DNA from: an uncultured virus (IMG/VR IMGVR_UViG_3300005663_000032)
Lineage: Duplodnaviria; Heunggongvirae; Uroviricota; Caudoviricetes
DNA: 64,000 nt
Strand: one strand, 5' to 3'
Virus record (IMG/VR): IMGVR_UViG_3300005663_000032
Part shown: piece by piece, positions 1 to 64,000 of the stretch
Layout of the letters: every line of letters starts with the position of its first letter
How positions within the stretch are numbered: position 1 is the stretch's first letter
Program-made: the position numbers and the translations under genes
Notes under the pieces: model-generated
The model's database searches: none
What the model was told of the DNA's origin: nothing
The model's input: the letters and a program-made list of their open reading frames with translations, nothing else

Positions 1-549
1 CGGGAAGAATATCTAGAATATTAAATTATTTTTTATATTTAGTCAAGAATTTTTTATTACATTTTAATTTTTTATTACCCGGTTAATTCATAAAAATATT
101 TTAACCTCAAAAAACACAGGATTTATTGAAAAAATCGTATAACTGAATATCGATACTATCAGAAAACATTTCCCCTGTCAGGATAGATTCGGTCAAGATT
201 GATCCCTCCTGTATCCCCCTTAATAAGGGGGGTCAGGGGGTTGTCTTAAACAACAAAAACATTATTATCGTTCTGACCAGAATGTGGGTCACTCTTTTCC
301 AAACACCTAACTGCAATTCATTTGGCTCGCCTATAAAACTCAGTCCACATCAGTCCGTCTAACACCAGCAGCCCTAGTCGCGTTTATCCGCCTACTTTAT
401 TATATTTCCTAAAAAACAGCCGGACTGTTTCGGATCGTAGGTCTCAGCCCAATACTCAACAGAATAGCTAAGAATTACACCTATGGATAACCAAGCGAGG
501 AATTTCTGTCTAGGATGAGAAAACTATTGGCAATGTTTATAATCACGTT

Positions 550-768
550 ATGTGTATTGCAAATGTGGATATCACTAAGGCATTAATCTATTTTCATAGC
601 AGTTGGGCTATCGCGCTAATAATTCAATATCTATATTTTGGGTTCGCGTTGGGAACACTTAATTTGATATTAGGATGGTTTCCAATATATCTTATCGGTT
701 TACTCGTAATATTTGCGACCTATTCGGCAGTTGAACCAGAAGTAGAGAAAACGATCCCCAATATTTAA
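550..768 (+). CDS. small membrane protein, hypothetical
   Basis: 72-aa hydrophobic ORF downstream of TATA-like TTTATAA. Confidence 0.5.
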   Translation: MCIANVDITKALIYFHSSWAIALIIQYLYFGFALGTLNLILGWFPIYLIGLLVIFATYSAVEPEVEKTIPNI

Positions 769-792
769 ATTCATAAAACCTAACTATAATAT

Positions 793-1371
793 ATGACAAA
801 ACACGAAGTATTCCATTTTGTAGATACATTTGAAGGAGCGTCTGCTTTTCTTTTTGCGGTATTTATAAGATTAAAAGGTCTAACTGCAATCCCGGCAAAA
901 GTTCGGGTGGATGAAATCACACACAAATATCGCGTGAGTATTCATAAAAACGAAAGATGGGATCAATTAACAGAAGGAACAAAACAATCTATTGATGCGA
1001 AACACAAATTGATAACCGAAAAAATGAAAGAACTTGATGCCTCTCGACTTCAAAATTTTGAGGAAAATGGGGTTCGCCCACCACTTCATTCCAACAACCA
1101 AGATTTATTAATGCTAATGGCTCCTAATATCTCCGAGGAACTGATCGCAGCGTCTACAGACTATAACCTGCCTGAACTTAAATGTGAAAAATGTGCCATA
1201 TATTTTCTTTATGAAGAAGAAATAATGGACACAATAAGAAATAAATTTCAGGCAGGTTATATTTTCAATTCACTTTCAGAATATTATTTAGAACTAGAAC
1301 ACACTGAACTCCCTCCAACACTGGGCGTGGTGGCTAAATTAAAGAAACTTTTAAAAATTGGAAGAAGTTGA
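793..1371 (+). CDS. hypothetical protein
   Basis: 192-aa ORF with one CxxC; no family recognised. Confidence 0.7.
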   Translation: MTKHEVFHFVDTFEGASAFLFAVFIRLKGLTAIPAKVRVDEITHKYRVSIHKNERWDQLTEGTKQSIDAKHKLITEKMKELDASRLQNFEENGVRPPLHSNNQDLLMLMAPNISEELIAASTDYNLPELKCEKCAIYFLYEEEIMDTIRNKFQAGYIFNSLSEYYLELEHTELPPTLGVVAKLKKLLKIGRS

Positions 1372-1411
1372 TTACTAATATTTATATTCACAAATTACAA
1401 TTGACTACTAG

Positions 1412-2014
1412 ATGACGGAAGAAACTGATTCAACTAAGGAAAAAGAAATAACAAAACTTGAAAAAATATGGTATTTATTTGCCAAGATGATTCTCATCAC
1501 CTTTTTTACTGCAAATGTGTTAGTTGCATATGAATTAATAACTGGCAACAGTGATTGGGATGCTACCTTATTGCCCGGACTAAAATTTAGCACAGTTGCC
1601 TATATGGGTTTAGGAATTGCGATAATGATAGTTGTGCTGTATATTGCACTAGAAATAATATTGCCGCGGATTCCCGAATCTATAATGGCGAGATATGAGG
1701 CAATTCCAGAAAAAGAAACTTTGGTAGGTGGGGGCATATTTGCCTATCTAGGTATTATGATGGCTAGTGCTGGCTGGTGGTATATTGGGGCCCCTGCTAT
1801 TGTGGTGATACTATGGATATACATATTTTTTGCTCAAAGAACTTTAAGAGTTGCGCGATCGAGGGCAAAAATTCCCGAATATCGAGAAGAACTCATAGAG
1901 ACATTCAATCACCTTTATGGATTGGAAAAAAAGCCAGACATAGCAACTGAGGCAGAGATGATTGAACTCAATCGATTGGTTGCAAAACTAAATGAACGAG
2001 TTGGAATTGTCTAA
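1412..2014 (+). CDS. multi-pass membrane protein
   Basis: About 4 hydrophobic segments and a charged C-terminus. Confidence 0.75.
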   Translation: MTEETDSTKEKEITKLEKIWYLFAKMILITFFTANVLVAYELITGNSDWDATLLPGLKFSTVAYMGLGIAIMIVVLYIALEIILPRIPESIMARYEAIPEKETLVGGGIFAYLGIMMASAGWWYIGAPAIVVILWIYIFFAQRTLRVARSRAKIPEYREELIETFNHLYGLEKKPDIATEAEMIELNRLVAKLNERVGIV

Positions 2015-2320
2015 ATGGTTGGAATTCCATTAGCTGATTTTCCATTCATTCATGTTACTTTGCATGAACCTGAGTGCGAATGTTATTCTCCCGCAAAACG
2101 AGTTGTTATTTATCCTGCAAAATATGATAAGAAGGACGTGATACATATTCGTGATTTGCATCAGTCTTTCTTTAATAGATTGCTTCACGGGACAAAATGG
2201 CGACCAATCGATAATGCTACTCGCAACAAACTAACTTCTGTAGTTCTTTCAATTTATGAAAAAGAGACTTGGGTTGCATTGGAATTTATAGAATATAGCT
2301 GTGATACAAATGAAAAATAA
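2015..2320 (+). CDS. hypothetical protein
   Basis: Abuts upstream stop (TAAATG). Confidence 0.6.
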   Translation: MVGIPLADFPFIHVTLHEPECECYSPAKRVVIYPAKYDKKDVIHIRDLHQSFFNRLLHGTKWRPIDNATRNKLTSVVLSIYEKETWVALEFIEYSCDTNEK

Positions 2321-2564
2321 AATGAAAAATAACGAAATAACCTCAACCGTATTTTCTTACGATAGACAAAACGCTATCGAGGCATACAAAAAGAAACTAG
2401 CCGAGATTGGAGAACAAATCAGGATAGAGCGCAACTCAATTCTCATACGATCAACCAAAAGTGCAGAAGATCCATACTGGTCAAAATACGACCAATTAAT
2501 TCTTGAGGAAGCAAAACATAAGAAAACAGATCCTCGCATACCAAATATGCTTAAAATAATTTAA
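2301..2564 (+). CDS. hypothetical protein
   Basis: 87-aa ORF overlapping the previous stop; start probably 2310 or 2322. Confidence 0.55.
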   Translation: MIQMKNKMKNNEITSTVFSYDRQNAIEAYKKKLAEIGEQIRIERNSILIRSTKSAEDPYWSKYDQLILEEAKHKKTDPRIPNMLKII

Positions 2565-2607
2565 ACAAATGCAAAAACCTTTCATATAAGTGAACAAAAC
2601 ATAACAT

Positions 2608-3174
2608 ATGAAGATTAACTACCTGTTGTTCATCGTACTTGGTACGATATTAATGAGCACACTTAACGCATCCGCATGGTCAATAACAGATCAACCCGGT
2701 GATCAATCATGGGTCTCAACAAAAACACAGGCCGTTCGTGTAACCTACAAAACAGATGCTGTTAATGTAGGTATTCAGGCAGTAGTTCAGCGAACTCCAA
2801 TTGATTCAATCAGTGATACATGTGATCCTGGCTCATCTTCCGGTTCAACTATTGGTGGTGGGCATACTTGGTGGGGTGGTGATTTTGTGTTAGATTTGAG
2901 GGCTCAAATGAATTATCGCATGAGTCTGGACAAGTATGACGATCCAAACATTGCATTTGATACCGAAGATGGAAATGGATATATCTGTGTATTAATTAAA
3001 GTAAAATTTATCTCGCAAACTGGCAGCATATGGTCGAACGAAATACGGGTGAAAGTTTACAAATTAGAGGTGCCCTCGGGTGGCTTATTCGCGGTACCAT
3101 TACCTATATACGTTCCAATAATCGCTTTGGGTATGTTAGTATTAATTAAGAAGAAAAAGAAATTCAACTATTAA
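2608..3174 (+). CDS. secreted protein with C-terminal Pro-motif/TM/basic sorting signal
   Basis: N-terminal signal peptide; ends VPLPIYVPIIALGMLVLIKKKKK. Confidence 0.75.
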   Translation: MKINYLLFIVLGTILMSTLNASAWSITDQPGDQSWVSTKTQAVRVTYKTDAVNVGIQAVVQRTPIDSISDTCDPGSSSGSTIGGGHTWWGGDFVLDLRAQMNYRMSLDKYDDPNIAFDTEDGNGYICVLIKVKFISQTGSIWSNEIRVKVYKLEVPSGGLFAVPLPIYVPIIALGMLVLIKKKKKFNY

Positions 3175-3247
3175 TAATTCGGCATTTATCTAAATTTCGG
3201 CTTTTGGGACAGGCGAAAATAATTCGCTACAAGGGGCCAAAATATAA

Positions 3248-3508
3248 GTGATCGGCAGATTTATAATTGGATTAAACATTATTGAAAATAATATGAAAAA
3301 GAAAAAAATTTGGGGGATAAACGATCATGTGCTAGAAACAACAATCATTCAAAACTGTTTAAGAATTGCATTTGCTAGAAATAAAAAAATAGAAGAAGAA
3401 TGGATAAACGCCCATGTAGATTTTCTAAAGAACCCACTTACAAAAATGATATTAGAAGATATTAGAAATATGAAAAATGAAGTTTTATTGGGAATGGGAA
3501 ACATCTAA
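3248..3508 (+). CDS. hypothetical protein
   Basis: ORF; start probably ATG 3293. Confidence 0.45.
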   Translation: MIGRFIIGLNIIENNMKKKKIWGINDHVLETTIIQNCLRIAFARNKKIEEEWINAHVDFLKNPLTKMILEDIRNMKNEVLLGMGNI

Positions 3509-3753
3509 CAAAAAGATTTGTAAATTACACATTAAAGAAATGGAAAAAATCACTAGTCCCATTTAGCACCAGCCATTTTTTAATCAAACCGCTGAAATAA
3601 CAACATTAATAGAAAGCCGGACGCTGTAATTCTGTCAGTCAGTTTCATCATTTTTCCAAAATGAAATTGTGGCCTTTCGGTAGTCCTTTTCGCTCATTCC
3701 TACAAGATCTAACAATTCGGTAAAACTGCCAATCTTTTTCTCGAAGTAGAAAA

Positions 3754-4314
3754 TTATGTCTGGGGATTTTTTATTGTTGTCCAGATGGGTTTGATATTGG
3801 GTTTATACGTAGGATCAAATCGATGCCTGTTTGCAACAATCGAATAATAATGGGCGTCTGTAATATTATAGCGTTTCCAAGGTTTACTATTACGTGGTTC
3901 TGGATATTTTCTTCTAATTTCATCCACATCATGTTTGGTCAATTTACTGCCTTTATTTTTTCTTTTTTTCCTATTCTTTAAAAAATGCTGGACATTTTCT
4001 AGATGTGTCACCCATTCAAGATTTTCTACTCTATTATCGTCCTTAATTAGATTTTTATGGTTAACATATGGCTTATTTTCTGGATTCGGTATGAATGCCT
4101 GTGCTACCAGTTGTTGCACACTGATCTGTCTTATAATTTTGTTTTTTGTTAATGTTGCTCTCACATATCCTTTTCTATATCGAGGACTCATCACCTTCCT
4201 TCTTCTATGACTAAACACATTACCTCTTTTATCTATGGAATACAATCCCTCATATCCTAATATGTCTTTCATAAGATATAATTGTACAAACCTTCTTTTA
4301 AAGCTGTTCACCAA
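3754..4314 (-). CDS. NUMOD4-HNH homing endonuclease
   Basis: KDILGYEGLYSIDKRGNV (NUMOD4) and LVAQAFIPNPENKPYVNHKNLIKDDNRVENLEW (HNH); likely start MKDIL at 4272. Confidence 0.9.
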   Translation of the reverse strand: MVNSFKRRFVQLYLMKDILGYEGLYSIDKRGNVFSHRRRKVMSPRYRKGYVRATLTKNKIIRQISVQQLVAQAFIPNPENKPYVNHKNLIKDDNRVENLEWVTHLENVQHFLKNRKKRKNKGSKLTKHDVDEIRRKYPEPRNSKPWKRYNITDAHYYSIVANRHRFDPTYKPNIKPIWTTIKNPQT

Positions 4315-4412
4315 TGTTTAGTCGATCGCTTTACACCCTCTTACACAAACAATAACATAATACTCTTACAATTGAAAATAACATTTAAATAATTACTAAC
4401 TAAATAATTCTC

Positions 4413-4580
4413 ATGGAAAAACGCCTAGTAGTTCAAGTATTGTTATTAGATGAATATGTTGACATGTTCAAAGCAGCAAAAAAAACAGATGAAAACGTTG
4501 ATCGTCCAAACGCGTCAATAATGAGATTGGCACTGAAAAAATATTACGATGATTACGTTCCTGATGAGTTGAAGAAATGA
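4413..4580 (+). CDS. ribbon-helix-helix-like DNA-binding protein (55 aa, not in ORF track)
   Basis: Hand translation MEKRLVVQVLLLDEYVDMFKAAKKTDENVDRPNASIMRLALKKYYDDYVPDELKK; strand-helix-helix pattern; ATGA overlap with next gene. Confidence 0.65.
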   Translation: MEKRLVVQVLLLDEYVDMFKAAKKTDENVDRPNASIMRLALKKYYDDYVPDELKK

Positions 4581-5074
4581 ATTTACCTCCTACTGAATAT
4601 GTCATACTTGGAATTATTGGGGTGATAATATTTATAATAATAATTCTCAATACCACTGAAGAAAAAATAGAAGCTCGCAAAGAAAAGACAAAAGAAAAGA
4701 CAAAAGAAAAGACAAAAGAAAAGACAAAAGCTCGCATACAAACCCCTGCAATGATACAACACCAAAAACGCCGACAAGAAGTAAATATTGAAAACGCTCG
4801 CCGAAAATCTATGATCAAACGCGAGGGTGTTCAACTTGGACCAATATTAGGCATATGGGTTGTTGCAATATTTATTTCACTTGCCGCAACATTTTCCTCT
4901 GACATTGCACTTATAATATTTTTTTTATTCCTTAATTTCTTTGCGATGCTATTATTAATGCACACGATTGATAAAAACTTCAATAAAATAAATGAACGGA
5001 TAGTTGACATTGTTTCTATTTACGATAAAAACTTCAAAAATCTAGATTTAAAAATTAATTCCAAAAAGAAATAG
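4577..5074 (+). CDS. membrane protein with KEKT tandem repeat
   Basis: 3 TM segments; (KEKT)x4. Confidence 0.7.
   Translation: MNLPPTEYVILGIIGVIIFIIIILNTTEEKIEARKEKTKEKTKEKTKEKTKARIQTPAMIQHQKRRQEVNIENARRKSMIKREGVQLGPILGIWVVAIFISLAATFSSDIALIIFFLFLNFFAMLLLMHTIDKNFNKINERIVDIVSIYDKNFKNLDLKINSKKK
4679..4726 (+). repeat. perfect 12-bp tandem repeat x4 (AAAGAAAAGACA)
   Basis: Read directly; in frame. Confidence 0.95.
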
Positions 5075-5906
5075 TGGTTTTTCTATACTCCTCTTCACTC
5101 AATCCTGCAAGATCAAGTAATTCAGTAAAACTATCAATTTTTTTATCGAAACAAAGTGCGAGATATGGACAGAATTTCTTCTGGCACATCCAACTATAGA
5201 AATTACTTGGATGTAATACTGGGGGTAGCTTATTTTTATTCAGATTCTCATACATTATTTTTCCGATATTACTTCTCTGGTCCAGTCGTTCCTGATCAAA
5301 ATCATAGACCATAATCTTCCAATACTTGGGGTTAATTATATCCAGCAATCTTGGATCAGAATAATTACGATCCACATACCAGAGTGCTCCCAATACACTT
5401 TTGTCGGGAAATTGTTTTTTTATGTAGGCAAGATAGAACATTAATTGACCGTAGTGATGTTGCTTGAATGATGCTTCTTTTATGTTCTTTACTGTCTTGA
5501 TATCAATAACAATGATATGTTCATTTCCATACATATCGATTACTTCCACAACAAGTAAATCATAATGCCCAATTATTCCTAAACCATATGTATCTTTTAA
5601 GTCTAAACGCACTTCTCCCTCAATCTCCACATTTTTAATCATCTCTCTTATCAAACCCTGTAATGCATAATGAACGAGAGTTCCAGTTAATGATGCATAC
5701 TGCATGAATTCAGAAGCTCTCCACGCAAGCACATTATCAAACACGCTTTTTCGATTACAAAGCCCCCCTCCTATTGAAGATGCACGATTGGTTCCATCTA
5801 ACAGATTAACTTTATAGGCATTGGAGGTAACTGCTTTTGCAATTGCATGGAACAAAACCTTCTCGATTTCTTCTGCAATAAATTCCTTATTCTCGTCTGT
5901 AGTCAA
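5055..5906 (-). CDS. Cas4-like PD-(D/E)xK exonuclease (solo, no CRISPR locus)
   Basis: RASSIG..LCNRK, GTLVH, GHYDLL, IDIKT, QLMFY and C-terminal CQKKFCPYLALC Fe-S cysteines. Confidence 0.85.
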   Translation of the reverse strand: MTTDENKEFIAEEIEKVLFHAIAKAVTSNAYKVNLLDGTNRASSIGGGLCNRKSVFDNVLAWRASEFMQYASLTGTLVHYALQGLIREMIKNVEIEGEVRLDLKDTYGLGIIGHYDLLVVEVIDMYGNEHIIVIDIKTVKNIKEASFKQHHYGQLMFYLAYIKKQFPDKSVLGALWYVDRNYSDPRLLDIINPKYWKIMVYDFDQERLDQRSNIGKIMYENLNKNKLPPVLHPSNFYSWMCQKKFCPYLALCFDKKIDSFTELLDLAGLSEEEYRKTTISFWN

Positions 5907-6006
5907 CTATATCTACACATTTTTCATTATCTATAAAACATACTTTGTCACGAGAAATTTAAACACATGAATAAACTATAAATAAGGCGACTATTGTATT
6001 AGAATT

Positions 6007-6246
6007 ATGGCAGGTAAAGAACGCCAAAAAACAATAAACGTAAAACACGGACGCAAGAATCACCAACTCACATTTGTCAGATCCGCAGATGATAAGGTGA
6101 AGAGAGATAAAGCAGTTAAGGGTATGAAAGGTCCTAAAGGAGACTACAAGAAAGGCCTTGTTAGATCCAGAAAAGTCAAATCCAGAACCGAGAAGGGCGG
6201 AGTCTCGTACCGAATCTATGGTAAGAAAAGATTAGGCAAAAAGTAG
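6007..6246 (+). CDS. small highly basic protein, possible nucleic-acid-binding/core protein
   Basis: 79 aa, K/R rich, behind the AAACACATG promoter motif. Confidence 0.7.
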   Translation: MAGKERQKTINVKHGRKNHQLTFVRSADDKVKRDKAVKGMKGPKGDYKKGLVRSRKVKSRTEKGGVSYRIYGKKRLGKK

Positions 6247-6254
6247 TGTAGCTC

Positions 6255-6584
6255 ATGGCTTACACCCTATTTGAGAAGATCATTACCTTCACCACTATAC
6301 TAACTATTACTATTCTAAGTCTACATGCATTTGGTTTTTTTAATTTAGAACTCATCAATATATTTGACAACCTGTCGGGTCTATCTGGGATTTCTAAATA
6401 TCCAGTTATTGGTATGGGTATGGTTGGTGCTGTTTTTATGTTGGCGGGGATTTTTATTGCCGCTGCAATTGGTGGAAAAGGAAAAATAGGCAATGTTTCT
6501 AAGGATCGCAGTAACATGCAATCTGTAATCGTCGCATATGGTACTATCTGGGCGTTTATTATTGTCTTAATAATAATTGGATAA
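6255..6584 (+). CDS. small membrane protein
   Basis: 3 hydrophobic helices. Confidence 0.7.
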   Translation: MAYTLFEKIITFTTILTITILSLHAFGFFNLELINIFDNLSGLSGISKYPVIGMGMVGAVFMLAGIFIAAAIGGKGKIGNVSKDRSNMQSVIVAYGTIWAFIIVLIIIG

Positions 6585-6632
6585 AATTTAAAGATAACAA
6601 ATAACCTTTTTTGTAAGTAATTTATAATACAA

Positions 6633-7160
6633 TTGATGGCAGAAGTAACTTCATTCTTTAACACCTCACAAGGCTTCGAATTATTATTAACCGGAATCCT
6701 TTTACTGGCGATTTTCTTCATTGCGACAAGCCCTCGATTTAAAAAAACCAGATTTCTTGATATCATCGCATTCACAACTATGTATTCATATGTTGCAAGT
6801 GGTTTTTATCATCTAAGATACGGGCAACCACAGGGTTACACTGCCCCTCTGACTTTTACAGATAAAGCATCTGTATATGGCGGGGCGTGGTATTCAATAT
6901 TATTACTAGTAATATTCATGATCGTATATGCAATAAAATTTCCGCAAGTTATGGATCTCAATAGGGAAAAACGAGATGTTCATATTTATACACTTGGTGT
7001 GATTATTATGTCGGTGCTAATGTGGGCTATGGTATTATATGAAATAATTCCAATTACTCCTTCATTTCCAATGGACTTTAGGGAGACTTTTGTTACATGG
7101 GCCCAGATCATAGGTGGCTCGTCTATTCTTCTGTATCATTTTGTATTGGAGGTGAAATAA
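6633..7160 (+). CDS. multi-pass membrane protein
   Basis: About 5 TM segments. Confidence 0.7.
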   Translation: MMAEVTSFFNTSQGFELLLTGILLLAIFFIATSPRFKKTRFLDIIAFTTMYSYVASGFYHLRYGQPQGYTAPLTFTDKASVYGGAWYSILLLVIFMIVYAIKFPQVMDLNREKRDVHIYTLGVIIMSVLMWAMVLYEIIPITPSFPMDFRETFVTWAQIIGGSSILLYHFVLEVK

Positions 7161-7161
7161 T

Positions 7162-7524
7162 ATGACTTCAATGGAAACATTCACAACTTTTTTTAATGAA
7201 CCGATTGGTATTGCAGTTGCAATCTCCGCGATCATCTTTGCCATCGCAATGGCTGTAGTTGGTGGAGGAAAGAATAAAAGATCCAAGAAAAATAATTTTG
7301 GAAAGAACCTAGTAATCACAACTGGTTTTGTCGGAGCAGGCATTATTGGTTTTGTATTTATAATTGCAATTTGGGCTGCACTGGCCGGAGGTACCGTTGT
7401 TATCGGTACTTGGATTGCCTTTGGTGAGGAACCATCTACCACATGGCAATGGATACTTGTACTACTCTCGGCTGTTACTTTACTATTACAATTAATATTT
7501 TTATTAATCGCTGCTAACAACTAA
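7162..7524 (+). CDS. small membrane protein
   Basis: 3 hydrophobic helices with a basic loop. Confidence 0.7.
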   Translation: MTSMETFTTFFNEPIGIAVAISAIIFAIAMAVVGGGKNKRSKKNNFGKNLVITTGFVGAGIIGFVFIIAIWAALAGGTVVIGTWIAFGEEPSTTWQWILVLLSAVTLLLQLIFLLIAANN

Positions 7525-8153
7525 TCTATAAATTCTGACTCATCTAATTTTTGACTCAACTTTATCCTTGAATTAATTGATCTACTATATGTCTTCCACA
7601 CCGCAACTAATAACGCGATAAATACAAAAACTACAGTACGCGAGGGTACTAAATTAAGCCCTGTTGGTAACTCTTCTATTATTCCTAATGGATCATTATC
7701 TCCCCATCCCCAAGACATAATAAATTCAAACCATACAAAGTCTCGATAAAAATCCATTACTTTTATCTCCCAAATAAGATTTCCATATATCTCGAGATCT
7801 CTCCCTGCCCACACATACCATGGCCCGTAGGCCTTGGACCCTTCTGCTTGACCATGATCATAATCTATCAATTCTCCATCCTCCTCATCAATTGTCTTAT
7901 GGGAATCAACAATCTTGAGATTATATCTAACATCTGGTTCTAACGTTTGAATAATTAGTCCTACTTCCCAACCCCTTGCCTTGGATAGGTTTCCAAGTTC
8001 AGTAATTATCACTACATATACAATAGTTTCATTAACTAAACCTGGAACACTATAAACTTGCACTCCTTCGCCACGTGCGGCTTCTTCGGCAAACCCAGTT
8101 GCACTAAATGGTGCGACTAACAAAATCATGCCCAGAAAGAAAAAATACTTCAT
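7521..8153 (-). CDS. secreted/TM-anchored protein, paralog of 45879..46556
   Basis: Shared GEG.Q.Y, ITEL.N.S.AR.WEV, GP..VWA, G.LIW, M.WGWG motifs. Confidence 0.8.
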   Translation of the reverse strand: MKYFFFLGMILLVAPFSATGFAEEAARGEGVQVYSVPGLVNETIVYVVIITELGNLSKARGWEVGLIIQTLEPDVRYNLKIVDSHKTIDEEDGELIDYDHGQAEGSKAYGPWYVWAGRDLEIYGNLIWEIKVMDFYRDFVWFEFIMSWGWGDNDPLGIIEELPTGLNLVPSRTVVFVFIALLVAVWKTYSRSINSRIKLSQKLDESEFID

Positions 8154-8235
8154 AACTACTTATTCGTCACAAATATTATAAAGTATGTTCTCCAACAAAA
8201 AAAATTTGAAGTTGAGAGTAATGTTTTATTATTAG

Positions 8236-8580
8236 TTGGTCCAAGATAACATAATGCGAGTAAGATTAAGATTAAGATTAACATTAATAATTATGATTAC
8301 AATTGGTTTGCTATATGTGACAACCGTTCCAAGTACTCCCCATGCATCGGTTTATGATGGACAAGATTCTGATTACGGTCAAGCAGCAATTAATTCAACA
8401 ACAACAACAATAAAAACCAATACAAAAACAGAAACCGAGACAACAAACAATCTGGAGATAAACGATTTTGATGATTTTCAGGAGTTTCTCGAGGAAAACT
8501 GGCTATTTATAGTCTTCATCATTCTATTTGTCTGGATACTATTTTCAGCCATGTATAAGGTAAAGAAACGAAATAATTAG
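8236..8580 (+). CDS. small secreted protein with Thr-rich linker and C-terminal TM
   Basis: Signal peptide, Thr-rich stretch, TM plus basic tail. Confidence 0.65.
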   Translation: MVQDNIMRVRLRLRLTLIIMITIGLLYVTTVPSTPHASVYDGQDSDYGQAAINSTTTTIKTNTKTETETTNNLEINDFDDFQEFLEENWLFIVFIILFVWILFSAMYKVKKRNN

Positions 8581-8628
8581 TAAGGTTTAAACCATAGTTT
8601 AAAAAAACTCACAGCTATAATTAGCATA

Positions 8629-9186
8629 ATGCAACTAACAACTAATAAAAAAATATTATTCGCAGCAACAATAACCTTAATCATCTCAGTCGGAATTTCA
8701 CAGATTATTTTACTTATGTTTTATCAACCATGGATCTCCTACAATCCCACTGCGGTCTCCCCATATGATATACAAACAAAAGTTAAGGTAACGATGTGGG
8801 ATAGTTCTATTGATTGGATTGATATACCACTAATTGAATTTCACACTGAAACGGATGAAGCAACAAGAATTCATCGCCACGTCTACAATTTTCAGGAGCT
8901 GCATATGGGTCTAGAAAAATACCTTGCAGAAGATAACGCCTCGCTCTTATTTGCGTTTGTATCATTAGTCTTTATGGTTGATAGTGTTGCATACGACGCA
9001 TTTCCTGAAGTATCTGCATTTTATATTATTGAGGATGTGGAATCGACTATTACTGGATTTCAACGAGATAGCGAAACAGGCAACACGCATTATTCAGAGG
9101 TCGATATCACACAACACGTGAACAGACTTGATCCTACCAAAATTGCTCAACGAGTGACTACCACAATTACACTATTCAACAGATAA
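8629..9186 (+). CDS. N-terminally anchored hypothetical protein
   Basis: Single N-terminal TM. Confidence 0.7.
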   Translation: MQLTTNKKILFAATITLIISVGISQIILLMFYQPWISYNPTAVSPYDIQTKVKVTMWDSSIDWIDIPLIEFHTETDEATRIHRHVYNFQELHMGLEKYLAEDNASLLFAFVSLVFMVDSVAYDAFPEVSAFYIIEDVESTITGFQRDSETGNTHYSEVDITQHVNRLDPTKIAQRVTTTITLFNR

Positions 9187-9279
9187 AAAATATATCCCGA
9201 CATAATTTTTTAACAAAGTGCAATTAGGTTGTCCAAACCCTTTTATCTATCGAGACATATTAATAGAGTGTGAGCGAAA

Positions 9280-9567
9280 ATGTCTTCACATTCCAAGAAT
9301 CAGATGCAGAGCATCAAAGTCATTCGTTATGGGATACGTGACGTTATACTCATCATTTTAGGGGAAAACAAGGTTCCTCTGTTCAAACCGCAATTGCTTT
9401 ACCAGATGAATCATTATGATTTGAGTTTTATTCCAGACGAGAACAAAATCAACGCAATACTGCAGAAACTAGCGAAACAAGGCCTCTTAGCTTATACCCT
9501 GATAGGTAACTCATATGGTGTTACTCTCACCAAGAAAGGCGAAACAGAATATAATATAATTCAATAA
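9280..9567 (+). CDS. winged-helix DNA-binding protein
   Basis: INAILQKLAKQGLL...YGVTLTKKG wHTH signature. Confidence 0.75.
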   Translation: MSSHSKNQMQSIKVIRYGIRDVILIILGENKVPLFKPQLLYQMNHYDLSFIPDENKINAILQKLAKQGLLAYTLIGNSYGVTLTKKGETEYNIIQ

Positions 9568-9631
9568 TTTACATTACATAAATTCAAACACATTGACAAA
9601 TTTTTAATAATTCTATCTACACATAGAAATT

Positions 9632-12130
9632 ATGGGTCACTATAAGCTACGTAAGAAACGTGCAATATTTATTGTTTTCATGCTTATAGTACTGCCATTT
9701 TCAATCAAAGATTCAAACCTAAACTTCATTCTTAACGCATCTGCTTATAATATCTATGAGGATAATAATGTTGATGCCGATTCTGATATCGACGCAACTG
9801 CAAATATTGGTACTGATGCAACTAGTTATTTAGATGCACAGATTCTCGATGCAACTGATCAGATAATTACAGAGGGTAATGGTGCGGGATATGTTGCAGG
9901 TGTCAATGATGAAAACGATATTGATAATGATGCAAGCGATATAGACGCAAGTGCAGATATTGGTACTCAAGGAACGTTTTCCAATGCACAAGGCACTGTT
10001 GCTGATACAACATACATGAATATTCAGGAAGGAAATGGACCTGGATATGTAGCAGCAGTTACTAGTAATGAAATTCATGATGCGATTACTGATCTTCATA
10101 CACCTACTGATATTGGTACTTATTCCAATGATGCCAACATGCAATCAGACGATGGAACGATGAATACATTAACAGAGGTTGATGGGGGAGGTGCAGGGAC
10201 ACCGACAATATCAAATGTTTATTTTATTGGAACAGGAAAGAAAGCATCAACCACTGATTTAACAAATGTCGCAGTTGCAGGATCAAATACAGGCTTGTTA
10301 TGTCTATTAGGACATGGTCAAAAAACAAATGGTGGTGGTGCATATGCCACAAGTGTAGTATGGGATGTTGCAGGAGTTGGAGAGGCATTAACTGTTGTTA
10401 CAGGGGGACAACAGCAAAATGTAAAGTCAGTTGTGGAAATGTGGTTAAAAGTAGCACCTACAAGCAAAACTGCAACAGTAACAGTTACTTGGACTTCTAC
10501 TTCTGATACTTGGAACGGAGGGACAGTGGGGTGTTACGTTTTAAATAATCTTGATCAATCAACTCCTTATGATAGTCCTGTTGATTTTAGGACGGGTTCT
10601 GGAACAGCAGTATCAGTAACTATACTAACTGCAACTGGTGATTTGACTATTGACTTAGCACAATCTGGAAACGCAGCTACTTATACCGAGAGTGGAGATG
10701 GGACTGAAGAATATAATAATGTAAATACTTGGTCAACTGCTTCAAGTTCTTATGTGGCAACTGATGGGAGTTCAGATCACGCTTGGACAGCAAGTTTATC
10801 TGGTGGTTGGAGTGAAGTTGGTATATCTTTAAATGGTATTGGAGGAGTTAATTATGAATTTGATAGAGAATTTTCATTTACTGGTTTACCAACAGGAAGA
10901 ACAACAGAAAGACTTGATATTAATACCGGAACTATTGGAACAGAATCATTAATTGTTCAGATATGGGAAGCATCCGCTTGGACAACCGTTGTTACAATAG
11001 TTGATGCAAATGATGGTGTATGGATTAATACATCGATCAGCTCATGGATGGATGCAACAACTGAAGATTTCAGATTTTTAGGTGGAACAGAAACAACAGA
11101 TACCACATTAAATACATGGGAAATAGATATGGTGATGATTCTCGCAGCCTCTCCCGAATCATTAGATTACGAATTGGATTTTGAATATCAGTGGACAACT
11201 GCCGATGCAGGCCAAACTAGCGAGGAAGTATCGATATGGGTTGGCCCACGATCAGATGCAGAAAATATAGTCGTTGATTATTGGAGTGGTTCTTGGACAA
11301 ATATTGGTACAATCAATGCGGCTTCCACACATTTTAATTTTACGGCAACAGGAATTGCTTCTACATATACATTAAGATTTACTGGATCTTCAGAAGCAGC
11401 CGATGGAACTCAAACTAATTGGGATATAGATTTAATCACACTCCATACTTGGACTGCCGAGGTTCTTGATTATGAACTTCAATGGGAGCACCAATCTACA
11501 ACAGTAGATACCAATAAAGACACATACAACGTAACCATTTATGGATCTGCGACAGAAGACATGGAGATACAGACATGGGATATTGGGGGCACTGCATGGA
11601 ATGCTCCACTGACACTACAAATCTCAACAACTGAGCAATGGTATAACCAAACGGTGGATGCAAACGCCATTGGTACTACAATCACATGGAGATATCGGGG
11701 GACATCAGAAGCTGCCGATGCCGTACAAGATACTTTTAATATTGACTATGCCGGAGTTGCCGCTTGGAATCACACCATGGATATTATCGAAGCATCAATA
11801 GGGATTACTGATTATAAACAAGGGAGTGGGAATATATCAATTGATGAGGGGTTCATGAGAATTAATGTTACCAGTGGTGTTTCATATACAATACAGATTA
11901 GAGGAGTTGATGGGACCAGATCTCCAGTTACGAGCAATTGGTTGTTTTTTGATATCGATAGTGATCCTGCAGGGGCAATACAACTAACAACTTCTTATCA
12001 AAATGTTTACATCGGAAATCCCGCTGCAGACATTACCGTTTCAAGCATATATATTTTTCTAGATATTCCTGATGGTGAAGACGATGGGGCGGTGACGGCA
12101 ACTATCTGGGTACAAATCATAGTTGCATAA
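9632..12130 (+). CDS. secreted acidic beta-rich adhesin-like protein with nested repeats
   Basis: Signal peptide; three D..DIGT...EG segments, a unique core, three YE(L/F)..E...W.ID segments. Confidence 0.85.
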   Translation: MGHYKLRKKRAIFIVFMLIVLPFSIKDSNLNFILNASAYNIYEDNNVDADSDIDATANIGTDATSYLDAQILDATDQIITEGNGAGYVAGVNDENDIDNDASDIDASADIGTQGTFSNAQGTVADTTYMNIQEGNGPGYVAAVTSNEIHDAITDLHTPTDIGTYSNDANMQSDDGTMNTLTEVDGGGAGTPTISNVYFIGTGKKASTTDLTNVAVAGSNTGLLCLLGHGQKTNGGGAYATSVVWDVAGVGEALTVVTGGQQQNVKSVVEMWLKVAPTSKTATVTVTWTSTSDTWNGGTVGCYVLNNLDQSTPYDSPVDFRTGSGTAVSVTILTATGDLTIDLAQSGNAATYTESGDGTEEYNNVNTWSTASSSYVATDGSSDHAWTASLSGGWSEVGISLNGIGGVNYEFDREFSFTGLPTGRTTERLDINTGTIGTESLIVQIWEASAWTTVVTIVDANDGVWINTSISSWMDATTEDFRFLGGTETTDTTLNTWEIDMVMILAASPESLDYELDFEYQWTTADAGQTSEEVSIWVGPRSDAENIVVDYWSGSWTNIGTINAASTHFNFTATGIASTYTLRFTGSSEAADGTQTNWDIDLITLHTWTAEVLDYELQWEHQSTTVDTNKDTYNVTIYGSATEDMEIQTWDIGGTAWNAPLTLQISTTEQWYNQTVDANAIGTTITWRYRGTSEAADAVQDTFNIDYAGVAAWNHTMDIIEASIGITDYKQGSGNISIDEGFMRINVTSGVSYTIQIRGVDGTRSPVTSNWLFFDIDSDPAGAIQLTTSYQNVYIGNPAADITVSSIYIFLDIPDGEDDGAVTATIWVQIIVA

Positions 12131-12204
12131 ATCCTTCTAAATAAAAACATGCGTTTTTTTGAACACATGCAGAAACCTAAAATAATGTGGTCTTCTAAAG
12201 GAAC

Positions 12205-13209
12205 ATGAACAATATGATTGCTAAAAAAACAATATATATCGGGGCAGGATTAATATTTCTAATCGCTGCTTTACTCCTAGCACCACTTATCGCTTTTGGG
12301 GCCACTAGTGACAGCCTCACCGCTACTTTTACACTTAACGCCACACCTGTTGTATCAAATGTAAATTTCGTCGATAGTGCATATGCGTCGACCGCAACAT
12401 TAACTCCAGATAACACTGCCATATTTGGTGTAGATTTTGATGTATCACTCTCATCTGGAATGACTGATATACTGAACGTAACGATTTACATTTTCGACGA
12501 TTCGGTCCACGGTGCAGATTTCAACACAACTCCTGCGGATGGTGATGAGTTAATCACTATCTTATGGATAGAGGCAACAGATACATGGTCTATTGATCAA
12601 GGCGCATTCTCTGAATGGACAATGCAATCACCAATTGATCCTGGTATAGGAAACGCATCGACAACTGGGGATTTCCGTGCAATGTTTGACATTTCATGGG
12701 CTGCCGCTGCATCTGCAGATTGGAATGCATCTGTATTTGTGTTTGATGATGACGGAACTCCTGAATATGACTTTGCATCAGAAGTTGCATTTGTTACCAT
12801 GAATAATAATTTTGATATTAGCTATTCAGTTACCACTATATCTTGGGGTAATGATATAGTTCCATCTTCAGTTAATAACACCCAACTAACAGCAGTTACA
12901 GTACAGATACGCGCAAATGCTCAGTGGGAAACAAGCGCGAGTGCAGTGGATTTCACTCCGGGGCCAATAGATGTGGAGGCATTACTGATTTTAATTTGGG
13001 ACGAGGATAATTCCGCAGGAGGGAACTCAGTACAGATTCAGAATACGGAGAATATATTAGAGGGCACGTGGGACAACCAAGTGCGGATGCCGGGTGAGGC
13101 AAACGTCACCCGTTCATACTATGTATTTCTGAGTGCAGATGTCGGTGGCTGGTCAGTCGGTCAGTTGTATACGACAACTATTTCGATATTCATAGCAGCA
13201 AACACCTAA
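12205..13209 (+). CDS. secreted beta-rich protein, possible fibre/pilin subunit
   Basis: Signal peptide, acidic, no anchor, own AACACATGC promoter motif. Confidence 0.8.
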   Translation: MNNMIAKKTIYIGAGLIFLIAALLLAPLIAFGATSDSLTATFTLNATPVVSNVNFVDSAYASTATLTPDNTAIFGVDFDVSLSSGMTDILNVTIYIFDDSVHGADFNTTPADGDELITILWIEATDTWSIDQGAFSEWTMQSPIDPGIGNASTTGDFRAMFDISWAAAASADWNASVFVFDDDGTPEYDFASEVAFVTMNNNFDISYSVTTISWGNDIVPSSVNNTQLTAVTVQIRANAQWETSASAVDFTPGPIDVEALLILIWDEDNSAGGNSVQIQNTENILEGTWDNQVRMPGEANVTRSYYVFLSADVGGWSVGQLYTTTISIFIAANT

Positions 13210-13252
13210 GTTGATTATCAATATTTAAAAAATACCAGAAGAAGAAAAACCT

Positions 13253-14422
13253 GTGAAAAAACAAGCAATCATACTTCTATTATTCATTCCTTTTTTCAAT
13301 AATGTTCAGCTAGCAACCGCAACTACATACAGCTTTCCTGAATATTATTTCTATATAGATGCACCTACAACAATTTCCTATCCCGAGATGAAATTTTCAA
13401 TCATAAGTGGGGGTCTTCCAAGTAATATCTCATGTTGGCAACGAGAAATAGAGGGTTTAAATATCAACGTTACGTTGGAGTGGTATGATCGCCCCTTTGC
13501 AGCAAACGAACGTGTTGAGAATCATTACGCGATTCATGTGGGCGAAACATTTGCTATCACTACGCCTGTAAAGATAGCCTGTCAAGAAACCTATGCCGAT
13601 GGCAATCTTGCCGCCGGGGGGACCGTTACTAATTGGGTTACATATATTTCGGAAGAATCCGGCTCTTTCCTTGATCTAAATATTATTGATCAAAGTGGGC
13701 GTCTTCGCAATAGTACAGTTTACATACAACATCGGGTGAATAATTCAATGCCATGGACTCCGATAAAAACATTCAATGGATCGGGACTGAATATATTACT
13801 TCCCAACGGATTGTATCAGGTATTGGCAAAAGATATAGATTCATCAATTGCAGGCGAAATTATATTTGAATTGAATTCTGATATATCTGTTAATGTTGAA
13901 TTGGAATTAGTTGGTTTTAGTTCATTCAAATTGCTGAATTCTAGAGGAATATTAGAAATTGAAATGTTGATAAATAATTATGTGGGTGTTTTAACCAATG
14001 TTTCTATTTTTGGGGAATTATATTTCGAGGGTAAATTATTTCAGGTTACCAACTATGTGAGATTATCTGAGTTTTCCAAAACTGAGGATTTCATGCTAAC
14101 CATTGGGTTCCCTGTATTTGAATGGAAAACTGGAAACTACACCGTTATTGGTCATATTTATGCAGGCGAAGTTAGCATTGCCGAACGAGAAGCAAGATTC
14201 TCTTATGAAACTCCACCTCCTTCCGATGAAGATAGAACATGGATAATTTATGCATTAATTATTGCAATTATCGGAATTTCAATCCCAACAATAATATTCA
14301 TTAAGCAGAGATATCAAGATGAGTTAGAGGTAGATGAACGTGTACTCGAGAGATGTAACTCATGCAACACCGAAAACATGGCGCCGTTTGTCTATTGCTC
14401 GGATTGTGGGGCGAAACAATAA
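13253..14422 (+). CDS. secreted Ig-like protein with C-terminal TM and cytoplasmic zinc ribbon
   Basis: Signal peptide, TM, CNSC...YCSDCG. Confidence 0.8.
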   Translation: MKKQAIILLLFIPFFNNVQLATATTYSFPEYYFYIDAPTTISYPEMKFSIISGGLPSNISCWQREIEGLNINVTLEWYDRPFAANERVENHYAIHVGETFAITTPVKIACQETYADGNLAAGGTVTNWVTYISEESGSFLDLNIIDQSGRLRNSTVYIQHRVNNSMPWTPIKTFNGSGLNILLPNGLYQVLAKDIDSSIAGEIIFELNSDISVNVELELVGFSSFKLLNSRGILEIEMLINNYVGVLTNVSIFGELYFEGKLFQVTNYVRLSEFSKTEDFMLTIGFPVFEWKTGNYTVIGHIYAGEVSIAEREARFSYETPPPSDEDRTWIIYALIIAIIGISIPTIIFIKQRYQDELEVDERVLERCNSCNTENMAPFVYCSDCGAKQ

Positions 14423-15134
14423 AACTATCTGGATATTAATTTTAATATTATTATTTTCTTCTGCACAATTTTCTAGTGGTGATAACATAACTGGAACATG
14501 GCAATTGGACCCAAATGGGTTCAGACCAGTGTTTACAGAATATGAAGATTTTCCTGCGTTGATAGTGCCAGGTGAAGACGCATTATTTCAGGCAAAAATA
14601 AATGATATTGATAATTCATCTGCTGAACTTAGCATAACAATTTATTCTAGTAATGATACTTTTTCTGTTTACAATGATTCTACAGTGATGAGTTTCATTA
14701 TAGAAGATCCTGCTGATATATTTGAATTCACATTCAACTGGTTGGGCGAGAACGCATCCACATATTATGATTTTTATTATGTGGCCTTTGACGGGATATC
14801 ATATGTTCGGTCAAGTAATCCATCATATTATTCAATCCAATGGCAATTTGCCGATGTTGCAGATGTAGGTGTAGGTGGATTAGATAGCAGTGGTTATGCT
14901 CCAGTTCCGGAAGTATTTGATCTCGGTGGTGCAACAGAAACTGAGAAAAAAATAATTAGTTTTCTTAGTATTTTATTTTTCATATTGGCGGCAATATTAT
15001 TATTTTTACTGATTGATAACCGTATGAAAAAACGTGCTCATTATTCCAAGAAAATAGTAAAAGGAAAAGTCAAGAAGAAACGAAAGAAAAACAAACGGAA
15101 ATTCAGAGTTGCACAAGGGAAAAAATTCATCTAA
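14406..15134 (+). CDS. membrane-anchored surface protein related to the N-domain of 12205..13209
   Basis: Likely GTG start 14406 yields a clean signal peptide; C-terminal TM plus long basic tail. Confidence 0.7.
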   Translation: MGRNNKTIWILILILLFSSAQFSSGDNITGTWQLDPNGFRPVFTEYEDFPALIVPGEDALFQAKINDIDNSSAELSITIYSSNDTFSVYNDSTVMSFIIEDPADIFEFTFNWLGENASTYYDFYYVAFDGISYVRSSNPSYYSIQWQFADVADVGVGGLDSSGYAPVPEVFDLGGATETEKKIISFLSILFFILAAILLFLLIDNRMKKRAHYSKKIVKGKVKKKRKKNKRKFRVAQGKKFI

Positions 15135-15405
15135 ACGAACTATGTTTATTCCACAGATTAATAAAGAAAACTATAATATTCTCACAATGATAATAAAATC
15201 ATTAAAATTAACTAGAAAGACACAAGTTGCACAATATGAAATGTTGACCATCGAGGCATATTTTGAGAGGGATGAGGGAGAAACTCAGGAGCACTTTCGT
15301 GAGCGTGCCATACTTGAGATGGGCGCAATCTATATCAGAGCAACTGGAAAAGAAGACCCTTACATTGTCAAATCCGAATTTCCTTCAAAGGATGATATGG
15401 ATTGA
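15109..15405 (+). CDS. hypothetical protein
   Basis: ORF; true start probably ATG near 15187. Confidence 0.55.
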   Translation: MHKGKNSSKRTMFIPQINKENYNILTMIIKSLKLTRKTQVAQYEMLTIEAYFERDEGETQEHFRERAILEMGAIYIRATGKEDPYIVKSEFPSKDDMD

Positions 15406-15463
15406 CATTTGTTTACAATAAAAAGCATAAATATAAAAATACATTTCTACATTTCTGTATTGC

Positions 15464-15772
15464 ATGGAATTAATGTATCGTGTACAAGCCAGAAAAAAAG
15501 GGGTTACTGGCTATCGGAACGTATGTCGTCCCACAAAATTTGGCAATTCTTTCTCTATTGAAGAGTATGGTCGAACAAAAGCAGTTCAGTTATACAAGGA
15601 AAAAACAATAAGACCAAAAATAAAGAATGACACCATTGAAGAATGGTTAGGGGATCTTATTGATGCAGAATCAATTGGATGTACCTGCCCCCTCACTTTA
15701 TTATGCCATGCAGATGTATTGGTATGGGTAATAAACAAAATAAGAAAATATAGGAGAATTAAAAATGAATAG
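15464..15772 (+). CDS. DUF4326-like protein
   Basis: RPTKFGNSF and IGCTCPLTLLCHADVL resemble the DUF4326 R...GNPF / LGCWC.P..CHGDVL motifs. Confidence 0.7.
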   Translation: MELMYRVQARKKGVTGYRNVCRPTKFGNSFSIEEYGRTKAVQLYKEKTIRPKIKNDTIEEWLGDLIDAESIGCTCPLTLLCHADVLVWVINKIRKYRRIKNE

Positions 15773-16178
15773 CATGAGTTATAATGATGATTCAGTTAAT
15801 TACAAAAAAGAAGAACCCGAAGTGGAAAAAAGAATAGAACTAAGATGTTCTGCATGTGGGACAAAAAACCCAGATGCTTCATCCTTTTGTATGGAATGTG
15901 GAGTTTCGTTAGTGATTGAACATATCCTTCCTGTGCTGCAAAGGCGTACACAACTGACCCAAGGCTCATGGATGCACACACAACGAACTTCTGATAGTGG
16001 CTGGGCATTAGTATTTGTGCTGATGCTTCTCATCGCCCCAATAGCAATGTATATGGCTTCAATTGGGCCAAAATCGCCCGCCGCACTTATCGCAATCGGG
16101 ATAATTGTATTTGTGGTGCAATCAAAAGACCTCCTATCACATATTAAAGGAAACTCAAAAAATGTCAAACGCAGATGA
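15765..16178 (+). CDS. zinc-ribbon membrane protein
   Basis: CSACGTKNPDASSFCMECG plus two TM. Confidence 0.8.
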   Translation: MNSMSYNDDSVNYKKEEPEVEKRIELRCSACGTKNPDASSFCMECGVSLVIEHILPVLQRRTQLTQGSWMHTQRTSDSGWALVFVLMLLIAPIAMYMASIGPKSPAALIAIGIIVFVVQSKDLLSHIKGNSKNVKRR

Positions 16179-19100
16179 TGTGACTGATTTCTTTCAGCGT
16201 TTTTTCACCGAATACAAGGACGATGATGGTAATTTCAAATATACCAATAGAATAAATCGTATGGTCAGAGACGGCAGTCAATATTTACAGATTGATTATG
16301 ATGATGTATTATTATACGAGGCAGGAGATGGCGATATTTCCACTCCACTTTTTGAAAATCCTTATTTTGTTATGGATTATGCCAATATGGCACTGGGTGA
16401 GGCTGTACGCCAAGAATCAGTAGATTTTTATAATGATATGAATCGTGATGGGGTGGATTTTATGATTCAATTTGTGGACTTACCTATTGAGATAGGTCTC
16501 AGAGATCTGAGGGCAAAACACGTACGCACGATGCGCGTGATTGAGGGCATTGTGACTAGAACCACCGATATAAAGGGAATTATCCGCGAGGCTCAATTTT
16601 TCTGCAAGGAAAACAGAGAACACATAGTGGTGATGACTTTACTCGATGGAATATACTCGTCTCCCAACCAATGCAGTGTTCCGACCTGTAGAAGTAAACA
16701 ATTCTCATTAGAAATGGAATTTTCAAGTCAAGTAGATTGGCAATTGGTCACGCTTCAAGAAATGCCTGAAAACATCTCTGCAGGGCGAACTCCTGTATCA
16801 ATTAGATGTAGATTCACACAAGGGATGGTGGGTTCAGCTAATCCGGGAAACCGTATTGCAGTTACAGGAGTAATTCGGGCTCAATCAAGAAAAACTATCC
16901 AGAAAGGAAAAATCATGTTGTTGGATAAATGGATTGATACCAATCATGTGAAAGTATTGGGTTATCAACAAAAATATGAAGAAATCTTACCAGCAGAATT
17001 AAAAGAATTTGACGAGATGGCAAAAGATCCAAAACTATTTGATAAACTGGTAAATTCGTTTGCCCCAACCATTTATGGGTTAAAAGAGGTAAAAGCAGCA
17101 TTACTTTTATTTTTGTTGGGTGGTGTAGATAAAATACGTGCTGATGGAATTAAATTAAGGGGACAATCCAATATCTTGCTAGTTGGCGATCCAAGTATGG
17201 GAAAATGCTGTCGGGGGGCCACAACCTACGTATTTAGTAATAGAGGCATGAAATTACTTAGTGATTTTTATCAAACAGATGAAATTGAAAGTGACAAAGA
17301 ATTTTCATTGGGAATTGAAACATTTGATTTTCAATCATTCAATCCAAAGAACACGGTGGCAATTTATCAACGCAAACAAGCAAAAACTATAAAGATTACC
17401 AATAGTATAGGATTGGCGATAGAAGGAACTCCACATCACAGAATCATTATTCAAAACAATACTGGTGACATTGAATGGAAACAATTACAAGATATTCAAG
17501 AATCAGACCACATAGTTATTCGTGTGGGTAGCAATCTATTCAACAAATCACACAAAAAGATAACCTTCTCATCACCAATTCAAAAAATAAAGAATACGAA
17601 AAAAATAACAATTCCAAAAACAATGAATATGGACTTGGCTTATTACATTAGTCTATTGATTGGCGATGGCTGTCTAACCAAAAAAAGATGTATTGAATTT
17701 ACAAATGCAGATAAATATTTATTAGATCAATTCGAAAAATTATCTCTTGATCTATTTGGTCTGATTGGGTTTGTACAACTAAAGAAAGGATCTATTGCTT
17801 CTACTGTAGTAATTTCTTCTGTCACATTACAGCGGTTCTTCGATTATTTAGGGCTCGGTGGAAAATACTCTTTTGAGAAAACAATACCCCAACTTATCTT
17901 GGAATCACCAAAATCCGTTCAGATAGCGTGCTTGAAGGGATTATTTGATACCGATGGTGAAATTTCTAAATATGATGTGGCATACACATCAACATCTGAA
18001 CTATTGGTTATACAGGTTCAACTAATATTATTAAATCTAGGGATTGTCACATCTAAGAAAACAAAGACAACAACTCATAGGGATCTCTATCGACTTAGAA
18101 TTGTTGGTGCCTACATTCCTCTCTTCAAAGAATTAATTGGTTTTCGTTGTACACAAAAAAGAACGGCTCTCGACAAAACAAAAGCAAGAAACAAGACCAA
18201 CGTATGTGGAGTTCCAAATATCCAACGTCATTTATACAAATTGTGGTATTCTATTCCCGAGGAGGTTCGTTATAAAAATGGTTATAAAAAAGGATCAAAG
18301 GCAAGTATTGGTGGAGTCACGTTCACTTATCTACGTAGATATTTCTTAAAATCACAAAATCGAAACATTCCTGTTTATAAATTAGGTTCGCTATTAGAGG
18401 GTTTTGCAAAATTATATCCTAAAATTACTCAACTAAAAGAATATAAAAAACTAACAGTATTTACAAAGGGGATGTTCTTTACAAAATTAGCACATAAAAC
18501 AACAGGCATTGCAGATGTAATGGATTTTACAATTCCTGACACCGAATCTTTTACAGCAAATGGTATAATTAATCACAACAGCATATTGCTAAAGTATACT
18601 AAATCCCTATCTGATCGTGCAATATTCACCTCTGGGAAGGGCTCAACTGCAGCAGGTTTAACGGCTGCGATGTTACGGGACCCTGATACGGGCGAATTCA
18701 ATCTAGAAGCCGGGGCAATTGTACTTGCAGATGAAGGATATGTTTGTATTGATGAATTCGATAAGATGAGTGAGAATGATCGGTCTGCAATTCATGAGGC
18801 GATGGAACAACATCAGGTTTCAATATCCAAAGCTGGTATAGTGACAACATTAAATGCCCGAACAGGAATTTTAGCAGCCGCAAATCCAAAATATGGGCGT
18901 TATGAATCACATAGAACATTTATGGAAAATGTAAATTTACCTCCTACAATACTGTCTCGTTTTGATTTAATATTTCCATTACTGGATGATCCCAAACAGA
19001 GGGACGATGCTGCGCGAGTAGAATATATTCTTGCCAGTCATAGAATGGAAACAATAGCAAAAACAACCGAAACTTACTCTACTGCGGTAATGCAAAAATA

Positions 19101-19626
19101 TATTGCATATGCGAAATCAACATCATCCCCCATACTATCAGAGAGTGCTGAACAGGCTATCTTTGAGTTCTATATTAATCTAAGAGAACAGATTGGTGAC
19201 GATAAGGGACGAATCCCCATTACAGATCGTCAACTTGAAAGTATTATCAGATTGGCAGAAGCAAGGGCAAAAATCAATCTTAAAAAAACAGTTTCCAAAC
19301 AAGATGCATTGAAAGCAATTCAACTGGTACAATATTGTCTTGAACAGGTAACAACTGATCCAGAAACTGGAAAATTAGATATAGATTTCATGTATTCGGG
19401 AGAAAGTTCTACCAAACGGACTACAAGGAATAAGATGGAGAAAATCATGGCATTATTGAGTTTCTTCCAACGCACTTACTCGGGGCCATTCAGTGAGGAA
19501 GAATTTCTCAAAGAAGCAGAAAATGAGGGGTTGACTCAAGAATATACAATTGCTGTGTTGGAGCAGTTAAAAAGAGATGGAAAAATTTATACGCCGACGC
19601 CTGGCCGTCTGAAGCTTGCTTCATGA
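16162..19626 (+). CDS. mcm: MCM replicative helicase with intein
   Basis: Zn finger, LQEMPE, APTIYG, Walker A GDPSMGK|S, Walker B CIDEFDKM, AAANP, SRFDL, RQLES, C-terminal wHTH; likely start MSNADD at 16162. Confidence 0.97.
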   Translation: MSNADDVTDFFQRFFTEYKDDDGNFKYTNRINRMVRDGSQYLQIDYDDVLLYEAGDGDISTPLFENPYFVMDYANMALGEAVRQESVDFYNDMNRDGVDFMIQFVDLPIEIGLRDLRAKHVRTMRVIEGIVTRTTDIKGIIREAQFFCKENREHIVVMTLLDGIYSSPNQCSVPTCRSKQFSLEMEFSSQVDWQLVTLQEMPENISAGRTPVSIRCRFTQGMVGSANPGNRIAVTGVIRAQSRKTIQKGKIMLLDKWIDTNHVKVLGYQQKYEEILPAELKEFDEMAKDPKLFDKLVNSFAPTIYGLKEVKAALLLFLLGGVDKIRADGIKLRGQSNILLVGDPSMGKCCRGATTYVFSNRGMKLLSDFYQTDEIESDKEFSLGIETFDFQSFNPKNTVAIYQRKQAKTIKITNSIGLAIEGTPHHRIIIQNNTGDIEWKQLQDIQESDHIVIRVGSNLFNKSHKKITFSSPIQKIKNTKKITIPKTMNMDLAYYISLLIGDGCLTKKRCIEFTNADKYLLDQFEKLSLDLFGLIGFVQLKKGSIASTVVISSVTLQRFFDYLGLGGKYSFEKTIPQLILESPKSVQIACLKGLFDTDGEISKYDVAYTSTSELLVIQVQLILLNLGIVTSKKTKTTTHRDLYRLRIVGAYIPLFKELIGFRCTQKRTALDKTKARNKTNVCGVPNIQRHLYKLWYSIPEEVRYKNGYKKGSKASIGGVTFTYLRRYFLKSQNRNIPVYKLGSLLEGFAKLYPKITQLKEYKKLTVFTKGMFFTKLAHKTTGIADVMDFTIPDTESFTANGIINHNSILLKYTKSLSDRAIFTSGKGSTAAGLTAAMLRDPDTGEFNLEAGAIVLADEGYVCIDEFDKMSENDRSAIHEAMEQHQVSISKAGIVTTLNARTGILAAANPKYGRYESHRTFMENVNLPPTILSRFDLIFPLLDDPKQRDDAARVEYILASHRMETIAKTTETYSTAVMQKYIAYAKSTSSPILSESAEQAIFEFYINLREQIGDDKGRIPITDRQLESIIRLAEARAKINLKKTVSKQDALKAIQLVQYCLEQVTTDPETGKLDIDFMYSGESSTKRTTRNKMEKIMALLSFFQRTYSGPFSEEEFLKEAENEGLTQEYTIAVLEQLKRDGKIYTPTPGRLKLAS
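17206..18579 (+). mobile_element. 458-aa intein with LAGLIDADG homing endonuclease, inserted in the MCM Walker A
   Basis: Starts C after GK, ends IINHN before S; LLIGDG and GLFDTDG motifs; TPHH block B. Confidence 0.95.
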
Positions 19627-19725
19627 TAAATTAACAACATAACTACAAATACGAGAATCTTTAGTCAAAATCATAAATACAAACACATGCAATAATTTTA
19701 TATTGAAGTAAATTAAACTGAATAC

Positions 19726-19938
19726 ATGGCAACAGACAACAGTACAACTTATTGGTTTTTCGGTTGGATTCTTCTTGGATTTATATTAGAATTTGTACTA
19801 ATATTTATGGCAAAAGCCGAAGGTGACGCAGTTATAGATACGATACTCAAAATGTGGGAAGAACCAATTGCCTTATCATTGTTTGGTATATGGCTAGTTG
19901 GTTTAGTGATAACCGGCATGAGAATGGCTAATGACTAG
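19726..19938 (+). CDS. small 2-TM protein
   Basis: Two hydrophobic helices; AAACACATGC motif upstream. Confidence 0.7.
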   Translation: MATDNSTTYWFFGWILLGFILEFVLIFMAKAEGDAVIDTILKMWEEPIALSLFGIWLVGLVITGMRMAND

Positions 19939-19946
19939 GGATCGAC

Positions 19947-20507
19947 ATGAATAAGCGACCTCATTATATTGTTAAGGATAATAAGAAACAGATTAGATCA
20001 ACAAAACAAAAATCACAAAAAACACAAAAAACAAAAACATCGAATTTAAAACCTCTCCATGAAGAGAAAAAATTAAACAAGAAACAAAGGAAACAGCAAG
20101 AAAAAGCAGAATCTGATTTTTATTTTACACCCGAAAAAAAACAATATCTGAATTCCCAAATAGAATTCAGACAAAAAACGTTGGCACAAGCGGACAAAAA
20201 ACACGATGCACTCATCAAAAAAGCTAAGAAAAAGAAAGCGGACAAAAAAGCAGAACAATCTGCCAGATTATATGCGGAAGCCGCCGTTATTGCAGCTGAG
20301 ATGAAAACCCTTGAACTTGAATTATCTATACATAAACACTATTTAGCTTCCATCAACACCCCATCGGTTCAGAATATGGATTTAGCCACATTGCGGGCAA
20401 CAATAGAAGTGACAGTTGCCAAACGAGAGGGCACCACTGAGTCTTCAGGCCCACAGCCTCCACTTATCAGTCAACCAATTCCACCACTTGTATTGCCCAA
20501 GGCTTGA
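19947..20507 (+). CDS. basic coiled-coil protein with Pro-rich tail
   Basis: K/Q-rich, helical. Confidence 0.7.
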   Translation: MNKRPHYIVKDNKKQIRSTKQKSQKTQKTKTSNLKPLHEEKKLNKKQRKQQEKAESDFYFTPEKKQYLNSQIEFRQKTLAQADKKHDALIKKAKKKKADKKAEQSARLYAEAAVIAAEMKTLELELSIHKHYLASINTPSVQNMDLATLRATIEVTVAKREGTTESSGPQPPLISQPIPPLVLPKA

Positions 20508-20545
20508 ACCACATATTAATAAATAATACAAACTCATAATGTTTT

Positions 20546-22447
20546 GTGGAAAAGAAAAGAGAAATAATTTTAATCGTAATCATCACTATATTACTAATTT
20601 CTTCATTGGGTATTTATTTTATATTTATAGATGAAACTTTACCTTATGACGATGCAGTAACTGTTGGAATGCTGGATAGCGGACTTCCATATTCATATGT
20701 GGATGAAACGACAGTAATGAAATCATTTGTAACTGTTGAAAATGGTTTTGATCACAATGAGGATGTCTACGATCTCAACGGGCATGGTGGACAGGTTTAT
20801 AATACCTTAATTAACACACTCTCTGATTGGCGACAGGTAAAAATTGTCTCTGCAAAAGTAATTGATGTGAATGGTTTTGGTCATTTTGGTGGATTGTTTG
20901 AAGCAGTGGAATGGATAAATACACAAGATGTCGATGTGCTGGTGTTCTCAGGGGGGGCGCCCAACAGATTTGAATTTACCAATATGGCGTTGCTAAAAAA
21001 CACCGTTATCGGTGGTGCTGCAGTTGTGATGGCTGCAGGGAATTCTGGGAACTATAATTATACTCATGGAAGTGTTTCGTATCCCGCATCATCTCCATGG
21101 ACTTTATCTGTCGGGGCATTAAATACTATCGGTGAACGGGCTTATTATTCTGCGGTCGGTAAATCGGAATTGGGACTATATGCAGTTGATCTGGTGGAAG
21201 AAGGATTATATTTGGATGAGAATGGTGATTATGGATCTGAATTCGGGACCTCATTTGCAGCCCCGAGGACCGCTGCAAAAATTGCAGAAATATTATATTG
21301 GATGAAAAAACGAGGCAATACTCCCAGCCCCTCTGATTTATATGCACTTGCACTGAAATCAACAGGACAGGATTTTAGCCCAGACGTGGGTTTCGGTACA
21401 CCAAATATTGATAGAATGAAAGAATTGGCACCAACTCCCTTCTCGGTAATAAAATCTGGAAATGAATTCGAATTTAACGAACGATACACTCGATATGTGG
21501 GTGAAGCATGGTCTGATAGTTGGGTGATGTACAGCTATTTCGAAGAAGCAACCGAGATAATTTATATTCCGGCTTCAGTAATAATTGAGTCCCAACAAGT
21601 AAAAATTCCAATATCTTCACTAATAAACATGACACTCACAAGACTAGATCCGGCGATTAATATCAACATCATTACTAATTATTATGTGGGGACAGGAAAT
21701 AATTATACAGATATAATTCCGATATTATCAACTACTCCATTTGATTGGAAACTTCCAACTTATTTCTATCCTGATTCTCCTAAAGGTCGGGTTCTGATCG
21801 ATTACAGTGGACTCAATGATCTGGCATATCACGAATATGGCATATTAACTAATTCTATCATTGAGACAAGAGATGCTGGCTACATAGTTGATTTTTCAAC
21901 AAGAGATATATCTGATCTTAATTTGAATTTATACGATGTGATTTATTCACCACAATTTGAAGATAAATGGTTTGTTGGCTGGGAAAATGATACATTTCTC
22001 ACCTACTCATATTTTCATCCTGATGCAATCCCCTCGCTTCTGGAATATGTGGCAGACGGGGGTTTTTGGTTGACCTCGTTGGGGTACAATCCATATTTTG
22101 AGTACGATCCACCCGGTGCATTCAAATATCTATCATTTTATGAATCACTAAATGTATCTGTACGGGTGACGCCTACTCGCTTAATGGGACAAGAGGCATT
22201 TTTAACAGGTACTAACACTTCATACAGTCACCGCGGAATGTCTGTAACTCCAATTGGTGAAAACACAAAAACACTGTTCGAGATAGTGCACCCCGCGCTA
22301 GGTAATCTTTCCGTCGGAATTGAGGGCACATATAAAAATGGGATTTTTGCAATTATTGGAGATACTACTCCATTTACTTCAGAAAACCAACCAAATTTGT
22401 TAAAAGCAATAATTTCTCATTTTGAACATTTTTATAGCCAAGCATAA
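20546..22447 (+). CDS. membrane-anchored S8 subtilisin-like protease
   Basis: N-terminal TM; MLDSG, NGHG, AAGNSG, GTSFAAP catalytic motifs. Confidence 0.92.
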   Translation: MEKKREIILIVIITILLISSLGIYFIFIDETLPYDDAVTVGMLDSGLPYSYVDETTVMKSFVTVENGFDHNEDVYDLNGHGGQVYNTLINTLSDWRQVKIVSAKVIDVNGFGHFGGLFEAVEWINTQDVDVLVFSGGAPNRFEFTNMALLKNTVIGGAAVVMAAGNSGNYNYTHGSVSYPASSPWTLSVGALNTIGERAYYSAVGKSELGLYAVDLVEEGLYLDENGDYGSEFGTSFAAPRTAAKIAEILYWMKKRGNTPSPSDLYALALKSTGQDFSPDVGFGTPNIDRMKELAPTPFSVIKSGNEFEFNERYTRYVGEAWSDSWVMYSYFEEATEIIYIPASVIIESQQVKIPISSLINMTLTRLDPAININIITNYYVGTGNNYTDIIPILSTTPFDWKLPTYFYPDSPKGRVLIDYSGLNDLAYHEYGILTNSIIETRDAGYIVDFSTRDISDLNLNLYDVIYSPQFEDKWFVGWENDTFLTYSYFHPDAIPSLLEYVADGGFWLTSLGYNPYFEYDPPGAFKYLSFYESLNVSVRVTPTRLMGQEAFLTGTNTSYSHRGMSVTPIGENTKTLFEIVHPALGNLSVGIEGTYKNGIFAIIGDTTPFTSENQPNLLKAIISHFEHFYSQA

Positions 22448-22536
22448 AATTTGACTGTAATCCGAAATCTTATTAAAAGATATAGTAGAATTGAACATGT
22501 ACGCTACAAATAAGGTAGGCGTATAGGCAATTAACA

Positions 22537-23868
22537 ATGAACAAAAGTAAATACTTTCAATTCGCGTTGATGTGCTCTCTCTTAATGATTCCTATGGGGT
22601 TATTCGCCCCTATTCAGGTTCTAGCTGCAACAGATGAAAAACTCCCTGCAGCCTCTAGAGAACTCGCATACGACGTCGAGGTGTTCGCTAAATACACCTA
22701 CAACGAAACTGATCTTGCATCAGTGCGTGATGGTAGCGGCATCAAAGAGGGATCATATTTGATACCCTTCGCAACAGTTACCCAACAGGATAATGAAACG
22801 TTGGACGCAACATTCACACATAACCGTGGTTATATGGCGGATGCAAATATCGGTGATCTAAATATTACCGGTGGAACTTCTTATTCTTCAGACATATTTG
22901 GGGATGTCGGCACACTTCCTAGGAATTATGTGTTCCCATCTACCGCTCGTGCAAACTTCCAGACACTTGGTGTTTTGGACGAAACTGCTCTTCCAGATTT
23001 CGACAAAGACCAAGAACTTCAATACTTTATCCGTGAATCTCCAGCTCTCGATGAGGTTGAGTTAGACATTGCACAATCTCTCAAGAGAACTTGGACCGCC
23101 TCAAACATTTCGATCACATCAGTAGAAATAATTCTAACCTTCGAATGGTCTGCTTTAGAATCTCTTTTCATCGCAATGAAAGCCCATGAGGATTGGGACG
23201 AAGATGACCCAATGTCAACGGGTGAACTGGTATCAGTATTGGATGATGTCCTCCCCGCCTATACCTTTGGTTGGCACCTTGGGATGGTAAACATCACTGA
23301 TTTAAGAGAAAACGCTGACAAAGCCAACTGGGAAGGCACTGATGAAATTGTCGCAACATTAGCCAATGACACAGATGCTACATTATCTTCATTCTCAAAA
23401 TCCTGGCACATGACTAATGCAATGCTCAGTTATTTCGGTGAAAATGCCGATGCAATAACTGCAGCAGTTAATAACAAGAACTGGGGACAAGTCCTCGCAC
23501 CCGCGAGAGGTATGTTCAAAAATCTTGTTGCAACTGGTGAGACTGCCGAAGGTGAAGGAACAGTTGCTGTTGCATTCGCCCCTGCTGCAACTTTCGCAGT
23601 TGGTGGAGATATGGTTGACAGTGCACTAACTTTCGTGGAAACTCTTGAAGCAAGACTTGTGGAAATAATCACCTCAGTTCCCTATTTCGGAATTATTGTG
23701 ACTGCTTTCTTCCTGTACTTACTTGTACTATTAGTCACTGGTGAGTTCTCAGAGAAGAAAATTAAAGCCAAATTCGAGGAAGGTAAGAAATTATCTGCCG
23801 GAAAAGTAGCTACGCAACTAATAATCTTAGGTGCACTTATCTATCTTGTCTACGCCGTTGTGGCATAA
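22537..23868 (+). CDS. secreted protein with two C-terminal TM helices; candidate abundant envelope/structural protein
   Basis: Signal peptide, acidic ectodomain, 2 TM; visibly more C-ending codons than neighbours. Confidence 0.8.
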   Translation: MNKSKYFQFALMCSLLMIPMGLFAPIQVLAATDEKLPAASRELAYDVEVFAKYTYNETDLASVRDGSGIKEGSYLIPFATVTQQDNETLDATFTHNRGYMADANIGDLNITGGTSYSSDIFGDVGTLPRNYVFPSTARANFQTLGVLDETALPDFDKDQELQYFIRESPALDEVELDIAQSLKRTWTASNISITSVEIILTFEWSALESLFIAMKAHEDWDEDDPMSTGELVSVLDDVLPAYTFGWHLGMVNITDLRENADKANWEGTDEIVATLANDTDATLSSFSKSWHMTNAMLSYFGENADAITAAVNNKNWGQVLAPARGMFKNLVATGETAEGEGTVAVAFAPAATFAVGGDMVDSALTFVETLEARLVEIITSVPYFGIIVTAFFLYLLVLLVTGEFSEKKIKAKFEEGKKLSAGKVATQLIILGALIYLVYAVVA

Positions 23869-23960
23869 CTAAACCTTAAACTAAATAAAAAAATAACTAA
23901 TTAATAACTAAATTCAAACACATGCAATAATCTTATATTACACAAGACAATAGTTACATC

Positions 23961-24248
23961 ATGGGATTTGTACAAGACAACATGATAATTATCATCGCTG
24001 TCTCCGCAGTAGTATTAGTGTTCTTCATATGGGCATTTTTAACAGGAAAATTTAACAAAGGCATATCTGGTTTATTCGATAATCTTGGTGACACAGCAAG
24101 AGAAAACATAGTGAAAATGCTATGGTGGATTCTAGGTATTACAATTGTTGCTCTTACCGCATTGATGGGCTTAGGCTTTCTATTCTCTGGAGGCGACGAT
24201 TCATTTTTCCTATGGGATAAACTTGGCCTCCCCGGCAGCGGATCATAA
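23961..24248 (+). CDS. small 2-TM protein
   Basis: Two hydrophobic helices; AAACACATGC motif upstream. Confidence 0.75.
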   Translation: MGFVQDNMIIIIAVSAVVLVFFIWAFLTGKFNKGISGLFDNLGDTARENIVKMLWWILGITIVALTALMGLGFLFSGGDDSFFLWDKLGLPGSGS

Positions 24249-24370
24249 CATCTTACTCTATTCAAACTGAACAAACAATCCCATTTATCTCATTTTATTA
24301 TCACAATCGCCGCTACAAAAAATTCAAACTCATCCATTATCTTTTTTTATCATAGCATTAATTATCACAT

Positions 24371-24739
24371 ATGGTCACTCCGCCGGAAGCAATTGAACAA
24401 GCATTCGCTGATCTAATTATATTCTTTCTAAATCCAGTTACATTCATTATCATCACTGTTCTTGCTATCGCCGGAATGTTTTTCCCTAAAAACCGTCCAA
24501 TTTTGGAACGGTACACCTCAATCATATTATTATTCTTACCTCGTCTGATAGCTGCATTTGGAATTGCATTTGTTAAGAAAATGACATTCACCATATTATT
24601 AATCATAGCTGTGGCAATAATACTTGGTTTCTTAGTTCTGATAGTAGGTGGCTTTCTTGTTGGGATCGCAACTGGGGGGGATGTTCTTCAGGGCTGGTAT
24701 ATGCTTGCTGATTTGTGGACATACATTCGAGGAGGATAA
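24371..24739 (+). CDS. membrane protein
   Basis: About 3 TM segments. Confidence 0.7.
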   Translation: MVTPPEAIEQAFADLIIFFLNPVTFIIITVLAIAGMFFPKNRPILERYTSIILLFLPRLIAAFGIAFVKKMTFTILLIIAVAIILGFLVLIVGGFLVGIATGGDVLQGWYMLADLWTYIRGG

Positions 24740-25684
24740 ATGAGTATTGCAGATAAGACCGGACGCGGGCTGGGTAATCTGGTCGGCGGCATCGGCTCAA
24801 AATTACAAACTTTTCTATTTGGGCAGTTTTTATATGTAATACTGTACGTGCTTGCATTTATTATACCTGTGATTATTCTTGAAGTATTAGTAATGAACAG
24901 CAATGACACTTTTCAACATCTACTAATGTTACCGCTTGCAATATTTACATTTATACCTGCAATATTGTGGCACTGGCCAATTTCATTATTTATCGTTGGG
25001 CCGGCTGTTGGAACCACACAAATGATTTCATTAATATGGAATTCATTATTGGCTGCAATAGGTCATTTGTTTGCATTGGCTGCATCAATTATTTTAATAC
25101 CTTTTATGATCTTGGCAAAATTTGTTATTTTAGTACTTGCATGGGCAACCCAAGACGCAACGACCCCAAACAATCCTATAAGTTTCTCAGACATTATTAA
25201 TCTAAGCGTTAATGAATGTGCTGGCCCATATCCAATATTCCACGTCTCCGATTATTATCTGATGCATCAACTAAAAGACATGATTGACGCAATTGGAAAT
25301 ATAAAAATTCCGGGGGGTGGCACAGAAGTATGTGTGGATTTAGTTCCAGGGGATTTCTGGCCTGGTGATTGGGATGAAGGCAGCTGTTATACGGTTCCAA
25401 AACATGTTAGAGACGTAGCTGGGGTATCACAAATGTTTGTTGGTATAGATGCCTTCTTTGCGCTTCCATTTCCCCCAATTGAGGCCTTTCAACCATTAGT
25501 AATGATCGTTAATGGCTTATTTGGATGGGCAGTTTCTGATTACAGTGGACTAGAATTAATGAATGCAGCACTCTATATCAAAAACCCAACCTATACTTCA
25601 GATGGCACTCTTGCAGGAAAATCAGACCCATATTTTGAGGACTTTCTGGAAGGCATAATCGGGGCATTTTTAGGGTGTGGTTAG
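24740..25684 (+). CDS. membrane protein with Cys-containing ectodomain
   Basis: N-terminal TMs; coupled to upstream gene (TAAATG). Confidence 0.75.
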   Translation: MSIADKTGRGLGNLVGGIGSKLQTFLFGQFLYVILYVLAFIIPVIILEVLVMNSNDTFQHLLMLPLAIFTFIPAILWHWPISLFIVGPAVGTTQMISLIWNSLLAAIGHLFALAASIILIPFMILAKFVILVLAWATQDATTPNNPISFSDIINLSVNECAGPYPIFHVSDYYLMHQLKDMIDAIGNIKIPGGGTEVCVDLVPGDFWPGDWDEGSCYTVPKHVRDVAGVSQMFVGIDAFFALPFPPIEAFQPLVMIVNGLFGWAVSDYSGLELMNAALYIKNPTYTSDGTLAGKSDPYFEDFLEGIIGAFLGCG

Positions 25685-26108
25685 AATGAGCAAAAGAACA
25701 CTAAAACCTCGTACTCCAACACGCACTCCAAGTAAGAGGAAACGCCGAACCAAGACTAAAGCCAAGACAAGAAAGAATGAAAGTAGTTTTCCGAAGAAGA
25801 CCGCAAGATTTATTTTTACATTATTACCTATCTGGACATGGAAATTATCTGTTGCATTATGGCATGCGTTTGATCACGAGAGAAAAGCGTGGATCATTTT
25901 TAGCAGAATTATAATTGCTATGTTTATATTTCCGTTTCTGTGGCTTGGTATGATTGGCCTATACGTCATCATGATAATCCCTGCAACAATATATGGATTG
26001 TTGGCAATTTATCTATGGTCAAGCCATAAATTCGCTGCTGCGGCCGCAGGGGCGATCACGGGAGGCGGGCTCAAGGCCACCAATCCAAAAAATAAGAAGG
26101 TGAGATAA
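25677..26108 (+). CDS. membrane protein with basic N-terminus
   Basis: K/R/T-rich N-terminus followed by TMs. Confidence 0.7.
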   Translation: MVRMSKRTLKPRTPTRTPSKRKRRTKTKAKTRKNESSFPKKTARFIFTLLPIWTWKLSVALWHAFDHERKAWIIFSRIIIAMFIFPFLWLGMIGLYVIMIIPATIYGLLAIYLWSSHKFAAAAAGAITGGGLKATNPKNKKVR

Positions 26109-26109
26109 T

Positions 26110-27159
26110 ATGGGACATAATACTGGATCTAAAGATAACGTATTGAATGCTGTTGCATCAGCTTGGGTATTATTATTATCTTATTGGTCATTTTTTGGTA
26201 TTAGGCATTTAGCCGGATTTCTTAACGAAGAAGAAGATGCGATCGGGTTCTTCATATTGGATCAGGTAGAATTTTTCTTTGCCTATCCACTGAAAAGATA
26301 TTTGCATCTCGCAATAATCCCAAGTTTTCTTGGGCTGTTTATTCTGACTATTGAACGTTTTCCCGGCAAATTCTGGAGAAATAAAACACTCTCGCCAGTA
26401 AATTTATCACTAATCGCTGCGGTTGTTATGTCAATACAACTGATTCCTGCAATTCTTCTTGAAACTTCACCTTTTGGATTTATAGATCTGACAAATCCAA
26501 CATGGTTCTCAGATAAAATAATGGAAGATTATGGGGGCTATGCTGCTTTTACTATTATATTTCTTATGGGTATACTAATTGGTTTTATTCATGCGGTATT
26601 CAGTTGGGCACAAACTGGTGGTGAAAACCAATCTATTATTTGGAATGCCACGATGTCTTTTCTGATAATTTTATTATCCTATTTGTCATTTGTAGGCCTA
26701 TTGAATCTCGAGGGGTTCTTGGCAGAAGCCCCCTGGCATACGACTTCACTCGATGATTTCTTGGTAAAATATGGTTTTCTCACATTTTTGCGAGGGCCAA
26801 TTCGTCGGTATACTCACTTGATTGCAATACCTGGGCTTATTGGATTGGGGCATCTTACATGGCGCCGATTCGCTAATATGTCTGGCCCTGTGAATAAAAT
26901 GAAGAAGAGACGTACTAGACGAAAAGCAGCTACACGAAAAAATACTCAACTACCAAATTACACAAAATTAGGATTAATTTCATTATTTTTCATATTTGTT
27001 CAGACTGGAGTTGCTATACTTATTGGCATTCCCCACACTTGGTTGTCTGATTTATTCATGATTCCTTGGGGATATTCTATATTTGCAGGATCATATTTCT
27101 TGGGTCAGATATTTGGTTTACTGAAAGCAATCTTCGGTGGATTACAATCATACGATTAA
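26110..27159 (+). CDS. polytopic membrane protein with internal duplication
   Basis: Two similar halves (LLSY.SF.G...L.GFL and P..RY.HL..IP...GL..LT..RF). Confidence 0.8.
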   Translation: MGHNTGSKDNVLNAVASAWVLLLSYWSFFGIRHLAGFLNEEEDAIGFFILDQVEFFFAYPLKRYLHLAIIPSFLGLFILTIERFPGKFWRNKTLSPVNLSLIAAVVMSIQLIPAILLETSPFGFIDLTNPTWFSDKIMEDYGGYAAFTIIFLMGILIGFIHAVFSWAQTGGENQSIIWNATMSFLIILLSYLSFVGLLNLEGFLAEAPWHTTSLDDFLVKYGFLTFLRGPIRRYTHLIAIPGLIGLGHLTWRRFANMSGPVNKMKKRRTRRKAATRKNTQLPNYTKLGLISLFFIFVQTGVAILIGIPHTWLSDLFMIPWGYSIFAGSYFLGQIFGLLKAIFGGLQSYD

Positions 27160-27211
27160 ATTTATGGATACTTGAAAAAAATTATATAAGTTAAAGTTTA
27201 TAGCTATATTT

Positions 27212-27300
27212 GAGGAAGTATGGGTCACCTTTGGTGGCAAACTAAAATCGACTCCTTATCTCCTAGAGGAAGTTGGCGACCAATTCACTTCCTCTTTTTT
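27212..27300 (+). ncRNA. candidate ~85-nt small RNA
   Basis: TATA TTATATAA ~29 nt upstream, 8-bp terminal stem GAGGAAGT/ACTTCCTC, internal hairpins, oligo-T end. Confidence 0.6.
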
Positions 27301-27515
27301 TATTTTAATCTATATCTCTCAAAGAAATCCATTTCTGGCTCTTTCTCAAGATTGCGATAAATCCCGATTATCTCTTGTTCATTTGGCCTTTCTTCTAACA
27401 ACCACATAATAGTTCGTTGAATAATTCTATTTTGAAATCTTCGTAATCTCTGACGAAAGTGTTTGTGGAACCACAGGGCAGATTGTCTTGACACATTCAT
27501 ATATATGCTTTGCAT
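27300..27515 (-). CDS. hypothetical protein
   Basis: 71-aa ORF in otherwise empty space. Confidence 0.45.
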   Translation of the reverse strand: MQSIYMNVSRQSALWFHKHFRQRLRRFQNRIIQRTIMWLLEERPNEQEIIGIYRNLEKEPEMDFFERYRLK

Positions 27516-27557
27516 CTCTTAAAAACATATTTGACAGAGGTCTTCGAAAGTAATTGT

Positions 27558-27592
27558 CATTTTAATAAAACTCTGCCCAAACATAAAAAAAT
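27558..27592 (+). repeat. 35-bp direct repeat, left copy
   Basis: CATTTTAATAAAACTCTGCCCAAACATAAAAAAAT identical to 45846-45880. Confidence 0.95.
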
Positions 27593-27641
27593 AAACAATA
27601 TTATAAGGATTTAGAAAACTTAGATTTAGAGGTTTGGAACT

Positions 27642-28742
27642 ATGAAAACAAAAATTAAAACCCTATTGCGATCGGTAACTATTCTCATGTTATTATTAGT
27701 GGTTATTTTTAGCAACAGTAATATACAAAATACAACTGCAATACCATTAGTTCTCGAATCAGATATTTTGACTACAAATGGTGGAACTAATTTCACAGTA
27801 GCTTATACAAGAGAAAGTGATATATGGTCAGCTAATGCTACCAATACTTTCAAACTAAGTATTGATGTGATTGAATTCGGATTGGATACCATATCATTGA
27901 ATACTGTTTGGTTTGGATATAGATTCAGAAACGAAACAACGGATTTCACATACGAAAGTTGGAGTTCAGCAATTGGTAGGGTATCTCCATTATCACCATA
28001 TTGGGAAGATAGGGTAAGTTTAGATCCATCGAAAGTTGATAATCCTCCCTCAATCCTAAAATTAACACTTGCTTTAAAATTTGTAGAGAATTTTGTATCC
28101 AAATCAGATGAGGAATGGTCAATGATGTGGTCAGATGTTGTTATAATTACTTTAGATCCTAGTGCTACTGCAATTGAAATAACTGATCCTTTACCTGTTA
28201 TTATTGTTTCTTATACAGAAACGGAAACAATAACAGAAACAGTAGTTACCAATGATACCATAAGACAGACATGGGAAACACCATATTTTACAACTTATCC
28301 CCACGATCAAGTGATAGATATTAATCAAACCAACGGTAAAGCACTTCCTTATAATCTTACATGGGTAATACAGGGAACTAGTGATTATGGTAATTGGGGA
28401 AATGTAACATTGGATCATAATCCACTTTGGGTGGTGGAAGGTGCTTGGAATGTTGGAGTTCCTATTGTTATTAGTGGGCAAGGTCAAGGGTTAGTTAAGG
28501 GATATCATACTTACACTTTAATTGCTGAGGATAGGAGGGGTTTCAGTATTACACATGAGATTTATGTCAATGTAGTCAATATGACAGGGTTTGCTATCGA
28601 CAATCCCGAAATTGTTGCTAGTTTGAGTAATGAATATGGTGGCGCATCCCCAAATCTCCCAATTCCGTTCTCGACTTATACAATGGTGTTTTCTATTGGA
28701 GTTATGATTATCATTACAAAAATGCGTAATAAGTTAATTTAA
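27642..28742 (+). CDS. surface protein with C-terminal LPIP-TM-basic sorting signal
   Basis: Signal peptide, Thr-rich linker, Ig-like domain, SPNLPIPF...TKMRNK. Confidence 0.85.
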   Translation: MKTKIKTLLRSVTILMLLLVVIFSNSNIQNTTAIPLVLESDILTTNGGTNFTVAYTRESDIWSANATNTFKLSIDVIEFGLDTISLNTVWFGYRFRNETTDFTYESWSSAIGRVSPLSPYWEDRVSLDPSKVDNPPSILKLTLALKFVENFVSKSDEEWSMMWSDVVIITLDPSATAIEITDPLPVIIVSYTETETITETVVTNDTIRQTWETPYFTTYPHDQVIDINQTNGKALPYNLTWVIQGTSDYGNWGNVTLDHNPLWVVEGAWNVGVPIVISGQGQGLVKGYHTYTLIAEDRRGFSITHEIYVNVVNMTGFAIDNPEIVASLSNEYGGASPNLPIPFSTYTMVFSIGVMIIITKMRNKLI

Positions 28743-28745
28743 TGA

Positions 28746-31700
28746 TTGGTGTGTTATATGAATAAATCCAAGAAAAATAAAGTAATTGCAATAATCTGCA
28801 TTGCTTTATTTACAATTTCAATGTTACCTGCTGAACTAGGTGGTGACAAATTACGAGAGGCAATAGAAGAAAATACTGGGTTGGATTTTGATAATTCATT
28901 AATTAATAGTGTTAGTGGGGCTACTGATCCTTTAATTTGCGGGGATTTTAGTTGTAGTACAGGTTGGACTTTACAAAATGATGGATATGGTGTTCCAACT
29001 ATCAGTGGGGGTGTCCTTGATCTTGGAGTTGGCGATGGTCATAGTACTGCATATCAAACTGTTGGATATACTGTGGCTGAAATTACAGCGCTTGCTTTTA
29101 GGTTCATAGAGGATTGGGGGCAAATTTATGCGAGGTTTTATTATGTTGGTGGTGGATATTACACTTATACTTTTCCCCCATGGACTTGTTGTGTTTTTAG
29201 AACAGGTACATTCAATCCCGCTTTAATGGATCAATCCAAATCTATTAATCAATTTAGACTTTACAATACAGGTACTACAACTGAAAATTGGTATGGGGTT
29301 TATATAGATTATTTTACAATTTCAGTTGATTCAACTGCGCCTGTAATTACTACTCCATCGGGTACTACACAGGAATATGCTACTACAGGTACTTTTTCTA
29401 TTAATTGGCTTTCTACAGATAATTTTAATCTTGATGAGGTGTATGTAGATGATTCTGCTGGTGGTTATGTATATTCCACAAGTTCTGATTATTATGATTT
29501 AGCGATTACGGGAACATCAGATACGTTTACTACTACTTGGAATAAAAATGCCTTCTTAGGCATTAAAACATATAGAGGTAGAGTATATGATATAGTTGGT
29601 TTGTATGATACAACTACTGATGTTAGCGTTACAATTCAAGATACAACAAATCCAGATGTAACAAGCTATCCTTCAAACTCTAATTGTGAATATGCATCAA
29701 CAGGTACTTGTTCAATTGGAAATTGGGTTGCCACCGATTTATTACCTTCACAGTACAAGATACAGCGAAAGCTAGGTTCGGGGGGTACATATGCTGATGT
29801 TAGAGCTTTGACAGCTTGGGCTAGTGGTACACCGTATACATTTGATCATCCCAAAAATTTAGCATTAGGAAATGTCTATTATTACAAAACATATTTTGTG
29901 GATACTTCAACTAATTCTGCTTGGAGTACGGAAAATACAGTTACAATGGAGGATACCACAACTCCTACACAAACCGCTAGGCCAAGCACTCCTAGAGATG
30001 TAGAATATGCGAGTAGTGGAACTACTACCTTAAGTTTTTGGACAGGATCAGATTATCTCCCCTCCCAATATCGAGTTATGAGAGATTTCAATAGTGGGGG
30101 TTATGCACAAGTACAGGGGTGGACAGCGTGGACTAGTTCATCTCAGCAGGTAACATTTGAACATCCCGACACATTAGCTTTGGGTACTTACAAATATCGG
30201 GTAGAGTGGAAGGATACGACTGGTAATACTTATACTTCATCATCAATGGAAATTACAGTAAATCAACAGGATACCACCGATCCGATAGTCACAAGTTATC
30301 CGAGTAATACAAACGTGGAATATGCTTCAAGTGGGGTTTATACCTTATCTAATTGGATTGCAACTGATTTACTAGCTTCACAATATCGAATAATGAGACA
30401 ATTTGATGGGGGTGGCTATGCTGAAGTTCGTACTTGGACAACATGGGTGAGTGGAAATTCATATACCTATGATCATCCCAAAAATTTAGCTTTGGGATCT
30501 TATGATTATTATGCAGAATTTAGGGATACCACTCCGAACACCGTACAGAGTACAGTAACAGTGATTACACAACAAGACACTACCAATCCAATTGTAACTG
30601 TAGCACAGGGAGATATTAATGTAGAATATGCTTCTAGTGGTACTACTCAACTATCATGGACAGCAACAGATTTATTAGCTGACGATTACCAATTGGAGAG
30701 ACAATTCAACAGTGGCGGATATTCTGTGATTGTAGCATATGGTAATGGTTGGACTAGCGGGGTGGCTACCACCTATGCACATCAAAGAAATTTGGCTTTG
30801 GGATCTTATGATTACAGAATCACCTTTAAGGATACTAGTAGTCTTACAGCTCAAGATGTGGCAACCATTACTCAACAGGATACAACTAGTCCTGTGGTAA
30901 CACAATATCCGAGCGATATTCCCTGTGAGTATGCTTCAAGTGGAATTTGTAATGTTGGTGATTGGATTGCTACTGATTATTTCGCAAGTCAGTATAAGAT
31001 AGAATGGAATGGGACAGGTACAGGATGGGTAACTTTCCAAGATTGGAGTAGTTGGACATCGGGCAATTCTTATTCCATAAATCACGATAAAACATTAGCG
31101 CTGGGATCGTATCAGTATCGGGCAGTATTCAAGGATCAACAGACTTTAGAAACTACCAGTGGAGTTACCACTATCACTCAACAGGACACCACCAATCCAA
31201 TTGTGACTGCTATTCCTTCCAATAGTAGTGTGGAATATTCAGCAAGTGGAACTACGACCATAACTTATTGGACAGGTGGTGATTTGCTACCCGATAGTTA
31301 TATGATCTATCGACAATATAATGGCGGTGGATATTCTGCTATCACCAGTTGGATTGCTTGGTCATCTAATACCACACAAATTACTTTTCAACATGATAAT
31401 ACTTTACCTTTGGGGCTTTATGATTATTATATAGTGTTTAGAGATACCTCATTGAATACTGTAAATAGTGATGCCACGGGGGTGACACAGGAAGACACCA
31501 CTGATCCAATTTCCACCAACATACCTACGGATTATACGACTGAATATGCTACAAGTGGGGTTTATGCTCTTGAATTTTGGTCGGGTACTGATCTATTAGC
31601 TGATGAATATCAGATTGAGAGACAATATAATAGTGGTGGATGGGGTGTGATCAGAGCTTACACTACATGGGTTAGCGGAAATCAGTATTCAATAAATTTT

Positions 31701-34700
31701 GATTTATCTGAATCTATCGGAACTTACGAATATCGGGTTACGTACAAAGATACCAGCACAAATACGGTAGTATCACCTATTACAACTATTACTCATCAAG
31801 ATACTGAAGTACCGACCGTAGATTCTCCAAGTGATCAAATTTATGAAAGTGGTGATACTGATTCTCGTTCTATTACGTGGATTTTTGGTGATAATTATAA
31901 TGGAAAGGATTATGACATTTATCGATCCACTGATAACTCAACGTGGGGATCACCAATTTATTCAGATACATGGTCGGGATTAAGTGGATCTGCGATACAA
32001 TCTGTAGGCAGTCAAACAGTCTCATATTATTATAAGATAGAAGTATTTGATTCAAGCGATAATATGATATTGGATATAGTATTTGTGGAAGTTACAACTA
32101 TTATCAATCCTGTTATTTCTCACCCATCAGATACATCTTATGAAACAGGAGATCCTAGCACCCATAATGTGGTTTGGATATTTTCAGATGAATATGGTGG
32201 ATTGGATTGGAATATAAAACGTTCCACTGACAATTCTAGTTGGGGTGGTATATTATTATCTTATAGTTCAAGTAATGCTGATGGTGTATATACTCATAAT
32301 GTGGGTGGTGAAAGTTTAGATTATTATTATCTATTCTCAGTAACAGATAATGCTTTCCATACGGTGACAGATGTGGTATTTGTGGGAACATGGGCAACTT
32401 TAAATCTGAAAAGTTTTAGTTATGATACTCCTGCAACTTATTCTGATATGTTGGCTTATTACCCGTTAGATAATGATGTGTTGGATTATTCGGGAAATGG
32501 ATACGATGGAACGAAATCAACGAATACAGATCTGTTAGCTCATTATAAAATGGAAAATGCTTTGGATTCTAGTGGAAATGGATATGATTTAACTCCCAAC
32601 GGTGATGCTACTCATGTTAGTGGGAAACTAAATAATGCTGGAAAAGTAACCGATGCTGGAAATGGGCGTTGGTCAAGAGCATTAACGACTGAGTTTGATA
32701 GTCTTTCAGCGTATAGTGTTGCTTTTTGGATGAGATATCTTGATATACCTGTTAATTATCACGACATAATCCATATATCTGGTTCTACAGGTAGTGCGCG
32801 TACATTAGATTTTTATATTGATGCTAATTATTTAACAACTTCATTTTATGATGATGGTACATCTCAATACAAAAGCACAAGTGTTCCCCTCACAAGTCTT
32901 ACATTGGATACAGATCAATTGTGGCATTATTTAGCAACTTCATGGGATGGAACATATCTACGCATATACGTTGACGGTGTGCTGATTGCAACAAGTTCTG
33001 ATTATTCAGCTTTTACAGTTGGTCAACTTCCAACAGGTTTAAGCATAGGCGATAATCAGTTTGATGCGGAATTTGATGATGTTAGGATACTCAATCGGGC
33101 TTTAGATTTAGATGAGATAATTGAATTATATAATGGTGAGATAGGGACTGAAGATGATTTGGATAATTATGTTGCGGGTACAATTAGTAATGCTATGAGG
33201 TTTGGTGGAACTAGTGATAGTATTGAAGTGGCTTTACCAGATTCTTTGAGAACAAATGGAATTTCATTTTCTTTATGGACATTCCATAATGTGGTTGGAA
33301 CTAGCAATAGTGGATTTTTATCTTTTATGACAGATGGGGAGACGAGTGATGATGATGGAATTTGGTTTCATGTAAATGACAATCAAATTCTTTGGAGAGT
33401 TGAAGATCAAACCAACGGTGAAACTGCTTGGGTTCAAACTATAACTACATTAAGTAATACGTGGTATCATTGGGTTTTTGTTTTTGAATTAAATTCTCAA
33501 AAAATATACAGAAATAATTCATTGCTTGTTGAATATACAAAATCATTTGATTTAACTGATTTAAGAACAGATAACAGTCTTAGATTATTATTAGGAGAAA
33601 CTTATCTTAAAAATAGTTATTTCCATGATGGATTAATAGATGAAGTTAGAATATTCAATAAAGCTATATCTACAGATTACATTGATAATCTCTATAATTT
33701 AGGACATGGATTGTATGATACCGATGAGAGATCATTATTATTTTGGAATGGTTATGATGCTGATGGGGTGGTTTCCTACGCATTGAATAGAAATTCTATT
33801 CAGATTGCGAATGGTACTATTACAAATAATGAATATGCGTATGAGTATTTCAATGATGGTGGTACAATCGCAAGTGGAATCTACGAGTTTGACCTGATTC
33901 TAACCTCTACTAATGGTGTAAATGCCACACATCAGATAGATATGAATTACACCGATGCTATTCCCCATATTTATGCAACACCAAGCATATTTGATTTTGG
34001 ATACGGTGCAACTGGAAACAGGTTACAATGGAATGTGGTTGATAATTATCCGAGTACTTATATTATTTACAAAAATGGCACATCAATTCAAAGCGGATCG
34101 TGGAGTGCGGACAATACCCTATTCATCTCTCTTGATAATTTAATCGTGGGAACCTATAATTTTACTATCGAGGTGTTTGATGCTGGTGGCAATTCAAACG
34201 TTGATACCAAGATCATTAATGTTCTCTCCAATGCAATATTGATTGAAACTCCATCTGATCTCATGTATGCTCTTGCAACTACTGAAAACACATTGACTTG
34301 GCTTATATCTGATTACGTAGGAGGAACATATCAATTGTACAGAAATTCAGTATCGGTTGATACTGGTAGTTGGACCTCAAACGTAGATCTGATCATAAAT
34401 ATTGATGGATTAGCAATTGATCTCTATAATTATACATTGGTAATAACTGATGCACAAACAATTAATTCAACAGATATGGTATGGGTATCAGTCCAAGCAG
34501 AGGACGGAAATCCGATAATTATTATCACTCCCGATGATTTCTCATATAATTATGCCTCGACAGAAAATGTCATTTCATGGGGGGCAGTTGATAATTTTCC
34601 AGCAACATATAATATCACAATGGATGGTGAATTGGTACAAGAGGGTTTATGGGACAGTTCTGAATTTATTGCTATTCTTGTAGATGGATTGGGAATTGGA

Positions 34701-34778
34701 GTATATACGTTTATACTGTACGTGTATGATACATCCGGAAATGTGGTTAGCGATACAGTTATAGTGAGTGTGATTTAA
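28746..34778 (+). CDS. 2010-aa surface protein: ~100-aa Ig-like repeats, two LamG/ConA-like domains, C-terminal Ig-like repeats
   Basis: Repeated QDTT.P.VT..PS....EYA.SG; WHYLATSWDG...IYVDG...FDDVRILNRAL and IDEVRIFNKAI; start probably ATG 28758. Confidence 0.9.
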   Translation: MVCYMNKSKKNKVIAIICIALFTISMLPAELGGDKLREAIEENTGLDFDNSLINSVSGATDPLICGDFSCSTGWTLQNDGYGVPTISGGVLDLGVGDGHSTAYQTVGYTVAEITALAFRFIEDWGQIYARFYYVGGGYYTYTFPPWTCCVFRTGTFNPALMDQSKSINQFRLYNTGTTTENWYGVYIDYFTISVDSTAPVITTPSGTTQEYATTGTFSINWLSTDNFNLDEVYVDDSAGGYVYSTSSDYYDLAITGTSDTFTTTWNKNAFLGIKTYRGRVYDIVGLYDTTTDVSVTIQDTTNPDVTSYPSNSNCEYASTGTCSIGNWVATDLLPSQYKIQRKLGSGGTYADVRALTAWASGTPYTFDHPKNLALGNVYYYKTYFVDTSTNSAWSTENTVTMEDTTTPTQTARPSTPRDVEYASSGTTTLSFWTGSDYLPSQYRVMRDFNSGGYAQVQGWTAWTSSSQQVTFEHPDTLALGTYKYRVEWKDTTGNTYTSSSMEITVNQQDTTDPIVTSYPSNTNVEYASSGVYTLSNWIATDLLASQYRIMRQFDGGGYAEVRTWTTWVSGNSYTYDHPKNLALGSYDYYAEFRDTTPNTVQSTVTVITQQDTTNPIVTVAQGDINVEYASSGTTQLSWTATDLLADDYQLERQFNSGGYSVIVAYGNGWTSGVATTYAHQRNLALGSYDYRITFKDTSSLTAQDVATITQQDTTSPVVTQYPSDIPCEYASSGICNVGDWIATDYFASQYKIEWNGTGTGWVTFQDWSSWTSGNSYSINHDKTLALGSYQYRAVFKDQQTLETTSGVTTITQQDTTNPIVTAIPSNSSVEYSASGTTTITYWTGGDLLPDSYMIYRQYNGGGYSAITSWIAWSSNTTQITFQHDNTLPLGLYDYYIVFRDTSLNTVNSDATGVTQEDTTDPISTNIPTDYTTEYATSGVYALEFWSGTDLLADEYQIERQYNSGGWGVIRAYTTWVSGNQYSINFDLSESIGTYEYRVTYKDTSTNTVVSPITTITHQDTEVPTVDSPSDQIYESGDTDSRSITWIFGDNYNGKDYDIYRSTDNSTWGSPIYSDTWSGLSGSAIQSVGSQTVSYYYKIEVFDSSDNMILDIVFVEVTTIINPVISHPSDTSYETGDPSTHNVVWIFSDEYGGLDWNIKRSTDNSSWGGILLSYSSSNADGVYTHNVGGESLDYYYLFSVTDNAFHTVTDVVFVGTWATLNLKSFSYDTPATYSDMLAYYPLDNDVLDYSGNGYDGTKSTNTDLLAHYKMENALDSSGNGYDLTPNGDATHVSGKLNNAGKVTDAGNGRWSRALTTEFDSLSAYSVAFWMRYLDIPVNYHDIIHISGSTGSARTLDFYIDANYLTTSFYDDGTSQYKSTSVPLTSLTLDTDQLWHYLATSWDGTYLRIYVDGVLIATSSDYSAFTVGQLPTGLSIGDNQFDAEFDDVRILNRALDLDEIIELYNGEIGTEDDLDNYVAGTISNAMRFGGTSDSIEVALPDSLRTNGISFSLWTFHNVVGTSNSGFLSFMTDGETSDDDGIWFHVNDNQILWRVEDQTNGETAWVQTITTLSNTWYHWVFVFELNSQKIYRNNSLLVEYTKSFDLTDLRTDNSLRLLLGETYLKNSYFHDGLIDEVRIFNKAISTDYIDNLYNLGHGLYDTDERSLLFWNGYDADGVVSYALNRNSIQIANGTITNNEYAYEYFNDGGTIASGIYEFDLILTSTNGVNATHQIDMNYTDAIPHIYATPSIFDFGYGATGNRLQWNVVDNYPSTYIIYKNGTSIQSGSWSADNTLFISLDNLIVGTYNFTIEVFDAGGNSNVDTKIINVLSNAILIETPSDLMYALATTENTLTWLISDYVGGTYQLYRNSVSVDTGSWTSNVDLIINIDGLAIDLYNYTLVITDAQTINSTDMVWVSVQAEDGNPIIIITPDDFSYNYASTENVISWGAVDNFPATYNITMDGELVQEGLWDSSEFIAILVDGLGIGVYTFILYVYDTSGNVVSDTVIVSVI

Positions 34779-34836
34779 GAAATGTTTGAATCCAGAGAGA
34801 TGAATAATCTTTATATTAGAGAATATATTAAAGAAC

Positions 34837-37800
34837 ATGAGGTGTTTACATATGCATAAGAAAACACTATATACGGCATTTACGCTAATACTGCTTTTTG
34901 GATCATTATTGACTGGATTGGATGACAATCCACTTGGCATTGATGATAGCATTCAAACAACAAAACCCATTGACAATACATTAACTGATCAAACATTTGA
35001 TGAATCTATTGCATATGGGCCAGATAGGCAATATAATACTAGTACAAGTTCTTGGAATACAGTTACTCCTGAAAAACAATTAATTTCGGGTGCGTGGGTA
35101 GATCCAAAAGCGAGTAGCATAAATTTGAATTCTCTACCCGATCCAACTGTACAGTATCAAGGTGAATCAGTTAGAGTAGATTATCAAGCAAAAAATAATA
35201 CTGTAAAAGCATTAGATTACGCATATAAAGAAGATTTTGATTTTCTATTTGAATGGGGGTCTATCGGTACAGGAGATGGTGAATTCGATTATCCTTATGG
35301 GATAGCAGTTGATTCTTCGGGAGATGTATATGTTGTAGATCAGAACAATGATAGAGTTCAGAAATTCACCAGTACTGGAACTTTTATACTTGAGTGGGGA
35401 GTTTCTGGCTCTGGAGAAGGACAATTCAATGATCCTTTTAGGATAGCAGTTGATTCTTCGGGAGATGTATATGTTGTAGATCTGAACAATCATAGAATTC
35501 AGAAATTCAATGGTACTGGAACTTTTATACTTGAGTGGGGAGTTGCTGGCTCCGGAGAAGGACAATTCAATAATCCTTTTGGGATAGCAGTTGATTCTTC
35601 GGGAGATGTATATGTTGCCGATAGACTGAATCATAGAATTCAGAAATTCAATGGTACTGGAACTTTTATACTTGAGTGGGGAGTTGAAGGCACTGGAGAT
35701 GGAGAACTGTCTTATCCTTCTGGTCTGGCTGTCGATTCTTCGGGAAATGTATATGTTGCAGATACGGAAAATCATAGAATTCAGAAATTCAATGGTACTG
35801 GAACTTTTATACTTAAGTGGGGAGTTTCTGGCACTGGAGATGGAGAATTCAATATTCCTTCTGGGATAGCTGTCGATTCTTCGGGAAATATATATGTTTC
35901 AGATCTGAACAATGATAGAATTCAGAAATTCACCAATACTGGAACTTTTATACTTAAGTGGGGAGTTGCTGGCACTGGAGATGGAGAATTCAATGATCCT
36001 TTTGGGATAGCAGTTGATTCTTCGGGAAATGTATATGTTTCAGATACAGCCAATCATAGAGTTCAGAAATTTGGATTTATAACAACACAAATCGATCCAA
36101 TTGGACTGTTACCAATTTCTGATGATTCTAATAATTTGGTTGTTGATAATGTTAGATCCGCAGGAACTATTTTTGAAAAGGTGTATTTAGGTTTCACATA
36201 TTATGATATGATTTCGCCAACACAATTAGGCATCGATTTTTCATGGATAACAAAGAAATCAGCAATATTCACTTCTGTATTTAATTCTGAACAATTAACT
36301 CTTGATATAAGTGATCTTGCGGTATACTCTTCAGATGAATTGAAAATAGATTTGATATTTACATATAGCAATGGTATTGGGTTTGTAATAGAAATAGGCA
36401 TTTTTGATACTGGATTAAATCAATATGTATTTTCTACTACGACTAGTGCGGTAAGTTATTTCGATTTTGATAATTCTATAATTAAAATTGATTATATGTG
36501 GGCAGAATCACAAGAAATTACTTCTAATATTAGAAGTAACTTGAAATATTCCAGCCCAACCCAAACCCTCCATACTTTAGATATAGATGTATACGATTAC
36601 CGCATCCCTTTAGCTTTGTACACCGATTGGAATCTCACTTCTATTGTCCCCACAGCTTCTTTTTCATGGGATTCTATCAACAATCGATATCTGATCACCA
36701 ATACCATTCCTACCACCTATTCTATCACTTTCATAGATGGTCAAGGGTGGGGAATCGGTAATCCCTATAATTCCACTATCTCTCCTGTAATTGATGTAAC
36801 CAATGATTTTCTATCCTGTTCGAGTTTTGATTGTGGAAATGTGACTGCTGATATGTCGTCAACAACAGAAAACGAAAATGCTGTGTTTACTGCCAATACC
36901 ACAATCGTCTCAGATGGTGGGGTATCATTGAGAATGGAAGATACTGATGGTGCTGGGTCTGAGGGATTGAACATGGCGGTTGATGAAAGAGGAACATACA
37001 CCATTACATTTGATACTTATGTGGAATTGGGACACACATGGGGCAATATTAGATTCTATTATAGAGATAGTGATACCTCCTGGGCTTATTATCAAGTTGA
37101 TGATATTGTGACTGATAGGTGGCAGAAACACATCGTTAACAATTTCACCTTAAGTGGTGATGAGAGTACCAATAATAGAAATTTGCTAATTTCGTTTGTT
37201 TCTGGACAAGGTGTGGCGTTTATTGACAATATTCATATCTGGGCAGTTAAACCTGTTGTCACCATAACAGATATTAATAAATATCAATTCAGCGTTCCTA
37301 GCACTGTGCTTGACGGATATATCAGCCCTACCATAAACAATCATCCTTTTATTATCACACTTAAAACCCATGAACCCGAATCAACTCTTGAAACTTGGAA
37401 TGAGATCAGTGATGCCACAGGATATCTATCCTTTGAGTACAATAATCCATTAGTCGAACAGGGTTATGTATTGGAATTCAACTCAACCCTGTACAATGTT
37501 ACCATCTCTGAATATTATTTTACACCAATATTAGGATCTCATTACATCAACAATGAAAACTACGATGTTGATTTTGATGATGTAACAGTTGGCGAATTAA
37601 TCAACCTAGATGCCGATACTGAGAGTTTATTCGATGGGACTCTTCAAGTTACAAGTACCGGTTCTGCTTATTGGGCATATTATAGCGCTGCGACACTTTC
37701 TTCTGCATACAGTGTAAGTACAAGAATAAAACATATAGGTGGCGTAGATACCTATATTGGCTTATCATTCTTTGATATTCCTAATAGTGCATCTGCTAGT

Positions 37801-40800
37801 GATGACATGTTCTTTATCAGACCCGGAACACCCCAGACAATATTTCGAGTTGGAGGAGTTCCTACCGCGCCCATGTTTGTTTCGGCGACTGATACTTGGT
37901 ATATTATTAGGGCCGATATAACAACTAATTATGTGAAAATCTATATTGATAATGTTTTGATCAGCACAAGAATCAATACCAATCCTCTACTGAATCCATA
38001 TTTCGGTGTATATGGGTTGGATTCCAATGCTCAGATAGATTTTGTTAGAATAAGTACTCTGACCTTACCACAAATCATTACTACTGCCACCACCACCTAT
38101 TTCACCACAATCAATAATACGGTGGTAAGTGCGCTGTACTCAGATGGCAATTATTTGGGGTTGTACAATTCTCTTGAACTGATAACCCTCAACTTCACTG
38201 CCAATCCACACAACATAACAGTCATACCTGCATTAAATACACAAGTAGTAGATTATGTGTTTGCGTTGGATTATAGTCTCAATTTGAACTACCTCTACGA
38301 TAATTCTATTGGGTTTGCAGTTAGTATTAACTCATTTAATGTTTTAGACACCCAGATTTCAACTTATATGGCTGCAACCCGCAACGGCAATTATACTGCA
38401 TATGAGAACGATACATCAGTTGGTAGTGGAAATTTTGTTGCAGCAGGGACTTCTATACAAACCGCGAGAAATACCACAACTGGTTACATATTTTATTACG
38501 CTATACTTTTCCAAAACAATACCGATCAACTCTGGTTCAACACAACCTATTCGAATGCCGTATTGGTGGTTGTTGACAATCAGATTACAGTGGCTGCTTA
38601 TTCTATCGATGTGGCGGGGGGCTTGTTTTATGCAACTGTTTACACTTTGTGGGGTAATAACACCGTTCAGGTTTATGATAATAACTCTCCATTAGGTGGC
38701 ACAGTAAATGAGGGGACTTCGGTCTGGCCGTGGGCTACATCCGCAGGAACCCATAATTTCTCAATAGTGGTTAGAAACGATGGAAGCATATTTCGTTATA
38801 TCAACGCCTCTGTGACAATAGTAGATTTTTCATTTACTGTATCTGTTTCTGCATTTACCGTCTCCCAATCTAATGTATCTACATATGTGACTGGATCTAA
38901 AGATGGAACTTTTACAATCTACGAAAATAATACCGAGATTGCTACTGGATCATTTAATTCTGTCGGAACATCAATAATCACCGCAAAGAATATTAGTTAT
39001 GATATATTGGTAAATTATGCAATTAGCTTTGTGAACGCATCAGACACGGTCTGGTTTAACACTACTTATTCAAATCCTCCACTGCCCGATTTAACAAACC
39101 AATTACTGGTGGCATCTTACTCAATAGATGCAGATGCTGGCTTATTCTACACCACAATAGAGACATTATGGGCTAATAACACCGTTCAGGTTTATGATAA
39201 TAATTCTCCACTGGGTACTTCAGTATCAGAAGGCACCTCAGTCTGGTCATTCACAACATCTGGAGGAACTCATAATTTCAGTACAGTGGTTAGAAATGGG
39301 GCAAATGTATTTCGCTATCTCAATGTTTCAATAACCATTGTTGATTTCTCATTCACCGTATCTGTTTCTGCATTTACAGTATCCGCTTCTAATGTATCTA
39401 CATATGTAACCGGATCTAAAGATGGAACTTATACAGTTTATGAAAATAATACCGAGATTGCTACGGGTGCATTTAATTCAGTCGGAACATCAATAATCAC
39501 CGCAAAGAATATTAATTATGATATATTGGTAAATTATGCAATCAGCTTTGTTAATGCATCAGATACAGTCTGGTTTAACACTACTTATTCAAATCCTCCA
39601 CTGCCCGATTTAACAAACCAATTACTGGTGGCATCTTACTCAATAGACGCAGATGCAGGCTTGTTTTATACCACAATAGAGACATTATGGGCAAATAACA
39701 CTGTTCAAGTTTATGATAATGATGTATCTCTAGGTACTGCTATATCTGAGGGAACTAGTGTTTGGAGTTTCACCACATCGATTGGTCAACATAATTTTTC
39801 AATATTCGTTAGAAATGATGGAACGTTGTTCAGACAACTGAACACCTCGATTACTCTAGCTAGTGTTGATTTTTCAGTCTCTATAAATACATTTAGTGTT
39901 TCTGAGGTAATTATTTCTACATTTATCACTTCAACTAAAAATGGAAATTATAGTGTTTATGAAAATAACACCAAGATAGGTGATGGTAATTTTATTTCCA
40001 CAGGAACTTCTATTCAATCGAATAGAAATACTGTTGATGGTGCATTTATTTATTATGCTATCGCTTTTCAGAATGTTACTGATGTAGTATGGTTCAATAC
40101 CACCTATTCAAACACTTTAGCTGTGGTGGAAGCAGGTAATCAATTGCTAGTAGCAAGTTATTCAATCGATGCTGATGGGGGATTATTCTATGCAACAATT
40201 GAAACTTCATGGGGAAACAACACCGTTCAGGTCTATGATAATAACTCTCCACTGGGTACTTCAGTATCGGAAGGCACCTCAGTATGGTCATTCACAACCT
40301 CCGCAGGAACCCATAATTTCAGTACTGTGGTTAGAAATGGTGCAGATATATTTCGCTATCTTAACGCCTCTGTGACAATAGTAGATTTTTCATTCACAGT
40401 CTCAATATCTGCATTTACGGTATCTAGTACGAACATCTCTACATATGTAACCGGATCTAAAGATGGAACTTATACTGTCTACGAAAATAATACCCAAATA
40501 GATACAGGCTCTTTTAATTCAGTCGGGACATCAATAATCACCGCAAAGAATATTAATTATGATATATTGGTAAATTATGCAATTAGCTTTGTGAACGCAT
40601 CAGATACAGTCTGGTTTAACACCACCTATTCAAATGCTCCACTACCTGATCTAACAAATCAATTATTGGTAGCAAGTTACTCAATAGATGCAGATGGTGG
40701 ATTATTTTATACCACAATAGAGACTTTATGGGGCAATAATACTGTTCAGGTTTATGATAACAACTCCCCACTGGGAACTTCGGTAAATGAAGGAACTTCA

Positions 40801-43800
40801 GTATGGTCATTCACAACATCTGGTGGTACGCATAACTTCAGCACAGTGGTTAGAAATGGGGCAAACATATTTCGATATCTCAATGTTTCTGTGACAATAG
40901 TCGATTTCTCATTCACCGTATCCGTCTCTACCTTTACAGTATCTGCTTCTAATGTATCTACATATGTAACCGGATCTAAAGATGGAACTTATACAGTTTA
41001 TGAAAATAATACCGAAATAGATACGGGTGCATTTAATTCAACCGGAACATCAATAATCACTTCGAAAAATATTAATTACGATATATTGGTAAACTATGCA
41101 ATCAAATTTGTTAATGCATCAGATACAGTCTGGTTCACTGCCACCTATTCAAATGCTCCACTACCTGATCTAACCAATCAATTACTGGTGGCATCTTACT
41201 CAATAGACGCAGATGCAGGCTTGTTTTATACCACAATAGAGACTTTATGGGCAAACAATACTGTTCAGGCGTATGATAATGATAATTCACTAGGTATTGC
41301 CATCAATGAAGGTACTAGTGTTTGGAGTTTCACAACTTCTGTAGGACAACATAATTTTTCAATATTCGTTAGAAATGATGGAACGCTGTTCAGACAACTG
41401 AACACCTCGATTACTTTAGCAAGTGTTGATTTCTCAGTCTCTATAAATACATTTAGTGTTTCTGAGGTAATTATTTCTACATTTATCACTTCAACTAAAA
41501 ATGGAAACTATAGTATTTATGAAAATAACACCAAGATAGGTGATGGTAACTTTGTTTTCACAGGAACATCTATTCAATCCAATAGAAATACTGTTGATGG
41601 TGCATTTATTTATTATGCCATAGCTTTTCAGAATGTTACCGATGTGGTTTGGTTCAATACCACCTATTCAAACACTTTAGCTGTGGTGGAAGTGGGTAAT
41701 CAATTGCTAGTTGCAAGTTATTCAATCGATGCTGATGGGGGATTATTTTACACGACAATAGAAACCTTATGGACAAATAATACAGTTCAGGTTTATGATA
41801 ATAACTCTCCACTGGGTACTTCAGTAAATGAGGGAACTTCAGTCTGGTCATTCACAACATCTGGTGGCACACATAATTTCAGTACAGTGGTTCGTAATGA
41901 TGCAACAATATTCCGCTATCTCAACGTATCTGTAACCATTGTTGATTTTACCTTCACTGTCTCAGTCTCAGCATTCACTGTCTCAGCTTCTAATATATCC
42001 ACATATATAACTGGCTCTAAAGATGGAACTTATACTGTTTACGAAAATAATACCGAAATTGATACAGGATCATTTAATTCAGTCGGGACATCAATAATAA
42101 CTGCAAAAAATATTAATTACGATATATTGGTAAACTATGCAATCAGGTTTGTTAATGCATCAGATACAGTCTGGTTCACCACCACCTATTCAAATCCCCC
42201 ACTGGCCGACTTAACAAACCAATTATTGGTAGCAAGTTACTCAATAGATGCAGATGCCGGGTTATTCTATACTACAATAGAAACCTTATGGGCAAACAAC
42301 ACCGTTCAGGTTTATGATAACACTTCTCCACTGGGGAATACTGTTTCAGAAGGAACTGCAGTTTGGTCATTTCCTACTTCAGCAGGCACTCATAATTTCA
42401 GTACTGTAATCAGAAACGGCGCAACAATATTCCGATACCTAAACGTATCTGTGACAATAGTTGATTTTATTTTCACCGTAGCGGTCTCTGCATACACCGT
42501 ATCACAATCCAACGTTTCTACATATGTAACTGGCACTAAAGATGGAACTTATACGGTCTACGAAAACGATACCCAAATCACCACGGGCTCACTATTTGCT
42601 GTCGGGACATCAATAATAACCGCAAAAAATCAATCATTAGGAATACTGGTAAATTATGCAATTAAATTTGTAAATGCTTCTGACACAATATGGTTTAATG
42701 CCACATATTCTGGCGATCCTATCGTCGAATTTTCAATAAACATATGGGCGTTTGAAGTAAGTGCAACACAAGTAACCACTTCGGTTTCTTCATCGAAAGG
42801 ATTCGCATGGGCTGTCTATGAGAATAATACTGGAATTGATAGTGGCTTGGGATCTGACGGATACACAATCCAAACAGATAAGAATTTGGCACATGGGGTT
42901 ACAATTAATTATGCAATAATCTTTGCAAATGATAGTACTTCAATATGGTTTAATACCACATATTCTAATGCTCCTGAGGAAGTAAATCAACTCCTAGTTG
43001 CAAGTTATTCTATAGATGCAGATGGTGGATTATTTTATACCACAATAGAAACTTTATGGACAAATAATACAATTCAGGTTTATGACAACAATGCTCCATT
43101 AGGCACAGCAGTATCCGAAGGAACCTCAGTTTGGTCATTCGCAACATCTGGCGGAACTCATAATTTCAGTACTGTAATCAGAAACGGTGCAACAATATTT
43201 CGATACCTAAACGTATCTATAACAATAGTTGATTTTACTTTCACCGTATCAGTTTCTGCCTTTACAATATCTAATTCTAATGTGTCTACTTATATAACCG
43301 GCTCTAAAGATGGAACTTACACAGTTTACGAAAATAATACCCAAATAGATACAGGTTCATTTAATTCAGTCGGGACATCAATAATAACAGCAAAGAATAT
43401 TAATTATGACATATTAGTAAACTATGCAATTAAATTTGTAAATGGCTCTGATACCGTCTGGTTCAACGCCACCTATTCAAACGCCCCACTGCCGGATATA
43501 GCAAATCAGCTCCTAGTTGCAAGTTATTCTATCGATGCTGATGGGGGATTATTTTACACGACAATAGAAACCTTATGGACAAATAATACAGTTCAGGTTT
43601 ATGACAACAATTCTCCATTAGGCACCGCTGTTGCTGAAGGATCTTCGGCTTGGTCTTTTATTCTCAGTTTGGGTACACATAATTTCAGTGTCGTTATACG
43701 AAATGCTGGCCTTTTATTTCGATATCTCAACGTTTCATTCACTATTGCGGATTCTGGAATTACTAGTGGAGATATGTCAGTAAGGCTTCAAAACGGAGTG

Positions 43801-45810
43801 GGCCAAAATGTTCCATTCGAAACATTTGCCACATATTACAGATTCAACGGCACAAATGAATACGCAGGGATGGCCAACAACCTTCTTCATTTTGCGAATG
43901 TTGGATTTACTGTAAATTTATATGTAAATGATTCTTTTGGTCAAGAAATGGCAAACGCCACAGTTTCATATAGCCAATTTTTATTTATCACTGTAAACTC
44001 GTATGAGTTTCTTTTCACCAATCATGTGAATCAATCCCTTCTGGTGCAACTAAAACTTCCTATACAAGCATGGGGCGACGCTGTTGGTTATTGGGTTGGA
44101 GAAGACACATTTAGAACAATACGTCTATTTTCTGGCACTTATGATATAAGAGTTCTGGCTGCTGATGGAATAACAGTACTTCAAACATTTACTCTTGCCG
44201 CAACATCTGATCAAGTAATTACTCTTGATGAAGGCGATGATTTATTTCTATATGGGTATACATGGGACTCTGACAATGGAAATGTGACAATCACATTGGT
44301 TACTAATTATGGAGATTCAAGAGTGGAGGTATGGGACAATTCTAATCTGGTAGGAACATTTAATGAGAATGGAACTATATCATGGGAGATTGCAACAGGA
44401 GTAAATGTCTCTCAAGTAGTATTCTTTATCAACCGAAATATAACAAAATATGGCGGGGCAGATGAACAGCAACTATTTCGTGGATTTTCATATGCAATTT
44501 CACTGGATGATTTTGGAATTTTAATATCTGATGTTTCATGGCTCGAGACAAATGATCAATTCACCATAACTGTGGTGTCTAATCAATTATACTCATTAGT
44601 AACCATATGGCATGATGGGGTGATAAATGAGACTGGTTCCTTGGAAAACGTATTCGTGATCGACAAGGACACAATAACTGCCGGAAATCATAACGTAACT
44701 TTACTTGTCACATGGATTAACGGCACGGGGTATTACTTCAGCAACTGGTTTGTGTTATCTTACTGGACTGCATCATATTACACAGTATCAATTGATGTCA
44801 TTCCATCCGCCCCCGGTCTTAAAATAAAGACAAATGAGATAGATATGGCAAGTTTCAATGTTTATATTGATGGCGAATTAGTTAACAAAGAAGTACCCGA
44901 TCCATTCAAAGAACAGACTACTGAACAGATCAATACAACATTGATTGCCGATGGGACTTTATGGGTGAGAAATACTCAATGGAATCACACTCTAACTATC
45001 AACGATAAATGGGATGTGTTGGTTTACGAAACTGTCGTCGATTTCAGAGATTTCACCTATCGTGTATATGAACTGCCGCTGGCAAAAATAACACTCCGCA
45101 CCGAAACAGAACAAGCAATAGTTCTAGAGCTATATTATTGGGATCAAAGCACCACTAATTCTTACATACTAGGTCCAGAATTATATTTATCGCCAGGCTT
45201 GGAGGGTCAAACAGCATGGATTGTTTCAGGAGTTTATTCTGCTCTGATGTATGATGTCGAAACTCGGACAACAGTTATCTTGGATAAAAAAGTAACAAAA
45301 CGAATCACGGTGGAAAACACTGGTTTAGAATTGGATACACAAGATCTTCTGATAGGACAAGGTGAATTTGAATTAGCAGTTGAGGAACTTGCAGAAGGCT
45401 CATATGCGATTCGTTTAGAACCTGCTGCAGTTGTTAATTTTGCGGATATAAATATTCCTTCAGAAACAGAATTCGCGGAACGAATAGTCACATGGTTGGG
45501 AGATAACTATTTTTATATTGCAGGTATCGTATTACTGCTGGTTGCCGGATGGTATGCACTGAAAAAAGGCACTGAAAAATTATCGAATATTGATTCAGAA
45601 AAACTACAGACAGATATTACCAAACGCCTCAAACGCGATAAAAAACCAAAACCCAATAATAAAATCAAGCCTCGGAGTGAACGCAATAAAAAACCAAAAC
45701 CCAATAATAAAATCAAGCCTCGGAGTGAACGCAATAAAAAACCAAAACCTGAGAAAAAACCACCGCCCCTTTGGGCAGGATTTTCTAACAAAAACAACAA
45801 TGCCAAATAG
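34837..45810 (+). CDS. 3657-aa giant surface protein: 6 NHL repeats, lectin-like domains, ~10 tandem ~170-aa units, C-terminal TM
   Basis: GEF..P.GIAVDSSG.VYV.D..N.RIQKF x6; NQLLVASYSID repeats; many N-x-S/T sequons; TM plus basic tail. Confidence 0.93.
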   Translation: MRCLHMHKKTLYTAFTLILLFGSLLTGLDDNPLGIDDSIQTTKPIDNTLTDQTFDESIAYGPDRQYNTSTSSWNTVTPEKQLISGAWVDPKASSINLNSLPDPTVQYQGESVRVDYQAKNNTVKALDYAYKEDFDFLFEWGSIGTGDGEFDYPYGIAVDSSGDVYVVDQNNDRVQKFTSTGTFILEWGVSGSGEGQFNDPFRIAVDSSGDVYVVDLNNHRIQKFNGTGTFILEWGVAGSGEGQFNNPFGIAVDSSGDVYVADRLNHRIQKFNGTGTFILEWGVEGTGDGELSYPSGLAVDSSGNVYVADTENHRIQKFNGTGTFILKWGVSGTGDGEFNIPSGIAVDSSGNIYVSDLNNDRIQKFTNTGTFILKWGVAGTGDGEFNDPFGIAVDSSGNVYVSDTANHRVQKFGFITTQIDPIGLLPISDDSNNLVVDNVRSAGTIFEKVYLGFTYYDMISPTQLGIDFSWITKKSAIFTSVFNSEQLTLDISDLAVYSSDELKIDLIFTYSNGIGFVIEIGIFDTGLNQYVFSTTTSAVSYFDFDNSIIKIDYMWAESQEITSNIRSNLKYSSPTQTLHTLDIDVYDYRIPLALYTDWNLTSIVPTASFSWDSINNRYLITNTIPTTYSITFIDGQGWGIGNPYNSTISPVIDVTNDFLSCSSFDCGNVTADMSSTTENENAVFTANTTIVSDGGVSLRMEDTDGAGSEGLNMAVDERGTYTITFDTYVELGHTWGNIRFYYRDSDTSWAYYQVDDIVTDRWQKHIVNNFTLSGDESTNNRNLLISFVSGQGVAFIDNIHIWAVKPVVTITDINKYQFSVPSTVLDGYISPTINNHPFIITLKTHEPESTLETWNEISDATGYLSFEYNNPLVEQGYVLEFNSTLYNVTISEYYFTPILGSHYINNENYDVDFDDVTVGELINLDADTESLFDGTLQVTSTGSAYWAYYSAATLSSAYSVSTRIKHIGGVDTYIGLSFFDIPNSASASDDMFFIRPGTPQTIFRVGGVPTAPMFVSATDTWYIIRADITTNYVKIYIDNVLISTRINTNPLLNPYFGVYGLDSNAQIDFVRISTLTLPQIITTATTTYFTTINNTVVSALYSDGNYLGLYNSLELITLNFTANPHNITVIPALNTQVVDYVFALDYSLNLNYLYDNSIGFAVSINSFNVLDTQISTYMAATRNGNYTAYENDTSVGSGNFVAAGTSIQTARNTTTGYIFYYAILFQNNTDQLWFNTTYSNAVLVVVDNQITVAAYSIDVAGGLFYATVYTLWGNNTVQVYDNNSPLGGTVNEGTSVWPWATSAGTHNFSIVVRNDGSIFRYINASVTIVDFSFTVSVSAFTVSQSNVSTYVTGSKDGTFTIYENNTEIATGSFNSVGTSIITAKNISYDILVNYAISFVNASDTVWFNTTYSNPPLPDLTNQLLVASYSIDADAGLFYTTIETLWANNTVQVYDNNSPLGTSVSEGTSVWSFTTSGGTHNFSTVVRNGANVFRYLNVSITIVDFSFTVSVSAFTVSASNVSTYVTGSKDGTYTVYENNTEIATGAFNSVGTSIITAKNINYDILVNYAISFVNASDTVWFNTTYSNPPLPDLTNQLLVASYSIDADAGLFYTTIETLWANNTVQVYDNDVSLGTAISEGTSVWSFTTSIGQHNFSIFVRNDGTLFRQLNTSITLASVDFSVSINTFSVSEVIISTFITSTKNGNYSVYENNTKIGDGNFISTGTSIQSNRNTVDGAFIYYAIAFQNVTDVVWFNTTYSNTLAVVEAGNQLLVASYSIDADGGLFYATIETSWGNNTVQVYDNNSPLGTSVSEGTSVWSFTTSAGTHNFSTVVRNGADIFRYLNASVTIVDFSFTVSISAFTVSSTNISTYVTGSKDGTYTVYENNTQIDTGSFNSVGTSIITAKNINYDILVNYAISFVNASDTVWFNTTYSNAPLPDLTNQLLVASYSIDADGGLFYTTIETLWGNNTVQVYDNNSPLGTSVNEGTSVWSFTTSGGTHNFSTVVRNGANIFRYLNVSVTIVDFSFTVSVSTFTVSASNVSTYVTGSKDGTYTVYENNTEIDTGAFNSTGTSIITSKNINYDILVNYAIKFVNASDTVWFTATYSNAPLPDLTNQLLVASYSIDADAGLFYTTIETLWANNTVQAYDNDNSLGIAINEGTSVWSFTTSVGQHNFSIFVRNDGTLFRQLNTSITLASVDFSVSINTFSVSEVIISTFITSTKNGNYSIYENNTKIGDGNFVFTGTSIQSNRNTVDGAFIYYAIAFQNVTDVVWFNTTYSNTLAVVEVGNQLLVASYSIDADGGLFYTTIETLWTNNTVQVYDNNSPLGTSVNEGTSVWSFTTSGGTHNFSTVVRNDATIFRYLNVSVTIVDFTFTVSVSAFTVSASNISTYITGSKDGTYTVYENNTEIDTGSFNSVGTSIITAKNINYDILVNYAIRFVNASDTVWFTTTYSNPPLADLTNQLLVASYSIDADAGLFYTTIETLWANNTVQVYDNTSPLGNTVSEGTAVWSFPTSAGTHNFSTVIRNGATIFRYLNVSVTIVDFIFTVAVSAYTVSQSNVSTYVTGTKDGTYTVYENDTQITTGSLFAVGTSIITAKNQSLGILVNYAIKFVNASDTIWFNATYSGDPIVEFSINIWAFEVSATQVTTSVSSSKGFAWAVYENNTGIDSGLGSDGYTIQTDKNLAHGVTINYAIIFANDSTSIWFNTTYSNAPEEVNQLLVASYSIDADGGLFYTTIETLWTNNTIQVYDNNAPLGTAVSEGTSVWSFATSGGTHNFSTVIRNGATIFRYLNVSITIVDFTFTVSVSAFTISNSNVSTYITGSKDGTYTVYENNTQIDTGSFNSVGTSIITAKNINYDILVNYAIKFVNGSDTVWFNATYSNAPLPDIANQLLVASYSIDADGGLFYTTIETLWTNNTVQVYDNNSPLGTAVAEGSSAWSFILSLGTHNFSVVIRNAGLLFRYLNVSFTIADSGITSGDMSVRLQNGVGQNVPFETFATYYRFNGTNEYAGMANNLLHFANVGFTVNLYVNDSFGQEMANATVSYSQFLFITVNSYEFLFTNHVNQSLLVQLKLPIQAWGDAVGYWVGEDTFRTIRLFSGTYDIRVLAADGITVLQTFTLAATSDQVITLDEGDDLFLYGYTWDSDNGNVTITLVTNYGDSRVEVWDNSNLVGTFNENGTISWEIATGVNVSQVVFFINRNITKYGGADEQQLFRGFSYAISLDDFGILISDVSWLETNDQFTITVVSNQLYSLVTIWHDGVINETGSLENVFVIDKDTITAGNHNVTLLVTWINGTGYYFSNWFVLSYWTASYYTVSIDVIPSAPGLKIKTNEIDMASFNVYIDGELVNKEVPDPFKEQTTEQINTTLIADGTLWVRNTQWNHTLTINDKWDVLVYETVVDFRDFTYRVYELPLAKITLRTETEQAIVLELYYWDQSTTNSYILGPELYLSPGLEGQTAWIVSGVYSALMYDVETRTTVILDKKVTKRITVENTGLELDTQDLLIGQGEFELAVEELAEGSYAIRLEPAAVVNFADINIPSETEFAERIVTWLGDNYFYIAGIVLLLVAGWYALKKGTEKLSNIDSEKLQTDITKRLKRDKKPKPNNKIKPRSERNKKPKPNNKIKPRSERNKKPKPEKKPPPLWAGFSNKNNNAK
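35245..36072 (+). repeat. six near-identical 141-bp repeats encoding an NHL beta-propeller
   Basis: Recurrent gattcttcggga...tcagaaatt at a 47-aa period. Confidence 0.9.
38310..43750 (+). repeat. intragenic array of ~520-bp units (10 A-type and 11 B-type domains)
   Basis: Counted from the translation; 39721-40140 recurs at 41281-41700. Confidence 0.85.
45638..45749 (+). repeat. perfect 48-bp tandem repeat x2.3 (KKPKPNNKIKPRSERN)
   Basis: Units start at 45638, 45686, 45734. Confidence 0.95.
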
Positions 45811-45845
45811 ATAACCTCAATTTAAATATCTCGATATGCTTTTGA

Positions 45846-45880
45846 CATTTTAATAAAACTCTGCCCAAACATAAAAAAAT
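45846..45880 (+). repeat. 35-bp direct repeat, right copy
   Basis: Identical to 27558-27592; runs into the ATG at 45879. Confidence 0.95.
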
Positions 45881-46556
45881 GTCGGCAATTAAAACAGACA
45901 TAATGAAGTATTATATCCTAATCGCATTTTTATTATTCTTTATTCTTCCAACTACTACTACTGCATACTACAGAGCCGGCAGTGAGGGCGAGGGGACACA
46001 AATCTATGTGCGGCGAGGATTGGTTGATGAGAAAACTGGTGAAAGGGTTTCTCTATTGGTGATTACTGAATTGGCCAACGAAAGTTATGCTAGAAATTGG
46101 GAAGTAAGTGTGGTTGTGATGCCAGATAATGAGGATTTTGCATTTTTACTGGATATCCGAGATAGTCATCTTGATTATGACATAAATTATGATTATGATA
46201 GTGTGTTGGACCCGGGAGAGGGTGAGGAGATTGGTACAACTGTGTTTGGTCCATTTTTAGTGTGGGCAAGTGCCGATTCTGATATAATCGGTGATTTAAT
46301 TTGGGATCTAACTTTAATGTCCAGAGATGGAAAACACGTATATGTTAACTATGTGATGCAATGGGGTTGGGGTATTGATGCTCCTCCCAGAATTATTGGA
46401 AAAGAAGCGGCAGAGGAAGAAACAAACATAATCAATAAATTTGCTCTCATTCACCCCAGAGTGATTTTTTTCTCAGCAATTACAATTGTTGTCGCGGGGT
46501 GGCGAACATATGACAAAGCCATCAACGATCGAATAACCGGTGCAGAGGACTTCTAA
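45879..46556 (+). CDS. secreted/TM-anchored protein, paralog of 7521..8153
   Basis: Collinear motif match to the minus-strand ORF. Confidence 0.8.
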   Translation: MSAIKTDIMKYYILIAFLLFFILPTTTTAYYRAGSEGEGTQIYVRRGLVDEKTGERVSLLVITELANESYARNWEVSVVVMPDNEDFAFLLDIRDSHLDYDINYDYDSVLDPGEGEEIGTTVFGPFLVWASADSDIIGDLIWDLTLMSRDGKHVYVNYVMQWGWGIDAPPRIIGKEAAEEETNIINKFALIHPRVIFFSAITIVVAGWRTYDKAINDRITGAEDF

Positions 46557-47653
46557 TGGCGGAATCTGAGGATTATTCTGATGAAGATGCAGAAGAACGT
46601 AGAGAAGATGCATATAGGCATGAAGTTGACCGTGGTAAGGAGGAAAAAACTGCCAGCTTAATGCATACAGAAGTAAAATTCACCACACAATCAATTCTCA
46701 AATACGGGGCGATCAAATTTTTCAGCAAACACGGGCGCTTAATATCTACATTATTTATTGCAGTTGTTTTCTTATCAATATTTTTCATATTAATGAAAAG
46801 TGTATTTTTTGAGAGCAATGCTGCGGATATTATGGTTGATTTTGAAAATCTGGTAAGAACCTTCGGAATTCCCATAATATTATTATTTAGATTTATTCAA
46901 TTACTTTTATTTGATATTCCAGAAACTGCATATCCTATTTGGTTCTATATTCTGGCAACAATATTCTTCACTTGGTTATTTGGACGAACCCGGGATGTCT
47001 TTGGGTTCATGTATTTGAAAGGAGATAGAAAATTAAAACTAATTCTATTTCCTAGATATTTTGATACTGCAGGAAAACAATACATTGGAGGTAGGGCTTC
47101 ATTCATTTATAGATTATTTCATGGCAATCCGCGGTATCCTTTACATAATGATTATTATCAACACGCACTCCACCAAACCGCAGAACTGGATATAATTGAG
47201 GTAGCAAATGGGAGAAATCTTGAACGCCAATGGACCGGAACAATACTTATCATCCAAACCGATCCAACCGATGACATAGATGATGATGAGGAAGTCGCCA
47301 ATATTTTACTAATTCATGATGAACCCATCGACGATGCGGGTGAAGAATTCCGCAGAACTGTACGAATTGATGACTCTCGAATTGTGGCATTTGTAGATTT
47401 TCAATCTATGATTATTGGTGAACAACTCAGATATCGCCAACAATATCATCAACTAAAAGATGAGTTGCATGATGCCTACCGAACAATTGATGATCTAGGG
47501 ATTGATTCCGCCACCAAACTTGCAAGGGATCTAACCATGTCGCCTGCAACCCGTGCAAGAAAGGCACGAGGTGAACAAAATCCCGCAGAAGATGGTTTGG
47601 ATGAATTAGAAGGCAAGTTCTCCGAACAAACAGAAGAGCTATCAAACCTGTGA
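46556..47653 (+). CDS. membrane protein with acidic/coiled-coil C-terminus
   Basis: 3 TM; overlapping operon junctions. Confidence 0.8.
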   Translation: MAESEDYSDEDAEERREDAYRHEVDRGKEEKTASLMHTEVKFTTQSILKYGAIKFFSKHGRLISTLFIAVVFLSIFFILMKSVFFESNAADIMVDFENLVRTFGIPIILLFRFIQLLLFDIPETAYPIWFYILATIFFTWLFGRTRDVFGFMYLKGDRKLKLILFPRYFDTAGKQYIGGRASFIYRLFHGNPRYPLHNDYYQHALHQTAELDIIEVANGRNLERQWTGTILIIQTDPTDDIDDDEEVANILLIHDEPIDDAGEEFRRTVRIDDSRIVAFVDFQSMIIGEQLRYRQQYHQLKDELHDAYRTIDDLGIDSATKLARDLTMSPATRARKARGEQNPAEDGLDELEGKFSEQTEELSNL

Positions 47654-48768
47654 TTAATATGTCTCACAAAAAACAACAAACAGAAATTATCACTGGCTCA
47701 TATATCTATGATGACATCCGAATGGCAATGATGCTTGGAGGGGAATCTGCAGTTCTTGAGTTTGAGGCCCTGTTGCTTGCATTATATGATAGTATGCTCC
47801 GAGAGACTTTTTCTCCGGATAACTATTTAAGTGAATATCGTACTGGAAACAATACCATATTAATCAATGCCACTGGCGGGGCATTTCTCTATCTAGTCCG
47901 AAATGTTTTGATTGATTTTGGAATGCATGCAAAGGCAAACCTATCTGGTAAGGCCGCTCATACTACAGAAGGAGTTATTGGCGCAATTACCAACGTTCGT
48001 AGATTTGATATTCTGGACGATGAACATGGCATGGAGGGAAATAAATCAACCCTAAGATTATATCCAAGACATATGCAAGAAGTTTCTGCAGGGGCTTATG
48101 GTTGGATGGACAAAGCATGGCAAGGATGGAATGATCCAAAACAAAAACTTGTTTTTGGAAAAGGAGGGGATATTCAGGTCAGTCCAGTGATCGAGGAACA
48201 GGTAAGAATATATTTGTGGGCAATTACTCAAGTAATGGAAGCCGACTATTTATACAAGAGGTACGCAATTATGCAAGAGAAACTAGAGCGGGCAATAAAA
48301 GCCGTAGAAGAACAGATTGGGACATATGATACGCTTACAGAAGAGGCGGTTGATCGTATGACCAAACAAAAAGTAAAAATTACAAAAATGGCTGGAAACA
48401 GTCTTATCGAGTTACGACAGGTTATTCGATACCAAAAACTAGTACAAGACGGAATTCAGCAGATTGCCGATCAACTGGCCGATCCAGAATCTCCAATCAA
48501 CGTATTTAGTTCTGTAGTCGAACGTGGTGAAACCGTATTGGTGAATCTATATGAGGCAATCGAACAATACGAGAAAAAAGGAGATTTTCTCAAAGGCCAA
48601 CTCGTGGTTCTAAATAGAACTCTTAATCAGATAAAATTTGAACTCGCAGAACACGATATTCCATTTCAAAACCTCGATGAGCGATTTGGACTGAAACATA
48701 AATCTTTCTGGCAAAAAATAAAAGGATTGATCCCAAATGGTAGAAGAAAACCCGAACCAGAATCTTGA
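47650..48768 (+). CDS. coiled-coil protein
   Basis: Long helical C-terminal half. Confidence 0.8.
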   Translation: MINMSHKKQQTEIITGSYIYDDIRMAMMLGGESAVLEFEALLLALYDSMLRETFSPDNYLSEYRTGNNTILINATGGAFLYLVRNVLIDFGMHAKANLSGKAAHTTEGVIGAITNVRRFDILDDEHGMEGNKSTLRLYPRHMQEVSAGAYGWMDKAWQGWNDPKQKLVFGKGGDIQVSPVIEEQVRIYLWAITQVMEADYLYKRYAIMQEKLERAIKAVEEQIGTYDTLTEEAVDRMTKQKVKITKMAGNSLIELRQVIRYQKLVQDGIQQIADQLADPESPINVFSSVVERGETVLVNLYEAIEQYEKKGDFLKGQLVVLNRTLNQIKFELAEHDIPFQNLDERFGLKHKSFWQKIKGLIPNGRRKPEPES

Positions 48769-49165
48769 ACCCGCGTCAGAAGCAGAGGAAGCAGAGGAAC
48801 AGGATTACACCGCAATCGATATATGGCAAATAATCAATGATTTTGCCAAATCAAACAATATGAATTTTGAACACTGGGCTCATATCAACAAGAAATTACT
48901 TGTATTACACACTGCTGTAGAAAAACCTCTTTCTAAAGCTCTTCACAAATTGGCAGCAATGCCGATCATAATGGATTTTCACACAATTAATAAACTTAAC
49001 AAGAAAATAAATTCACTCGAAGATTATGCTGCCGGGATAGATTTTTTTATCGATAATCCACAAAGAAAGGGAATCCTTGATATGGATAATGATGCTATTT
49101 CAATTATACTTAAGATGGCACGCCAAGAATTAAAAAGTGCCAAAGCTAAAATATTGGAGAAATAA
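48737..49165 (+). CDS. hypothetical protein
   Basis: 142-aa ORF within the operon. Confidence 0.7.
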   Translation: MVEENPNQNLEPASEAEEAEEQDYTAIDIWQIINDFAKSNNMNFEHWAHINKKLLVLHTAVEKPLSKALHKLAAMPIIMDFHTINKLNKKINSLEDYAAGIDFFIDNPQRKGILDMDNDAISIILKMARQELKSAKAKILEK

Positions 49166-50744
49166 ATTGCCACAAATTGGAGGGCCTAGGCGTAAGAAGA
49201 AAGCAGATTCGTTATGGATTGAGGATGCACAAGAAGAATTTGAAAATGCATTTGATTTACCGGCTGAAATGTTATTCATGCCTGAATTGGATAATGATGG
49301 CAATATATTAACTGGTAGAACTAGGGTATTTGATAAAACTCTGATTAATTGCGGAAAAAAGGCATCTGGGAAGTCGGAGGGCATTAATTCATGGATACAA
49401 AAACGAATAAATTTTTATGGAGAAGAAAACGTGGGAATCCACGTAGGATATGATTTATTTGCTATTTTAGGTGATTGGAATGATCAACTGGGAACTTTTG
49501 TGGGTGGCGTAATTGGAAATGAATATGTCCAGATCATAGTTATTGAGGATGCTCTTACTCTGATTGGAAAAGATGTATCAAAAGATCTTAAAAACAAAAT
49601 GACAAAAGTATTTCAGAACGCAAGACATTTACTTAGATATAGTGATGAAAATGATAATGCTGTCGGGCTAGTTATCTTCGTATTTAATGTGCAGGATTAT
49701 TATCTATTACATGATTCAATGAGAAGAGATTGGGATTTTGTCATCAGAAGAACAATCCCTAAAAATCCATATCACAGCAACCGTCTAAAACGAGAGATGC
49801 CTGCACAGGGGATAAAACTATTAACTTTTGTGACTGACAGTATGAGGATGAACATCATGGATCAGAGTTACAAGAGCAACTCGGTGGTAGATTTTGGAGC
49901 AGGCCGTTACGGGCCACTAAAATATGAGCGCGTGGCAATAAACTTTACTCAGAAAAATGGTGATTACTGGGTTGCACCCGGTACTGCTATTTCTGGAACA
50001 ACAATTACTTCAACTGAATTAAGAAAAACAATTACTTCAAAATATGAATTTCTAAAAATAAAAGAAGAACCCTTCCCCATGCAACTGCTGGAAAGGACGA
50101 TGATGTATGGTCGAGATAATCCATTTCCAAGTGGGACAAGATCAAAATATCGACCGGAAAAACACTGGCAAATTGCATACGATTATCTGATAAAAGGATC
50201 TGCAACCGGAATGATTGCAGAAGATCTGGGAGTGACTGATCAGATGATTGGAAATGGATATGCGCAGGGTGGATATATCGCAATTGTGGTGCAGGAACAG
50301 ATGGGCTACTGGATTGAACCATTCATCCCCGAATATGATCCAAGCATTGGCTGGCAAGTAGTTACGGGTCAGGGTCAAAGTGATCTTAAAAACGAAGAGG
50401 CAATGGCATCGGGAATTTTGGGAATTGGTCTTCATGGTGAGATAAAAACAAGGAGAAGAAAAGAAACCCCTGCAGATAGTTGGGTGAGTACAGAAATGTC
50501 AGACCACATTGCTGTTGGTGGAAAAGCGCTTCTCTACCAAATAATCATCAGAAGAAATCGAATGCAACAACCAGATCCAATGATACTGACATATGCCGTA
50601 TCTCCAATAAACCTAGAAAAATCAGATCAAGAACAATCTGCAAACATATTATTACAGACAGTTGTAGAAGAACAATCCACAAACATTTTAACTCAGACTC
50701 TATCTGAAGAAGTAGAGGAAGAGGAAGACTATTTCGTTTTATAA
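49137..50744 (+). CDS. P-loop ATPase (A32/FtsK-HerA-like) with HTH and possible PD-(D/E)xK C-terminal domain
   Basis: Walker A GKKASGKS, Walker B IIVIEDA, NARH, FNVQ; IAEDLGVT HTH; SDL...GEIK. Confidence 0.7.
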   Translation: MPKLKYWRNKLPQIGGPRRKKKADSLWIEDAQEEFENAFDLPAEMLFMPELDNDGNILTGRTRVFDKTLINCGKKASGKSEGINSWIQKRINFYGEENVGIHVGYDLFAILGDWNDQLGTFVGGVIGNEYVQIIVIEDALTLIGKDVSKDLKNKMTKVFQNARHLLRYSDENDNAVGLVIFVFNVQDYYLLHDSMRRDWDFVIRRTIPKNPYHSNRLKREMPAQGIKLLTFVTDSMRMNIMDQSYKSNSVVDFGAGRYGPLKYERVAINFTQKNGDYWVAPGTAISGTTITSTELRKTITSKYEFLKIKEEPFPMQLLERTMMYGRDNPFPSGTRSKYRPEKHWQIAYDYLIKGSATGMIAEDLGVTDQMIGNGYAQGGYIAIVVQEQMGYWIEPFIPEYDPSIGWQVVTGQGQSDLKNEEAMASGILGIGLHGEIKTRRRKETPADSWVSTEMSDHIAVGGKALLYQIIIRRNRMQQPDPMILTYAVSPINLEKSDQEQSANILLQTVVEEQSTNILTQTLSEEVEEEEDYFVL

Positions 50745-51150
50745 TTTTACATTCGTAGGAGAGCCAAAACCAAAGAAAAGACCAAAAGTATATCGTTGGT
50801 CAACAGTGAACCCATCAAAAAAGGACGAAGAAGCAATTCGAAAGCAACTAACTGGCGTACCTGAAGACTTTCCACTGAGTGGACAACTTTCAATCCATTT
50901 ACAATTTTTCAAAACCCCTCCAAAAGCAACCCCAAAGTGGAAACTACTATTCATGGATAAGGGCATGATACGCCCAAACAAAAGTCCGGATCTGGATAAT
51001 TATATTAAATTAATTCTTGACGCACTCAATGGTATCATCTGGGAGGACGATCGCTACATTGTCAGTATAAACGCATCTAAATTTTACACAACAGATAATC
51101 CTAGAACTGAAGTCAAAGTATATATTCTCCCATTACCAACAAAAAAATAA
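50731..51150 (+). CDS. rusA: RusA-like Holliday junction resolvase
   Basis: PDLDNYIKLILDALNGIIWEDDRYIV; conserved GEPKPKKRP lies upstream of the tracked GTG 50806; start uncertain. Confidence 0.85.
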   Translation: MSFYNFTFVGEPKPKKRPKVYRWSTVNPSKKDEEAIRKQLTGVPEDFPLSGQLSIHLQFFKTPPKATPKWKLLFMDKGMIRPNKSPDLDNYIKLILDALNGIIWEDDRYIVSINASKFYTTDNPRTEVKVYILPLPTKK

Positions 51151-51239
51151 TGGATCGACTTCCCCATAAAACCGTGCGTATGCCTCCCATGAGTATGAGG
51201 TGTGCCCCTCCGGGCTCGAAGCGGGCGGTGTGGTAAGGA

Positions 51240-52241
51240 ATGTCATTAGAAAATAAGGAACAAAATGAAATTTGTGATTTATGCGATAGTGTAGAACCAG
51301 ATCAACACTGTATAGATTGTCAAATTTTGGAGAAAGAGAAAACTGAAGATGGAATGGGCTTTCTACAAAATATCTATCGGAACAGAAAATCTATTTACAT
51401 CACATCCATTCTATTCATCTATTATATCAAACTAGAGGATTTTAAGAAGTTTTTCTGGTATCTTGAGAAAGAAGACATGACAACATGGATTCAGCAGGTA
51501 TTGTTAGCATGGTCGATTCCACTTGTTTTCTATGCAATGGGGACAATGATGTTTACAGATGATAAACGCCAAAATCCTCTCAATGTATTGTTAGTATGGT
51601 TTGCGGGGATTCCAATGATGGTATGGGCATTTGATATGGAAGATTGGTTATTGTTAGATGTCATTCGCATCAACGAGATAATGAGCATCAGAGCAGTGGG
51701 GTTGGAAACCTACTCATATTATTACATGTTTGCTATTGCATTTACTGAGGAATTAATCAAGATGTTGGTGATGGCTGCATTTTTGTTATTATATCATAAA
51801 GAACACAAAGGATTAGCAACATTGGGCGTTTCTGCTGCATTTGTTGCTTTTGAAGGAATGTTATACGCTACTCAGGGTGATGACATCCCACGCACTTGGT
51901 CTATTTTGGTAAGGCGTTTTGATGGTGGGGCAATGACTTTACATATGGCCACGGGTATGAGTGTATTGCTTATACTATATTTAATGGAAACCCCCCTTTT
52001 CAAATCAGAAAAATATCTCTGGGTAGTTTTTCCTATTTTCTTTTTTATTCTCAACACATATATTCATCTGATTTTCAATGTGAATGCACTAATATCTGCC
52101 TATGGCGTACATGAGACATTCATAGATCCTGCAATAATTGCATGGGTATACATTGTAATTCTAGCATTCGCCACATATCTAGCGCGATATCTTATCTTTC
52201 TTGACAGACAGAAAAAATTTGAAGGTAACCTTTTAACTTAA
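51240..52241 (+). CDS. PrsW-family intramembrane glutamic protease
   Basis: TEELIK, FVAFEG, LH, HLIFN motifs in a multi-TM protein; N-terminal CxxC...CxxC. Confidence 0.8.
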   Translation: MSLENKEQNEICDLCDSVEPDQHCIDCQILEKEKTEDGMGFLQNIYRNRKSIYITSILFIYYIKLEDFKKFFWYLEKEDMTTWIQQVLLAWSIPLVFYAMGTMMFTDDKRQNPLNVLLVWFAGIPMMVWAFDMEDWLLLDVIRINEIMSIRAVGLETYSYYYMFAIAFTEELIKMLVMAAFLLLYHKEHKGLATLGVSAAFVAFEGMLYATQGDDIPRTWSILVRRFDGGAMTLHMATGMSVLLILYLMETPLFKSEKYLWVVFPIFFFILNTYIHLIFNVNALISAYGVHETFIDPAIIAWVYIVILAFATYLARYLIFLDRQKKFEGNLLT

Positions 52242-52273
52242 GTATGTGGATACAAAATAAAGAATGAGGACAT

Positions 52274-53395
52274 ATGACTTCTGGTAAATCCCGAGATCAC
52301 CGTCGAAAAAAAGGCACTAAAACCGTTGATGTAAGTCATGAAGAACGTACATTTCGAAAACTTTCTAAGAAGAAAACTGCAGTTGCTTCTAGAATAAAAG
52401 ATCCCGATGTCAGACGTTCAAGACAGGAAAAGAAAGGCATTTATCTCGGTGAATACAGAAGGGCTATAGTTATTAAGAAACAGAAATTTGATGCAGCAAA
52501 ACGTTCTCAACAGGCAAAACTAAAAAGAGGAGATGATGATGGGCGAGAAATAAAACGCATGCAGGAATTACAAGACGATGTATCAACGCTGCGTTCAGAA
52601 ATGGATGCTGAATTAAGTGATCACCCACTATTTGCAATTCAACTGAATGACGATTTGGATGCCGATGAACAGCTTAGAGAATTCATGAAGCAAAAAGAAG
52701 AAGACTTCAAAAAAGAAACCGCTGAGACCGAAAAAGATAGAAAGAAACGTCTAAGTAAGGATAAAAAAGGAATTGCTCATGAGAAGGCCAAATCAAATAC
52801 AAAATTCACAGTGAAACGAAACCCCCGATTCTACAAAAAAGGATCGAGCAAAGTAAATTCGCTTAGCAAATTACAAGATCTTGCGGGCCAACAAACCGAC
52901 CGATCTCCCGATGCTAAATCTAAATATACCCGATATTATACTGAAGAAGGGACGAACGACCTTGTTTTCCAAACTATAATTGGGTCTCAAACAAGTAGTC
53001 AATATCTATTGGATTTAACAGTGACCGATATCGATGATGATCGTCTAAATATAACTCTTAGAGCTAGTGATAGTCATTCGGTAAAATCTGCACAAAAAGT
53101 CGAAGGTACGGCACCTGCCGCGCTCGGTACCAAACCATATGAGCCAACAAGACAAGACCGCGCACGCATTCGTCAACTAATCATAGATTTGGTAGATGAT
53201 AAATTTTCATTGCGTCCCGGATGGGATTCAAGAGAAGATCAGATCGACATTGCTTTAGATATCATTTTGCAACAAGTTGGTGGAACAATTGGCTCATCTC
53301 ATTTCTTTGAATTCACTATTGGGGATGGAGATCTTGACGTAAGAGTTCCAGGTCCAGATACTCACCCAATACCTGTAGAAAATGTTGTGAGATAA
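52274..53395 (+). CDS. charged protein with RDHRR N-terminal motif
   Basis: SRDHRRKKGTK N-terminus; coiled coil. Confidence 0.8.
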   Translation: MTSGKSRDHRRKKGTKTVDVSHEERTFRKLSKKKTAVASRIKDPDVRRSRQEKKGIYLGEYRRAIVIKKQKFDAAKRSQQAKLKRGDDDGREIKRMQELQDDVSTLRSEMDAELSDHPLFAIQLNDDLDADEQLREFMKQKEEDFKKETAETEKDRKKRLSKDKKGIAHEKAKSNTKFTVKRNPRFYKKGSSKVNSLSKLQDLAGQQTDRSPDAKSKYTRYYTEEGTNDLVFQTIIGSQTSSQYLLDLTVTDIDDDRLNITLRASDSHSVKSAQKVEGTAPAALGTKPYEPTRQDRARIRQLIIDLVDDKFSLRPGWDSREDQIDIALDIILQQVGGTIGSSHFFEFTIGDGDLDVRVPGPDTHPIPVENVVR

Positions 53396-54420
53396 TGACT
53401 AGGGACTATCGCAGGGCCCAAAAAGGCAAACCAGTTACCGTGAAACACAAAAGAAAGAAAGTGAGTCACGGGACTGAGAAAAAACTAAAAGGAAAAACTT
53501 CATTAAAACCTTCATTTGATTTTGGAAAGAAGAAAAAATCTGTCAAGACAGTAAAATCTCCTAGAAAAGTAAAAGCACTGAAATTACCATCTAATTCTGA
53601 GGCAATTGTTCACTCATTATTATCTCCAACTAAAAATGAAAATGAACAACTTGTATTGATTCGACACAGACCAACTGGTGATACAGTTTATTTCGTGCAA
53701 GAAGGGGATAACGCTTCACTCACAACTGATTCGAAATATTATAGTGGGAAAAAGAAATCTATGACTGAGATTCACACACATCCAAGAAATTCTCCTCATT
53801 CAGATGAGGATCTATGGACACTATTGTCTCACGACCAAGTAAAGAAATCAGAAGTACTTACATCCAATGATATTATATTTATTATGGAGAAATCCAAATC
53901 AACTCCCCCTGCTTCACAAATCGATCGAGAGGAATTTGATAATAACTGGAAACAATCAATCGAAGAGGCAACTGAATTGCATTCTAGAATGAAAGAGATG
54001 CCAACCGGGGCTCAACAGGATAGTGATCGTGCCTTTTATATTATAGTTAATCAGAAAATGGCTGAAAAATATGGATTGAAGTGGGATGTTGCCAAACGGG
54101 AAGAACAAATTGCTGCTCACGCAGAAAAAACAATGAAACACTTTGAACTATCTGATGATGATTCAATAGAATTAATTGCAATCGAACAAGGAGTTGTAGA
54201 ATATAGAAATGAATATAAAACAAATCCGACTCCTGAGAACTTTGAAAGATTTCAGAGAGCAATAGAAGAAAGAGATGATCTTCGTACAACTCTAATTGAT
54301 TCTGATACAGATAGAAGAGATGCAAATCTTGCTAACATGATTGTTGATTCCAGAAGAGATGATGTGATTAATGCGGCCCCTGATACAAAAAGATCTACAA
54401 GAGGAGTTAGTTTCAACTGA
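53395..54420 (+). CDS. JAB/MPN (JAMM)-motif protein with RDYRR N-terminal motif
   Basis: EIHTHPRNSPHSDEDL fits HxH-x-S-xx-D, with upstream NEQLVLI. Confidence 0.7.
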   Translation: MTRDYRRAQKGKPVTVKHKRKKVSHGTEKKLKGKTSLKPSFDFGKKKKSVKTVKSPRKVKALKLPSNSEAIVHSLLSPTKNENEQLVLIRHRPTGDTVYFVQEGDNASLTTDSKYYSGKKKSMTEIHTHPRNSPHSDEDLWTLLSHDQVKKSEVLTSNDIIFIMEKSKSTPPASQIDREEFDNNWKQSIEEATELHSRMKEMPTGAQQDSDRAFYIIVNQKMAEKYGLKWDVAKREEQIAAHAEKTMKHFELSDDDSIELIAIEQGVVEYRNEYKTNPTPENFERFQRAIEERDDLRTTLIDSDTDRRDANLANMIVDSRRDDVINAAPDTKRSTRGVSFN

Positions 54421-54472
54421 AATTTAAACACATGCGACAAGTTTTTCATATGGGAGAACTAAGGTGAATTAG

Positions 54473-55216
54473 ATGGCTGAATCACGTGATCATCGTCGAA
54501 AGAAAGGAACTAAACCTATCAAGGTCTCTGGTAAGCCGACGAAACACAAGGAGAAAAACTTCTCAATCAAACCTACCAATCGCTATTTACCTGAACTGAA
54601 AGAAGTGTCAGAAGATATGGGGGCTGATTTAATTGCGGGTGATATTGATGAAGTTGCTGCAGATAAAGAGCGAGCATTAGCGATTCGCGCTTCGGCCGAC
54701 AAAGAACTTCACAGCCTTGATAATGCAATTGTTCGTCCAATGCTAATAACACCAATGGCACAGGCAACTATAAACGATCCGCCTGAAAACGTACAACAGG
54801 CATTTGCACAATCTCGAATTCATATAGTAAGAACTAATGGTTTTTTAGAATCACAGAAGAAAAACCGGGAACATTATCTGAATCCACAGGTTATGGCGGC
54901 ACCTAATGTTAGACGGGATACAAAAATAATTCTGATTCAGGCAAAATTAGATGTTGAAACATACAAAATTAATTTAGATGAACCACTTATTGCAGATCAA
55001 TATGGAAATATTCCTCCATTGGCATCTCCAAAAGAAATGACTTTTCTTCACACAATAATGCCACAAGATCAACATTTGGAGGGAGATATTGCTCAACTAC
55101 ATTTATATTTATTGACAAACCTTAGACCTGATCAGAAACCCGATGCCATATCTCTTGCACAGGCATACATTCAATACCGATTGGCACTAATCGTACTTCG
55201 AAGAGGTAGTAACTAA
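54473..55216 (+). CDS. protein with RDHRR N-terminal motif
   Basis: SRDHRRKKGTK identical to the 52274 ORF; AAACACATGC motif upstream. Confidence 0.8.
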   Translation: MAESRDHRRKKGTKPIKVSGKPTKHKEKNFSIKPTNRYLPELKEVSEDMGADLIAGDIDEVAADKERALAIRASADKELHSLDNAIVRPMLITPMAQATINDPPENVQQAFAQSRIHIVRTNGFLESQKKNREHYLNPQVMAAPNVRRDTKIILIQAKLDVETYKINLDEPLIADQYGNIPPLASPKEMTFLHTIMPQDQHLEGDIAQLHLYLLTNLRPDQKPDAISLAQAYIQYRLALIVLRRGSN

Positions 55217-55291
55217 AAAACATATCTAGCTATGAAAAATCTACCCGTTCATCCTCAAAATTTTTAATAAACATGTTCAATCTACTATTAG

Positions 55292-55852
55292 ATGTTTGTG
55301 TCTGATGACCAGTGTTTGCTTTGCAGTGCCGGTAAAACCCCGATACGGCGGCACTGGTGTACCGATAGTCAAGTGGTTGTCGGATTACTTTTATTACAAT
55401 ATAAATTTGTAGGGGGAAATATACATTCATCTACACTAAGAAATGCATTAATGTCTTCTCCTCTTGATATGTCTCCATCGCGGGCGACAAAAACCATGAA
55501 GGCACTGAGAGAGGGAAATACTGCTAGATGTGTGGGATGTTATGATCCAAAATGTCTCAATTTTATATGTACTCATGAATGCGACCATGATTTGAATAAA
55601 TGTAAAAAATCATGTAGACATTCCTGTTTGTTTGATGGTTGCGAACATCTCTGTATTGAATGCAGTGAAAAATGCGAGGAAACACATAGTTATTTCATCA
55701 GCCTTGTGGATGTTTTGGACCCAAGAAGATCAAAAATATGGATTTCTCCAATAGGGTTACAATATTTAGATTATAAAATGGAAAACTTAGTACAAAAACG
55801 AGTGGAAATGCCACTGGAATATGAGGGATTATTGGCTGAAAACGCAATATAG
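55292..55852 (+). CDS. MarR-like winged-helix protein with Cys/His-rich insertion
   Basis: SPSRATKTMKALREG ... DPRRSKIWISPIG split by a Cys-rich segment. Confidence 0.6.
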   Translation: MFVSDDQCLLCSAGKTPIRRHWCTDSQVVVGLLLLQYKFVGGNIHSSTLRNALMSSPLDMSPSRATKTMKALREGNTARCVGCYDPKCLNFICTHECDHDLNKCKKSCRHSCLFDGCEHLCIECSEKCEETHSYFISLVDVLDPRRSKIWISPIGLQYLDYKMENLVQKRVEMPLEYEGLLAENAI

Positions 55853-55855
55853 GAA

Positions 55856-56314
55856 TTATATTTTCCGATAATCTAGCACAAATACTTCTTTATCAATTTC
55901 TAGAGGGTCTGTATACGTAATAACTTTCTTTAGTATTTCGCCTTTTTCAATTTTTCCTTCAATTTCACGCCAATCATTATATGATACAGAATATAATATA
56001 TAATGATCATTAAAAAGACTTTCAAAAGCCACAATTGGTTGAATCACCTCAAATAAATTTGGAATTACTCGCCATTTTTTCTTAACCCTTAAACACATTA
56101 TTTCATCCTCAGACCATCCCTTTTGATATACTCTAATCATGGGCATATATCCAGCGGGAGTAGTTAAAGCAGCGGGGTCATAATCAACTACAAATACAAC
56201 ATATTGTATATTTCTCCTGTTTTCAACTACTTGCACAAGGCGGTCTAAAATTACTAGAAAAACAGGGATACCAATTAGTGTAAAAATAACCCCGTAGATA
56301 AAATGTATTAGCAT
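55856..56314 (-). CDS. N-terminally anchored hypothetical protein
   Basis: N-terminal TM. Confidence 0.7.
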   Translation of the reverse strand: MLIHFIYGVIFTLIGIPVFLVILDRLVQVVENRRNIQYVVFVVDYDPAALTTPAGYMPMIRVYQKGWSEDEIMCLRVKKKWRVIPNLFEVIQPIVAFESLFNDHYILYSVSYNDWREIEGKIEKGEILKKVITYTDPLEIDKEVFVLDYRKI

Positions 56315-56426
56315 AGCTATAAGTTAATTTTTGTTTATTTAAATATTGGGAATAATTGCTTTTCATCCTTTTAAATTTCAACAATTATCCTCAATACTTA
56401 AATAATTATTATGAGATTGTTAAATA

Positions 56427-57248
56427 ATGAACTACAAACTTCTAATTATACTTTGTATATTAATAATTCCAACATCTTCGAAAGGGAATGTGGAACTATT
56501 TTCTGAACAATATGTAGTCGAGGTAGGCAATGACTGGGTGACTCTAAATGTTCCAGGGGATGTATATGGTTGGCTCAATCTAACTGCTGCAATCTCTAAC
56601 ACAACTGACCAAAACGATCCAACTCATCGAAATATATATGAACGAGTGCGTCTTATGTTTGGAAGTGCTGAATGTGGCTTGGGTCGATATGGCCCATATA
56701 TTAACCATGGCGATGAATGGCCACAAGATCACGTTATTGCATCATGTACTATGAAAATTGATCATACCGACTCCTCAGGTTCAATAATTTATGAAAAATA
56801 TCCTTCTTATTACACGCATTACTTCCCTTTAGAGATTCCATTCGATACGAATATAACCCTTTCAATGGAACTAAATGGAACTCATGGATTCTTTTATATA
56901 AATAATTTTTATATGAACACTACGGTAATATATCCCGAAGAATATGTTCCTCCTCAAGAGCGACATACTCGTATTGATATCGATAGGGCGCATTATAACG
57001 TATCAAATATCTGGGTAGTTGATTATACATATGCTCCTTACCAAATTAAAACCATAGTCGAAACGACTATTGCCACTGAAACCTATACTGTGAATTCAAC
57101 AATCAGCGAAACAACCACTGAAATCAGTACCGTATTTGTTTTGGATAATAAAAATTCACCAAATGCATTACCAATTCCAACATATTTGGTGATTTTAGCA
57201 CTCCCAATCATGATTTTCATAAGGAAAAAACTGACTAAAACTGTCTAA
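56427..57248 (+). CDS. surface protein with Thr-rich linker and LPIP-TM-basic sorting signal
   Basis: Signal peptide; SPNALPIPTYLVILALPIMIFIRKK. Confidence 0.85.
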   Translation: MNYKLLIILCILIIPTSSKGNVELFSEQYVVEVGNDWVTLNVPGDVYGWLNLTAAISNTTDQNDPTHRNIYERVRLMFGSAECGLGRYGPYINHGDEWPQDHVIASCTMKIDHTDSSGSIIYEKYPSYYTHYFPLEIPFDTNITLSMELNGTHGFFYINNFYMNTTVIYPEEYVPPQERHTRIDIDRAHYNVSNIWVVDYTYAPYQIKTIVETTIATETYTVNSTISETTTEISTVFVLDNKNSPNALPIPTYLVILALPIMIFIRKKLTKTV

Positions 57249-57286
57249 AACCTTTCTAGAAGCCCTGAACTCCTTCAAAACAGCCT

Positions 57287-57310
57287 AAAACTGCATAACC
57301 TTTATATATG
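57287..57310 (+). promoter_or_regulatory. promoter of the small-ORF array (AAAACTGCATAA + TTTATATA)
   Basis: Archaeal TATA box; same 12-mer at 60668. Confidence 0.65.
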
Positions 57311-57367
57311 ATAAATGCGTATATTATTATGAGAGACTACGTTCCGTAGGCCTCAAGGAGCTCTCTA

Positions 57368-57580
57368 ATGCCAACTAACTACAAATATCAAGCAACACAA
57401 AATGTGTCTAATGCTCGAAAAACTGTTGGAACAGACAATTTAGAGGGTGCAAAGGCACAGAAAACAAAAGGAAAAAACACAAATCCAGAAACAGGTCATC
57501 GAAGCTCTTGTAACTGCCTCGATTGTCGGCGTTACTGGGCAAGGATGAAAACTCCTGAATTTATTGAAAACCATTCTTAA
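57368..57580 (+). CDS. small protein with HxxxCxCxxC motif
   Basis: AGGAG upstream; HRSSCNCLDC. Confidence 0.65.
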   Translation: MPTNYKYQATQNVSNARKTVGTDNLEGAKAQKTKGKNTNPETGHRSSCNCLDCRRYWARMKTPEFIENHS

Positions 57581-57647
57581 AACCTCTCGAAAGAGGCTAA
57601 TTAGACTCTAATAGAGACCGTCGCAAGCGAATTGCAGGAAATCAAAA

Positions 57648-58016
57648 ATGCAAAACACATATAATTTTGAAAACATCGCACATTATCTTATTAGATATCT
57701 AGCAAACCTACATTGGTTAATAGATGGTAAAACTCACAAAATCATATTTGACAAAGGAATTTCACTTGATGTTACTAATTATTTAGTAGCTCGCCCCAAA
57801 GCAATTGAGTGGGGGATTCCACACTCCTCGCAATTTAATGCGACCGATTATGGAATATGTGCATTCGAATTTATTCTTACGAATAAAGAATCAATGGATC
57901 GCTATTTTGTATTCGGATATGAGGACAAACCCCTAATCCAAGAGCTGCCTATTGTGTCTGACGGTACTGACATTTCTTTACCGATGCTTATAGATGCATT
58001 AATGGCAACCAAATAA
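57648..58016 (+). CDS. hypothetical protein (repeat-flanked)
   Basis: Exactly fills the space between repeat copies. Confidence 0.7.
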   Translation: MQNTYNFENIAHYLIRYLANLHWLIDGKTHKIIFDKGISLDVTNYLVARPKAIEWGIPHSSQFNATDYGICAFEFILTNKESMDRYFVFGYEDKPLIQELPIVSDGTDISLPMLIDALMATK

Positions 58017-58042
58017 AACATCTGCCCGAAAGGGCCTAATTC

Positions 58043-58258
58043 ATGTCTATACAAAAAGAACTAACACTTGAAGAACTTTTAGATAAAATCTATCCTCTTG
58101 AGGAATGGATTATTATTATAGATGAAATGCCAGTACCTGATGAGCACAAATACGTTTACTCTCTTGGAGTAAAATCAATCGCTGAATCAGGCCAAGAACT
58201 CACTGTAAAACGAGTTCAACACTTAATAGAAAATCAGATTAATTTTATATATACCTAA
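58043..58258 (+). CDS. hypothetical protein (repeat-flanked)
   Basis: ATG directly after CTAATTC. Confidence 0.65.
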   Translation: MSIQKELTLEELLDKIYPLEEWIIIIDEMPVPDEHKYVYSLGVKSIAESGQELTVKRVQHLIENQINFIYT

Positions 58259-58378
58259 AATTCTTAAACCTCTCGAAAGAGACTAATTCAGCCCCAAAAG
58301 GAACCTTGCTACAATCGATCGATAAGTACTTGGTTCCTAATAAGGGCGCAAATTAAAACCTTCAGAAGAGACTGATTC

Positions 58379-58696
58379 ATGACAGACAAAATCTTTCATA
58401 TCATAGACGAATCAATCGACTATTCAATTAAAGTCGAGGTTGCAGTGGCTGATGAAATCATTCGGTTTCAAAAAACAGGTACAATAATTGCAATTCCTGG
58501 CACAATCGTGGGGGCTCGCACTGACTGGGCTCCACCAATTATTAATCACTTTATAATGAGTGCCATTCTTGGACACCAATACGATGATGTGATTGATTAT
58601 GATAGTATATTATACAATCCATCATGTCCCAATGATGAACTAAAAAATAAAACAGTTATTGGTCTATGTGATCCCTGTTGGGCTCAACTTAGCTAA
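58379..58696 (+). CDS. hypothetical protein (repeat-flanked)
   Basis: Stop just before a repeat copy. Confidence 0.65.
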   Translation: MTDKIFHIIDESIDYSIKVEVAVADEIIRFQKTGTIIAIPGTIVGARTDWAPPIINHFIMSAILGHQYDDVIDYDSILYNPSCPNDELKNKTVIGLCDPCWAQLS

Positions 58697-58746
58697 CAAC
58701 TCATGCCCGAAAAGGGCCTAATTAAGATCTGAAAACAGATCAAAAC

Positions 58747-59010
58747 ATGGACAACACAGTTGCCCCCCTAGATCTCAGAGAGATCACACTCCGAAAGGAG
58801 ATTGCACATGCACTTGAGGTGCTTATGGAGTACTATGAGCGCCAAGCGAGTTTAGAAGAACGCGATGCAGAAATTGAATTCTGCTGTGGCTTAAATGCCC
58901 GAAACCCATGTCTTTACTGTAATGATCCTGACGATGAAGGGGATTATTACCTTGTTTGGTTTCGAAACTCAAGCTGCCGCGCAGTAAGAAGGCTGTTCTA
59001 CATTCATTAA
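58747..59010 (+). CDS. Cys-rich hypothetical protein (repeat-flanked)
   Basis: CC..CxxC..C; bounded by repeats. Confidence 0.65.
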   Translation: MDNTVAPLDLREITLRKEIAHALEVLMEYYERQASLEERDAEIEFCCGLNARNPCLYCNDPDDEGDYYLVWFRNSSCRAVRRLFYIH

Positions 59011-59103
59011 CATACCCGCCCGAAAAGGGCCTAATTAGCTTACTAACAATAAGACGTAATATTTTAGAATCGTATATATTCTTAGGAGATATCAGAGACC
59101 TTA

Positions 59104-59322
59104 ATGTTAGATCCATTAGATCCACGAATTGCCGCAATGATGCTGAGAATACTTTCAGAAAAATACAACATGCCAAGCCTTCCAAATAATACTAAACTTG
59201 AAGAGTGTTGGAAAATACTAGATATTCAACGAAAAAAATATAAAATTCCAACAGAAAACTTTGATTTTGCATTCTTATTTTGCGAAGCCCAAATCGAAAG
59301 ACTCGATAAAGCTCGTAATTAA
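59104..59322 (+). CDS. hypothetical protein (repeat-flanked)
   Basis: Bounded by repeats. Confidence 0.6.
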   Translation: MLDPLDPRIAAMMLRILSEKYNMPSLPNNTKLEECWKILDIQRKKYKIPTENFDFAFLFCEAQIERLDKARN

Positions 59323-59383
59323 CTCTTGGAAGACTGCCCGAAAAGGGCCTAATTAACTTATCAAATAATAAGAATACATTCTG

Positions 59384-59514
59384 CTGTAGTTTCGTTCGTC
59401 CGTAGGTATTGATTAATCAATAGAGGCGAACAACATGGGCCTAAGTGGTCCATGGTTCTATAGACTAATTCTATAGATCTGAAATTACAGTTCCCAAAGA
59501 TAGCCCTAATGGCT
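59384..59514 (+). ncRNA. candidate multibranch structured RNA
   Basis: 10-bp closing helix with a G-U pair, three inner hairpins, one further hairpin. Confidence 0.65.
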
Positions 59515-59599
59515 GAGGAGAACAACATATTTAGTTATTTTAAATCTAACAAATTTAATCTAGTCGTTTGTGGGGTCGTAATCCATAGGAAAAAACAAA

Positions 59600-59884
59600 A
59601 TGTACCAAAACAATGCACAAAATATCAACCTATGGACTTTCGTCCAGAACAAAAGACACATTGGTAGAACAATGTGGAAGAAACAAAGAGCCGCAAAACA
59701 AAAGCAACAAAGATACACAAAAATTAATTTAGGGCTCAAAACAATCTTAAATCAATTTTTATCTATTTTTAAGAAATCATATCAAAAGATATACAACAAA
59801 GTATATCAAGCTCATTTCGATGGGCTTAGATCTCTTAAGGAGAAATTAAATTGGGTATCTCGCCTAATAGGATTAAGGAGCTAA
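59600..59884 (+). CDS. basic hypothetical protein
   Basis: TAGGAAAAAACAAAATG leader. Confidence 0.6.
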   Translation: MYQNNAQNINLWTFVQNKRHIGRTMWKKQRAAKQKQQRYTKINLGLKTILNQFLSIFKKSYQKIYNKVYQAHFDGLRSLKEKLNWVSRLIGLRS

Positions 59885-60084
59885 GGGTGATGATCTTAAT
59901 GTTAGATTACCCCGAAACTCTGAGAGGCCAACTCGAATTGGCCTGTACTACACTTGAAGAAAAAGTCGAAGATAAAAAAATATATAACAAACTCCCTACA
60001 GATGAACAAATGGCAATGATCAAATCTATTCAGGAGCTCAAACACATAATTACAAATGAAACAGAAAAATTCTTAGATGATTAA
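59851..60084 (+). CDS. hypothetical protein
   Basis: AGGAG at 59876 suggests a start near 59887. Confidence 0.55.
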   Translation: MGISPNRIKELRVMILMLDYPETLRGQLELACTTLEEKVEDKKIYNKLPTDEQMAMIKSIQELKHIITNETEKFLDD

Positions 60085-60177
60085 AGGATTAACTTCCCAC
60101 AAAACTAATATAATTAAAAACTAATTCGCTTACTAAATAAGCCGTAATATCGGGATCGTATGCTCAGGAAAAAACAA

Positions 60178-60543
60178 ATGAAAGACCTTAACGAACTAAA
60201 AGAAGCTCTGTTGAAACTTCATAGAGCCAACACCTGCCCATTATCTACCGATCCATTTGAGGGAGTAGTAAAACTCTCAGATGTGGTAGAAATCGGAGAT
60301 GATATAATACTGAATAACCAAATCATTGAATTAGACGATGAATGGTATCTCAACACCGTTGTTGCATTTAGTAAATTCAAAGACATTGCCGCAAAATATG
60401 ATGAAACTGGCAACCGAACAAGATTACTAAAAATAGCTGGTGAAAATTATCGTAGATTTGCGATTGCTCCACATTACGGGCTAGCTGTTGCGGAAGATAT
60501 CAGAAAGAAAAATGAGGAATTCCAAAACAACCCTAGACTATAG
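60178..60543 (+). CDS. hypothetical protein (repeat-led)
   Basis: CAGGAAAAAACAAATG leader favours the 60178 start. Confidence 0.65.
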   Translation: MKDLNELKEALLKLHRANTCPLSTDPFEGVVKLSDVVEIGDDIILNNQIIELDDEWYLNTVVAFSKFKDIAAKYDETGNRTRLLKIAGENYRRFAIAPHYGLAVAEDIRKKNEEFQNNPRL

Positions 60544-60711
60544 GTCTAAACGGCCTAACCTTTAAATAATATAAATAAATTATTTCTCTCGGCGAAAAAA
60601 CATACTAGATTATTCAACAATCTAATTCAACATAACTGCTCAGACAGTTATTCTGAATATGGTCAACAAAACTGCATAAATCCTCATAAATTTAACATAA
60701 GGCAGTGACTA

Positions 60712-61620
60712 TATTTCCTCTCTTAACTGAGAAGTCCGTGACTGGTGACAGTACGGCCCTCGCGAGAAGTCGTCCGGTTATGTGCGCCGGCTTATTAGGG
60801 AAAAAATAAGTGAGAAAATACAGGTAGAAACACGAAATACGAACTAGTCCTATCGATCGATCGATTTTAGTCCGTATAGGAATCCTGTCGCCCAATGAAT
60901 ATGAACAAGGTAAGGACAACCACTCATATGAGGGAAAAGAACACACTATTTACTTTAACTATAATTCGTCTCGGGGCAAACCGAGAAAACCGTAGTTGGC
61001 GACTTCTATGGGCCCGCGAAAGCGATCGCAGCGTAACGACTCAAGGGTAAAACAACATTGAGTTCAGTTCTAGACTGAAGAACGTTAATGTGCACATTAC
61101 ATACGGGAAAACAACGATTAATTCTCCATGAAGCATCAAAACTTCAACATAAATGGACGTAGTTCTGGGGGAATCTCAGAACAGAAGTGGAAAGGACGCC
61201 TTTCCGGAATCAGCGGAGATTCAAAACATTTTCTCCGTACAAAAAATAGAGGTCTTTCAAGAAGACCATGCCCCTGTGTTAATGAATGCACGGGCCACTA
61301 AATGATTCAGCCATTGACACCCTTACCATACCAATGGCAATTAAACAACTGAAACAAATAAGTTGATCTCTGCGGAGAACACACTTACGAGATATGAAGG
61401 TTGTTTGAAATAGTAACTTCGGTTATCTATTTCTACTATTGTGCTAAACTTGCACAGCCAGCCAATAGTGAGATAAACTCGATTAAGCAACAAGCAATGT
61501 CAGTATTTACATACAAGAGGACATCGAATTTACCGCTCAAAGAGTCTATTTCTTCACAAAAAGTGAGGCATTATTGAACCAAATACTTGTGAGTATTTTG
61601 CAATAATGGGCTGATAACGT
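60712..61620 (+). ncRNA. candidate large (~900 nt) structured non-coding RNA
   Basis: No + strand ORF of 60 aa or more; more than 15 hairpins incl. cUUCGg and GNRA loops; long-range helix; upstream promoter motif. Confidence 0.75.
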
Positions 61621-61631
61621 AGGCGTACGCT

Positions 61632-61859
61632 ATGAGAAGATCAGTAAAGAAATTAGATGAGTTTTATAAAGAACACAACGTGGTTGTGAACGGAGTACAA
61701 CTCGCAATAACATCAAGGCAACAGGAAATTGTAACGGCTTGCGTGGCCGAAAACGGATTCCAGTTGAAAGACATTAAAAAAGTCCGACAGATGGGTCATG
61801 GCAGTGTGGCAATCGATTTAATGATTGGCAAGACATTGTACACAGAGAACTCATCATAA
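61632..61859 (+). CDS. hypothetical protein
   Basis: 75-aa ORF directly after the structured region. Confidence 0.6.
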   Translation: MRRSVKKLDEFYKEHNVVVNGVQLAITSRQQEIVTACVAENGFQLKDIKKVRQMGHGSVAIDLMIGKTLYTENSS

Positions 61860-61955
61860 AACAATTCCATATCATAACAAACTAATTCGGTGGCCGAAAA
61901 GGCCACAGACAACTACTACGAACGTAGACACGAGTGAGCGGGCCTCACAGAATTC

Positions 61956-62270
61956 ATGACAGAATTCAACCGATTTCGCCCCTACGGGGCCCTAATTCAT
62001 ATGTGGTTCAGAAAAAGAAAAATCCAAAACAATACATATGTAGATTTAACTGATCCTGCATATCCTGTAATTCGAGTAAAAATTCCCGCAAAACAAATCG
62101 AATGGAAGTGGAAAAAGAATCGGCTTACTATTATAATCGATGGAGTTGATTATACTCCAAGTACAATAAAAAATATTCCTAATCTAAAAACACGAAATTT
62201 TATCAGAAACAAATTGCCAACTGTTATCGAATTAAACGCGATCGTTGACAGACTTTTAGCAACCCAATAA
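61956..62270 (+). CDS. hypothetical protein (repeat-flanked)
   Basis: Bounded by repeats. Confidence 0.65.
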   Translation: MTEFNRFRPYGALIHMWFRKRKIQNNTYVDLTDPAYPVIRVKIPAKQIEWKWKKNRLTIIIDGVDYTPSTIKNIPNLKTRNFIRNKLPTVIELNAIVDRLLATQ

Positions 62271-62334
62271 CAAATACACTCGAAAGAGCCTAATTAGCTT
62301 ATTAACAATAAGACCATTTGCAGGAGAAACAAAC

Positions 62335-62553
62335 ATGCCAATTGTAGACATAAATGATATTATCGGTGATGATGGCGAAGACACAATATCAATAGTGTTA
62401 GTCAGAACATTTGAATATGAAGGGCTTTCAAGAGTTCCATCAAAAATAAATTATTTTATTAATAATAAACCCGTGACTAAGAAAGAATTCAACGAGATGA
62501 ATGACGATATGAATGATCTTGCCGGAGTTCCTTCAAATGATAGCTACAAATAA
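62335..62553 (+). CDS. acidic hypothetical protein (repeat-flanked)
   Basis: CAGGAGAAACAAACATG leader. Confidence 0.65.
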   Translation: MPIVDINDIIGDDGEDTISIVLVRTFEYEGLSRVPSKINYFINNKPVTKKEFNEMNDDMNDLAGVPSNDSYK

Positions 62554-62627
62554 CAACACATGCCCGAAAAGGGCCTAATTAGCTTACTAACAATAAGACG
62601 CGCATACGCACTTGCAGGAGAAACAAA

Positions 62628-63449
62628 TTGACCGTTGAAGCAATCTCAGAACCTCTTTATAAGATCGTTCTGAAGAAATCACAAATCGAAGCAAATGGCA
62701 TCAGCCCGTTATTCAAAGGGCTTGCACTTGATAACCTTGAAATTGTTGAAGGTTATTCATATATGGATAAAGAAGAGTTTGTTCACAAATTCAGAAGATC
62801 CATTGTACACAATACAAAAACAGACGCTATTGATCCAAAAACAGGAAAAAAACCATATAAAAATCATATGTATTTTAATCCATGTCCTGACTCCGTTGGC
62901 AGATTCCAACGAAGAGATGGCAAATGGATTTATCCAAATGGACACAGAAATTGTATTGTACCACGCAGAATGTATCGAGCAGTTATTGTCACCCGTTTGG
63001 CTCCTCAGTTTCGTGAGATGCTAAACAAAGGTGAATTCAAAGGCTTGAGAGAGGCATATATTAATCCTCTTGTAAAAGTCGCAAGAATACTCCCCATGTT
63101 GATCAGACATGCAGACCCAGTTATTTATCGAAGACCAAACGACTTCACATTTATACCTGGATTTGAGGCAATTGAATGCAAGAAACATTATGGATTTAAG
63201 AAAAAAATAAATCTTACACATATGTTGAAATATGACCAAAATCTTGGAGAGGAAGAAAGAACATTCATCGATGATGAACTCAAGAAACTCCCTAAAATTT
63301 TGAAATGTGATGCAAAATGTACAAGTTTTAAAAACGTAAAATCCAGCGAGAGAAATTTTCTTAATAAATTGGCTCAGAGTCCAAACACACCAGATGCTTG
63401 GGTAGATCCAGAGATAAAAGATATTTTCTCAATCTCAATTTATTACTGA
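62628..63449 (+). CDS. hypothetical basic protein with scattered Cys/His
   Basis: TTG start after CAGGAGAAACAAA; 273 aa. Confidence 0.75.
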   Translation: MTVEAISEPLYKIVLKKSQIEANGISPLFKGLALDNLEIVEGYSYMDKEEFVHKFRRSIVHNTKTDAIDPKTGKKPYKNHMYFNPCPDSVGRFQRRDGKWIYPNGHRNCIVPRRMYRAVIVTRLAPQFREMLNKGEFKGLREAYINPLVKVARILPMLIRHADPVIYRRPNDFTFIPGFEAIECKKHYGFKKKINLTHMLKYDQNLGEEERTFIDDELKKLPKILKCDAKCTSFKNVKSSERNFLNKLAQSPNTPDAWVDPEIKDIFSISIYY

Positions 63450-63559
63450 AAAATTAGTGGATAGTCTTCTGCCACATTCAAGAGAGACATTACCTCACTT
63501 CTTACAAGAAGATTAATAACTTTTTTATATAATATAGAAATATAGAAATATAGAATTAT

Positions 63560-63682
63560 CGGGAGCTAGCTCAGTCAGGTAGAGCGCTTATAGTTCTTTT
63601 GAAATTTGATCCCTTACGGGCACACATCAGAATTTGGACATTGAGGATGTAGAGGTCATGGGTTCAAATCCCATTCTCCCGA
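63560..63682 (+). tRNA. tRNA-like gene with ~55-nt insert in a degenerate anticodon arm (identity not assignable)
   Basis: CGGGAG/CTCCCG acceptor, TAGCTCAGTCAGGTAGAGC D arm, ATGGG-TTCAAAT-CCCAT T arm. Confidence 0.75.
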
Positions 63683-63694
63683 ATATTTCACAAT

Positions 63695-63786
63695 GCTGGA
63701 GAATAATCATTCCTTCTCATTTAGATCCCGCAGGGGCACGATTTGGAATTTGGTACACTTGAAAGGTTCAATCCCTTTCTCCAGCG
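63695..63786 (+). ncRNA. tRNA-like RNA lacking the D arm, carrying the same insert
   Basis: GCTGGAG/CTCCAGC acceptor stem, AAAGG-TTCAATC-CCTTT T arm. Confidence 0.65.
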
Positions 63787-63797
63787 CTTTTTCACAA

Positions 63798-63835
63798 TGC
63801 TGTAGGATTCAAGACTTCGAACTCTTCCTATGGCA
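63798..63835 (+). ncRNA. minihelix-like hairpin with T-loop-like TTCGAAC
   Basis: TGCTGTAGGA/TCCTATGGCA stem; same TTTCACAATGCTG lead-in as the previous unit. Confidence 0.5.
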
Positions 63836-63848
63836 CTTTTTTATTTCA

Positions 63849-63934
63849 GCGAAGATGCATTTCATTCCTTTTCATTTAGATCCCGCAAGGGCACGATTTG
63901 GAATTTGGTTACAAAACTATCCCCGCATCTTCGC
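63849..63934 (+). ncRNA. stem-closed RNA with the same conserved insert
   Basis: Perfect 10-bp GCGAAGATGC/GCATCTTCGC stem; 45/47 nt identical to 63708-63754. Confidence 0.65.
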
Positions 63935-64000
63935 ATTATTTCGATCTAATTGATCCCCCTAACAGGTGGCATTAAACTATGGAAGAATTTTTAACACAAA

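What the first reader, a model, noticed from the sequence alone, without database searches (positions are those of the whole stretch)
57583..62627. Cassette-like array of orphan genes punctuated by a conserved structured RNA/DNA motif
Seen: about 10 intergenic copies, mostly just after a TAA stop: hairpin 1, then CTAATT, then hairpin 2 (CTTAY-TAACAA-TAAG or variants), often a small third hairpin, then YAGGA-A-rich-start. Hairpin 1 covaries (GCCC-GAAA(A)-GGGC vs CTC-GAAA-GAG), while CTAATT is invariant, so structure plus a single-stranded core is selected. It matches no CRISPR, attC or ribozyme consensus I know. Hypotheses: mRNA processing or self-cleavage sites that cut a polycistron into units, translation enhancers/RBP sites, or recombination sites for gene shuffling (cf. 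T4 PeSL elements).
Basis: partly seen in the sequence, partly recalled or inferred. Interest (0 to 1): 0.85.

Follow-up and report, generated by a model that had tools for sequence, protein, structure and literature searches.

The report
Repeated hairpin-CTAATT punctuation between viral genes
A block of small unknown genes in what looks like an uncultivated archaeal virus is punctuated by about a dozen copies of a short RNA hairpin joined to the fixed word CTAATT, most likely marks that divide long transcripts into separately stable, translatable messages.

Summary
Between 57585 and 62597, on the + strand only, there are 10 copies of a GC-rich hairpin (GAAA or GAAAA loop in 8 of 10) joined to CTAATT (one CTGATT). 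Three more copies have CTAATT plus a downstream hairpin only. None lies elsewhere in the window. Hairpin 1 shows compensatory changes, and the hairpin after CTAATT has unrelated stems in different copies.

The context is a virus-like, probably archaeal element: MCM with intein, an intron-bearing tRNA, BRE/TATA promoters, mostly leaderless genes. It lies on a 130.9 kb metagenome contig with no reachable relatives.

The copies lack this genome's type of TATA box at promoter distance. No T-run follows any cassette. Strong BRE/TATA promoters sit only at 57301 and 60561. I therefore read the motif as an element inside two polycistronic transcripts.

Best guess (0.4): endonuclease cleavage in the CUAAUU linker. 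This would leave upstream mRNAs capped by the hairpin, and downstream mRNAs either leaderless (ATG 1-3 nt after CTAATT in three copies) or carrying hairpin 2 plus a Shine-Dalgarno site.

No RNA data or related genomes exist, so the function is inferred. Closest analogues are T4-type PeSLs, halovirus HF2 intergenic repeats and intercistronic processing sites. I rate it a new variant of a known kind, of moderate interest.

The parts
57295..57308 (+). BRE/TATA promoter (ATAACC-TTTATATA) heading the first polycistronic unit, 60 nt before the first cassette gene (57368)
   Evidence: PWM score 10.0. It has the same BRE-like TAAC plus TATA as the promoter before the tRNA at 63524.
57585..57616 (+). 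Copy 1. Hairpin 1 is TCTC-GAAA-GAGG (one U-G pair), CTAATT is at 57597-57602, and hairpin 2 is CTCT-AAT-AGAG. A leader with GCAGGA follows, then ATG at 57648.
   Evidence: (42.8 bits)
58024..58041 (+). Copy 2 (short form). Hairpin 1 is GCCC-GAAA-GGGC and CTAATT is at 58036-58041. ATG at 58043 follows after 1 nt, with no SD.
   Evidence: 51.5 bits; hairpin -7.5 kcal/mol, z -2.2
58271..58288 (+). Copy 3. Hairpin 1 is TCTC-GAAA-GAGA and CTAATT is at 58283-58288. A gene-less 62 nt long hairpin (58291-58352) follows.
   Evidence: 41.1 bits; z -2.6 for 58255-58382
58360..58377 (+). Copy 4 (degenerate, short form). The stem is CTTC-AGAA-GAG with a U-G pair and the hexamer is CTGATT at 58372-58377. 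ATG at 58379 follows after 1 nt.
   Evidence: 32.8 bits
58705..58741 (+). Copy 5. Hairpin 1 is GCCC-GAAAA-GGGC, CTAATT is at 58718-58723, and hairpin 2 is GATCTG-AAAA-CAGATC. ATG at 58747.
   Evidence: 44.0 bits; both hairpins in the MFE structure, z -3.8, 0 of 200 shuffles as stable
59018..59053 (+). Copy 6. Hairpin 1 is GCCC-GAAAA-GGGC, CTAATT is at 59031-59036, and hairpin 2 is CTTA-CTAACAA-TAAG. A 67 nt leader with AGGAG follows, then ATG at 59104.
   Evidence: 39 nt identical to copy 13; 50.2 bits
59336..59372 (+). Copy 7. Hairpin 1 is GCCC-GAAAA-GGGC, CTAATT is at 59349-59354, and hairpin 2 is CTTAT-CAAATA-ATAAG. A 245 nt stretch without a convincing gene follows, up to ATG at 59600.
   Evidence: 44.2 bits
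60121..60142 (+). Copy 8 (no hairpin 1). CTAATT is at 60121-60126 and hairpin 2 is GCTTA-CTAAA-TAAGC. A leader with AGGA follows, then ATG at 60178.
   Evidence: family D5; 18.6 bits, E 0.14
60555..60568 (+). Second BRE/TATA promoter (CCTAACC-TTTAAATA), heading the unit that holds the about 1 kb structured non-coding stretch and genes 61632-63449
   Evidence: D6, repeat of the 57288 promoter; score 9.8
60622..60651 (+). Copy 9 (no hairpin 1). CTAATT is at 60622-60627, followed after 4 nt by a 7 bp hairpin ATAACTG-CTCAGA-CAGTTAT. It lies about 30 nt into the transcript predicted from the 60561 promoter.
61882..61906 (+). Copy 10 (no hairpin 1). CTAATT is at 61882-61887 and the hairpin is GTGGCC-GAAAA-GGCCAC. 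It opens a gene-less 104 nt unit.
   Evidence: (D5)
61978..61997 (+). Copy 11 (short form). Hairpin 1 is GCCCC-TAC-GGGGC, then one C, then CTAATT at 61992-61997. ATG at 62001 follows after 3 nt.
   Evidence: (29.4 bits)
62279..62312 (+). Copy 12. Hairpin 1 is CTC-GAAA-GAG, CTAATT is at 62290-62295, and hairpin 2 is CTTATT-AAC-AATAAG. GCAGGAG follows, then ATG at 62335.
   Evidence: (47.3 bits)
62562..62597 (+). Copy 13. Hairpin 1 is GCCC-GAAAA-GGGC, CTAATT is at 62575-62580, and hairpin 2 is CTTA-CTAACAA-TAAG. GCAGGAG follows, then TTG at 62628 (a 273 aa protein; the start is confirmed by a 72% homologue).
   Evidence: (46.0 bits)
57368..63449 (+). The punctuated gene block: 12 small ORFan genes (61-122 aa) plus a 273 aa gene, all on the + strand. 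It has three gene-less CTAATT-bounded units (58289-58371, 59355-59464, 61888-61991) and a non-coding stretch at 60590-61630.
   Evidence: The gene calls are my own, made from ORFs, leaders and codon signal.

Best explanation
The hairpin-CTAATT units are intercistronic RNA elements inside two long polycistronic transcripts of a virus-like, probably archaeal, element. The transcripts start at the BRE/TATA promoters at 57301 and 60561. There is no oligo-T stop until about 63521.

Proposed mechanism: a host or viral endoribonuclease cuts in the single-stranded A/U-rich linker CUAAUU(NN), which is held open between hairpin 1 and hairpin 2. The upstream message then ends in the GC-rich GNRA-type hairpin, which blocks 3'-to-5' decay.

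The downstream message takes one of two forms. It may be leaderless, where the ATG follows CTAATT by 1-3 nt (3 copies); leaderless is the default mode for this genome's other genes. Or it may start with hairpin 2 as a 5' protective stem, followed by an AGGAG Shine-Dalgarno site.

Shown here: the repeat family, its strand and position, the pairing pattern, and the absence of own-type TATA boxes and of T-runs. Inferred: transcription as operons, the cleavage and its position, and the stabilising roles. The repeated modules probably also serve as homology for gene gain and loss, but that is secondary.
For: 1. The motif occurs only on the coding strand. It lies 4-13 nt after TAA stops in 8 of 10 copies and always before the next start.

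2. The pairing is kept by compensatory changes. Two stems use U-G pairs, which on the other strand would be C-A mismatches. That points to the sense RNA, or the sense single strand, and not to a duplex DNA protein site.

3. The architecture is hairpin, then 6-8 unpaired A/U-rich nt, then hairpin. Hairpin 2 stems are unrelated in sequence between copies (9 of 14 against 10 of 57, p 0.001). Both hairpins appear in the MFE structure of copy 5 (z -3.8).

4. The copies are not promoters of this genome's kind. I built a TATA matrix from 16 of its own promoter boxes; its 11 training genes score 4.7-9.0 bits. At the right distance upstream of CTAATT the best scores are only -6.5 to 3.7 bits, and 2 of 13 exceed the background 90th percentile. 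CTAATTNN itself scores -3.5 to -6.2.

5. Top-scoring (>=9.8 bits) TATA boxes with a BRE-like TAAC lie only at 57301, 60561 and 63524, at the heads of the units.

6. No T run of 5 or more lies in any motif-bearing spacer. There are 2 in 57300-63500, both inside one ORF, against 121 in the window. T-runs do follow the tRNA-like genes.

7. Three internal genes have no SD and start 1-3 nt after CTAATT. At least 11 other genes of the window have a TATA box 19-23 nt before the ATG, so they are leaderless.

8. There is precedent in archaea. In a methanogen, 5'P-seq mapped processing sites in 5'UTRs and intergenic regions of operons. Most lay in single-stranded A/U-rich sequence upstream of the RBS, with U at +2 (PMC5499594, passages read). 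CUA|AUU would put U at +2.
Against: No RNA evidence exists. No RNA run holds this DNA, so neither the operons nor any RNA end is shown. No related genome could be found, so conservation and covariation rest on paralogous copies within one genome, which fall into 2-3 subfamilies.

Hairpin 1 is short (3-5 bp). Hairpin 2 of the CTTA type is weak and is not in the MFE fold of 3 of 4 such leaders. Whole-leader z-scores are unremarkable (-0.07 to -0.65).

Three copies lack hairpin 1, so it cannot be essential to whatever acts on CTAATT.

The invariance of a 6 nt word is stricter than the loose A/U-rich preferences known for archaeal processing sites. CUAAUU fits the published UNMND|NUNAY motif only partly (4 of 6 specified positions, by my own alignment).

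No ribonuclease gene was recognised in the window.

A top-scoring TATA 8-mer inside a gene at 58244, and a weaker one at 59539, could be internal promoters.
Confidence: 0.4

Rival explanations
1. Composite promoter/attenuator modules, the archaeal counterpart of T4-type PeSLs or halovirus HF2 intergenic repeats. In this reading each copy is a weak promoter. Its TATA-like A-rich box overlaps the upstream stop codon, hairpin 1 lies between box and start site, and CTAATT is the initiator. Transcription starts just after CTAATT.
For: In PeSLs the stop codon lies in an AT-rich stretch, the stem-loop sits between or over the promoter boxes, and SD plus start follow (PMC2839356, section 14 read). That is the same order of parts as here.

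HF2 intergenic repeats are promoters with a strongly conserved, essential block around the start site (PMC8707807, Results read).

A/T-rich octamers (AAATAAAA, AAATTAAAA, TTCTTAAA) lie 20-25 nt before the end of CTAATT in several copies. A start after CTAATT would give leaderless mRNAs in the three short copies.
Against: The genome's own TATA matrix finds no box at promoter distance in 11 of 13 copies, and CTAATTNN itself scores below the 90th percentile of all 8-mers in the window.

The confident promoters of this genome (57301, 60561, 63524, 45821) carry no CTAATT at their start sites.

Copies 59349 and 61992 have nothing A/T-rich at the right distance.

A promoter does not explain why hairpin 1 covaries, why it abuts CTAATT with 0-1 nt between, or why hairpin 2 is kept. 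Hairpins are not known to terminate archaeal RNA polymerase (established knowledge, recalled).
Confidence: 0.2
2. Operator for a virus-encoded RNA-binding protein. Hairpin 1, with its GAAA or GAAAA loop, plus CUAAUU would be bound by a small basic protein of the block. The protein would repress or time translation, as T4 RegA or the MS2 coat protein do. Alternatively it would modify elongating polymerase, as with a nut-boxB-like site.
For: The loop sequence is kept in 8 of 10 copies and the adjoining hexamer in 9 of 10, which suits protein recognition.

In three copies the motif overlaps the ribosome's landing zone at the start codon.

The block encodes very basic small proteins: 57368-57580, and 59600-59884 with a K/R/Q-rich stretch.

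The GCCC-GAAAA-GGGC hairpin resembles the lambda boxB stem with its GAAAA pentaloop. That resemblance is recalled from memory and was not tested.
Against: In the long copies the motif lies 39-67 nt before the start codon, outside a ribosome footprint. About ten sites per 6 kb is unlike nut sites. No RNA-binding domain was detected in any protein of the block. ORF 59600-59884 has the weakest coding signal of the 12.
Confidence: 0.12
3. Passive repeats. Serial duplication and recombination spread one 3' trailer and 5' leader (stabilising hairpin plus SD) through a fast-evolving ORFan block. In this reading CTAATT has no function of its own.
For: Two copies are 100% identical over 39 nt (59018-59056 and 62562-62600). 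Leader fragments recur without the full motif (59097/59892 and 60108/61869). Degenerate and gene-less copies exist (58372; units 58289-58371 and 61888-61991).
Against: The flanking genes are unrelated. Hairpin stems have diverged with compensation while CTAATT stayed fixed in 12 of 13 copies. That is the signature of selection on the hexamer and on pairing, not of recent copying alone.
Confidence: 0.13
4. DNA-level recombination sites. CTAATT would be the crossover core and the flanking hairpins, folded in single-stranded DNA, the recognition structure of a site-specific recombinase that inserts, excises and shuffles promoterless ORFan cassettes, in the manner of an integron.
For: The layout is an array of unrelated, same-strand, mostly promoterless small genes behind one strong promoter, each followed by a structured repeat with a fixed core. 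Three gene-less units are bounded by CTAATT. The core is partly palindromic (CTAATTAG in 4 copies).
Against: No recombinase, transposase or HUH nuclease was recognised in the window or 2.6 kb beyond.

The hairpins are 10-17 nt, not attC-like 57-141 nt bipartite palindromes. No inverse core is present.

Public DNA contigs of the three runs that hold the region show no alternative joints. They are assemblies and drop rare variants.

The tight register with stop and start codons, and the SD tail, are expression features.
Confidence: 0.08

Closest known systems
PeSL (promoter-early stem-loop) regulatory cassettes of T4-type phages (Arbiol et al. 2010, PMC2839356; Comeau et al. 2014, PMC4122927)
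   Same: Both are short repeated intergenic modules concentrated in ORFan-rich regions. The order of parts is the same: upstream stop codon in an A/T-rich stretch, a stem-loop whose sequence varies but whose pairing is kept (G-T pairs noted there too), then SD and start codon. In both, repeats flank unrelated small genes and offer homology for modular shuffling.
   Different: PeSLs are built round a sigma-70 -35/-10 promoter, and the stem-loop acts as a bacterial terminator or attenuator. Here the host machinery looks archaeal, no sigma-70 or own-type TATA promoter is present in the copies, there is no T-run, and an invariant hexamer abuts the hairpin. Shuffling and mini-circles could not be tested.
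Halovirus HF2 class I/II intergenic repeats (Russ, Pfeiffer, Dyall-Smith 2021, PMC8707807)
   Same: Both are families of conserved intergenic repeats in an archaeal virus, found only between genes and oriented with the genes. Both have a strongly conserved block near where the mRNA 5' end forms.
   Different: HF2 repeats contain a BRE and a TATA box at -26 and were shown to be promoters. The copies here fail the TATA test and are defined by hairpins, which HF2 class I/II repeats are not (only IR4.5 has an inverted repeat).
Intercistronic mRNA processing and stabilisation sites: archaeal 5'UTR/IGR processing sites (Qi et al. 2017, PMC5499594), the plastid intercistronic expression element (PMC2230500, abstract seen only), and T7 RNase III sites (recalled)
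   Same: All have an A/U-rich single-stranded cut site between or beside stem-loops in the spacers of polycistronic transcripts, upstream of the RBS. All yield separately stable, translatable units.
   Different: Those sites are degenerate in sequence or are long duplexes (RNase III). A fixed 6 nt word repeated about 13 times with a GNRA-type hairpin joined to it has not been described in the papers I could search. Processing here is inferred, not shown.
Integron attC sites and gene cassettes
   Same: Both are arrays of promoterless, same-strand, unrelated small genes behind one promoter, each followed by a structured repeat with a short conserved core. Gene-less units occur in both.
   Different: There are no RYYYAAC/GTTRRRY core pair, no long bipartite palindrome and no integrase nearby. 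The repeat is in register with translation signals.

Membership tests
Integron attC / gene cassette array | Inverse core R'' (RYYYAAC) and core R' (GTTRRRY) that pair with each other (feature list recalled from established knowledge) | tested here: not met
   By reading the 13 copies: the fixed word is CTAATT (complement AATTAG). It has no GTT triplet and no inverted partner upstream. Hairpin 1 is a separate 3-5 bp stem.
Integron attC / gene cassette array | Imperfect palindrome of about 57-141 nt with L''/L' arms and extrahelical bases | tested here: not met
   Hairpin 1 is 10-13 nt and hairpin 2 is 11-20 nt.
Integron attC / gene cassette array | Adjacent IntI-type tyrosine recombinase and attI | tested here: inconclusive
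   No recombinase family appears among the 74 window and L056 proteins scanned with Pfam, nor in the PHROG scans. Bases 66581-130905 of the contig could not be read.
T4-type PeSL | Sigma-70-like -35/-10 early promoter within the repeat | tested here: not met
   The sigma-70 scan of 55000-64000 gives 28 sites against 32.3 in shuffles. One listed site overlaps a copy (59043-59070, 9 of 12 matches); none recurs across copies. The transcription signals of the genome are BRE/TATA.
T4-type PeSL | Stable stem-loop in the spacer after the upstream stop codon, followed by SD and start | tested here: met
   8 of 10 hairpins lie 4-13 nt after TAA. An AGGA(G) tail is present in 6 leaders.
T4-type PeSL | Mediates insertion, deletion or replacement of genes between close relatives; mini-circles | not testable with these tools
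   No relative was found. Contigs of 3 DNA runs show no joints.
HF2-type intergenic repeat promoters | BRE plus TATA box about 26 nt before the start site inside the repeat | tested here: not met
   Own-genome TATA matrix: 2 of 13 copies are above the background 90th percentile, and CTAATTNN scores -3.5 to -6.2 bits.
CRISPR array | Identical repeats of 23-50 nt separated by non-coding spacers of similar, short length | tested here: not met
   The spacing between CTAATT sites is 89-1260 nt, and the units hold ORFs with coding signal.
Known RNA families incl. self-cleaving ribozymes (Rfam 15) | Match to a curated covariance model | tested here: not met
   The only match is tRNA at 63560-63682, both at gathering thresholds and at E up to 1 over 57200-64000.
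Bacterial intrinsic terminator / archaeal oligo-T terminator | Hairpin followed by a U-tract, or a run of 5 or more T | tested here: not met
   None of the 10 terminator-like sites is a motif copy on the + strand. No T run of 5 or more lies in any motif spacer. CTAATT follows the stem directly.
Intercistronic endonucleolytic processing site (archaeal uPSS/iPSS type) | Monophosphate 5' ends mapped in a single-stranded A/U-rich stretch, U at +2, upstream of the RBS | not testable with these tools
   No RNA run holds the DNA. Sequence context is compatible: an unpaired CUAAUU between hairpins, upstream of AGGAG.

The most novel reading that the evidence does not exclude
The block is a gene-cassette platform of an archaeal virus. 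CTAATT would be the crossover core of an unrecognised site-specific recombination system, and the flanking sense-strand hairpins its folded single-strand recognition structure. ORFan cassettes, including the three gene-less units, would then be captured, excised and reshuffled behind one promoter. That would be an integron-like system with a new site type and an unknown recombinase.
Probability: 0.07. Interest if true: 0.85.

Novelty: new variant of a known kind. Interest (0 to 1): 0.45.

Why it matters
How archaeal viruses organise the expression of their many small unknown genes is almost unstudied. The only dissected case I found in my searches is the HF2 repeat promoters.

If the reading is right, a fixed hairpin-plus-hexamer would cut long transcripts into hairpin-capped messages. 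It would also create leaderless mRNAs by processing rather than by initiation. That would be a compact, transferable 'insulator' between cistrons. It would also be a handle for finding the responsible archaeal or viral ribonuclease.

It would in addition give a simple sequence signature for delimiting early-gene cassettes in uncultivated archaeal viruses. If the motif is merely a duplicated trailer and leader, the finding is ordinary.

Tried and rejected
**Relatives**
- blastn of 57300-63500 against 50,697 phage records: no match.
- Exact motif in IMG/VR: 0.
- The motif pattern in metagenome contigs gave 11 stretches. Three are the window's own contig. Eight are single hits of GC 0.45-0.63 with no shared protein, so chance.
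- Protein-anchored scans of IMG/VR with the 273, 334, 535 and 832 aa proteins: none.
- The MCM scan gave 53 loci at 33-44% identity that share only MCM (1 of 90 window ORFs). They have no motif.
- Genome contigs with the 273 aa family: none.
- Genome contigs with the MCM C-terminal half: one irrelevant 24% hit. The host lineage therefore stays unknown.

**Access to the genome**
- No whole genome or record is held for the window, so contig bases 66581-130905 were not examined.

**RNA and read evidence**
- No RNA holder is listed for the region.
- Laying Logan contigs of 3 DNA runs (one study, one possibly the source) showed no variants or joints. Contigs simply break at the repeats.

**Alignments**
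- Two narrower MAFFT alignments (A2, A3) put the loop gap at the 5' end and were discarded.

**Hairpin count**
- A first hairpin count allowing G-U pairs was too permissive: about 45% of any CTAATT sites passed. I replaced it with Watson-Crick-only criteria.

**The 273 aa protein at the end of the array**
- I asked whether it is the enzyme acting on the motif. It has no Pfam or PHROG family. The ESM Atlas gave only hits at or below 0.81.
- There are only two homologues in 1.84 billion representatives.
- The AlphaFold model is unusable (pLDDT 39.5), so no fold search was made.

**Other ideas tested or dropped**
- The stretch before hairpin 1 resembles the AAACACATGC element of the second promoter class. 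At up to 2 mismatches that word is too common to judge (104 against 83 expected).
- My first impression that the ORF at L056 7636-8019 is TnpB-like got no Pfam support.
- Earlier-findings look-ups returned nothing.
- Ideas considered and dropped by inspection: bulge-helix-bulge splice sites (no 3 nt bulges flank the 4 bp helix), Sm site, K-turn, C/D box, and TIGR arrays (the units hold protein genes).

Full report
**1. What is there**

The window is bases 1-64000 of a 130,905 bp metagenome contig, LAZR01000084.1. The match coordinates coincide with window coordinates. No whole genome or record is held for it.

Nearly all long ORFs lie on the + strand. Recognisable genes are few:
- an MCM helicase interrupted by a LAGLIDADG intein (16105-19626);
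- a subtilase;
- RusA;
- a PD-(D/E)XK nuclease;
- an HNH endonuclease;
- two giant ORFs of 2010 and 3657 aa with LamG and NHL repeats.

The transcription signals are archaeal in type. TTTAWATA boxes preceded by a TAAC-containing stretch stand about 30 nt before a tRNA gene (63524) and before gene blocks (45821, 57301, 60561). At least 11 genes have a T-rich TATA box 19-23 nt before their ATG, so they are leaderless.

The one tRNA that Rfam recognises carries 62 nt where the model has 13 in the anticodon arm. T-runs follow the tRNA-like genes.

I therefore treat the element as a virus-like replicon of an archaeon. This is inference: no hallmark capsid or terminase gene was recognised, and the host lineage is unknown.

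**2. The observation**

The pattern GAAARRGNCTAATT with up to 1 mismatch gives 8 matches. All are on the + strand between 57589 and 62580. Shuffles give 0.80 expected, and 0 of 100 shuffles reach 8.

Reading the sequence gives 10 copies of a short GC-rich hairpin followed, after 0-1 nt, by CTAATT. One copy has CTGATT. Three more copies have CTAATT followed by a hairpin but no upstream hairpin (60121, 60622, 61882).

A covariance model of the 10 copies was run without filters over the window and 2.6 kb beyond. It finds only these copies, plus 60105-60149 weakly. It finds none in 606 kb of 53 MCM-encoding IMG/VR loci.

Position relative to genes:
- Eight of 10 hairpins begin 4-13 nt after a TAA stop.
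- The next start codon follows CTAATT by 1, 1 and 3 nt in three 'short' copies (58036, 58372, 61992).
- In the other copies that precede a gene it follows by 23-67 nt; after copy 7 (59349) the next start, ATG 59600, is 245 nt away. Most of the 23-67 nt leaders carry a second hairpin 1-4 nt after CTAATT, and an AGGA(G) 6-10 nt before the start.

**3. Structure**

For hairpin 1, 90% of cells pair, against 77% after shuffling. Two of four pairs change on both sides. The covariation score is 0.428 against 0.212, and 0 of 500 shuffles reach it. Sliding the partners drops pairing to 10-55%.

The copies are paralogues in 2-3 subfamilies (GCCC/GGGC, (T)CTC/GAG(R), GCCCC/GGGGC), so this is a small number of independent events. 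Two stems contain U-G pairs, which exist only on the sense strand. The loop is GAAA or GAAAA in 8 of 10 copies.

For hairpin 2 the argument is different. The stems are unrelated in sequence, yet a Watson-Crick stem of at least 4 bp starts 1-4 nt after 9 of the 14 + strand CTAATT sites in 57300-63500. Elsewhere the figure is 10 of 57 (p 0.001).

Single-sequence folds recover hairpin 1 in all nine spacers folded that contain it. They recover hairpin 2 clearly only where it is GC-containing. Whole-leader z-scores range from -3.8 to +0.5.

**4. The genes**

Twelve small ORFs (61-122 aa) and one of 273 aa fill the units.
- None has a Pfam or PHROG family.
- None resembles another (best E 0.16).
- 11 of the 12 small ORFs, and the 273 aa ORF, have an in-frame codon signal.
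- The 122 aa protein is alone among 5.8 billion clusters.
- The 273 aa protein has two homologues: 72% identity on a 1535 bp contig, and one more distant.

Three CTAATT-to-CTAATT units hold no gene: 58289-58371, 59355-59464 and 61888-61991.

**5. Promoter or RNA element?**

I built a TATA matrix from 16 of the genome's own boxes. Its 11 training genes score 4.7-9.0 bits. At promoter distance upstream of the end of CTAATT, the 13 copies score -6.5 to 3.7. Two exceed the background 90th percentile (3.11). CTAATTNN itself scores -3.5 to -6.2.

In 56300-64000, top-scoring (>=9.8 bits) boxes with the TAAC stretch are at 57301, 60561 and 63524. A top-scoring 8-mer without it lies inside a gene at 58244, and a weaker one lies at 59539. 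The bacterial promoter and terminator scan is at background.

T runs of 5 or more number 121 in the window but only 2 in 57300-63500, both inside one ORF and none in a motif spacer. T content is lower in this stretch, so the depletion is modest.

Together this reads as two polycistronic units with the motif inside them:
- from about 57330 to about 60545, possibly reading on;
- from about 60590 to about 63520.

**6. Mechanism proposed**

An unpaired A/U-rich hexamer clamped between two hairpins, in the spacer of an operon and upstream of the RBS, is the classical anatomy of an endonucleolytic processing and stabilisation site.

In a methanogen, 5'P-seq mapped such sites in 5'UTRs and intergenic regions. 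Most were single-stranded and A/U-rich, with U at +2, and aCPSF1 was suspected (PMC5499594, passages read). A cut at CUA|AUU would fit the U+2 rule.

This model accounts for four things:
- the near-absent spacing (0-1 nt) between hairpin 1 and the hexamer, which gives a 3' cap for the upstream message;
- hairpin 2, which gives a 5' cap for the downstream message;
- the sense-strand pairing;
- the three SD-less genes that start 1-3 nt after CTAATT, which would become leaderless, the mode this genome uses elsewhere.

I give it 0.4. None of the RNA steps is shown.

**7. Rivals**

The composite promoter reading has strong precedents. In PeSLs the stop codon, AT-rich stretch, embedded stem-loop, SD and start come in the same order (PMC2839356, abstract and section 14 read; PMC4122927, passages). 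HF2 repeats are promoters with an essential conserved block at the start site (PMC8707807, outline and Results read). It fails the TATA test here and leaves the hairpins unexplained (0.2).

The other rivals are:
- a protein operator (0.12);
- passive spread of a trailer and leader (0.13);
- DNA recombination sites (0.08).

They are set out in the Rival explanations section. The identical 39 nt in two copies and the scattered leader fragments show that recombination or duplication has moved these modules, whatever their function.

**8. Comparison and novelty**

The element is not a member of attC, CRISPR, any Rfam family, sigma-70 PeSLs or HF2-type promoters (see the membership rows). It works most like an intercistronic processing element and looks most like a PeSL transposed to archaeal rules.

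My four literature searches for a described equivalent listed none with a fixed hexamer joined to a GNRA-type hairpin. Subscription journals are not covered.

I rate it a new variant of a known kind, with interest 0.45. It is real and tidy, and it is a good entry to RNA processing in archaeal viruses. It is confined to one uncultivated genome, and no functional data are possible at present.

Noticed in passing
window 60590-61630: About 1 kb lies directly behind the strong BRE/TATA promoter at 60555-60568 with no convincing ORF. The three ORFs of 51-58 aa have weak or absent codon signal. The stretch is dense in short GC hairpins with GNRA/UUCG-type loops. The MFE is -264 kcal/mol against -221 +/- 7 in 20 shuffles, z -6.1. 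There is no Rfam match at E up to 1. It is a candidate large structured non-coding RNA of an archaeal virus, perhaps more unusual than the assigned motif.
   Followed up: partly
window 63560-63950: Three tRNA-like units share a roughly 48 nt insert (63591, 63707, 63862; 65-96% identity, D2). Only the first is called a tRNA by Rfam, with 62 nt in place of 13 in the anticodon arm. ARAGORN calls none. Units 2 and 3 fold with 9 bp terminal stems but lack a D arm. Each unit, or the cluster, is followed by a T-run.
   Followed up: partly
window, upstream of genes at 2608, 9632, 12205, 23961, 24371, 54473 (also 19681): A second promoter class: a conserved AAATTCAAACACATGC-like box lies 6-8 nt before a T-rich TATA box, which lies 19-22 nt before the ATG. 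It is probably the binding site of a stage-specific regulator for leaderless genes.
   Followed up: partly
window 58291-58352: A 62 nt near-perfect long hairpin (outer GCCC/GGGC, inner GGAACC/GGTTCC, centre ATCGATCGAT) sits between a full motif copy and a degenerate one. It looks like a remnant of a lost cassette or a small inserted palindromic element (z -2.6).
   Followed up: no
window 27567-27592 and 45853-45878: The same roughly 26 nt word (AAAACTCTGCCCAAACATAAAAAAAT-like) precedes two distant genes, 27642 and 45879.
   Followed up: no
window 38826/40386 and 39795/41355: Identical contexts of T-runs recur 1560 nt apart inside the 3657 aa NHL-repeat ORF. This indicates a large internal tandem duplication.
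   Followed up: no
window 16105-19626: The MCM helicase gene is interrupted by an intein with a LAGLIDADG homing endonuclease domain.
   Followed up: no
window 57227-57298: CTAAAAC recurs three times just upstream of the 57301 promoter (D12). A similar TAAAAC(C) precedes the CTC-type hairpins. It may be a regulator site.
   Followed up: no

Follow-up and report, generated by a model that had tools for sequence, protein, structure and literature searches.

A gene-free, hairpin-rich stretch in the small-gene cluster of an archaeal virus-like contig, tentatively read as a long structured RNA leader

RESULTS

The contig reads as a virus-like element of an archaeon

The window, the whole 64-kb stretch of DNA analysed here, opens a metagenome contig of 130,905 bp, so that the coordinates of the two coincide. 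Its ORFs lie nearly all on the + strand, and 19 of the 22 larger proteins belong to no PHROG family. A Pfam scan of 55 proteins, taken from the window and from a segment of the contig that reaches past the window end (L092), identified a full MCM helicase, a subtilase and two giant ORFs on the window, and a PD-(D/E)XK nuclease, RusA and DUF4326 on the contig (Table 1). An intein (residues about 379-825) that bears a LAGLIDADG homing-endonuclease domain interrupts the MCM gene. A tandem DNA repeat with a 141-nt unit is found at 35272-36071, in the region of the giant Laminin_G_3/NHL ORFs.

The MCM protein shares 29-49% identity with its counterparts in Thermoproteota, Thorarchaeota, Hermodarchaeota and related MAGs, and about 30% with MCMs of haloarchaeal viruses. 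For the 832-aa protein, 17 relatives were found on contigs (5-51 kb) from Logan, ENA, JGI and NCBI; NCBI names two of them as Promethearchaeota proteins. The central domain of the 832-aa protein (residues about 400-630) turns up again in giant open frames in 46 of 400 genomes of the phylum that contains a Thorarchaeota MAG; in these frames, which reach 10,138 aa, the domain often occurs in tandem. The 832-aa protein and the giant ORFs are likely to be surface or adhesion proteins common to the element and the host lineage. The tRNA at 63560 has a 62-nt stretch where the Rfam model has 13 nt and therefore carries an intron of about 50 nt; this tRNA is not detected by ARAGORN run in its bacterial setting. 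With its intein-bearing MCM, its protein links to Asgard archaea and its intron-bearing tRNA, this orphan contig reads as a virus-like mobile element of an archaeon, and we infer that the host is probably an Asgard archaeon.

Two tRNA-like units trail the tRNA (about 63693-63790 and about 63845-63950; the region corresponds to 6999-7390 of L092). Both show acceptor-like terminal pairing, the first also has a T-arm-like hairpin, and an internal motif (GATCCC..GGGCAC..GAATTTGG) is common to the tRNA and both units. An 86-aa ORF that overlaps the tRNA and the tRNA-like units has a negative codon score and is probably spurious.

Table 1. Features of the contig, the small-gene cluster and the gene-free gap (window coordinates unless stated; pair and helix probabilities are those of the folding model)
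Feature	Position	Strand	Basis or remark
832-aa protein	9632-12130		adjoins the two giant ORFs
MCM helicase, full (N-terminal, OB, P-loop and lid domains)	16105-19626		Pfam
Two giant ORFs, Laminin_G_3 and NHL repeats	28746-34778 (2010 aa), 34837-45810 (3657 aa)		Pfam
Core element copies	57580-57618, 58019-58058, 58267-58303, 58700-58737, 59013-59053, 59332-59368, 62274-62312, 62557-62597		
Weaker element copies	60119-60142, 60606-60651, 61880-61906		
Archaeal-type promoter-like box, TTTAAATA (60561-60568) and upstream purine-rich part	60548-60576	+	
Weak element copy: hairpin UAGAUU/AAUCUA, CTAATTC (60621-60627), hairpin AUAACUG/CAGUUAU	60606-60651	+	helix probabilities 0.95, 0.97
5' hairpin AUAUGGUC/GACUAUAU, inner ACUGC/GCAGU	60657-60714	+	pair probabilities 0.92, 0.86
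ACUG/CAGU hairpin	60741-60752	+	partition function
Predicted multi-branch domain closed by GGCCC/GGGCC and AGAAGUCGU/GCGACUUCU	60755-61014	+	closing probabilities 0.92, 0.96
GGCCC/GGGCC	60755-60759/61010-61014	+	partition function
Long-range helix AGAAGUCG(U)/(G)CGACUUCU	60765-60773/60999-61007	+	partition function
UCUCGG/CCGAGA	60969-60986	+	partition function
CGC-GAAA-GCG hairpin (GNRA loop)	61015-61024	+	
Best-supported structured part	61031-61338	+	helix probabilities 0.79-0.99
GUUCUG../..CAGAAC	61162-61182	+	partition function
GGAAAGG/CCUUUCC	61188-61206	+	partition function
GGUCUU/AAGACC	61251-61267	+	partition function
GCCAUUG/CAAUGGC	61310-61338	+	partition function
3' part	61359-61613	+	helix probabilities 0.70-1.00
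CAUUAUUG/CAAUAAUG	61569-61608	+	partition function
75-aa ORF after the gap	61632-61859	+	no punctuation element between gap and ORF
Punctuation element CTAATTCG, then hairpin GUGGCC-GAAAA-GGCCAC	61880-61906	+	
tRNA	63560-63682		1.9 kb downstream of gap; Rfam, 39.5 bits
TnpB-type gene (OrfB_IS605 and Cas12f1-like TNB domain)	contig 66197-67564 (L092 9636-11003)		4.6 kb downstream of gap

A non-coding gap lies within a cluster of small genes

Between a stop codon at 60543 and an ATG at 61632 lies a gene-free gap of 1088 nt (60544-61631) which is, as an earlier note on this DNA had recognized, the largest ORF-free interval of the window. By table 11 the longest ORFs within it encode 58 aa on the + strand and 84 aa on the - strand, and no frame longer than 143 aa appears in the stretch when TAG is read as Q, with table 4, or when TAA is read as Q. 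Codon usage, scored by a log-likelihood measure trained on 17 long ORFs of the window, gives negative values in all frames between 60480 and 61800 (best frame -0.10 to -0.22), whereas the accepted small genes near the gap score +0.11 to +0.30. Seven ORFs of 50-84 aa inside the gap gave no Pfam match at E<=0.01 (there was one chance-level row, E 0.071), tblastn with 222 ORF translations from the window and L092 found no protein relic in the gap, and the window holds no paralogue or second copy of it. Because contigs of three assemblies, from three DNA runs of one marine-sediment study, bridge both edges (X1, 60538-61943; X2, 59704-61573; X3, 58374-61075 and 61086-62571), the gap is not an assembly join; the three assemblies have no differing letters between 60.5 and 61.7 kb. 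Bacterial sigma-70 promoters (23 vs 23.6) and intrinsic terminators (8 vs 4.8±2.5) are at chance level.

The cluster that holds the gap, at 57.3-63.5 kb, consists of small + strand genes, each with a conserved element ahead of it. In the core order, the element comprises a GAAA(A)-looped hairpin, an invariant CTAATT, a second, variable hairpin and a leader of 1-260 nt, often with an AGGAG/AGGAA box. CTAATT is conserved in 11 of the 11 rows of the alignment (A2), and the GAAA(A) hairpin precedes CTAATT in 8 of the 11 copies and follows it in two (60119 and 61880). A profile of the element finds eight copies, all at 57580-62597, and a weak ninth at 60121; inside the gap it finds no copy, degenerate or otherwise. 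The weak copy at 60606-60651, whose flanking hairpins differ, is missed by this nhmmer profile. The first stem of the element shows compensating substitutions (GCCC/GGGC vs CUC/GAG), which argues that the hairpin itself is under selection, and the element may serve in RNA processing or stabilisation, or may be bound by a protein. CTAATT often sits in the palindrome CTAATTAG. The attC consensus has R''/R' boxes with GTTRRRY-type ends; the element lacks ends of this type and there is no integrase among the 55 proteins scanned with Pfam, so that we reject an integron-like cassette array.

The head of the gap carries an archaeal-type promoter-like box that is 83% identical over 29 nt to 57288-57316, ahead of the first gene of the cluster. 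Perfect matches to AACCTTTAWAWA occur in the 64 kb only at 57297, the cluster head, and at 60557, the gap head, both on the + strand, and AACCTTTAAATA at 60557 falls within the duplicated 29-nt stretch. A similar A/T box lies about 30 nt ahead of the tRNA at 63560. Archaeal promoters have a TATA-to-start spacing of about 26 nt, and on this usual spacing transcription would start near 60591, just ahead of the weak element copy at 60606. On the - strand nearby, only a site with two mismatches was found (61391-61402).

Downstream of the gap, the 75-aa ORF at 61632 has a codon score of +0.054 in its own frame and of -0.63 and -0.18 in the other two, and its language-model feature score of 0.97 (181 of 256 features shared) places it with small, mostly viral hypothetical-protein clusters; it is probably a real small viral protein. 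Since there is neither an element copy inside the gap nor a T-run, nothing separates the gap from this ORF. The element at 61880-61906 is the likely downstream limit of the RNA unit.

The gap holds more structure than expected by chance, unevenly distributed

Perfect hairpins (loops of 3-9 nt) were counted against 300 dinucleotide shuffles. With stems of at least 5 bp the gap has 17, against 6.24±2.43 in the shuffles, none of which reaches 17; with stems of at least 6 bp it has nine, against 1.50±1.12 (0/300). The mean over 252 equal-length windows along the 64 kb is 8.45±3.17, and the three richest windows (19 hairpins), which begin at 60251, 60501 and 61501, all overlap part of the gap. On the + strand the whole stretch also folds better than its shuffles (z about -3.8 to -4.6): z is -3.79 for 60700-61630 (20 shuffles) and -4.55 for 60591-61640 (10 shuffles), the corresponding values on the - strand being -3.39 and -5.13 with as many shuffles each. 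Well-determined nucleotides make up 0.70 of 60591-61640 (+), against 0.49±0.09 in 10 shuffles.

The excess is, however, uneven. On the + strand, 61031-61325 has z -4.36 (0/200 shuffles fold as well) and 61326-61625 has z -2.76 (1/200), but the 5' third, 60735-61030, which contains the long-range helix, has only z -1.20 (28/200). For the same thirds in the same order, z on the - strand is -1.65, -2.19 and -3.99, the last with 0/200 shuffles. Only 61031-61625 is clearly structured. The earlier description of almost wall-to-wall helices is an overstatement, and the standing of the stretch as one densely structured RNA of about 900 nt is not established.

Every helix quoted in that description is present at or near its place, and most recur in the partition-function model with mean pair probabilities of 0.77-1.00. 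A possible end closure, TCCTCT/AGAGGA, is missing from the model, in which 60719-60722 pairs locally. The predicted multi-branch domain at 60755-61014 encloses hairpins at 60775-60789, 60790-60811, 60837-60877 and 60957-60997, and its closing helices are present in both the MFE and the centroid structure. Pairs in this long-range domain are predicted at high probability, yet the domain is thermodynamically unremarkable, and by our estimate several perfect 8-bp complements are expected by chance within 1 kb. The best-supported part, 61031-61338, is predicted to form hairpins at 61039-61063, 61064-61078, 61129-61146, 61162-61182, 61188-61206, 61213-61238, 61251-61267, 61270-61295 and 61310-61338, as well as a helix 61207-61212/61303-61308. 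In the 3' part, the model has hairpins at 61359-61387 (UGCG loop) and 61440-61456, an 11-bp hairpin with a c(UUCG)g loop at 61407-61433, and a domain closed by CAGCC/GGCUG (61459-61463/61609-61613) that encloses 61470-61552, 61553-61567 and 61569-61608. A further helix, predicted at 61030-61034/61627-61631 (probability 0.73), directly abuts the AUG of the 75-aa ORF.

Structure is not confined to the gap. The gap has 17.5 hairpins per kb, five ORFs of the small-gene cluster have 14-27 per kb, and the whole window has 8.3 per kb; since parts of the neighbouring cluster are equally dense, the density of the gap is partly a regional property. The hairpins in the coding parts of the cluster are mostly A/T-only, and the local z is near zero (62001-63800). 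Strong folding is found elsewhere in the cluster: 59330-59900 (571 nt) has z -5.80 on the + strand (0/100 shuffles), and z values of -4 to -6 on the same strand are found in 200-nt windows at 58601-59000, 59301-59900 and 61801-62000, the last, over the 61880 element and its leader, having z -5.13. A 260-nt leader at 59340-59599, between the element at 59336 and an ATG at 59600, is a second structured non-coding stretch. The 6.2-kb cluster has only two runs of five or more T, at 59756 and 59766.

These regional features bear on an unlikely explanation, that the gap is a functionless spacer left by decayed small accessory genes in a fast-evolving cluster, its hairpins being a by-product of the region. 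In its favour, hairpins are dense over much of the cluster, also within coding parts; the element as a whole is an orphan whose small genes evolve fast; the two strands carry a symmetric structure signal; and the number of open frames of 50-58 aa is, by our estimate, close to that predicted from composition. However, the gap contains neither a protein relic nor a degenerate punctuation element, and a spacer accounts poorly for a middle third with z -4.36 on the + strand, for stable tetraloops enriched over the 5% seen elsewhere (see below) and for a good promoter-like box directly upstream.

Strand, and RNA or DNA

Folding thermodynamics picks no strand, the whole stretch scoring alike on + and -. 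Hairpins that need G-U pairs (stems of at least 7 bp) are mildly enriched on both strands, and number 8 on the + strand against 3.45 expected (6/300 shuffles), and 13 on the - strand against 7.60 (17/300). Among the 26 hairpins with four-base loops, five on the + strand have GNRA or UNCG loops, against 0.88±0.99 in shuffles (1/300), and three of 26 do on the - strand (6/300); in the first 57 kb the share is 5% on either strand. This enrichment favours a reading at the RNA level over one at the DNA level, and the + strand only slightly. The gap has no run of five or more T on the + strand and would have four on the - strand; because about 0.8 would be expected by composition, the absence on the + strand is weak evidence. 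The case for the + strand rests on context, namely flanking genes that are all on +, the T runs and, above all, the promoter-like box.

A functional RNA transcribed from the - strand, antisense to the cluster, is the least likely of the readings that we weighed. The - strand folds at least as well (z -5.13), and 61326-61625 folds better on it (z -3.99 vs -2.76) by virtue of a long G-U-rich hairpin at about 61470-61552. Against this, the search for a nearby - strand promoter-like box yielded nothing beyond the two-mismatch site, the neighbouring genes are all on the + strand, and runs of five or more T are archaeal transcription stop signals, as which the four on the - strand would act.

Very unlikely, too, is a DNA-level element, that is, a replication origin or a packaging or recombination site, with the inverted repeats read as DNA. 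Such an element would fit the strongest signal, perfect Watson-Crick inverted repeats that are identical on both strands, as well as the equal folding of the two strands, and the contig encodes its own MCM helicase. The MCM gene is, however, 41 kb away; the gap has no iterons or repeated boxes, the sequence of each hairpin is different, and the gap is not A+T-rich relative to its surroundings (G+C 0.389 vs about 0.36). Moreover, the enrichment in GNRA/UNCG loops has no reason in DNA.

Search for relatives

No DNA homologue of the gap was found in phage records or in 448 archaeal genomes (400 + 5 + 43). Among the 400 genomes, all of one archaeal phylum, 14 gave only scattered matches of 25-72 nt (per-genome E 1.6e-4 to 9e-3), and the sets of 5 and 43 further genomes gave none. 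Two of the short matches were checked as CRISPR arrays and neither is one. IMG/VR was searched for synteny with four neighbouring or nearby proteins and with an alignment of the 832-aa protein (11 sequences), five queries in all; these returned nothing, as did tblastn of two proteins against phage records, and the two proteins that flank the gap, including the 75-aa ORF product, found only themselves among 5.8 billion protein sequences.

The hairpin-CTAATT element, which occupies only 57.5-62.6 kb of the window, served as a further bait. A 15-nt pattern of it has two chance matches in IMG/VR, with no shared genes; a 20-nt pattern finds only the source contig in a metagenome collection; and a degenerate pattern matches the 400 genomes at the level of a reversed-pattern control. 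One pair of close pattern matches (locus L130) proved to be coding and unrelated. The motif of the tRNA-like repeats is absent from IMG/VR and occurs in one of the 400 genomes, with two mismatches and inside an unrelated gene. Literature searches by topic and by contig accession found neither this element nor any large structured RNA of an archaeal virus described.

Known RNA families

A covariance-model search of 60400-61800 on both strands (Rfam 15, 4227 families) gave no match at E<=10; over 57000-63600 there was none at E<=5, and over the whole window and L092 the tRNA alone was matched. The gap therefore lies outside the described RNA families. The only group II resemblance in the gap is GUGCG at 60782. 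As far as the models reach, we reject GOLLD and ROOL (which we take to be RF01998 and RF03087), HEARO, OLE, group I and II introns and RNase P RNA, all without an Rfam match. In size the gap resembles introns, RNase P RNA and IscB/TnpB guide RNAs, and a TnpB gene is present on the same contig; this gene being 4.6 kb away, the gap is not its adjacent guide RNA. Rfam gives no match to a guide-RNA family in L092.

DISCUSSION

The gap is a non-coding stretch of about 1 kb, rich in hairpins, at the head of which stands a copy of the promoter-like box that also heads the small-gene cluster. The non-coding stretch, its excess structure, the duplicated box and the structured neighbouring leaders together suggest that it specifies a + strand RNA, most likely as the long structured leader of the next small gene. 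We favour this reading tentatively, and with somewhat less than even confidence; transcription, strand, ends and function are all deduced from sequence. In this model, the transcript would start near 60591, from the promoter box at 60548-60576, and would run on through the 75-aa ORF at 61632 into the small genes that follow, the gap being the untranslated 5' part, an extreme case of the kind of structured leader found behind the hairpin-CTAATT elements. Most likely, the stable hairpins would act in cis, guarding the ends of the message from nucleases and/or controlling access to the start codon. Like structured 5' leaders and other cis-regulatory RNAs, the gap extends from a promoter-like box to a start codon on the gene's own strand; unlike the usual ones, it is about ten times longer and matches no riboswitch or leader family, and a leader of 1 kb is very unusual for an archaeal or viral message. 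Also against a leader are the 5' third at chance, the comparable folding of the - strand, and the lack of both a homologue and variants in the three assemblies.

It is possible, though doubtful, that the gap instead specifies a new class of large structured non-coding RNA that stands alone, made from the promoter at 60557 and cut free or ended before the 75-aa ORF. During infection such an RNA might conceivably work in trans as a scaffold, a decoy or a ribozyme, by analogy with the action proposed for GOLLD and ROOL in prophages; this, too, we consider doubtful. A length of about 1 kb with many well-determined helices and enriched GNRA/UNCG loops, a promoter-like box of its own, a tRNA and two tRNA-like repeats 1.9 kb downstream and the failure to match any known family are all in keeping with a stand-alone RNA. 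However, no homologue was found, the 5' third is at chance, no processing element or T-run precedes the next ORF, and similar leaders stand beside ordinary small genes, the gap being singled out by length alone. We rank a long leader slightly above a stand-alone RNA because of the structured neighbouring leaders and because no boundary precedes the 75-aa ORF. Pairing in trans with the repeat element, raised in the earlier note, is not borne out: the best duplexes of the gap RNA with four versions of the element were equalled or beaten by 72, 27, 120 and 7 of 200 shuffles.

The likeness of the setting to that of GOLLD and ROOL, noticed earlier, stands: the contig is virus-like (MCM, RusA, PD-(D/E)XK nuclease) and has a tRNA nearby. 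Such a context is not equal to membership. GOLLD and ROOL are described as large, ornate RNAs of unknown function that often occur near tRNAs and in prophages, ROOL averaging 581 nt (PMC5737381), and, in a second report, as building RNA-only multimers seen by cryo-EM (10.1101/2024.12.08.627333). The gap resembles them as a hairpin-rich non-coding stretch, about 1 kb long, that a virus-like element carries 1.9 kb upstream of a tRNA; unlike them, it has an archaeal rather than a bacterial host and matches no covariance model at E<=10. Moreover, multistem junctions and pseudoknots are described for ROOL, whereas the gap is known from a single sequence without relatives.

The cluster as a whole recalls another system. 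The early RNA of T7 is a polycistronic transcript punctuated by hairpin processing sites, which are RNase III sites, and the small same-strand genes described here likewise form a row parted by a conserved hairpin element. To our knowledge, however, archaea generally lack RNase III, and the likeness of the element is a resemblance only, CTAATTAG being also a DNA palindrome and a possible protein-binding site.

Large structured RNAs outside the ribosome are rare, and the well-studied ones that we know of (GOLLD, ROOL, OLE and raiA) are all bacterial. It is unlikely, on present evidence, that the gap represents the first large (~1 kb) structured non-coding RNA class in an archaeal virus, apparently a virus of Asgard archaea, with a promoter of its own beside tRNA-like genes, and a functional counterpart of GOLLD and ROOL unrelated to them. 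Were it a truly conserved RNA, it would extend the biology of large RNAs to viruses of the archaea related to the ancestors of eukaryotes. As a single orphan sequence with uneven structural support, it is a lead, not a discovery. If the gap is a leader, then, with the hairpin-CUAAUU punctuation, it would point to an RNA-level organisation of a viral gene cluster in archaea. A separate observation concerns an 87-aa cysteine-rich ORF of the same cluster (58747-59010), which has a near-zero codon score and lies within the strongest-folding 200-nt windows of the region (z -4 to -6, +); here, coding sequence and RNA structure may overlap.

Follow-up and report, generated by a model that had tools for sequence, protein, structure and literature searches.

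A tandem array of candidate tRNA-like RNA genes sharing one internal module adjoins a divergent Ro60-like gene

Introduction

Y RNAs have been described from animals, many bacteria and phages. In the survey by Chen et al. (2014, PMC4201824), 254 bacteria and 22 phages have a YrlA-like RNA on the strand of the Ro60 gene and no more than 4 kb from it. The gene for YrlA (Rfam RF02553), an RNA of Salmonella, Mycobacterium and mycobacteriophages, shares the strand of a neighbouring Ro60 homologue and occurs in mobile elements and in tandem with other Y RNAs. The core of YrlA resembles a tRNA in having T and D arms, and its 'anticodon stem' leads on into a presumed protein-binding part (PMC4201824; 10.1101/312249). 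The same reports present the molecule as circularly permuted, ending in a Ro-binding helix and with the acceptor stem as a closed loop. The Yrn1-type Y RNA of Deinococcus radiodurans (RF01053) likewise adjoins the Ro gene; its tRNA-like core is in natural order, and the relevant part of the survey places the Ro site in an extended terminal stem (PMC4201824). Metazoan Y RNAs (RF00019) are modular, with a conserved protein-binding part, a variable part and a terminal bulged GGUCCGA helix, and their Ro60 protein combines the TROVE ring with a vWA/MIDAS fold.

Among archaeal viruses and extrachromosomal elements, TROVE-type proteins are on record from the 'Nidhogg' viruses of Asgard archaea and from Borgs; the passages concerned only speculate on a Y RNA partner and describe no RNA (10.1101/2021.07.29.454249, PMC11208441). 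Our full-text literature searches returned no description of an archaeal Y RNA, only remarks on TROVE/Ro60 proteins in Asgard viruses and Borgs. Here we analyse the end of a 64,000-nt stretch of DNA from an uncultured virus (the window, 64 kb), in which a preliminary description had reported tandem tRNA-derived scaffolds carrying one conserved non-tRNA module.

Results

Four tandem units (U1-U4) were read from the sequence at 63560-63935, with spacers of 12-13 nt between them, and their helices were checked base by base (Table 1). They look like four small tRNA-like or stem-closed RNA genes, which we treat as candidate genes, and the module lies inside three of them (U1, U2 and U4).

Table 1 Features of the array and its surroundings
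Feature	Position	Strand	Description
TATA-box-like element	63524..63531	+	TTTATATA; ~30 nt 5' of U1; sequence reading
U1	63560..63682	+	tRNA-like cloverleaf: acceptor, D arm, T arm, discriminator A; Rfam RF00005, helices verified
Module copy 1 (in U1)	63591..63638	+	core 63608-63637; stem GUUCU/AGAAU, hairpin CCC-UUAC-GGG, CAC, GAAUUUGG
Spacer U1-U2	63683..63694	+	12 nt, AUAUUUCACAAU
U2	63695..63786	+	acceptor stem, canonical T arm (GGUUCAAUCC), discriminator G; module inside
Module copy 2 (in U2)	63707..63754	+	core 63724-63753; stem AUUCC/GGAAU, hairpin CCC-GCAG-GGG
Spacer U2-U3	63787..63798	+	12 nt, CUUUUUCACAAU, with T5 run
U3	63799..63835	+	hairpin, 9-bp stem GCUGUAGGA/UCCUAUGGC; no module
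U4	63849..63935	+	closing stem GCGAAGAUGC/GCAUCUUCGC around module and small hairpin
Module copy 3 (in U4)	63862..63909	+	core 63879-63908; stem AUUCC/GGAAU, hairpin CCC-GCAA-GGG
Leader hairpin	63952..63969	+	GAUCCCCC-UAACA-GGUGG; 4/5 positions pair; 5' leader of Ro60-like ORF
Ro60/TROVE-vWA-like ORF, 545 aa	63979..64000, on to contig position 65616 (= L003:4372-6009)	+	start of ORF

U1 scores 39.5 bits against the Rfam tRNA model (gathering score 29; E 8e-5). It has an acceptor stem of 6 bp with one C.U mismatch, a D stem GCUC/GAGC with the loop AGUCAGGUA, a T stem AUGGG/CCCAU and a variable loop of 5 nt, and it retains U8, A14, G18G19, the T loop UUCAAAU and the G53-C61 pair. A 62-nt insert between positions 28 and 42 takes the place of the anticodon arm. 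The Rfam score and the helices bear out what had been described for this unit, namely acceptor, D and T arms and a broken anticodon stem. In U2, a perfect 7-bp acceptor stem (GCUGGAG/CUCCAGC) stands directly against a 5-bp T arm with the loop UUCAAUC; the helix check found neither a D arm nor an anticodon arm, in agreement with the earlier account of acceptor and T arm only. Across the window the T-loop motif GGTTCRANYCC occurs in U1 and U2 only (2 matches vs 0.40 expected). The stem of U3 includes two G.U pairs and its 18-nt loop contains CUUCGAAC; 'bare minihelix' is a fair name for this hairpin, but its T arm is non-canonical. The plain 10-bp stem reported for U4 was recovered with perfect pairing, and this unit carries the module without any tRNA feature. 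U4 alone stands out in folding energy (z = -3.25, 1 of 200 shuffles as good), whereas the MFE z-scores of U1, U2, U3 and the whole array, -0.4 to -0.9, are not significant. The terminal stems of the four units (CGGGAGC, GCUGGAG, GCUGUAGGA and GCGAAGAUGC) differ in sequence and are not conserved between units.

By its spacing from U1, TTTATATA is a candidate archaeal promoter of the array, an argument from what is generally known of archaeal promoters. Between this element and U1 stand three tandem copies of the 8-nt repeat AATATAGA. Of the motif TTTCACAATGCTG the window has just two copies, one in the spacer between U1 and U2 and the other before U3.

The module follows the pattern GATCCC-N4-GGGCAC-N6-GAATTTGG, which has three matches in the window (63608, 63724, 63879) vs a mean of 0.00 in 100 shuffles, so that the enclosure of one module by U1, U2 and U4 stands as first described. 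It is built from a 5-bp stem, an internal region, the CCC/GGG hairpin, CAC and then GAAUUUGG. The U2 and U4 modules are 96% identical over 48 nt, and this identity falls sharply at the module borders, the flanks in the same register being essentially unrelated. The modules lie within Watson-Crick stems of 7, 9 or 10 bp, one to each. The three closing stems are unrelated in sequence and all paired, and none of 2000 flank shuffles matched all three lengths together. Within the module stem we found one compensatory change (C-G to U-A) and one change from A-U to G.U, a comparison that draws on two independent module versions at one locus. The single overlapping ORF reads the U2 and U4 modules in different frames. 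The paired but unrelated stems, the covariation in the module stem and the differing reading frames together suggest selection at the RNA level. Three sequencing runs of one study contain the stretch, two of them possibly as its source, and no RNA run is listed among those that do, which speaks neither for nor against expression. The contigs of the three runs show no variant letters in the array and hence yield no covariation data.

These results support the earlier proposal of a conserved non-tRNA module within tRNA-derived or stem-closed scaffolds. From unit to unit the scaffolds change in sequence but keep their structure, in that the closing stems still pair. A fifth GATCCC had also been noted; the hexamer is indeed present at 63952-63957, but the covariance model R1, built from the three modules, has no match there at E <= 10. 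The leader hairpin at this place is a module look-alike and not a supported copy. Its 3' arm is the Shine-Dalgarno-like GGUGG ~10 nt before the AUG, which makes it a candidate for a regulatory role. What follows downstream is the Ro60-like ORF. The module pattern had no match in viral contigs, and its matches elsewhere, at three metagenome and four genome loci, lie in GC-rich bacterial sequence lacking a Ro-like ORF, as chance would give. A looser pattern gave 15 single matches in viral contigs, of which the best reached 20.4 bits (E 0.02) with the covariance model and was set aside as chance-like.

The ORF of 545 aa has the strand of the array and begins 43 nt beyond U4, well inside the 4 kb distance within which Chen et al. 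found YrlA-like RNAs beside Ro60 genes. Structure matches place an alpha-solenoid ring domain first and a vWA domain with a MIDAS motif second. With its AlphaFold model (mean pLDDT 74.9) the top 11 Foldseek matches are all Ro60/Rsr/TROVE (E 1.2e-9 to 7.7e-7, ~500 aligned columns), as are the top 10 of VIA-align (Z 14.2-17.1, 382-410 residues), in which Rsr 2nvo is best (Z 17.1, 409 residues, rmsd 5.1) and is followed by nine further Ro60/TROVE entries; matches to vWA alone reach at most Z 12.6 over 150-180 residues. An hhalign comparison of 149 family representatives with 10 genuine TROVE ORFs, all bacterial, gave 98.2% (E 3.2e-14) over 351 columns beginning in the helical domain, and six close homologues compared with the same 10 ORFs gave 97.2% (E 3.9e-11). 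By tblastn the protein finds gp78 of Microbacterium phage FuzzBuster, annotated 'Ro-like RNA binding protein' (E 5e-8). The MIDAS residues D276, S278, S280, T336 and D360 (DxSxS...T...D) are invariant in 149 relatives.

The homology to Ro60 is remote because no direct match was obtained from Pfam TROVE, NCBIfam Rsr or Ro60 chains in the PDB. Pfam gave nothing at E <= 1, including TROVE (PF05731), and NCBIfam Rsr gave a non-significant 10 bits (E 0.2; cut-off 900); no Ro60 chain came up among PDB sequences when either the protein itself or the profile of its 149-sequence family was used as query. On sequence and model evidence the predicted protein is a divergent Ro60/TROVE-vWA homologue. Its family comprises 599 cluster representatives at E <= 0.001 in a profile search and appears to be a large, unannotated and divergent TROVE-vWA family. 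Among 24 representatives scanned with Pfam, none matched TROVE at E <= 0.001, and some carry RING or U-box domains. Of 10 relatives that were looked up, the three with organism names come from Asgard MAGs: MBD3190243.1 from Heimdallarchaeota, MFW9992155.1 from Odinarchaeota and HMF34732.1 from Lokiarchaeia. The absence of a Pfam TROVE match distinguishes the 545-aa protein from the TROVE proteins of Nidhogg viruses and Borgs, and places it on a more divergent branch.

Genes of the window encode an MCM helicase with an intein, an HNH endonuclease, a PD-(D/E)XK nuclease and RusA, beside many ORFs without a family match. In this gene content the window resembles viruses or large mobile elements, and it is treated here as an archaeal virus-like element. 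PHROGs recognised only an HNH endonuclease and a Cas4-like nuclease among 33 ORFs. A blastn search of 60000-64000 against a phage collection gave no match, and scanning viral contigs with protein guidance turned up no relative. The upstream ORF 62628-63449 was considered as a possible effector and dropped; it has one homologue only, and its AlphaFold model (pLDDT 39.5) is unusable.

The control loci reproduced the arrangement known from bacteria and phages, with tRNA-like Y RNAs next to the Ro60 gene and on its strand. In a scan of three Bacteroidota TROVE loci (E <= 0.01), all three have YrlA, Deinococcus_Y_RNA or tRNA-like matches beside the gene and on its strand, often in tandem. One of the control loci (L019) has an RF01053 match (2865-2998) that encloses a tRNA-model match (2906-2972), and in FuzzBuster a YrlA match that stays under the gathering score (33.3 bits vs 69; E 1.9e-5) precedes gp78 by ~200 nt. 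While the Rfam models do match bacterial and phage control loci, Y_RNA, YrlA and Deinococcus_Y_RNA have no match in 63300-64000 at E <= 10.

Discussion

Since the next gene is a Ro60/TROVE-vWA homologue, Y RNAs and YrlA-like tRNA mimics are the indicated comparison for this array. In our judgement the balance tips slightly towards the view that the units, by analogy, are Y-RNA-like small non-coding RNA partners of the adjoining Ro60-like protein, and hence an archaeal, mobile-element-borne counterpart of Y RNAs. The preliminary description had thought of a decoy, guide or aptamer; the Ro60-like neighbour indicates a Y-RNA-type rather than such a generic role.

The best reading within this comparison is that the likeness is strongest to the tRNA-mimicking YrlA and Yrn1 RNAs of bacteria and phages. 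Like YrlA, the array lies beside a Ro60 homologue on its strand, in a mobile element and in tandem, and U1 offers a tRNA-like core with both T and D arms and canonical loop residues, leading on into a candidate binding part where the anticodon stem would be; U2 has the T arm. The YrlA order of T arm, closed acceptor loop and D arm is absent, however, the units being in natural tRNA order, with their ends in the acceptor stem and a candidate binding module that a tetraloop closes. It also differs from YrlA in lacking GNCGAAN0-1G and any RF02553 match at E <= 10, and in its archaeal (Asgard-type) instead of bacterial host. With Yrn1, U1 shares the natural order of the core and the array the neighbouring Ro gene. 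Whereas the Ro site of Yrn1 is terminal, the units conserve an internal element and vary in their terminal stems, and no RF01053 match is present. The modular build, with a conserved and a variable part, and the TROVE ring plus vWA/MIDAS fold of the protein recall metazoan Y RNAs and their Ro60, but a terminal bulged GGUCCGA helix and an RF00019 match are lacking. Read directly from the sequence, none of the terminal stems holds either Ro-binding 5'-strand motif, GGUCCGA or GNCGAAN0-1G. In our own reading GAUCCC of the module bears a loose resemblance to GGUCCGA. The layout would amount to a new topology, in which the ends are those of a natural tRNA and the tip of the anticodon arm bears the candidate protein-binding module.

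We propose that transcription of the array would start from the TATA-like element 5' of U1 and might take in the Ro60-like gene as well. Discrete RNAs may be delimited and stabilised by the acceptor/T-arm minihelices in U1-U3 and, in U4, by the 10-bp stem; tRNA end-processing enzymes probably make their ends. Judging from its conservation and from the adjacent gene, the module could serve the TROVE/vWA protein as a shared binding site. The scaffolds, which vary from a full tRNA core through a T arm alone to a plain stem, might be effector-binding halves; by analogy with the action of Y RNAs on Ro60, they would tether the protein to different partners or gate its access to them.

Unlikely, although it claims a real share of the probability, is the alternative already raised in the preliminary description, that the units serve the virus-like element as functional structured RNAs in a role that has nothing to do with the Ro60-like protein, for example as tRNA mimics that decoy host tRNA-targeting defences or tRNA-modifying enzymes, or as regulatory sRNAs. 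The evidence for selection at the RNA level applies equally here, and both the resemblance of the window to a virus or large mobile element and the missing Y-RNA model match are in its favour. This proposal offers no reason, however, for the position of the array directly beside a Ro60 homologue and on its strand, as is seen for Y RNAs. Moreover, because U4 carries the module without tRNA features, tRNA mimicry cannot be the common function of the units.

A still smaller chance has to be given to U1 being a genuine element-encoded tRNA with a long intron, with U2-U4 as its tandem duplicates decaying into pseudo-tRNAs, the module as a recently duplicated intron and the Ro60-like neighbour as coincidence. 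Archaeal tRNA genes often bear introns, also at non-canonical positions, and U1 resembles intron-containing pre-tRNAs in its cloverleaf, the insert in the anticodon region and the archaeal context. The Rfam tRNA score speaks for an intron, and the high identity of the U2 and U4 modules fits recent duplication. ARAGORN called no tRNA at U1 with default settings; with introns allowed, its only intron solution was a tRNA-Leu(GAG) with a 48-nt intron. This solution has no ordinary anticodon arm: the anticodon stem consists of A-U and G.U pairs without any G-C pair, an extra nucleotide is needed at position 26, and the intron is placed after the 5' strand of the anticodon stem. A long variable arm is expected of Leu tRNA, as against the 5 nt of U1. 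The preliminary description had also considered canonical bulge-helix-bulge excision to an ordinary tRNA. With a perfect 4-bp central helix and both flanking helices of at least 2 bp as the definition, none of the 1953 junction pairs across the insert has such a structure; five have 3/4 central pairs, and none of these leads to a tRNA of ordinary length, the deletion products being 85-86 nt. An endonuclease with relaxed recognition might still act on U1. U1 differs from archaeal pre-tRNAs in that neither a canonical nor a convincing relaxed bulge-helix-bulge is present and removal of the insert leaves no ordinary anticodon arm, and the array differs in that the same insert also sits in the non-tRNA scaffolds U2 and U4. 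Mere decay would not leave three unrelated closing stems fully paired, and the sharp drop of U2-U4 identity at the module borders argues in the same direction.

We regard it as improbable that the whole array is one long structured 5' leader acting in cis on the Ro60-like mRNA, with no separate RNAs. Such a leader would agree with the shared strand and the short distance to the AUG, with a module-like hairpin that could sequester the Shine-Dalgarno-like GGUGG, and with the shortness of the T runs in the spacers (T5 and T6). Runs of T5 and T6 can nevertheless terminate archaeal transcription, and the minihelix and discriminator layout with its regular spacers resembles a tRNA-type processing array. 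An origin of the region as untranscribed att sites or scars of integration into a tRNA gene, the other outcome named in the preliminary description, is very improbable, for although tRNA genes are common integration targets and a TnpB/IS605-family gene lies 2.6 kb downstream, the 64 kb window holds no second copy of the U1 3' part with up to 3 mismatches, Pfam finds no integrase family among 19 + 33 window and locus ORFs, the common sequence is an internal insert and not a tRNA 3' end, and every unit has its own two-sided complementary stem.

Should a Ro60 homologue of an Asgard-type element indeed have these units as its RNA partners, Ro ribonucleoproteins would be present in all three domains of life. 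A third way of joining a tRNA-like core to a protein-binding module would be added, with natural tRNA ends and the module at the anticodon-arm tip, and the array would offer a concrete model of how Y RNAs originate from tRNA genes. As a bolder and rather doubtful extension, Asgard archaea and their mobile elements may have their own Ro60-Y RNA system, made of unpermuted tRNAs whose anticodon loop is replaced by a Ro-binding module. It would then provide a living example of the transition from tRNA to Y RNA that has only been hypothesised for bacterial YrlA. As no prokaryotic lineage is closer to eukaryotes, such a system would bear on how the eukaryotic Ro ribonucleoprotein arose, and its graded scaffolds would offer one protein a choice of adaptors leading to different partners. 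The linkage of array and gene may vary from strain to strain, as some contigs of run X2 match part of the stretch and then diverge at L003 4314, 4361 and 4437.

A tandem array of tRNA-like units with a conserved internal module

Reading of the sequence from 63000 to 64000, with all helices checked by script, revealed four units arranged head-to-tail on the + strand (U1 to U4; see the table), in agreement with the preliminary description, which had reported tandem units carrying a common module. Spacers of 12, 12 and 13 nt separate the units, and UUUCACAAU ends the first two. U1 possesses acceptor, D and T arms, as claimed, and a 62-nt insert between tRNA model positions 28 and 42 (Rfam) takes the place of a normal anticodon arm. 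Its acceptor stem consists of 6 bp and a single C.U mismatch. GCUC-AGUCAGGUA-GAGC makes up the D arm and AUGGG-UUCAAAU-CCCAU the T arm, the variable loop comprises 5 nt, and the discriminator is A. U2 was rightly described as acceptor stem plus T arm alone: a canonical T arm (AAAGG-UUCAAUC-CCUUU) lies immediately next to the acceptor stem, D and anticodon arms are absent, and the discriminator is G. The simple hairpin form of U3 and the plain stem of U4 were likewise recovered. Default ARAGORN called no tRNA across the whole window.

Coordinates of the array, neighbouring genes and control elements (window positions unless a locus is named)
Feature	Coordinates	Strand	Description
MCM helicase gene	16105-19626	+	interrupted by intein
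Two giant neighbouring ORFs	28746-45810	+	2010 aa and 3657 aa
273-aa ORF	62628-63449	+	directly 5' of array
8-nt repeat	63531-63559		AATATAGA, three tandem copies
U1	63560-63682	+	Rfam tRNA model, 39.5 bits (gathering score 29)
ORF overlapping modules	63693-63953		only overlapping ORF
U2	63695-63786	+	perfect 7-bp acceptor stem, script-checked
U3	63799-63835	+	hairpin, 9-bp stem, 18-nt loop
U4	63849-63935	+	perfect 10-bp closing stem
Module-like hairpin	63952-63981		GAUCCCCC-UAACA-GGUGG
Ro60-like ORF	start 63979	+	545 aa
TnpB/OrfB_IS605 gene	L003:6590-7957 (contig 66197-67564)		Cas12f1-like TNB domain
tRNA-like element, L012	2929-3000		tRNA by Rfam; missed by ARAGORN
tRNA-like element, L014	2764-2850		ARAGORN call only, 4-base anticodon
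tRNA-like element, L019	2651-2721		tRNA by Rfam; ARAGORN, 70-nt 'Ser'

The module GATCCC-N4-GGGCAC-N6-GAATTTGG lies inside U1, U2 and U4, and was found three times in the 64 kb versus 0.00 expected (100 shuffles). The proposal that the insert is conserved while the scaffolds have diverged is borne out, as U2 and U4 share 96% identity across 48 nt with a sharp loss at the module borders, and the three closing stems around the modules (7, 9 and 10 Watson-Crick pairs) are unrelated in sequence. Flank shuffling jointly reproduced all three closing-stem lengths in 0 of 2000 trials. RNAalifold folds the three modules, which represent a single locus and two independent module versions, into a 5-bp stem and a CCC/GGG hairpin, the 5-bp stem showing one compensatory change (C-G to U-A) and one A-U to G.U change. 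Since the U2 and U4 modules fall in different frames of the sole overlapping ORF, the conservation is at the nucleotide or RNA level. No occurrence of the module beyond this locus was found in the collections scanned.

The 8-nt repeat upstream of U1 follows a TATA-like TTTATATA. The 273-aa ORF has one known homologue (72% identity) and no family match, and its structure model was unusable.

The downstream ORF is a remote Ro60 homologue

Inspection of the downstream sequence, which the preliminary description had advised, identified a Ro60/TROVE-vWA-like ORF 43 nt past U4 on the same strand. The ORF has no direct match in Pfam, NCBIfam or PDB sequences and five close homologues; a profile search retrieved 599 cluster representatives (E <= 0.001). 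Three of the ten relatives looked up carry organism names, belonging to Heimdallarchaeota, Odinarchaeota and Lokiarchaeia MAGs. In the AlphaFold model (pLDDT 74.9), an alpha-solenoid precedes a vWA fold and the C-terminus is extended by helices, and the best 11 Foldseek matches are Ro60, Rsr or TROVE structures only (E 1.2e-9 to 7.7e-7), including human and Xenopus Ro60, D. radiodurans Rsr, Thermus phage phiLo Ro60 and a 'Trove domain' entry. VIA-align yielded Z 14.2-17.1 over 382-410 residues for Ro60/Rsr/TROVE entries, compared to Z <= 12.6 over 150-180 residues for vWA-only entries. Genuine TROVE ORFs were taken from the 11 of 151 Bacteroidota genomes with a PF05731 match. Against ten of these, which were aligned, the profile of 149 representatives of the ORF's family scored 98.2% (E 3.2e-14) over 351 columns, the first column lying in the helical domain, and that of the six close homologues 97.2% (E 3.9e-11). 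In addition, tblastn against phages detected gp78 of Microbacterium phage FuzzBuster, a 'Ro-like RNA binding protein' (E 5e-8), and the MIDAS residues are invariant across 149 relatives. On this evidence, the 545-aa ORF is a remote but real Ro60/TROVE-vWA homologue. A C-terminal RING or U-box is fused to the TROVE-like/vWA body in 5 of 24 scanned representatives (P0011, P0012, P0015, P0016, P0026), suggesting a possible connection with ubiquitin-type ligases.

The module-like hairpin ahead of the ORF contains a Shine-Dalgarno-like GGUGG ~10 nt 5' of the AUG. It would sequester this sequence and could be an autoregulation site by RNA mimicry. The fifth GATCCC, reported to start at 63952, is indeed present as a hexamer, but the hairpin was not recognised by the covariance model of the three modules at E <= 10.

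Comparison with known Y RNAs

According to Chen et al. (2014; PMC4201824), 254 bacteria and 22 phages have YrlA-type Y RNAs <=4 kb from their Ro60 genes and on the strand of those genes. Wang et al. (10.1101/312249) show that YrlA closely mimics tRNA, in the manner of a circularly permuted molecule, with an 'anticodon stem' that runs into the Ro60-binding helix. The archaeal array lies in the same place relative to the Ro gene as bacterial and phage Y RNAs and on the same strand, and it shares with them a tandem arrangement and a resemblance to tRNA. Unlike in known Y RNAs, its terminal stems are unconserved and conservation falls on an internal element; in U1 the module sits at the anticodon-loop place and the RNA termini lie in the acceptor stem. 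Compared with YrlA in three dimensions, the U1 module occupies the place of the Ro-binding helix, while the circular permutation is opposite. Rfam Y-RNA models did not match the array even at E <= 10, and its terminal stems lack the Ro-binding motifs published for the 5' strand.

In the FuzzBuster control, an RF02553 match of 33.3 bits, below the gathering score (E 1.9e-5), lies ~200 nt 5' of gp78. All three Bacteroidota control loci scanned have YrlA, Deinococcus_Y_RNA or tRNA-model matches (E <= 0.01) beside the Ro gene, on its strand and two or three in a row. Natural-order tRNA-like elements adjoin bacterial Ro60 genes and YrlA/Yrn1-type matches in Bacteroidota Ro60 loci (L012, L014, L019), and RNAs of unpermuted tRNA-like form may occur beside Ro60 genes more often than expected from the YrlA model.

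The balance of probability tips slightly towards the units being Y-RNA-like, tRNA-scaffolded putative partners of a divergent Ro60 homologue on an Asgard-type mobile element. Since in Y RNAs the conserved part binds Ro60 and the variable part effectors, we propose by analogy that the module would be the binding site of the Ro60-like protein, and the scaffolds, whether a full tRNA core, a T arm alone or a plain stem, may provide alternative effector or processing ends. A full-text literature search returned no description of an archaeal Y RNA; two reports note that Asgard viruses and Borgs carry TROVE/Ro60 genes, in passages that describe no RNA (10.1101/2021.07.29.454249, PMC11208441).

Alternative explanations

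That the array instead encodes an RNA with an unrelated function is unlikely, but the least so of the alternatives.

Less probable still is an intron-bearing tRNA (U1) with decayed copies. With introns permitted, ARAGORN reads U1 as tRNA-Leu(GAG) with a 48-nt intron immediately past the 5' strand of the anticodon stem. However, this stem consists of A-U and G.U pairs only, an extra nucleotide is present at position 26, and the short variable loop is unlike that of Leu tRNAs, which carry a long variable arm. Removal of the insert at a canonical BHB, raised in the preliminary description as a counter-explanation, also found no counterpart: among 1953 junction pairs over the U1 insert scored for helix-bulge-helix-bulge-helix, none formed all four central base pairs together with the two flanking helices, and of five with 3/4 central pairs two yielded ARAGORN calls, with products of 85-86 nt only. 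Thus no canonical BHB produces an ordinary tRNA from U1, although a relaxed motif could be recognised by some endonuclease.

We consider it very improbable that the array is an mRNA leader. An origin as att scars, the other counter-explanation, appears very unlikely from the part of the contig covered, as the U1 3' part is single-copy in the 64-kb window at up to 3 mismatches, no integrase family occurs among 52 ORFs scanned with Pfam, and the units have in common their internal insert rather than the 3' end of a tRNA. The T-loop motif occurs within the window in U1 and U2 only.

Host element and genomic context

The module scan placed the window as the first 64 kb of the 130,905-bp metagenome contig LAZR01000084.1, of which positions 59608-67908 constitute L003, the stretch running past the window end. 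In gene content, the window resembles an archaeal virus or a large mobile element. According to Pfam, an intein that carries a LAGLIDADG homing-endonuclease domain (Intein_splicing, LAGLIDADG_3) splits its MCM helicase gene (MCM_N, MCM_OB, MCM P-loop, MCM_lid), and a subtilase is also encoded. The giant ORFs contain Laminin_G_3 (2010 aa) or NHL and beta-propeller repeats (3657 aa), and their products may serve the element as adhesins or as fibre-like proteins. Further genes encode an HNH endonuclease, a PD-(D/E)XK/Cas4-like nuclease and RusA; the remaining ORFs of the window have no family match. The TnpB/OrfB_IS605 gene follows the Ro60-like gene at a distance of ~0.6 kb.

Some contigs of sequencing run X2 match the stretch up to L003 positions 4314, 4361 and 4437 (contig coordinates 63921, 63968 and 64044) and diverge into unrelated sequence beyond them. 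This suggests either that co-occurring variants recombine where the array meets the Ro60-like gene or that the U4 module has a further copy elsewhere. The array-gene junction may thus vary among related strains.
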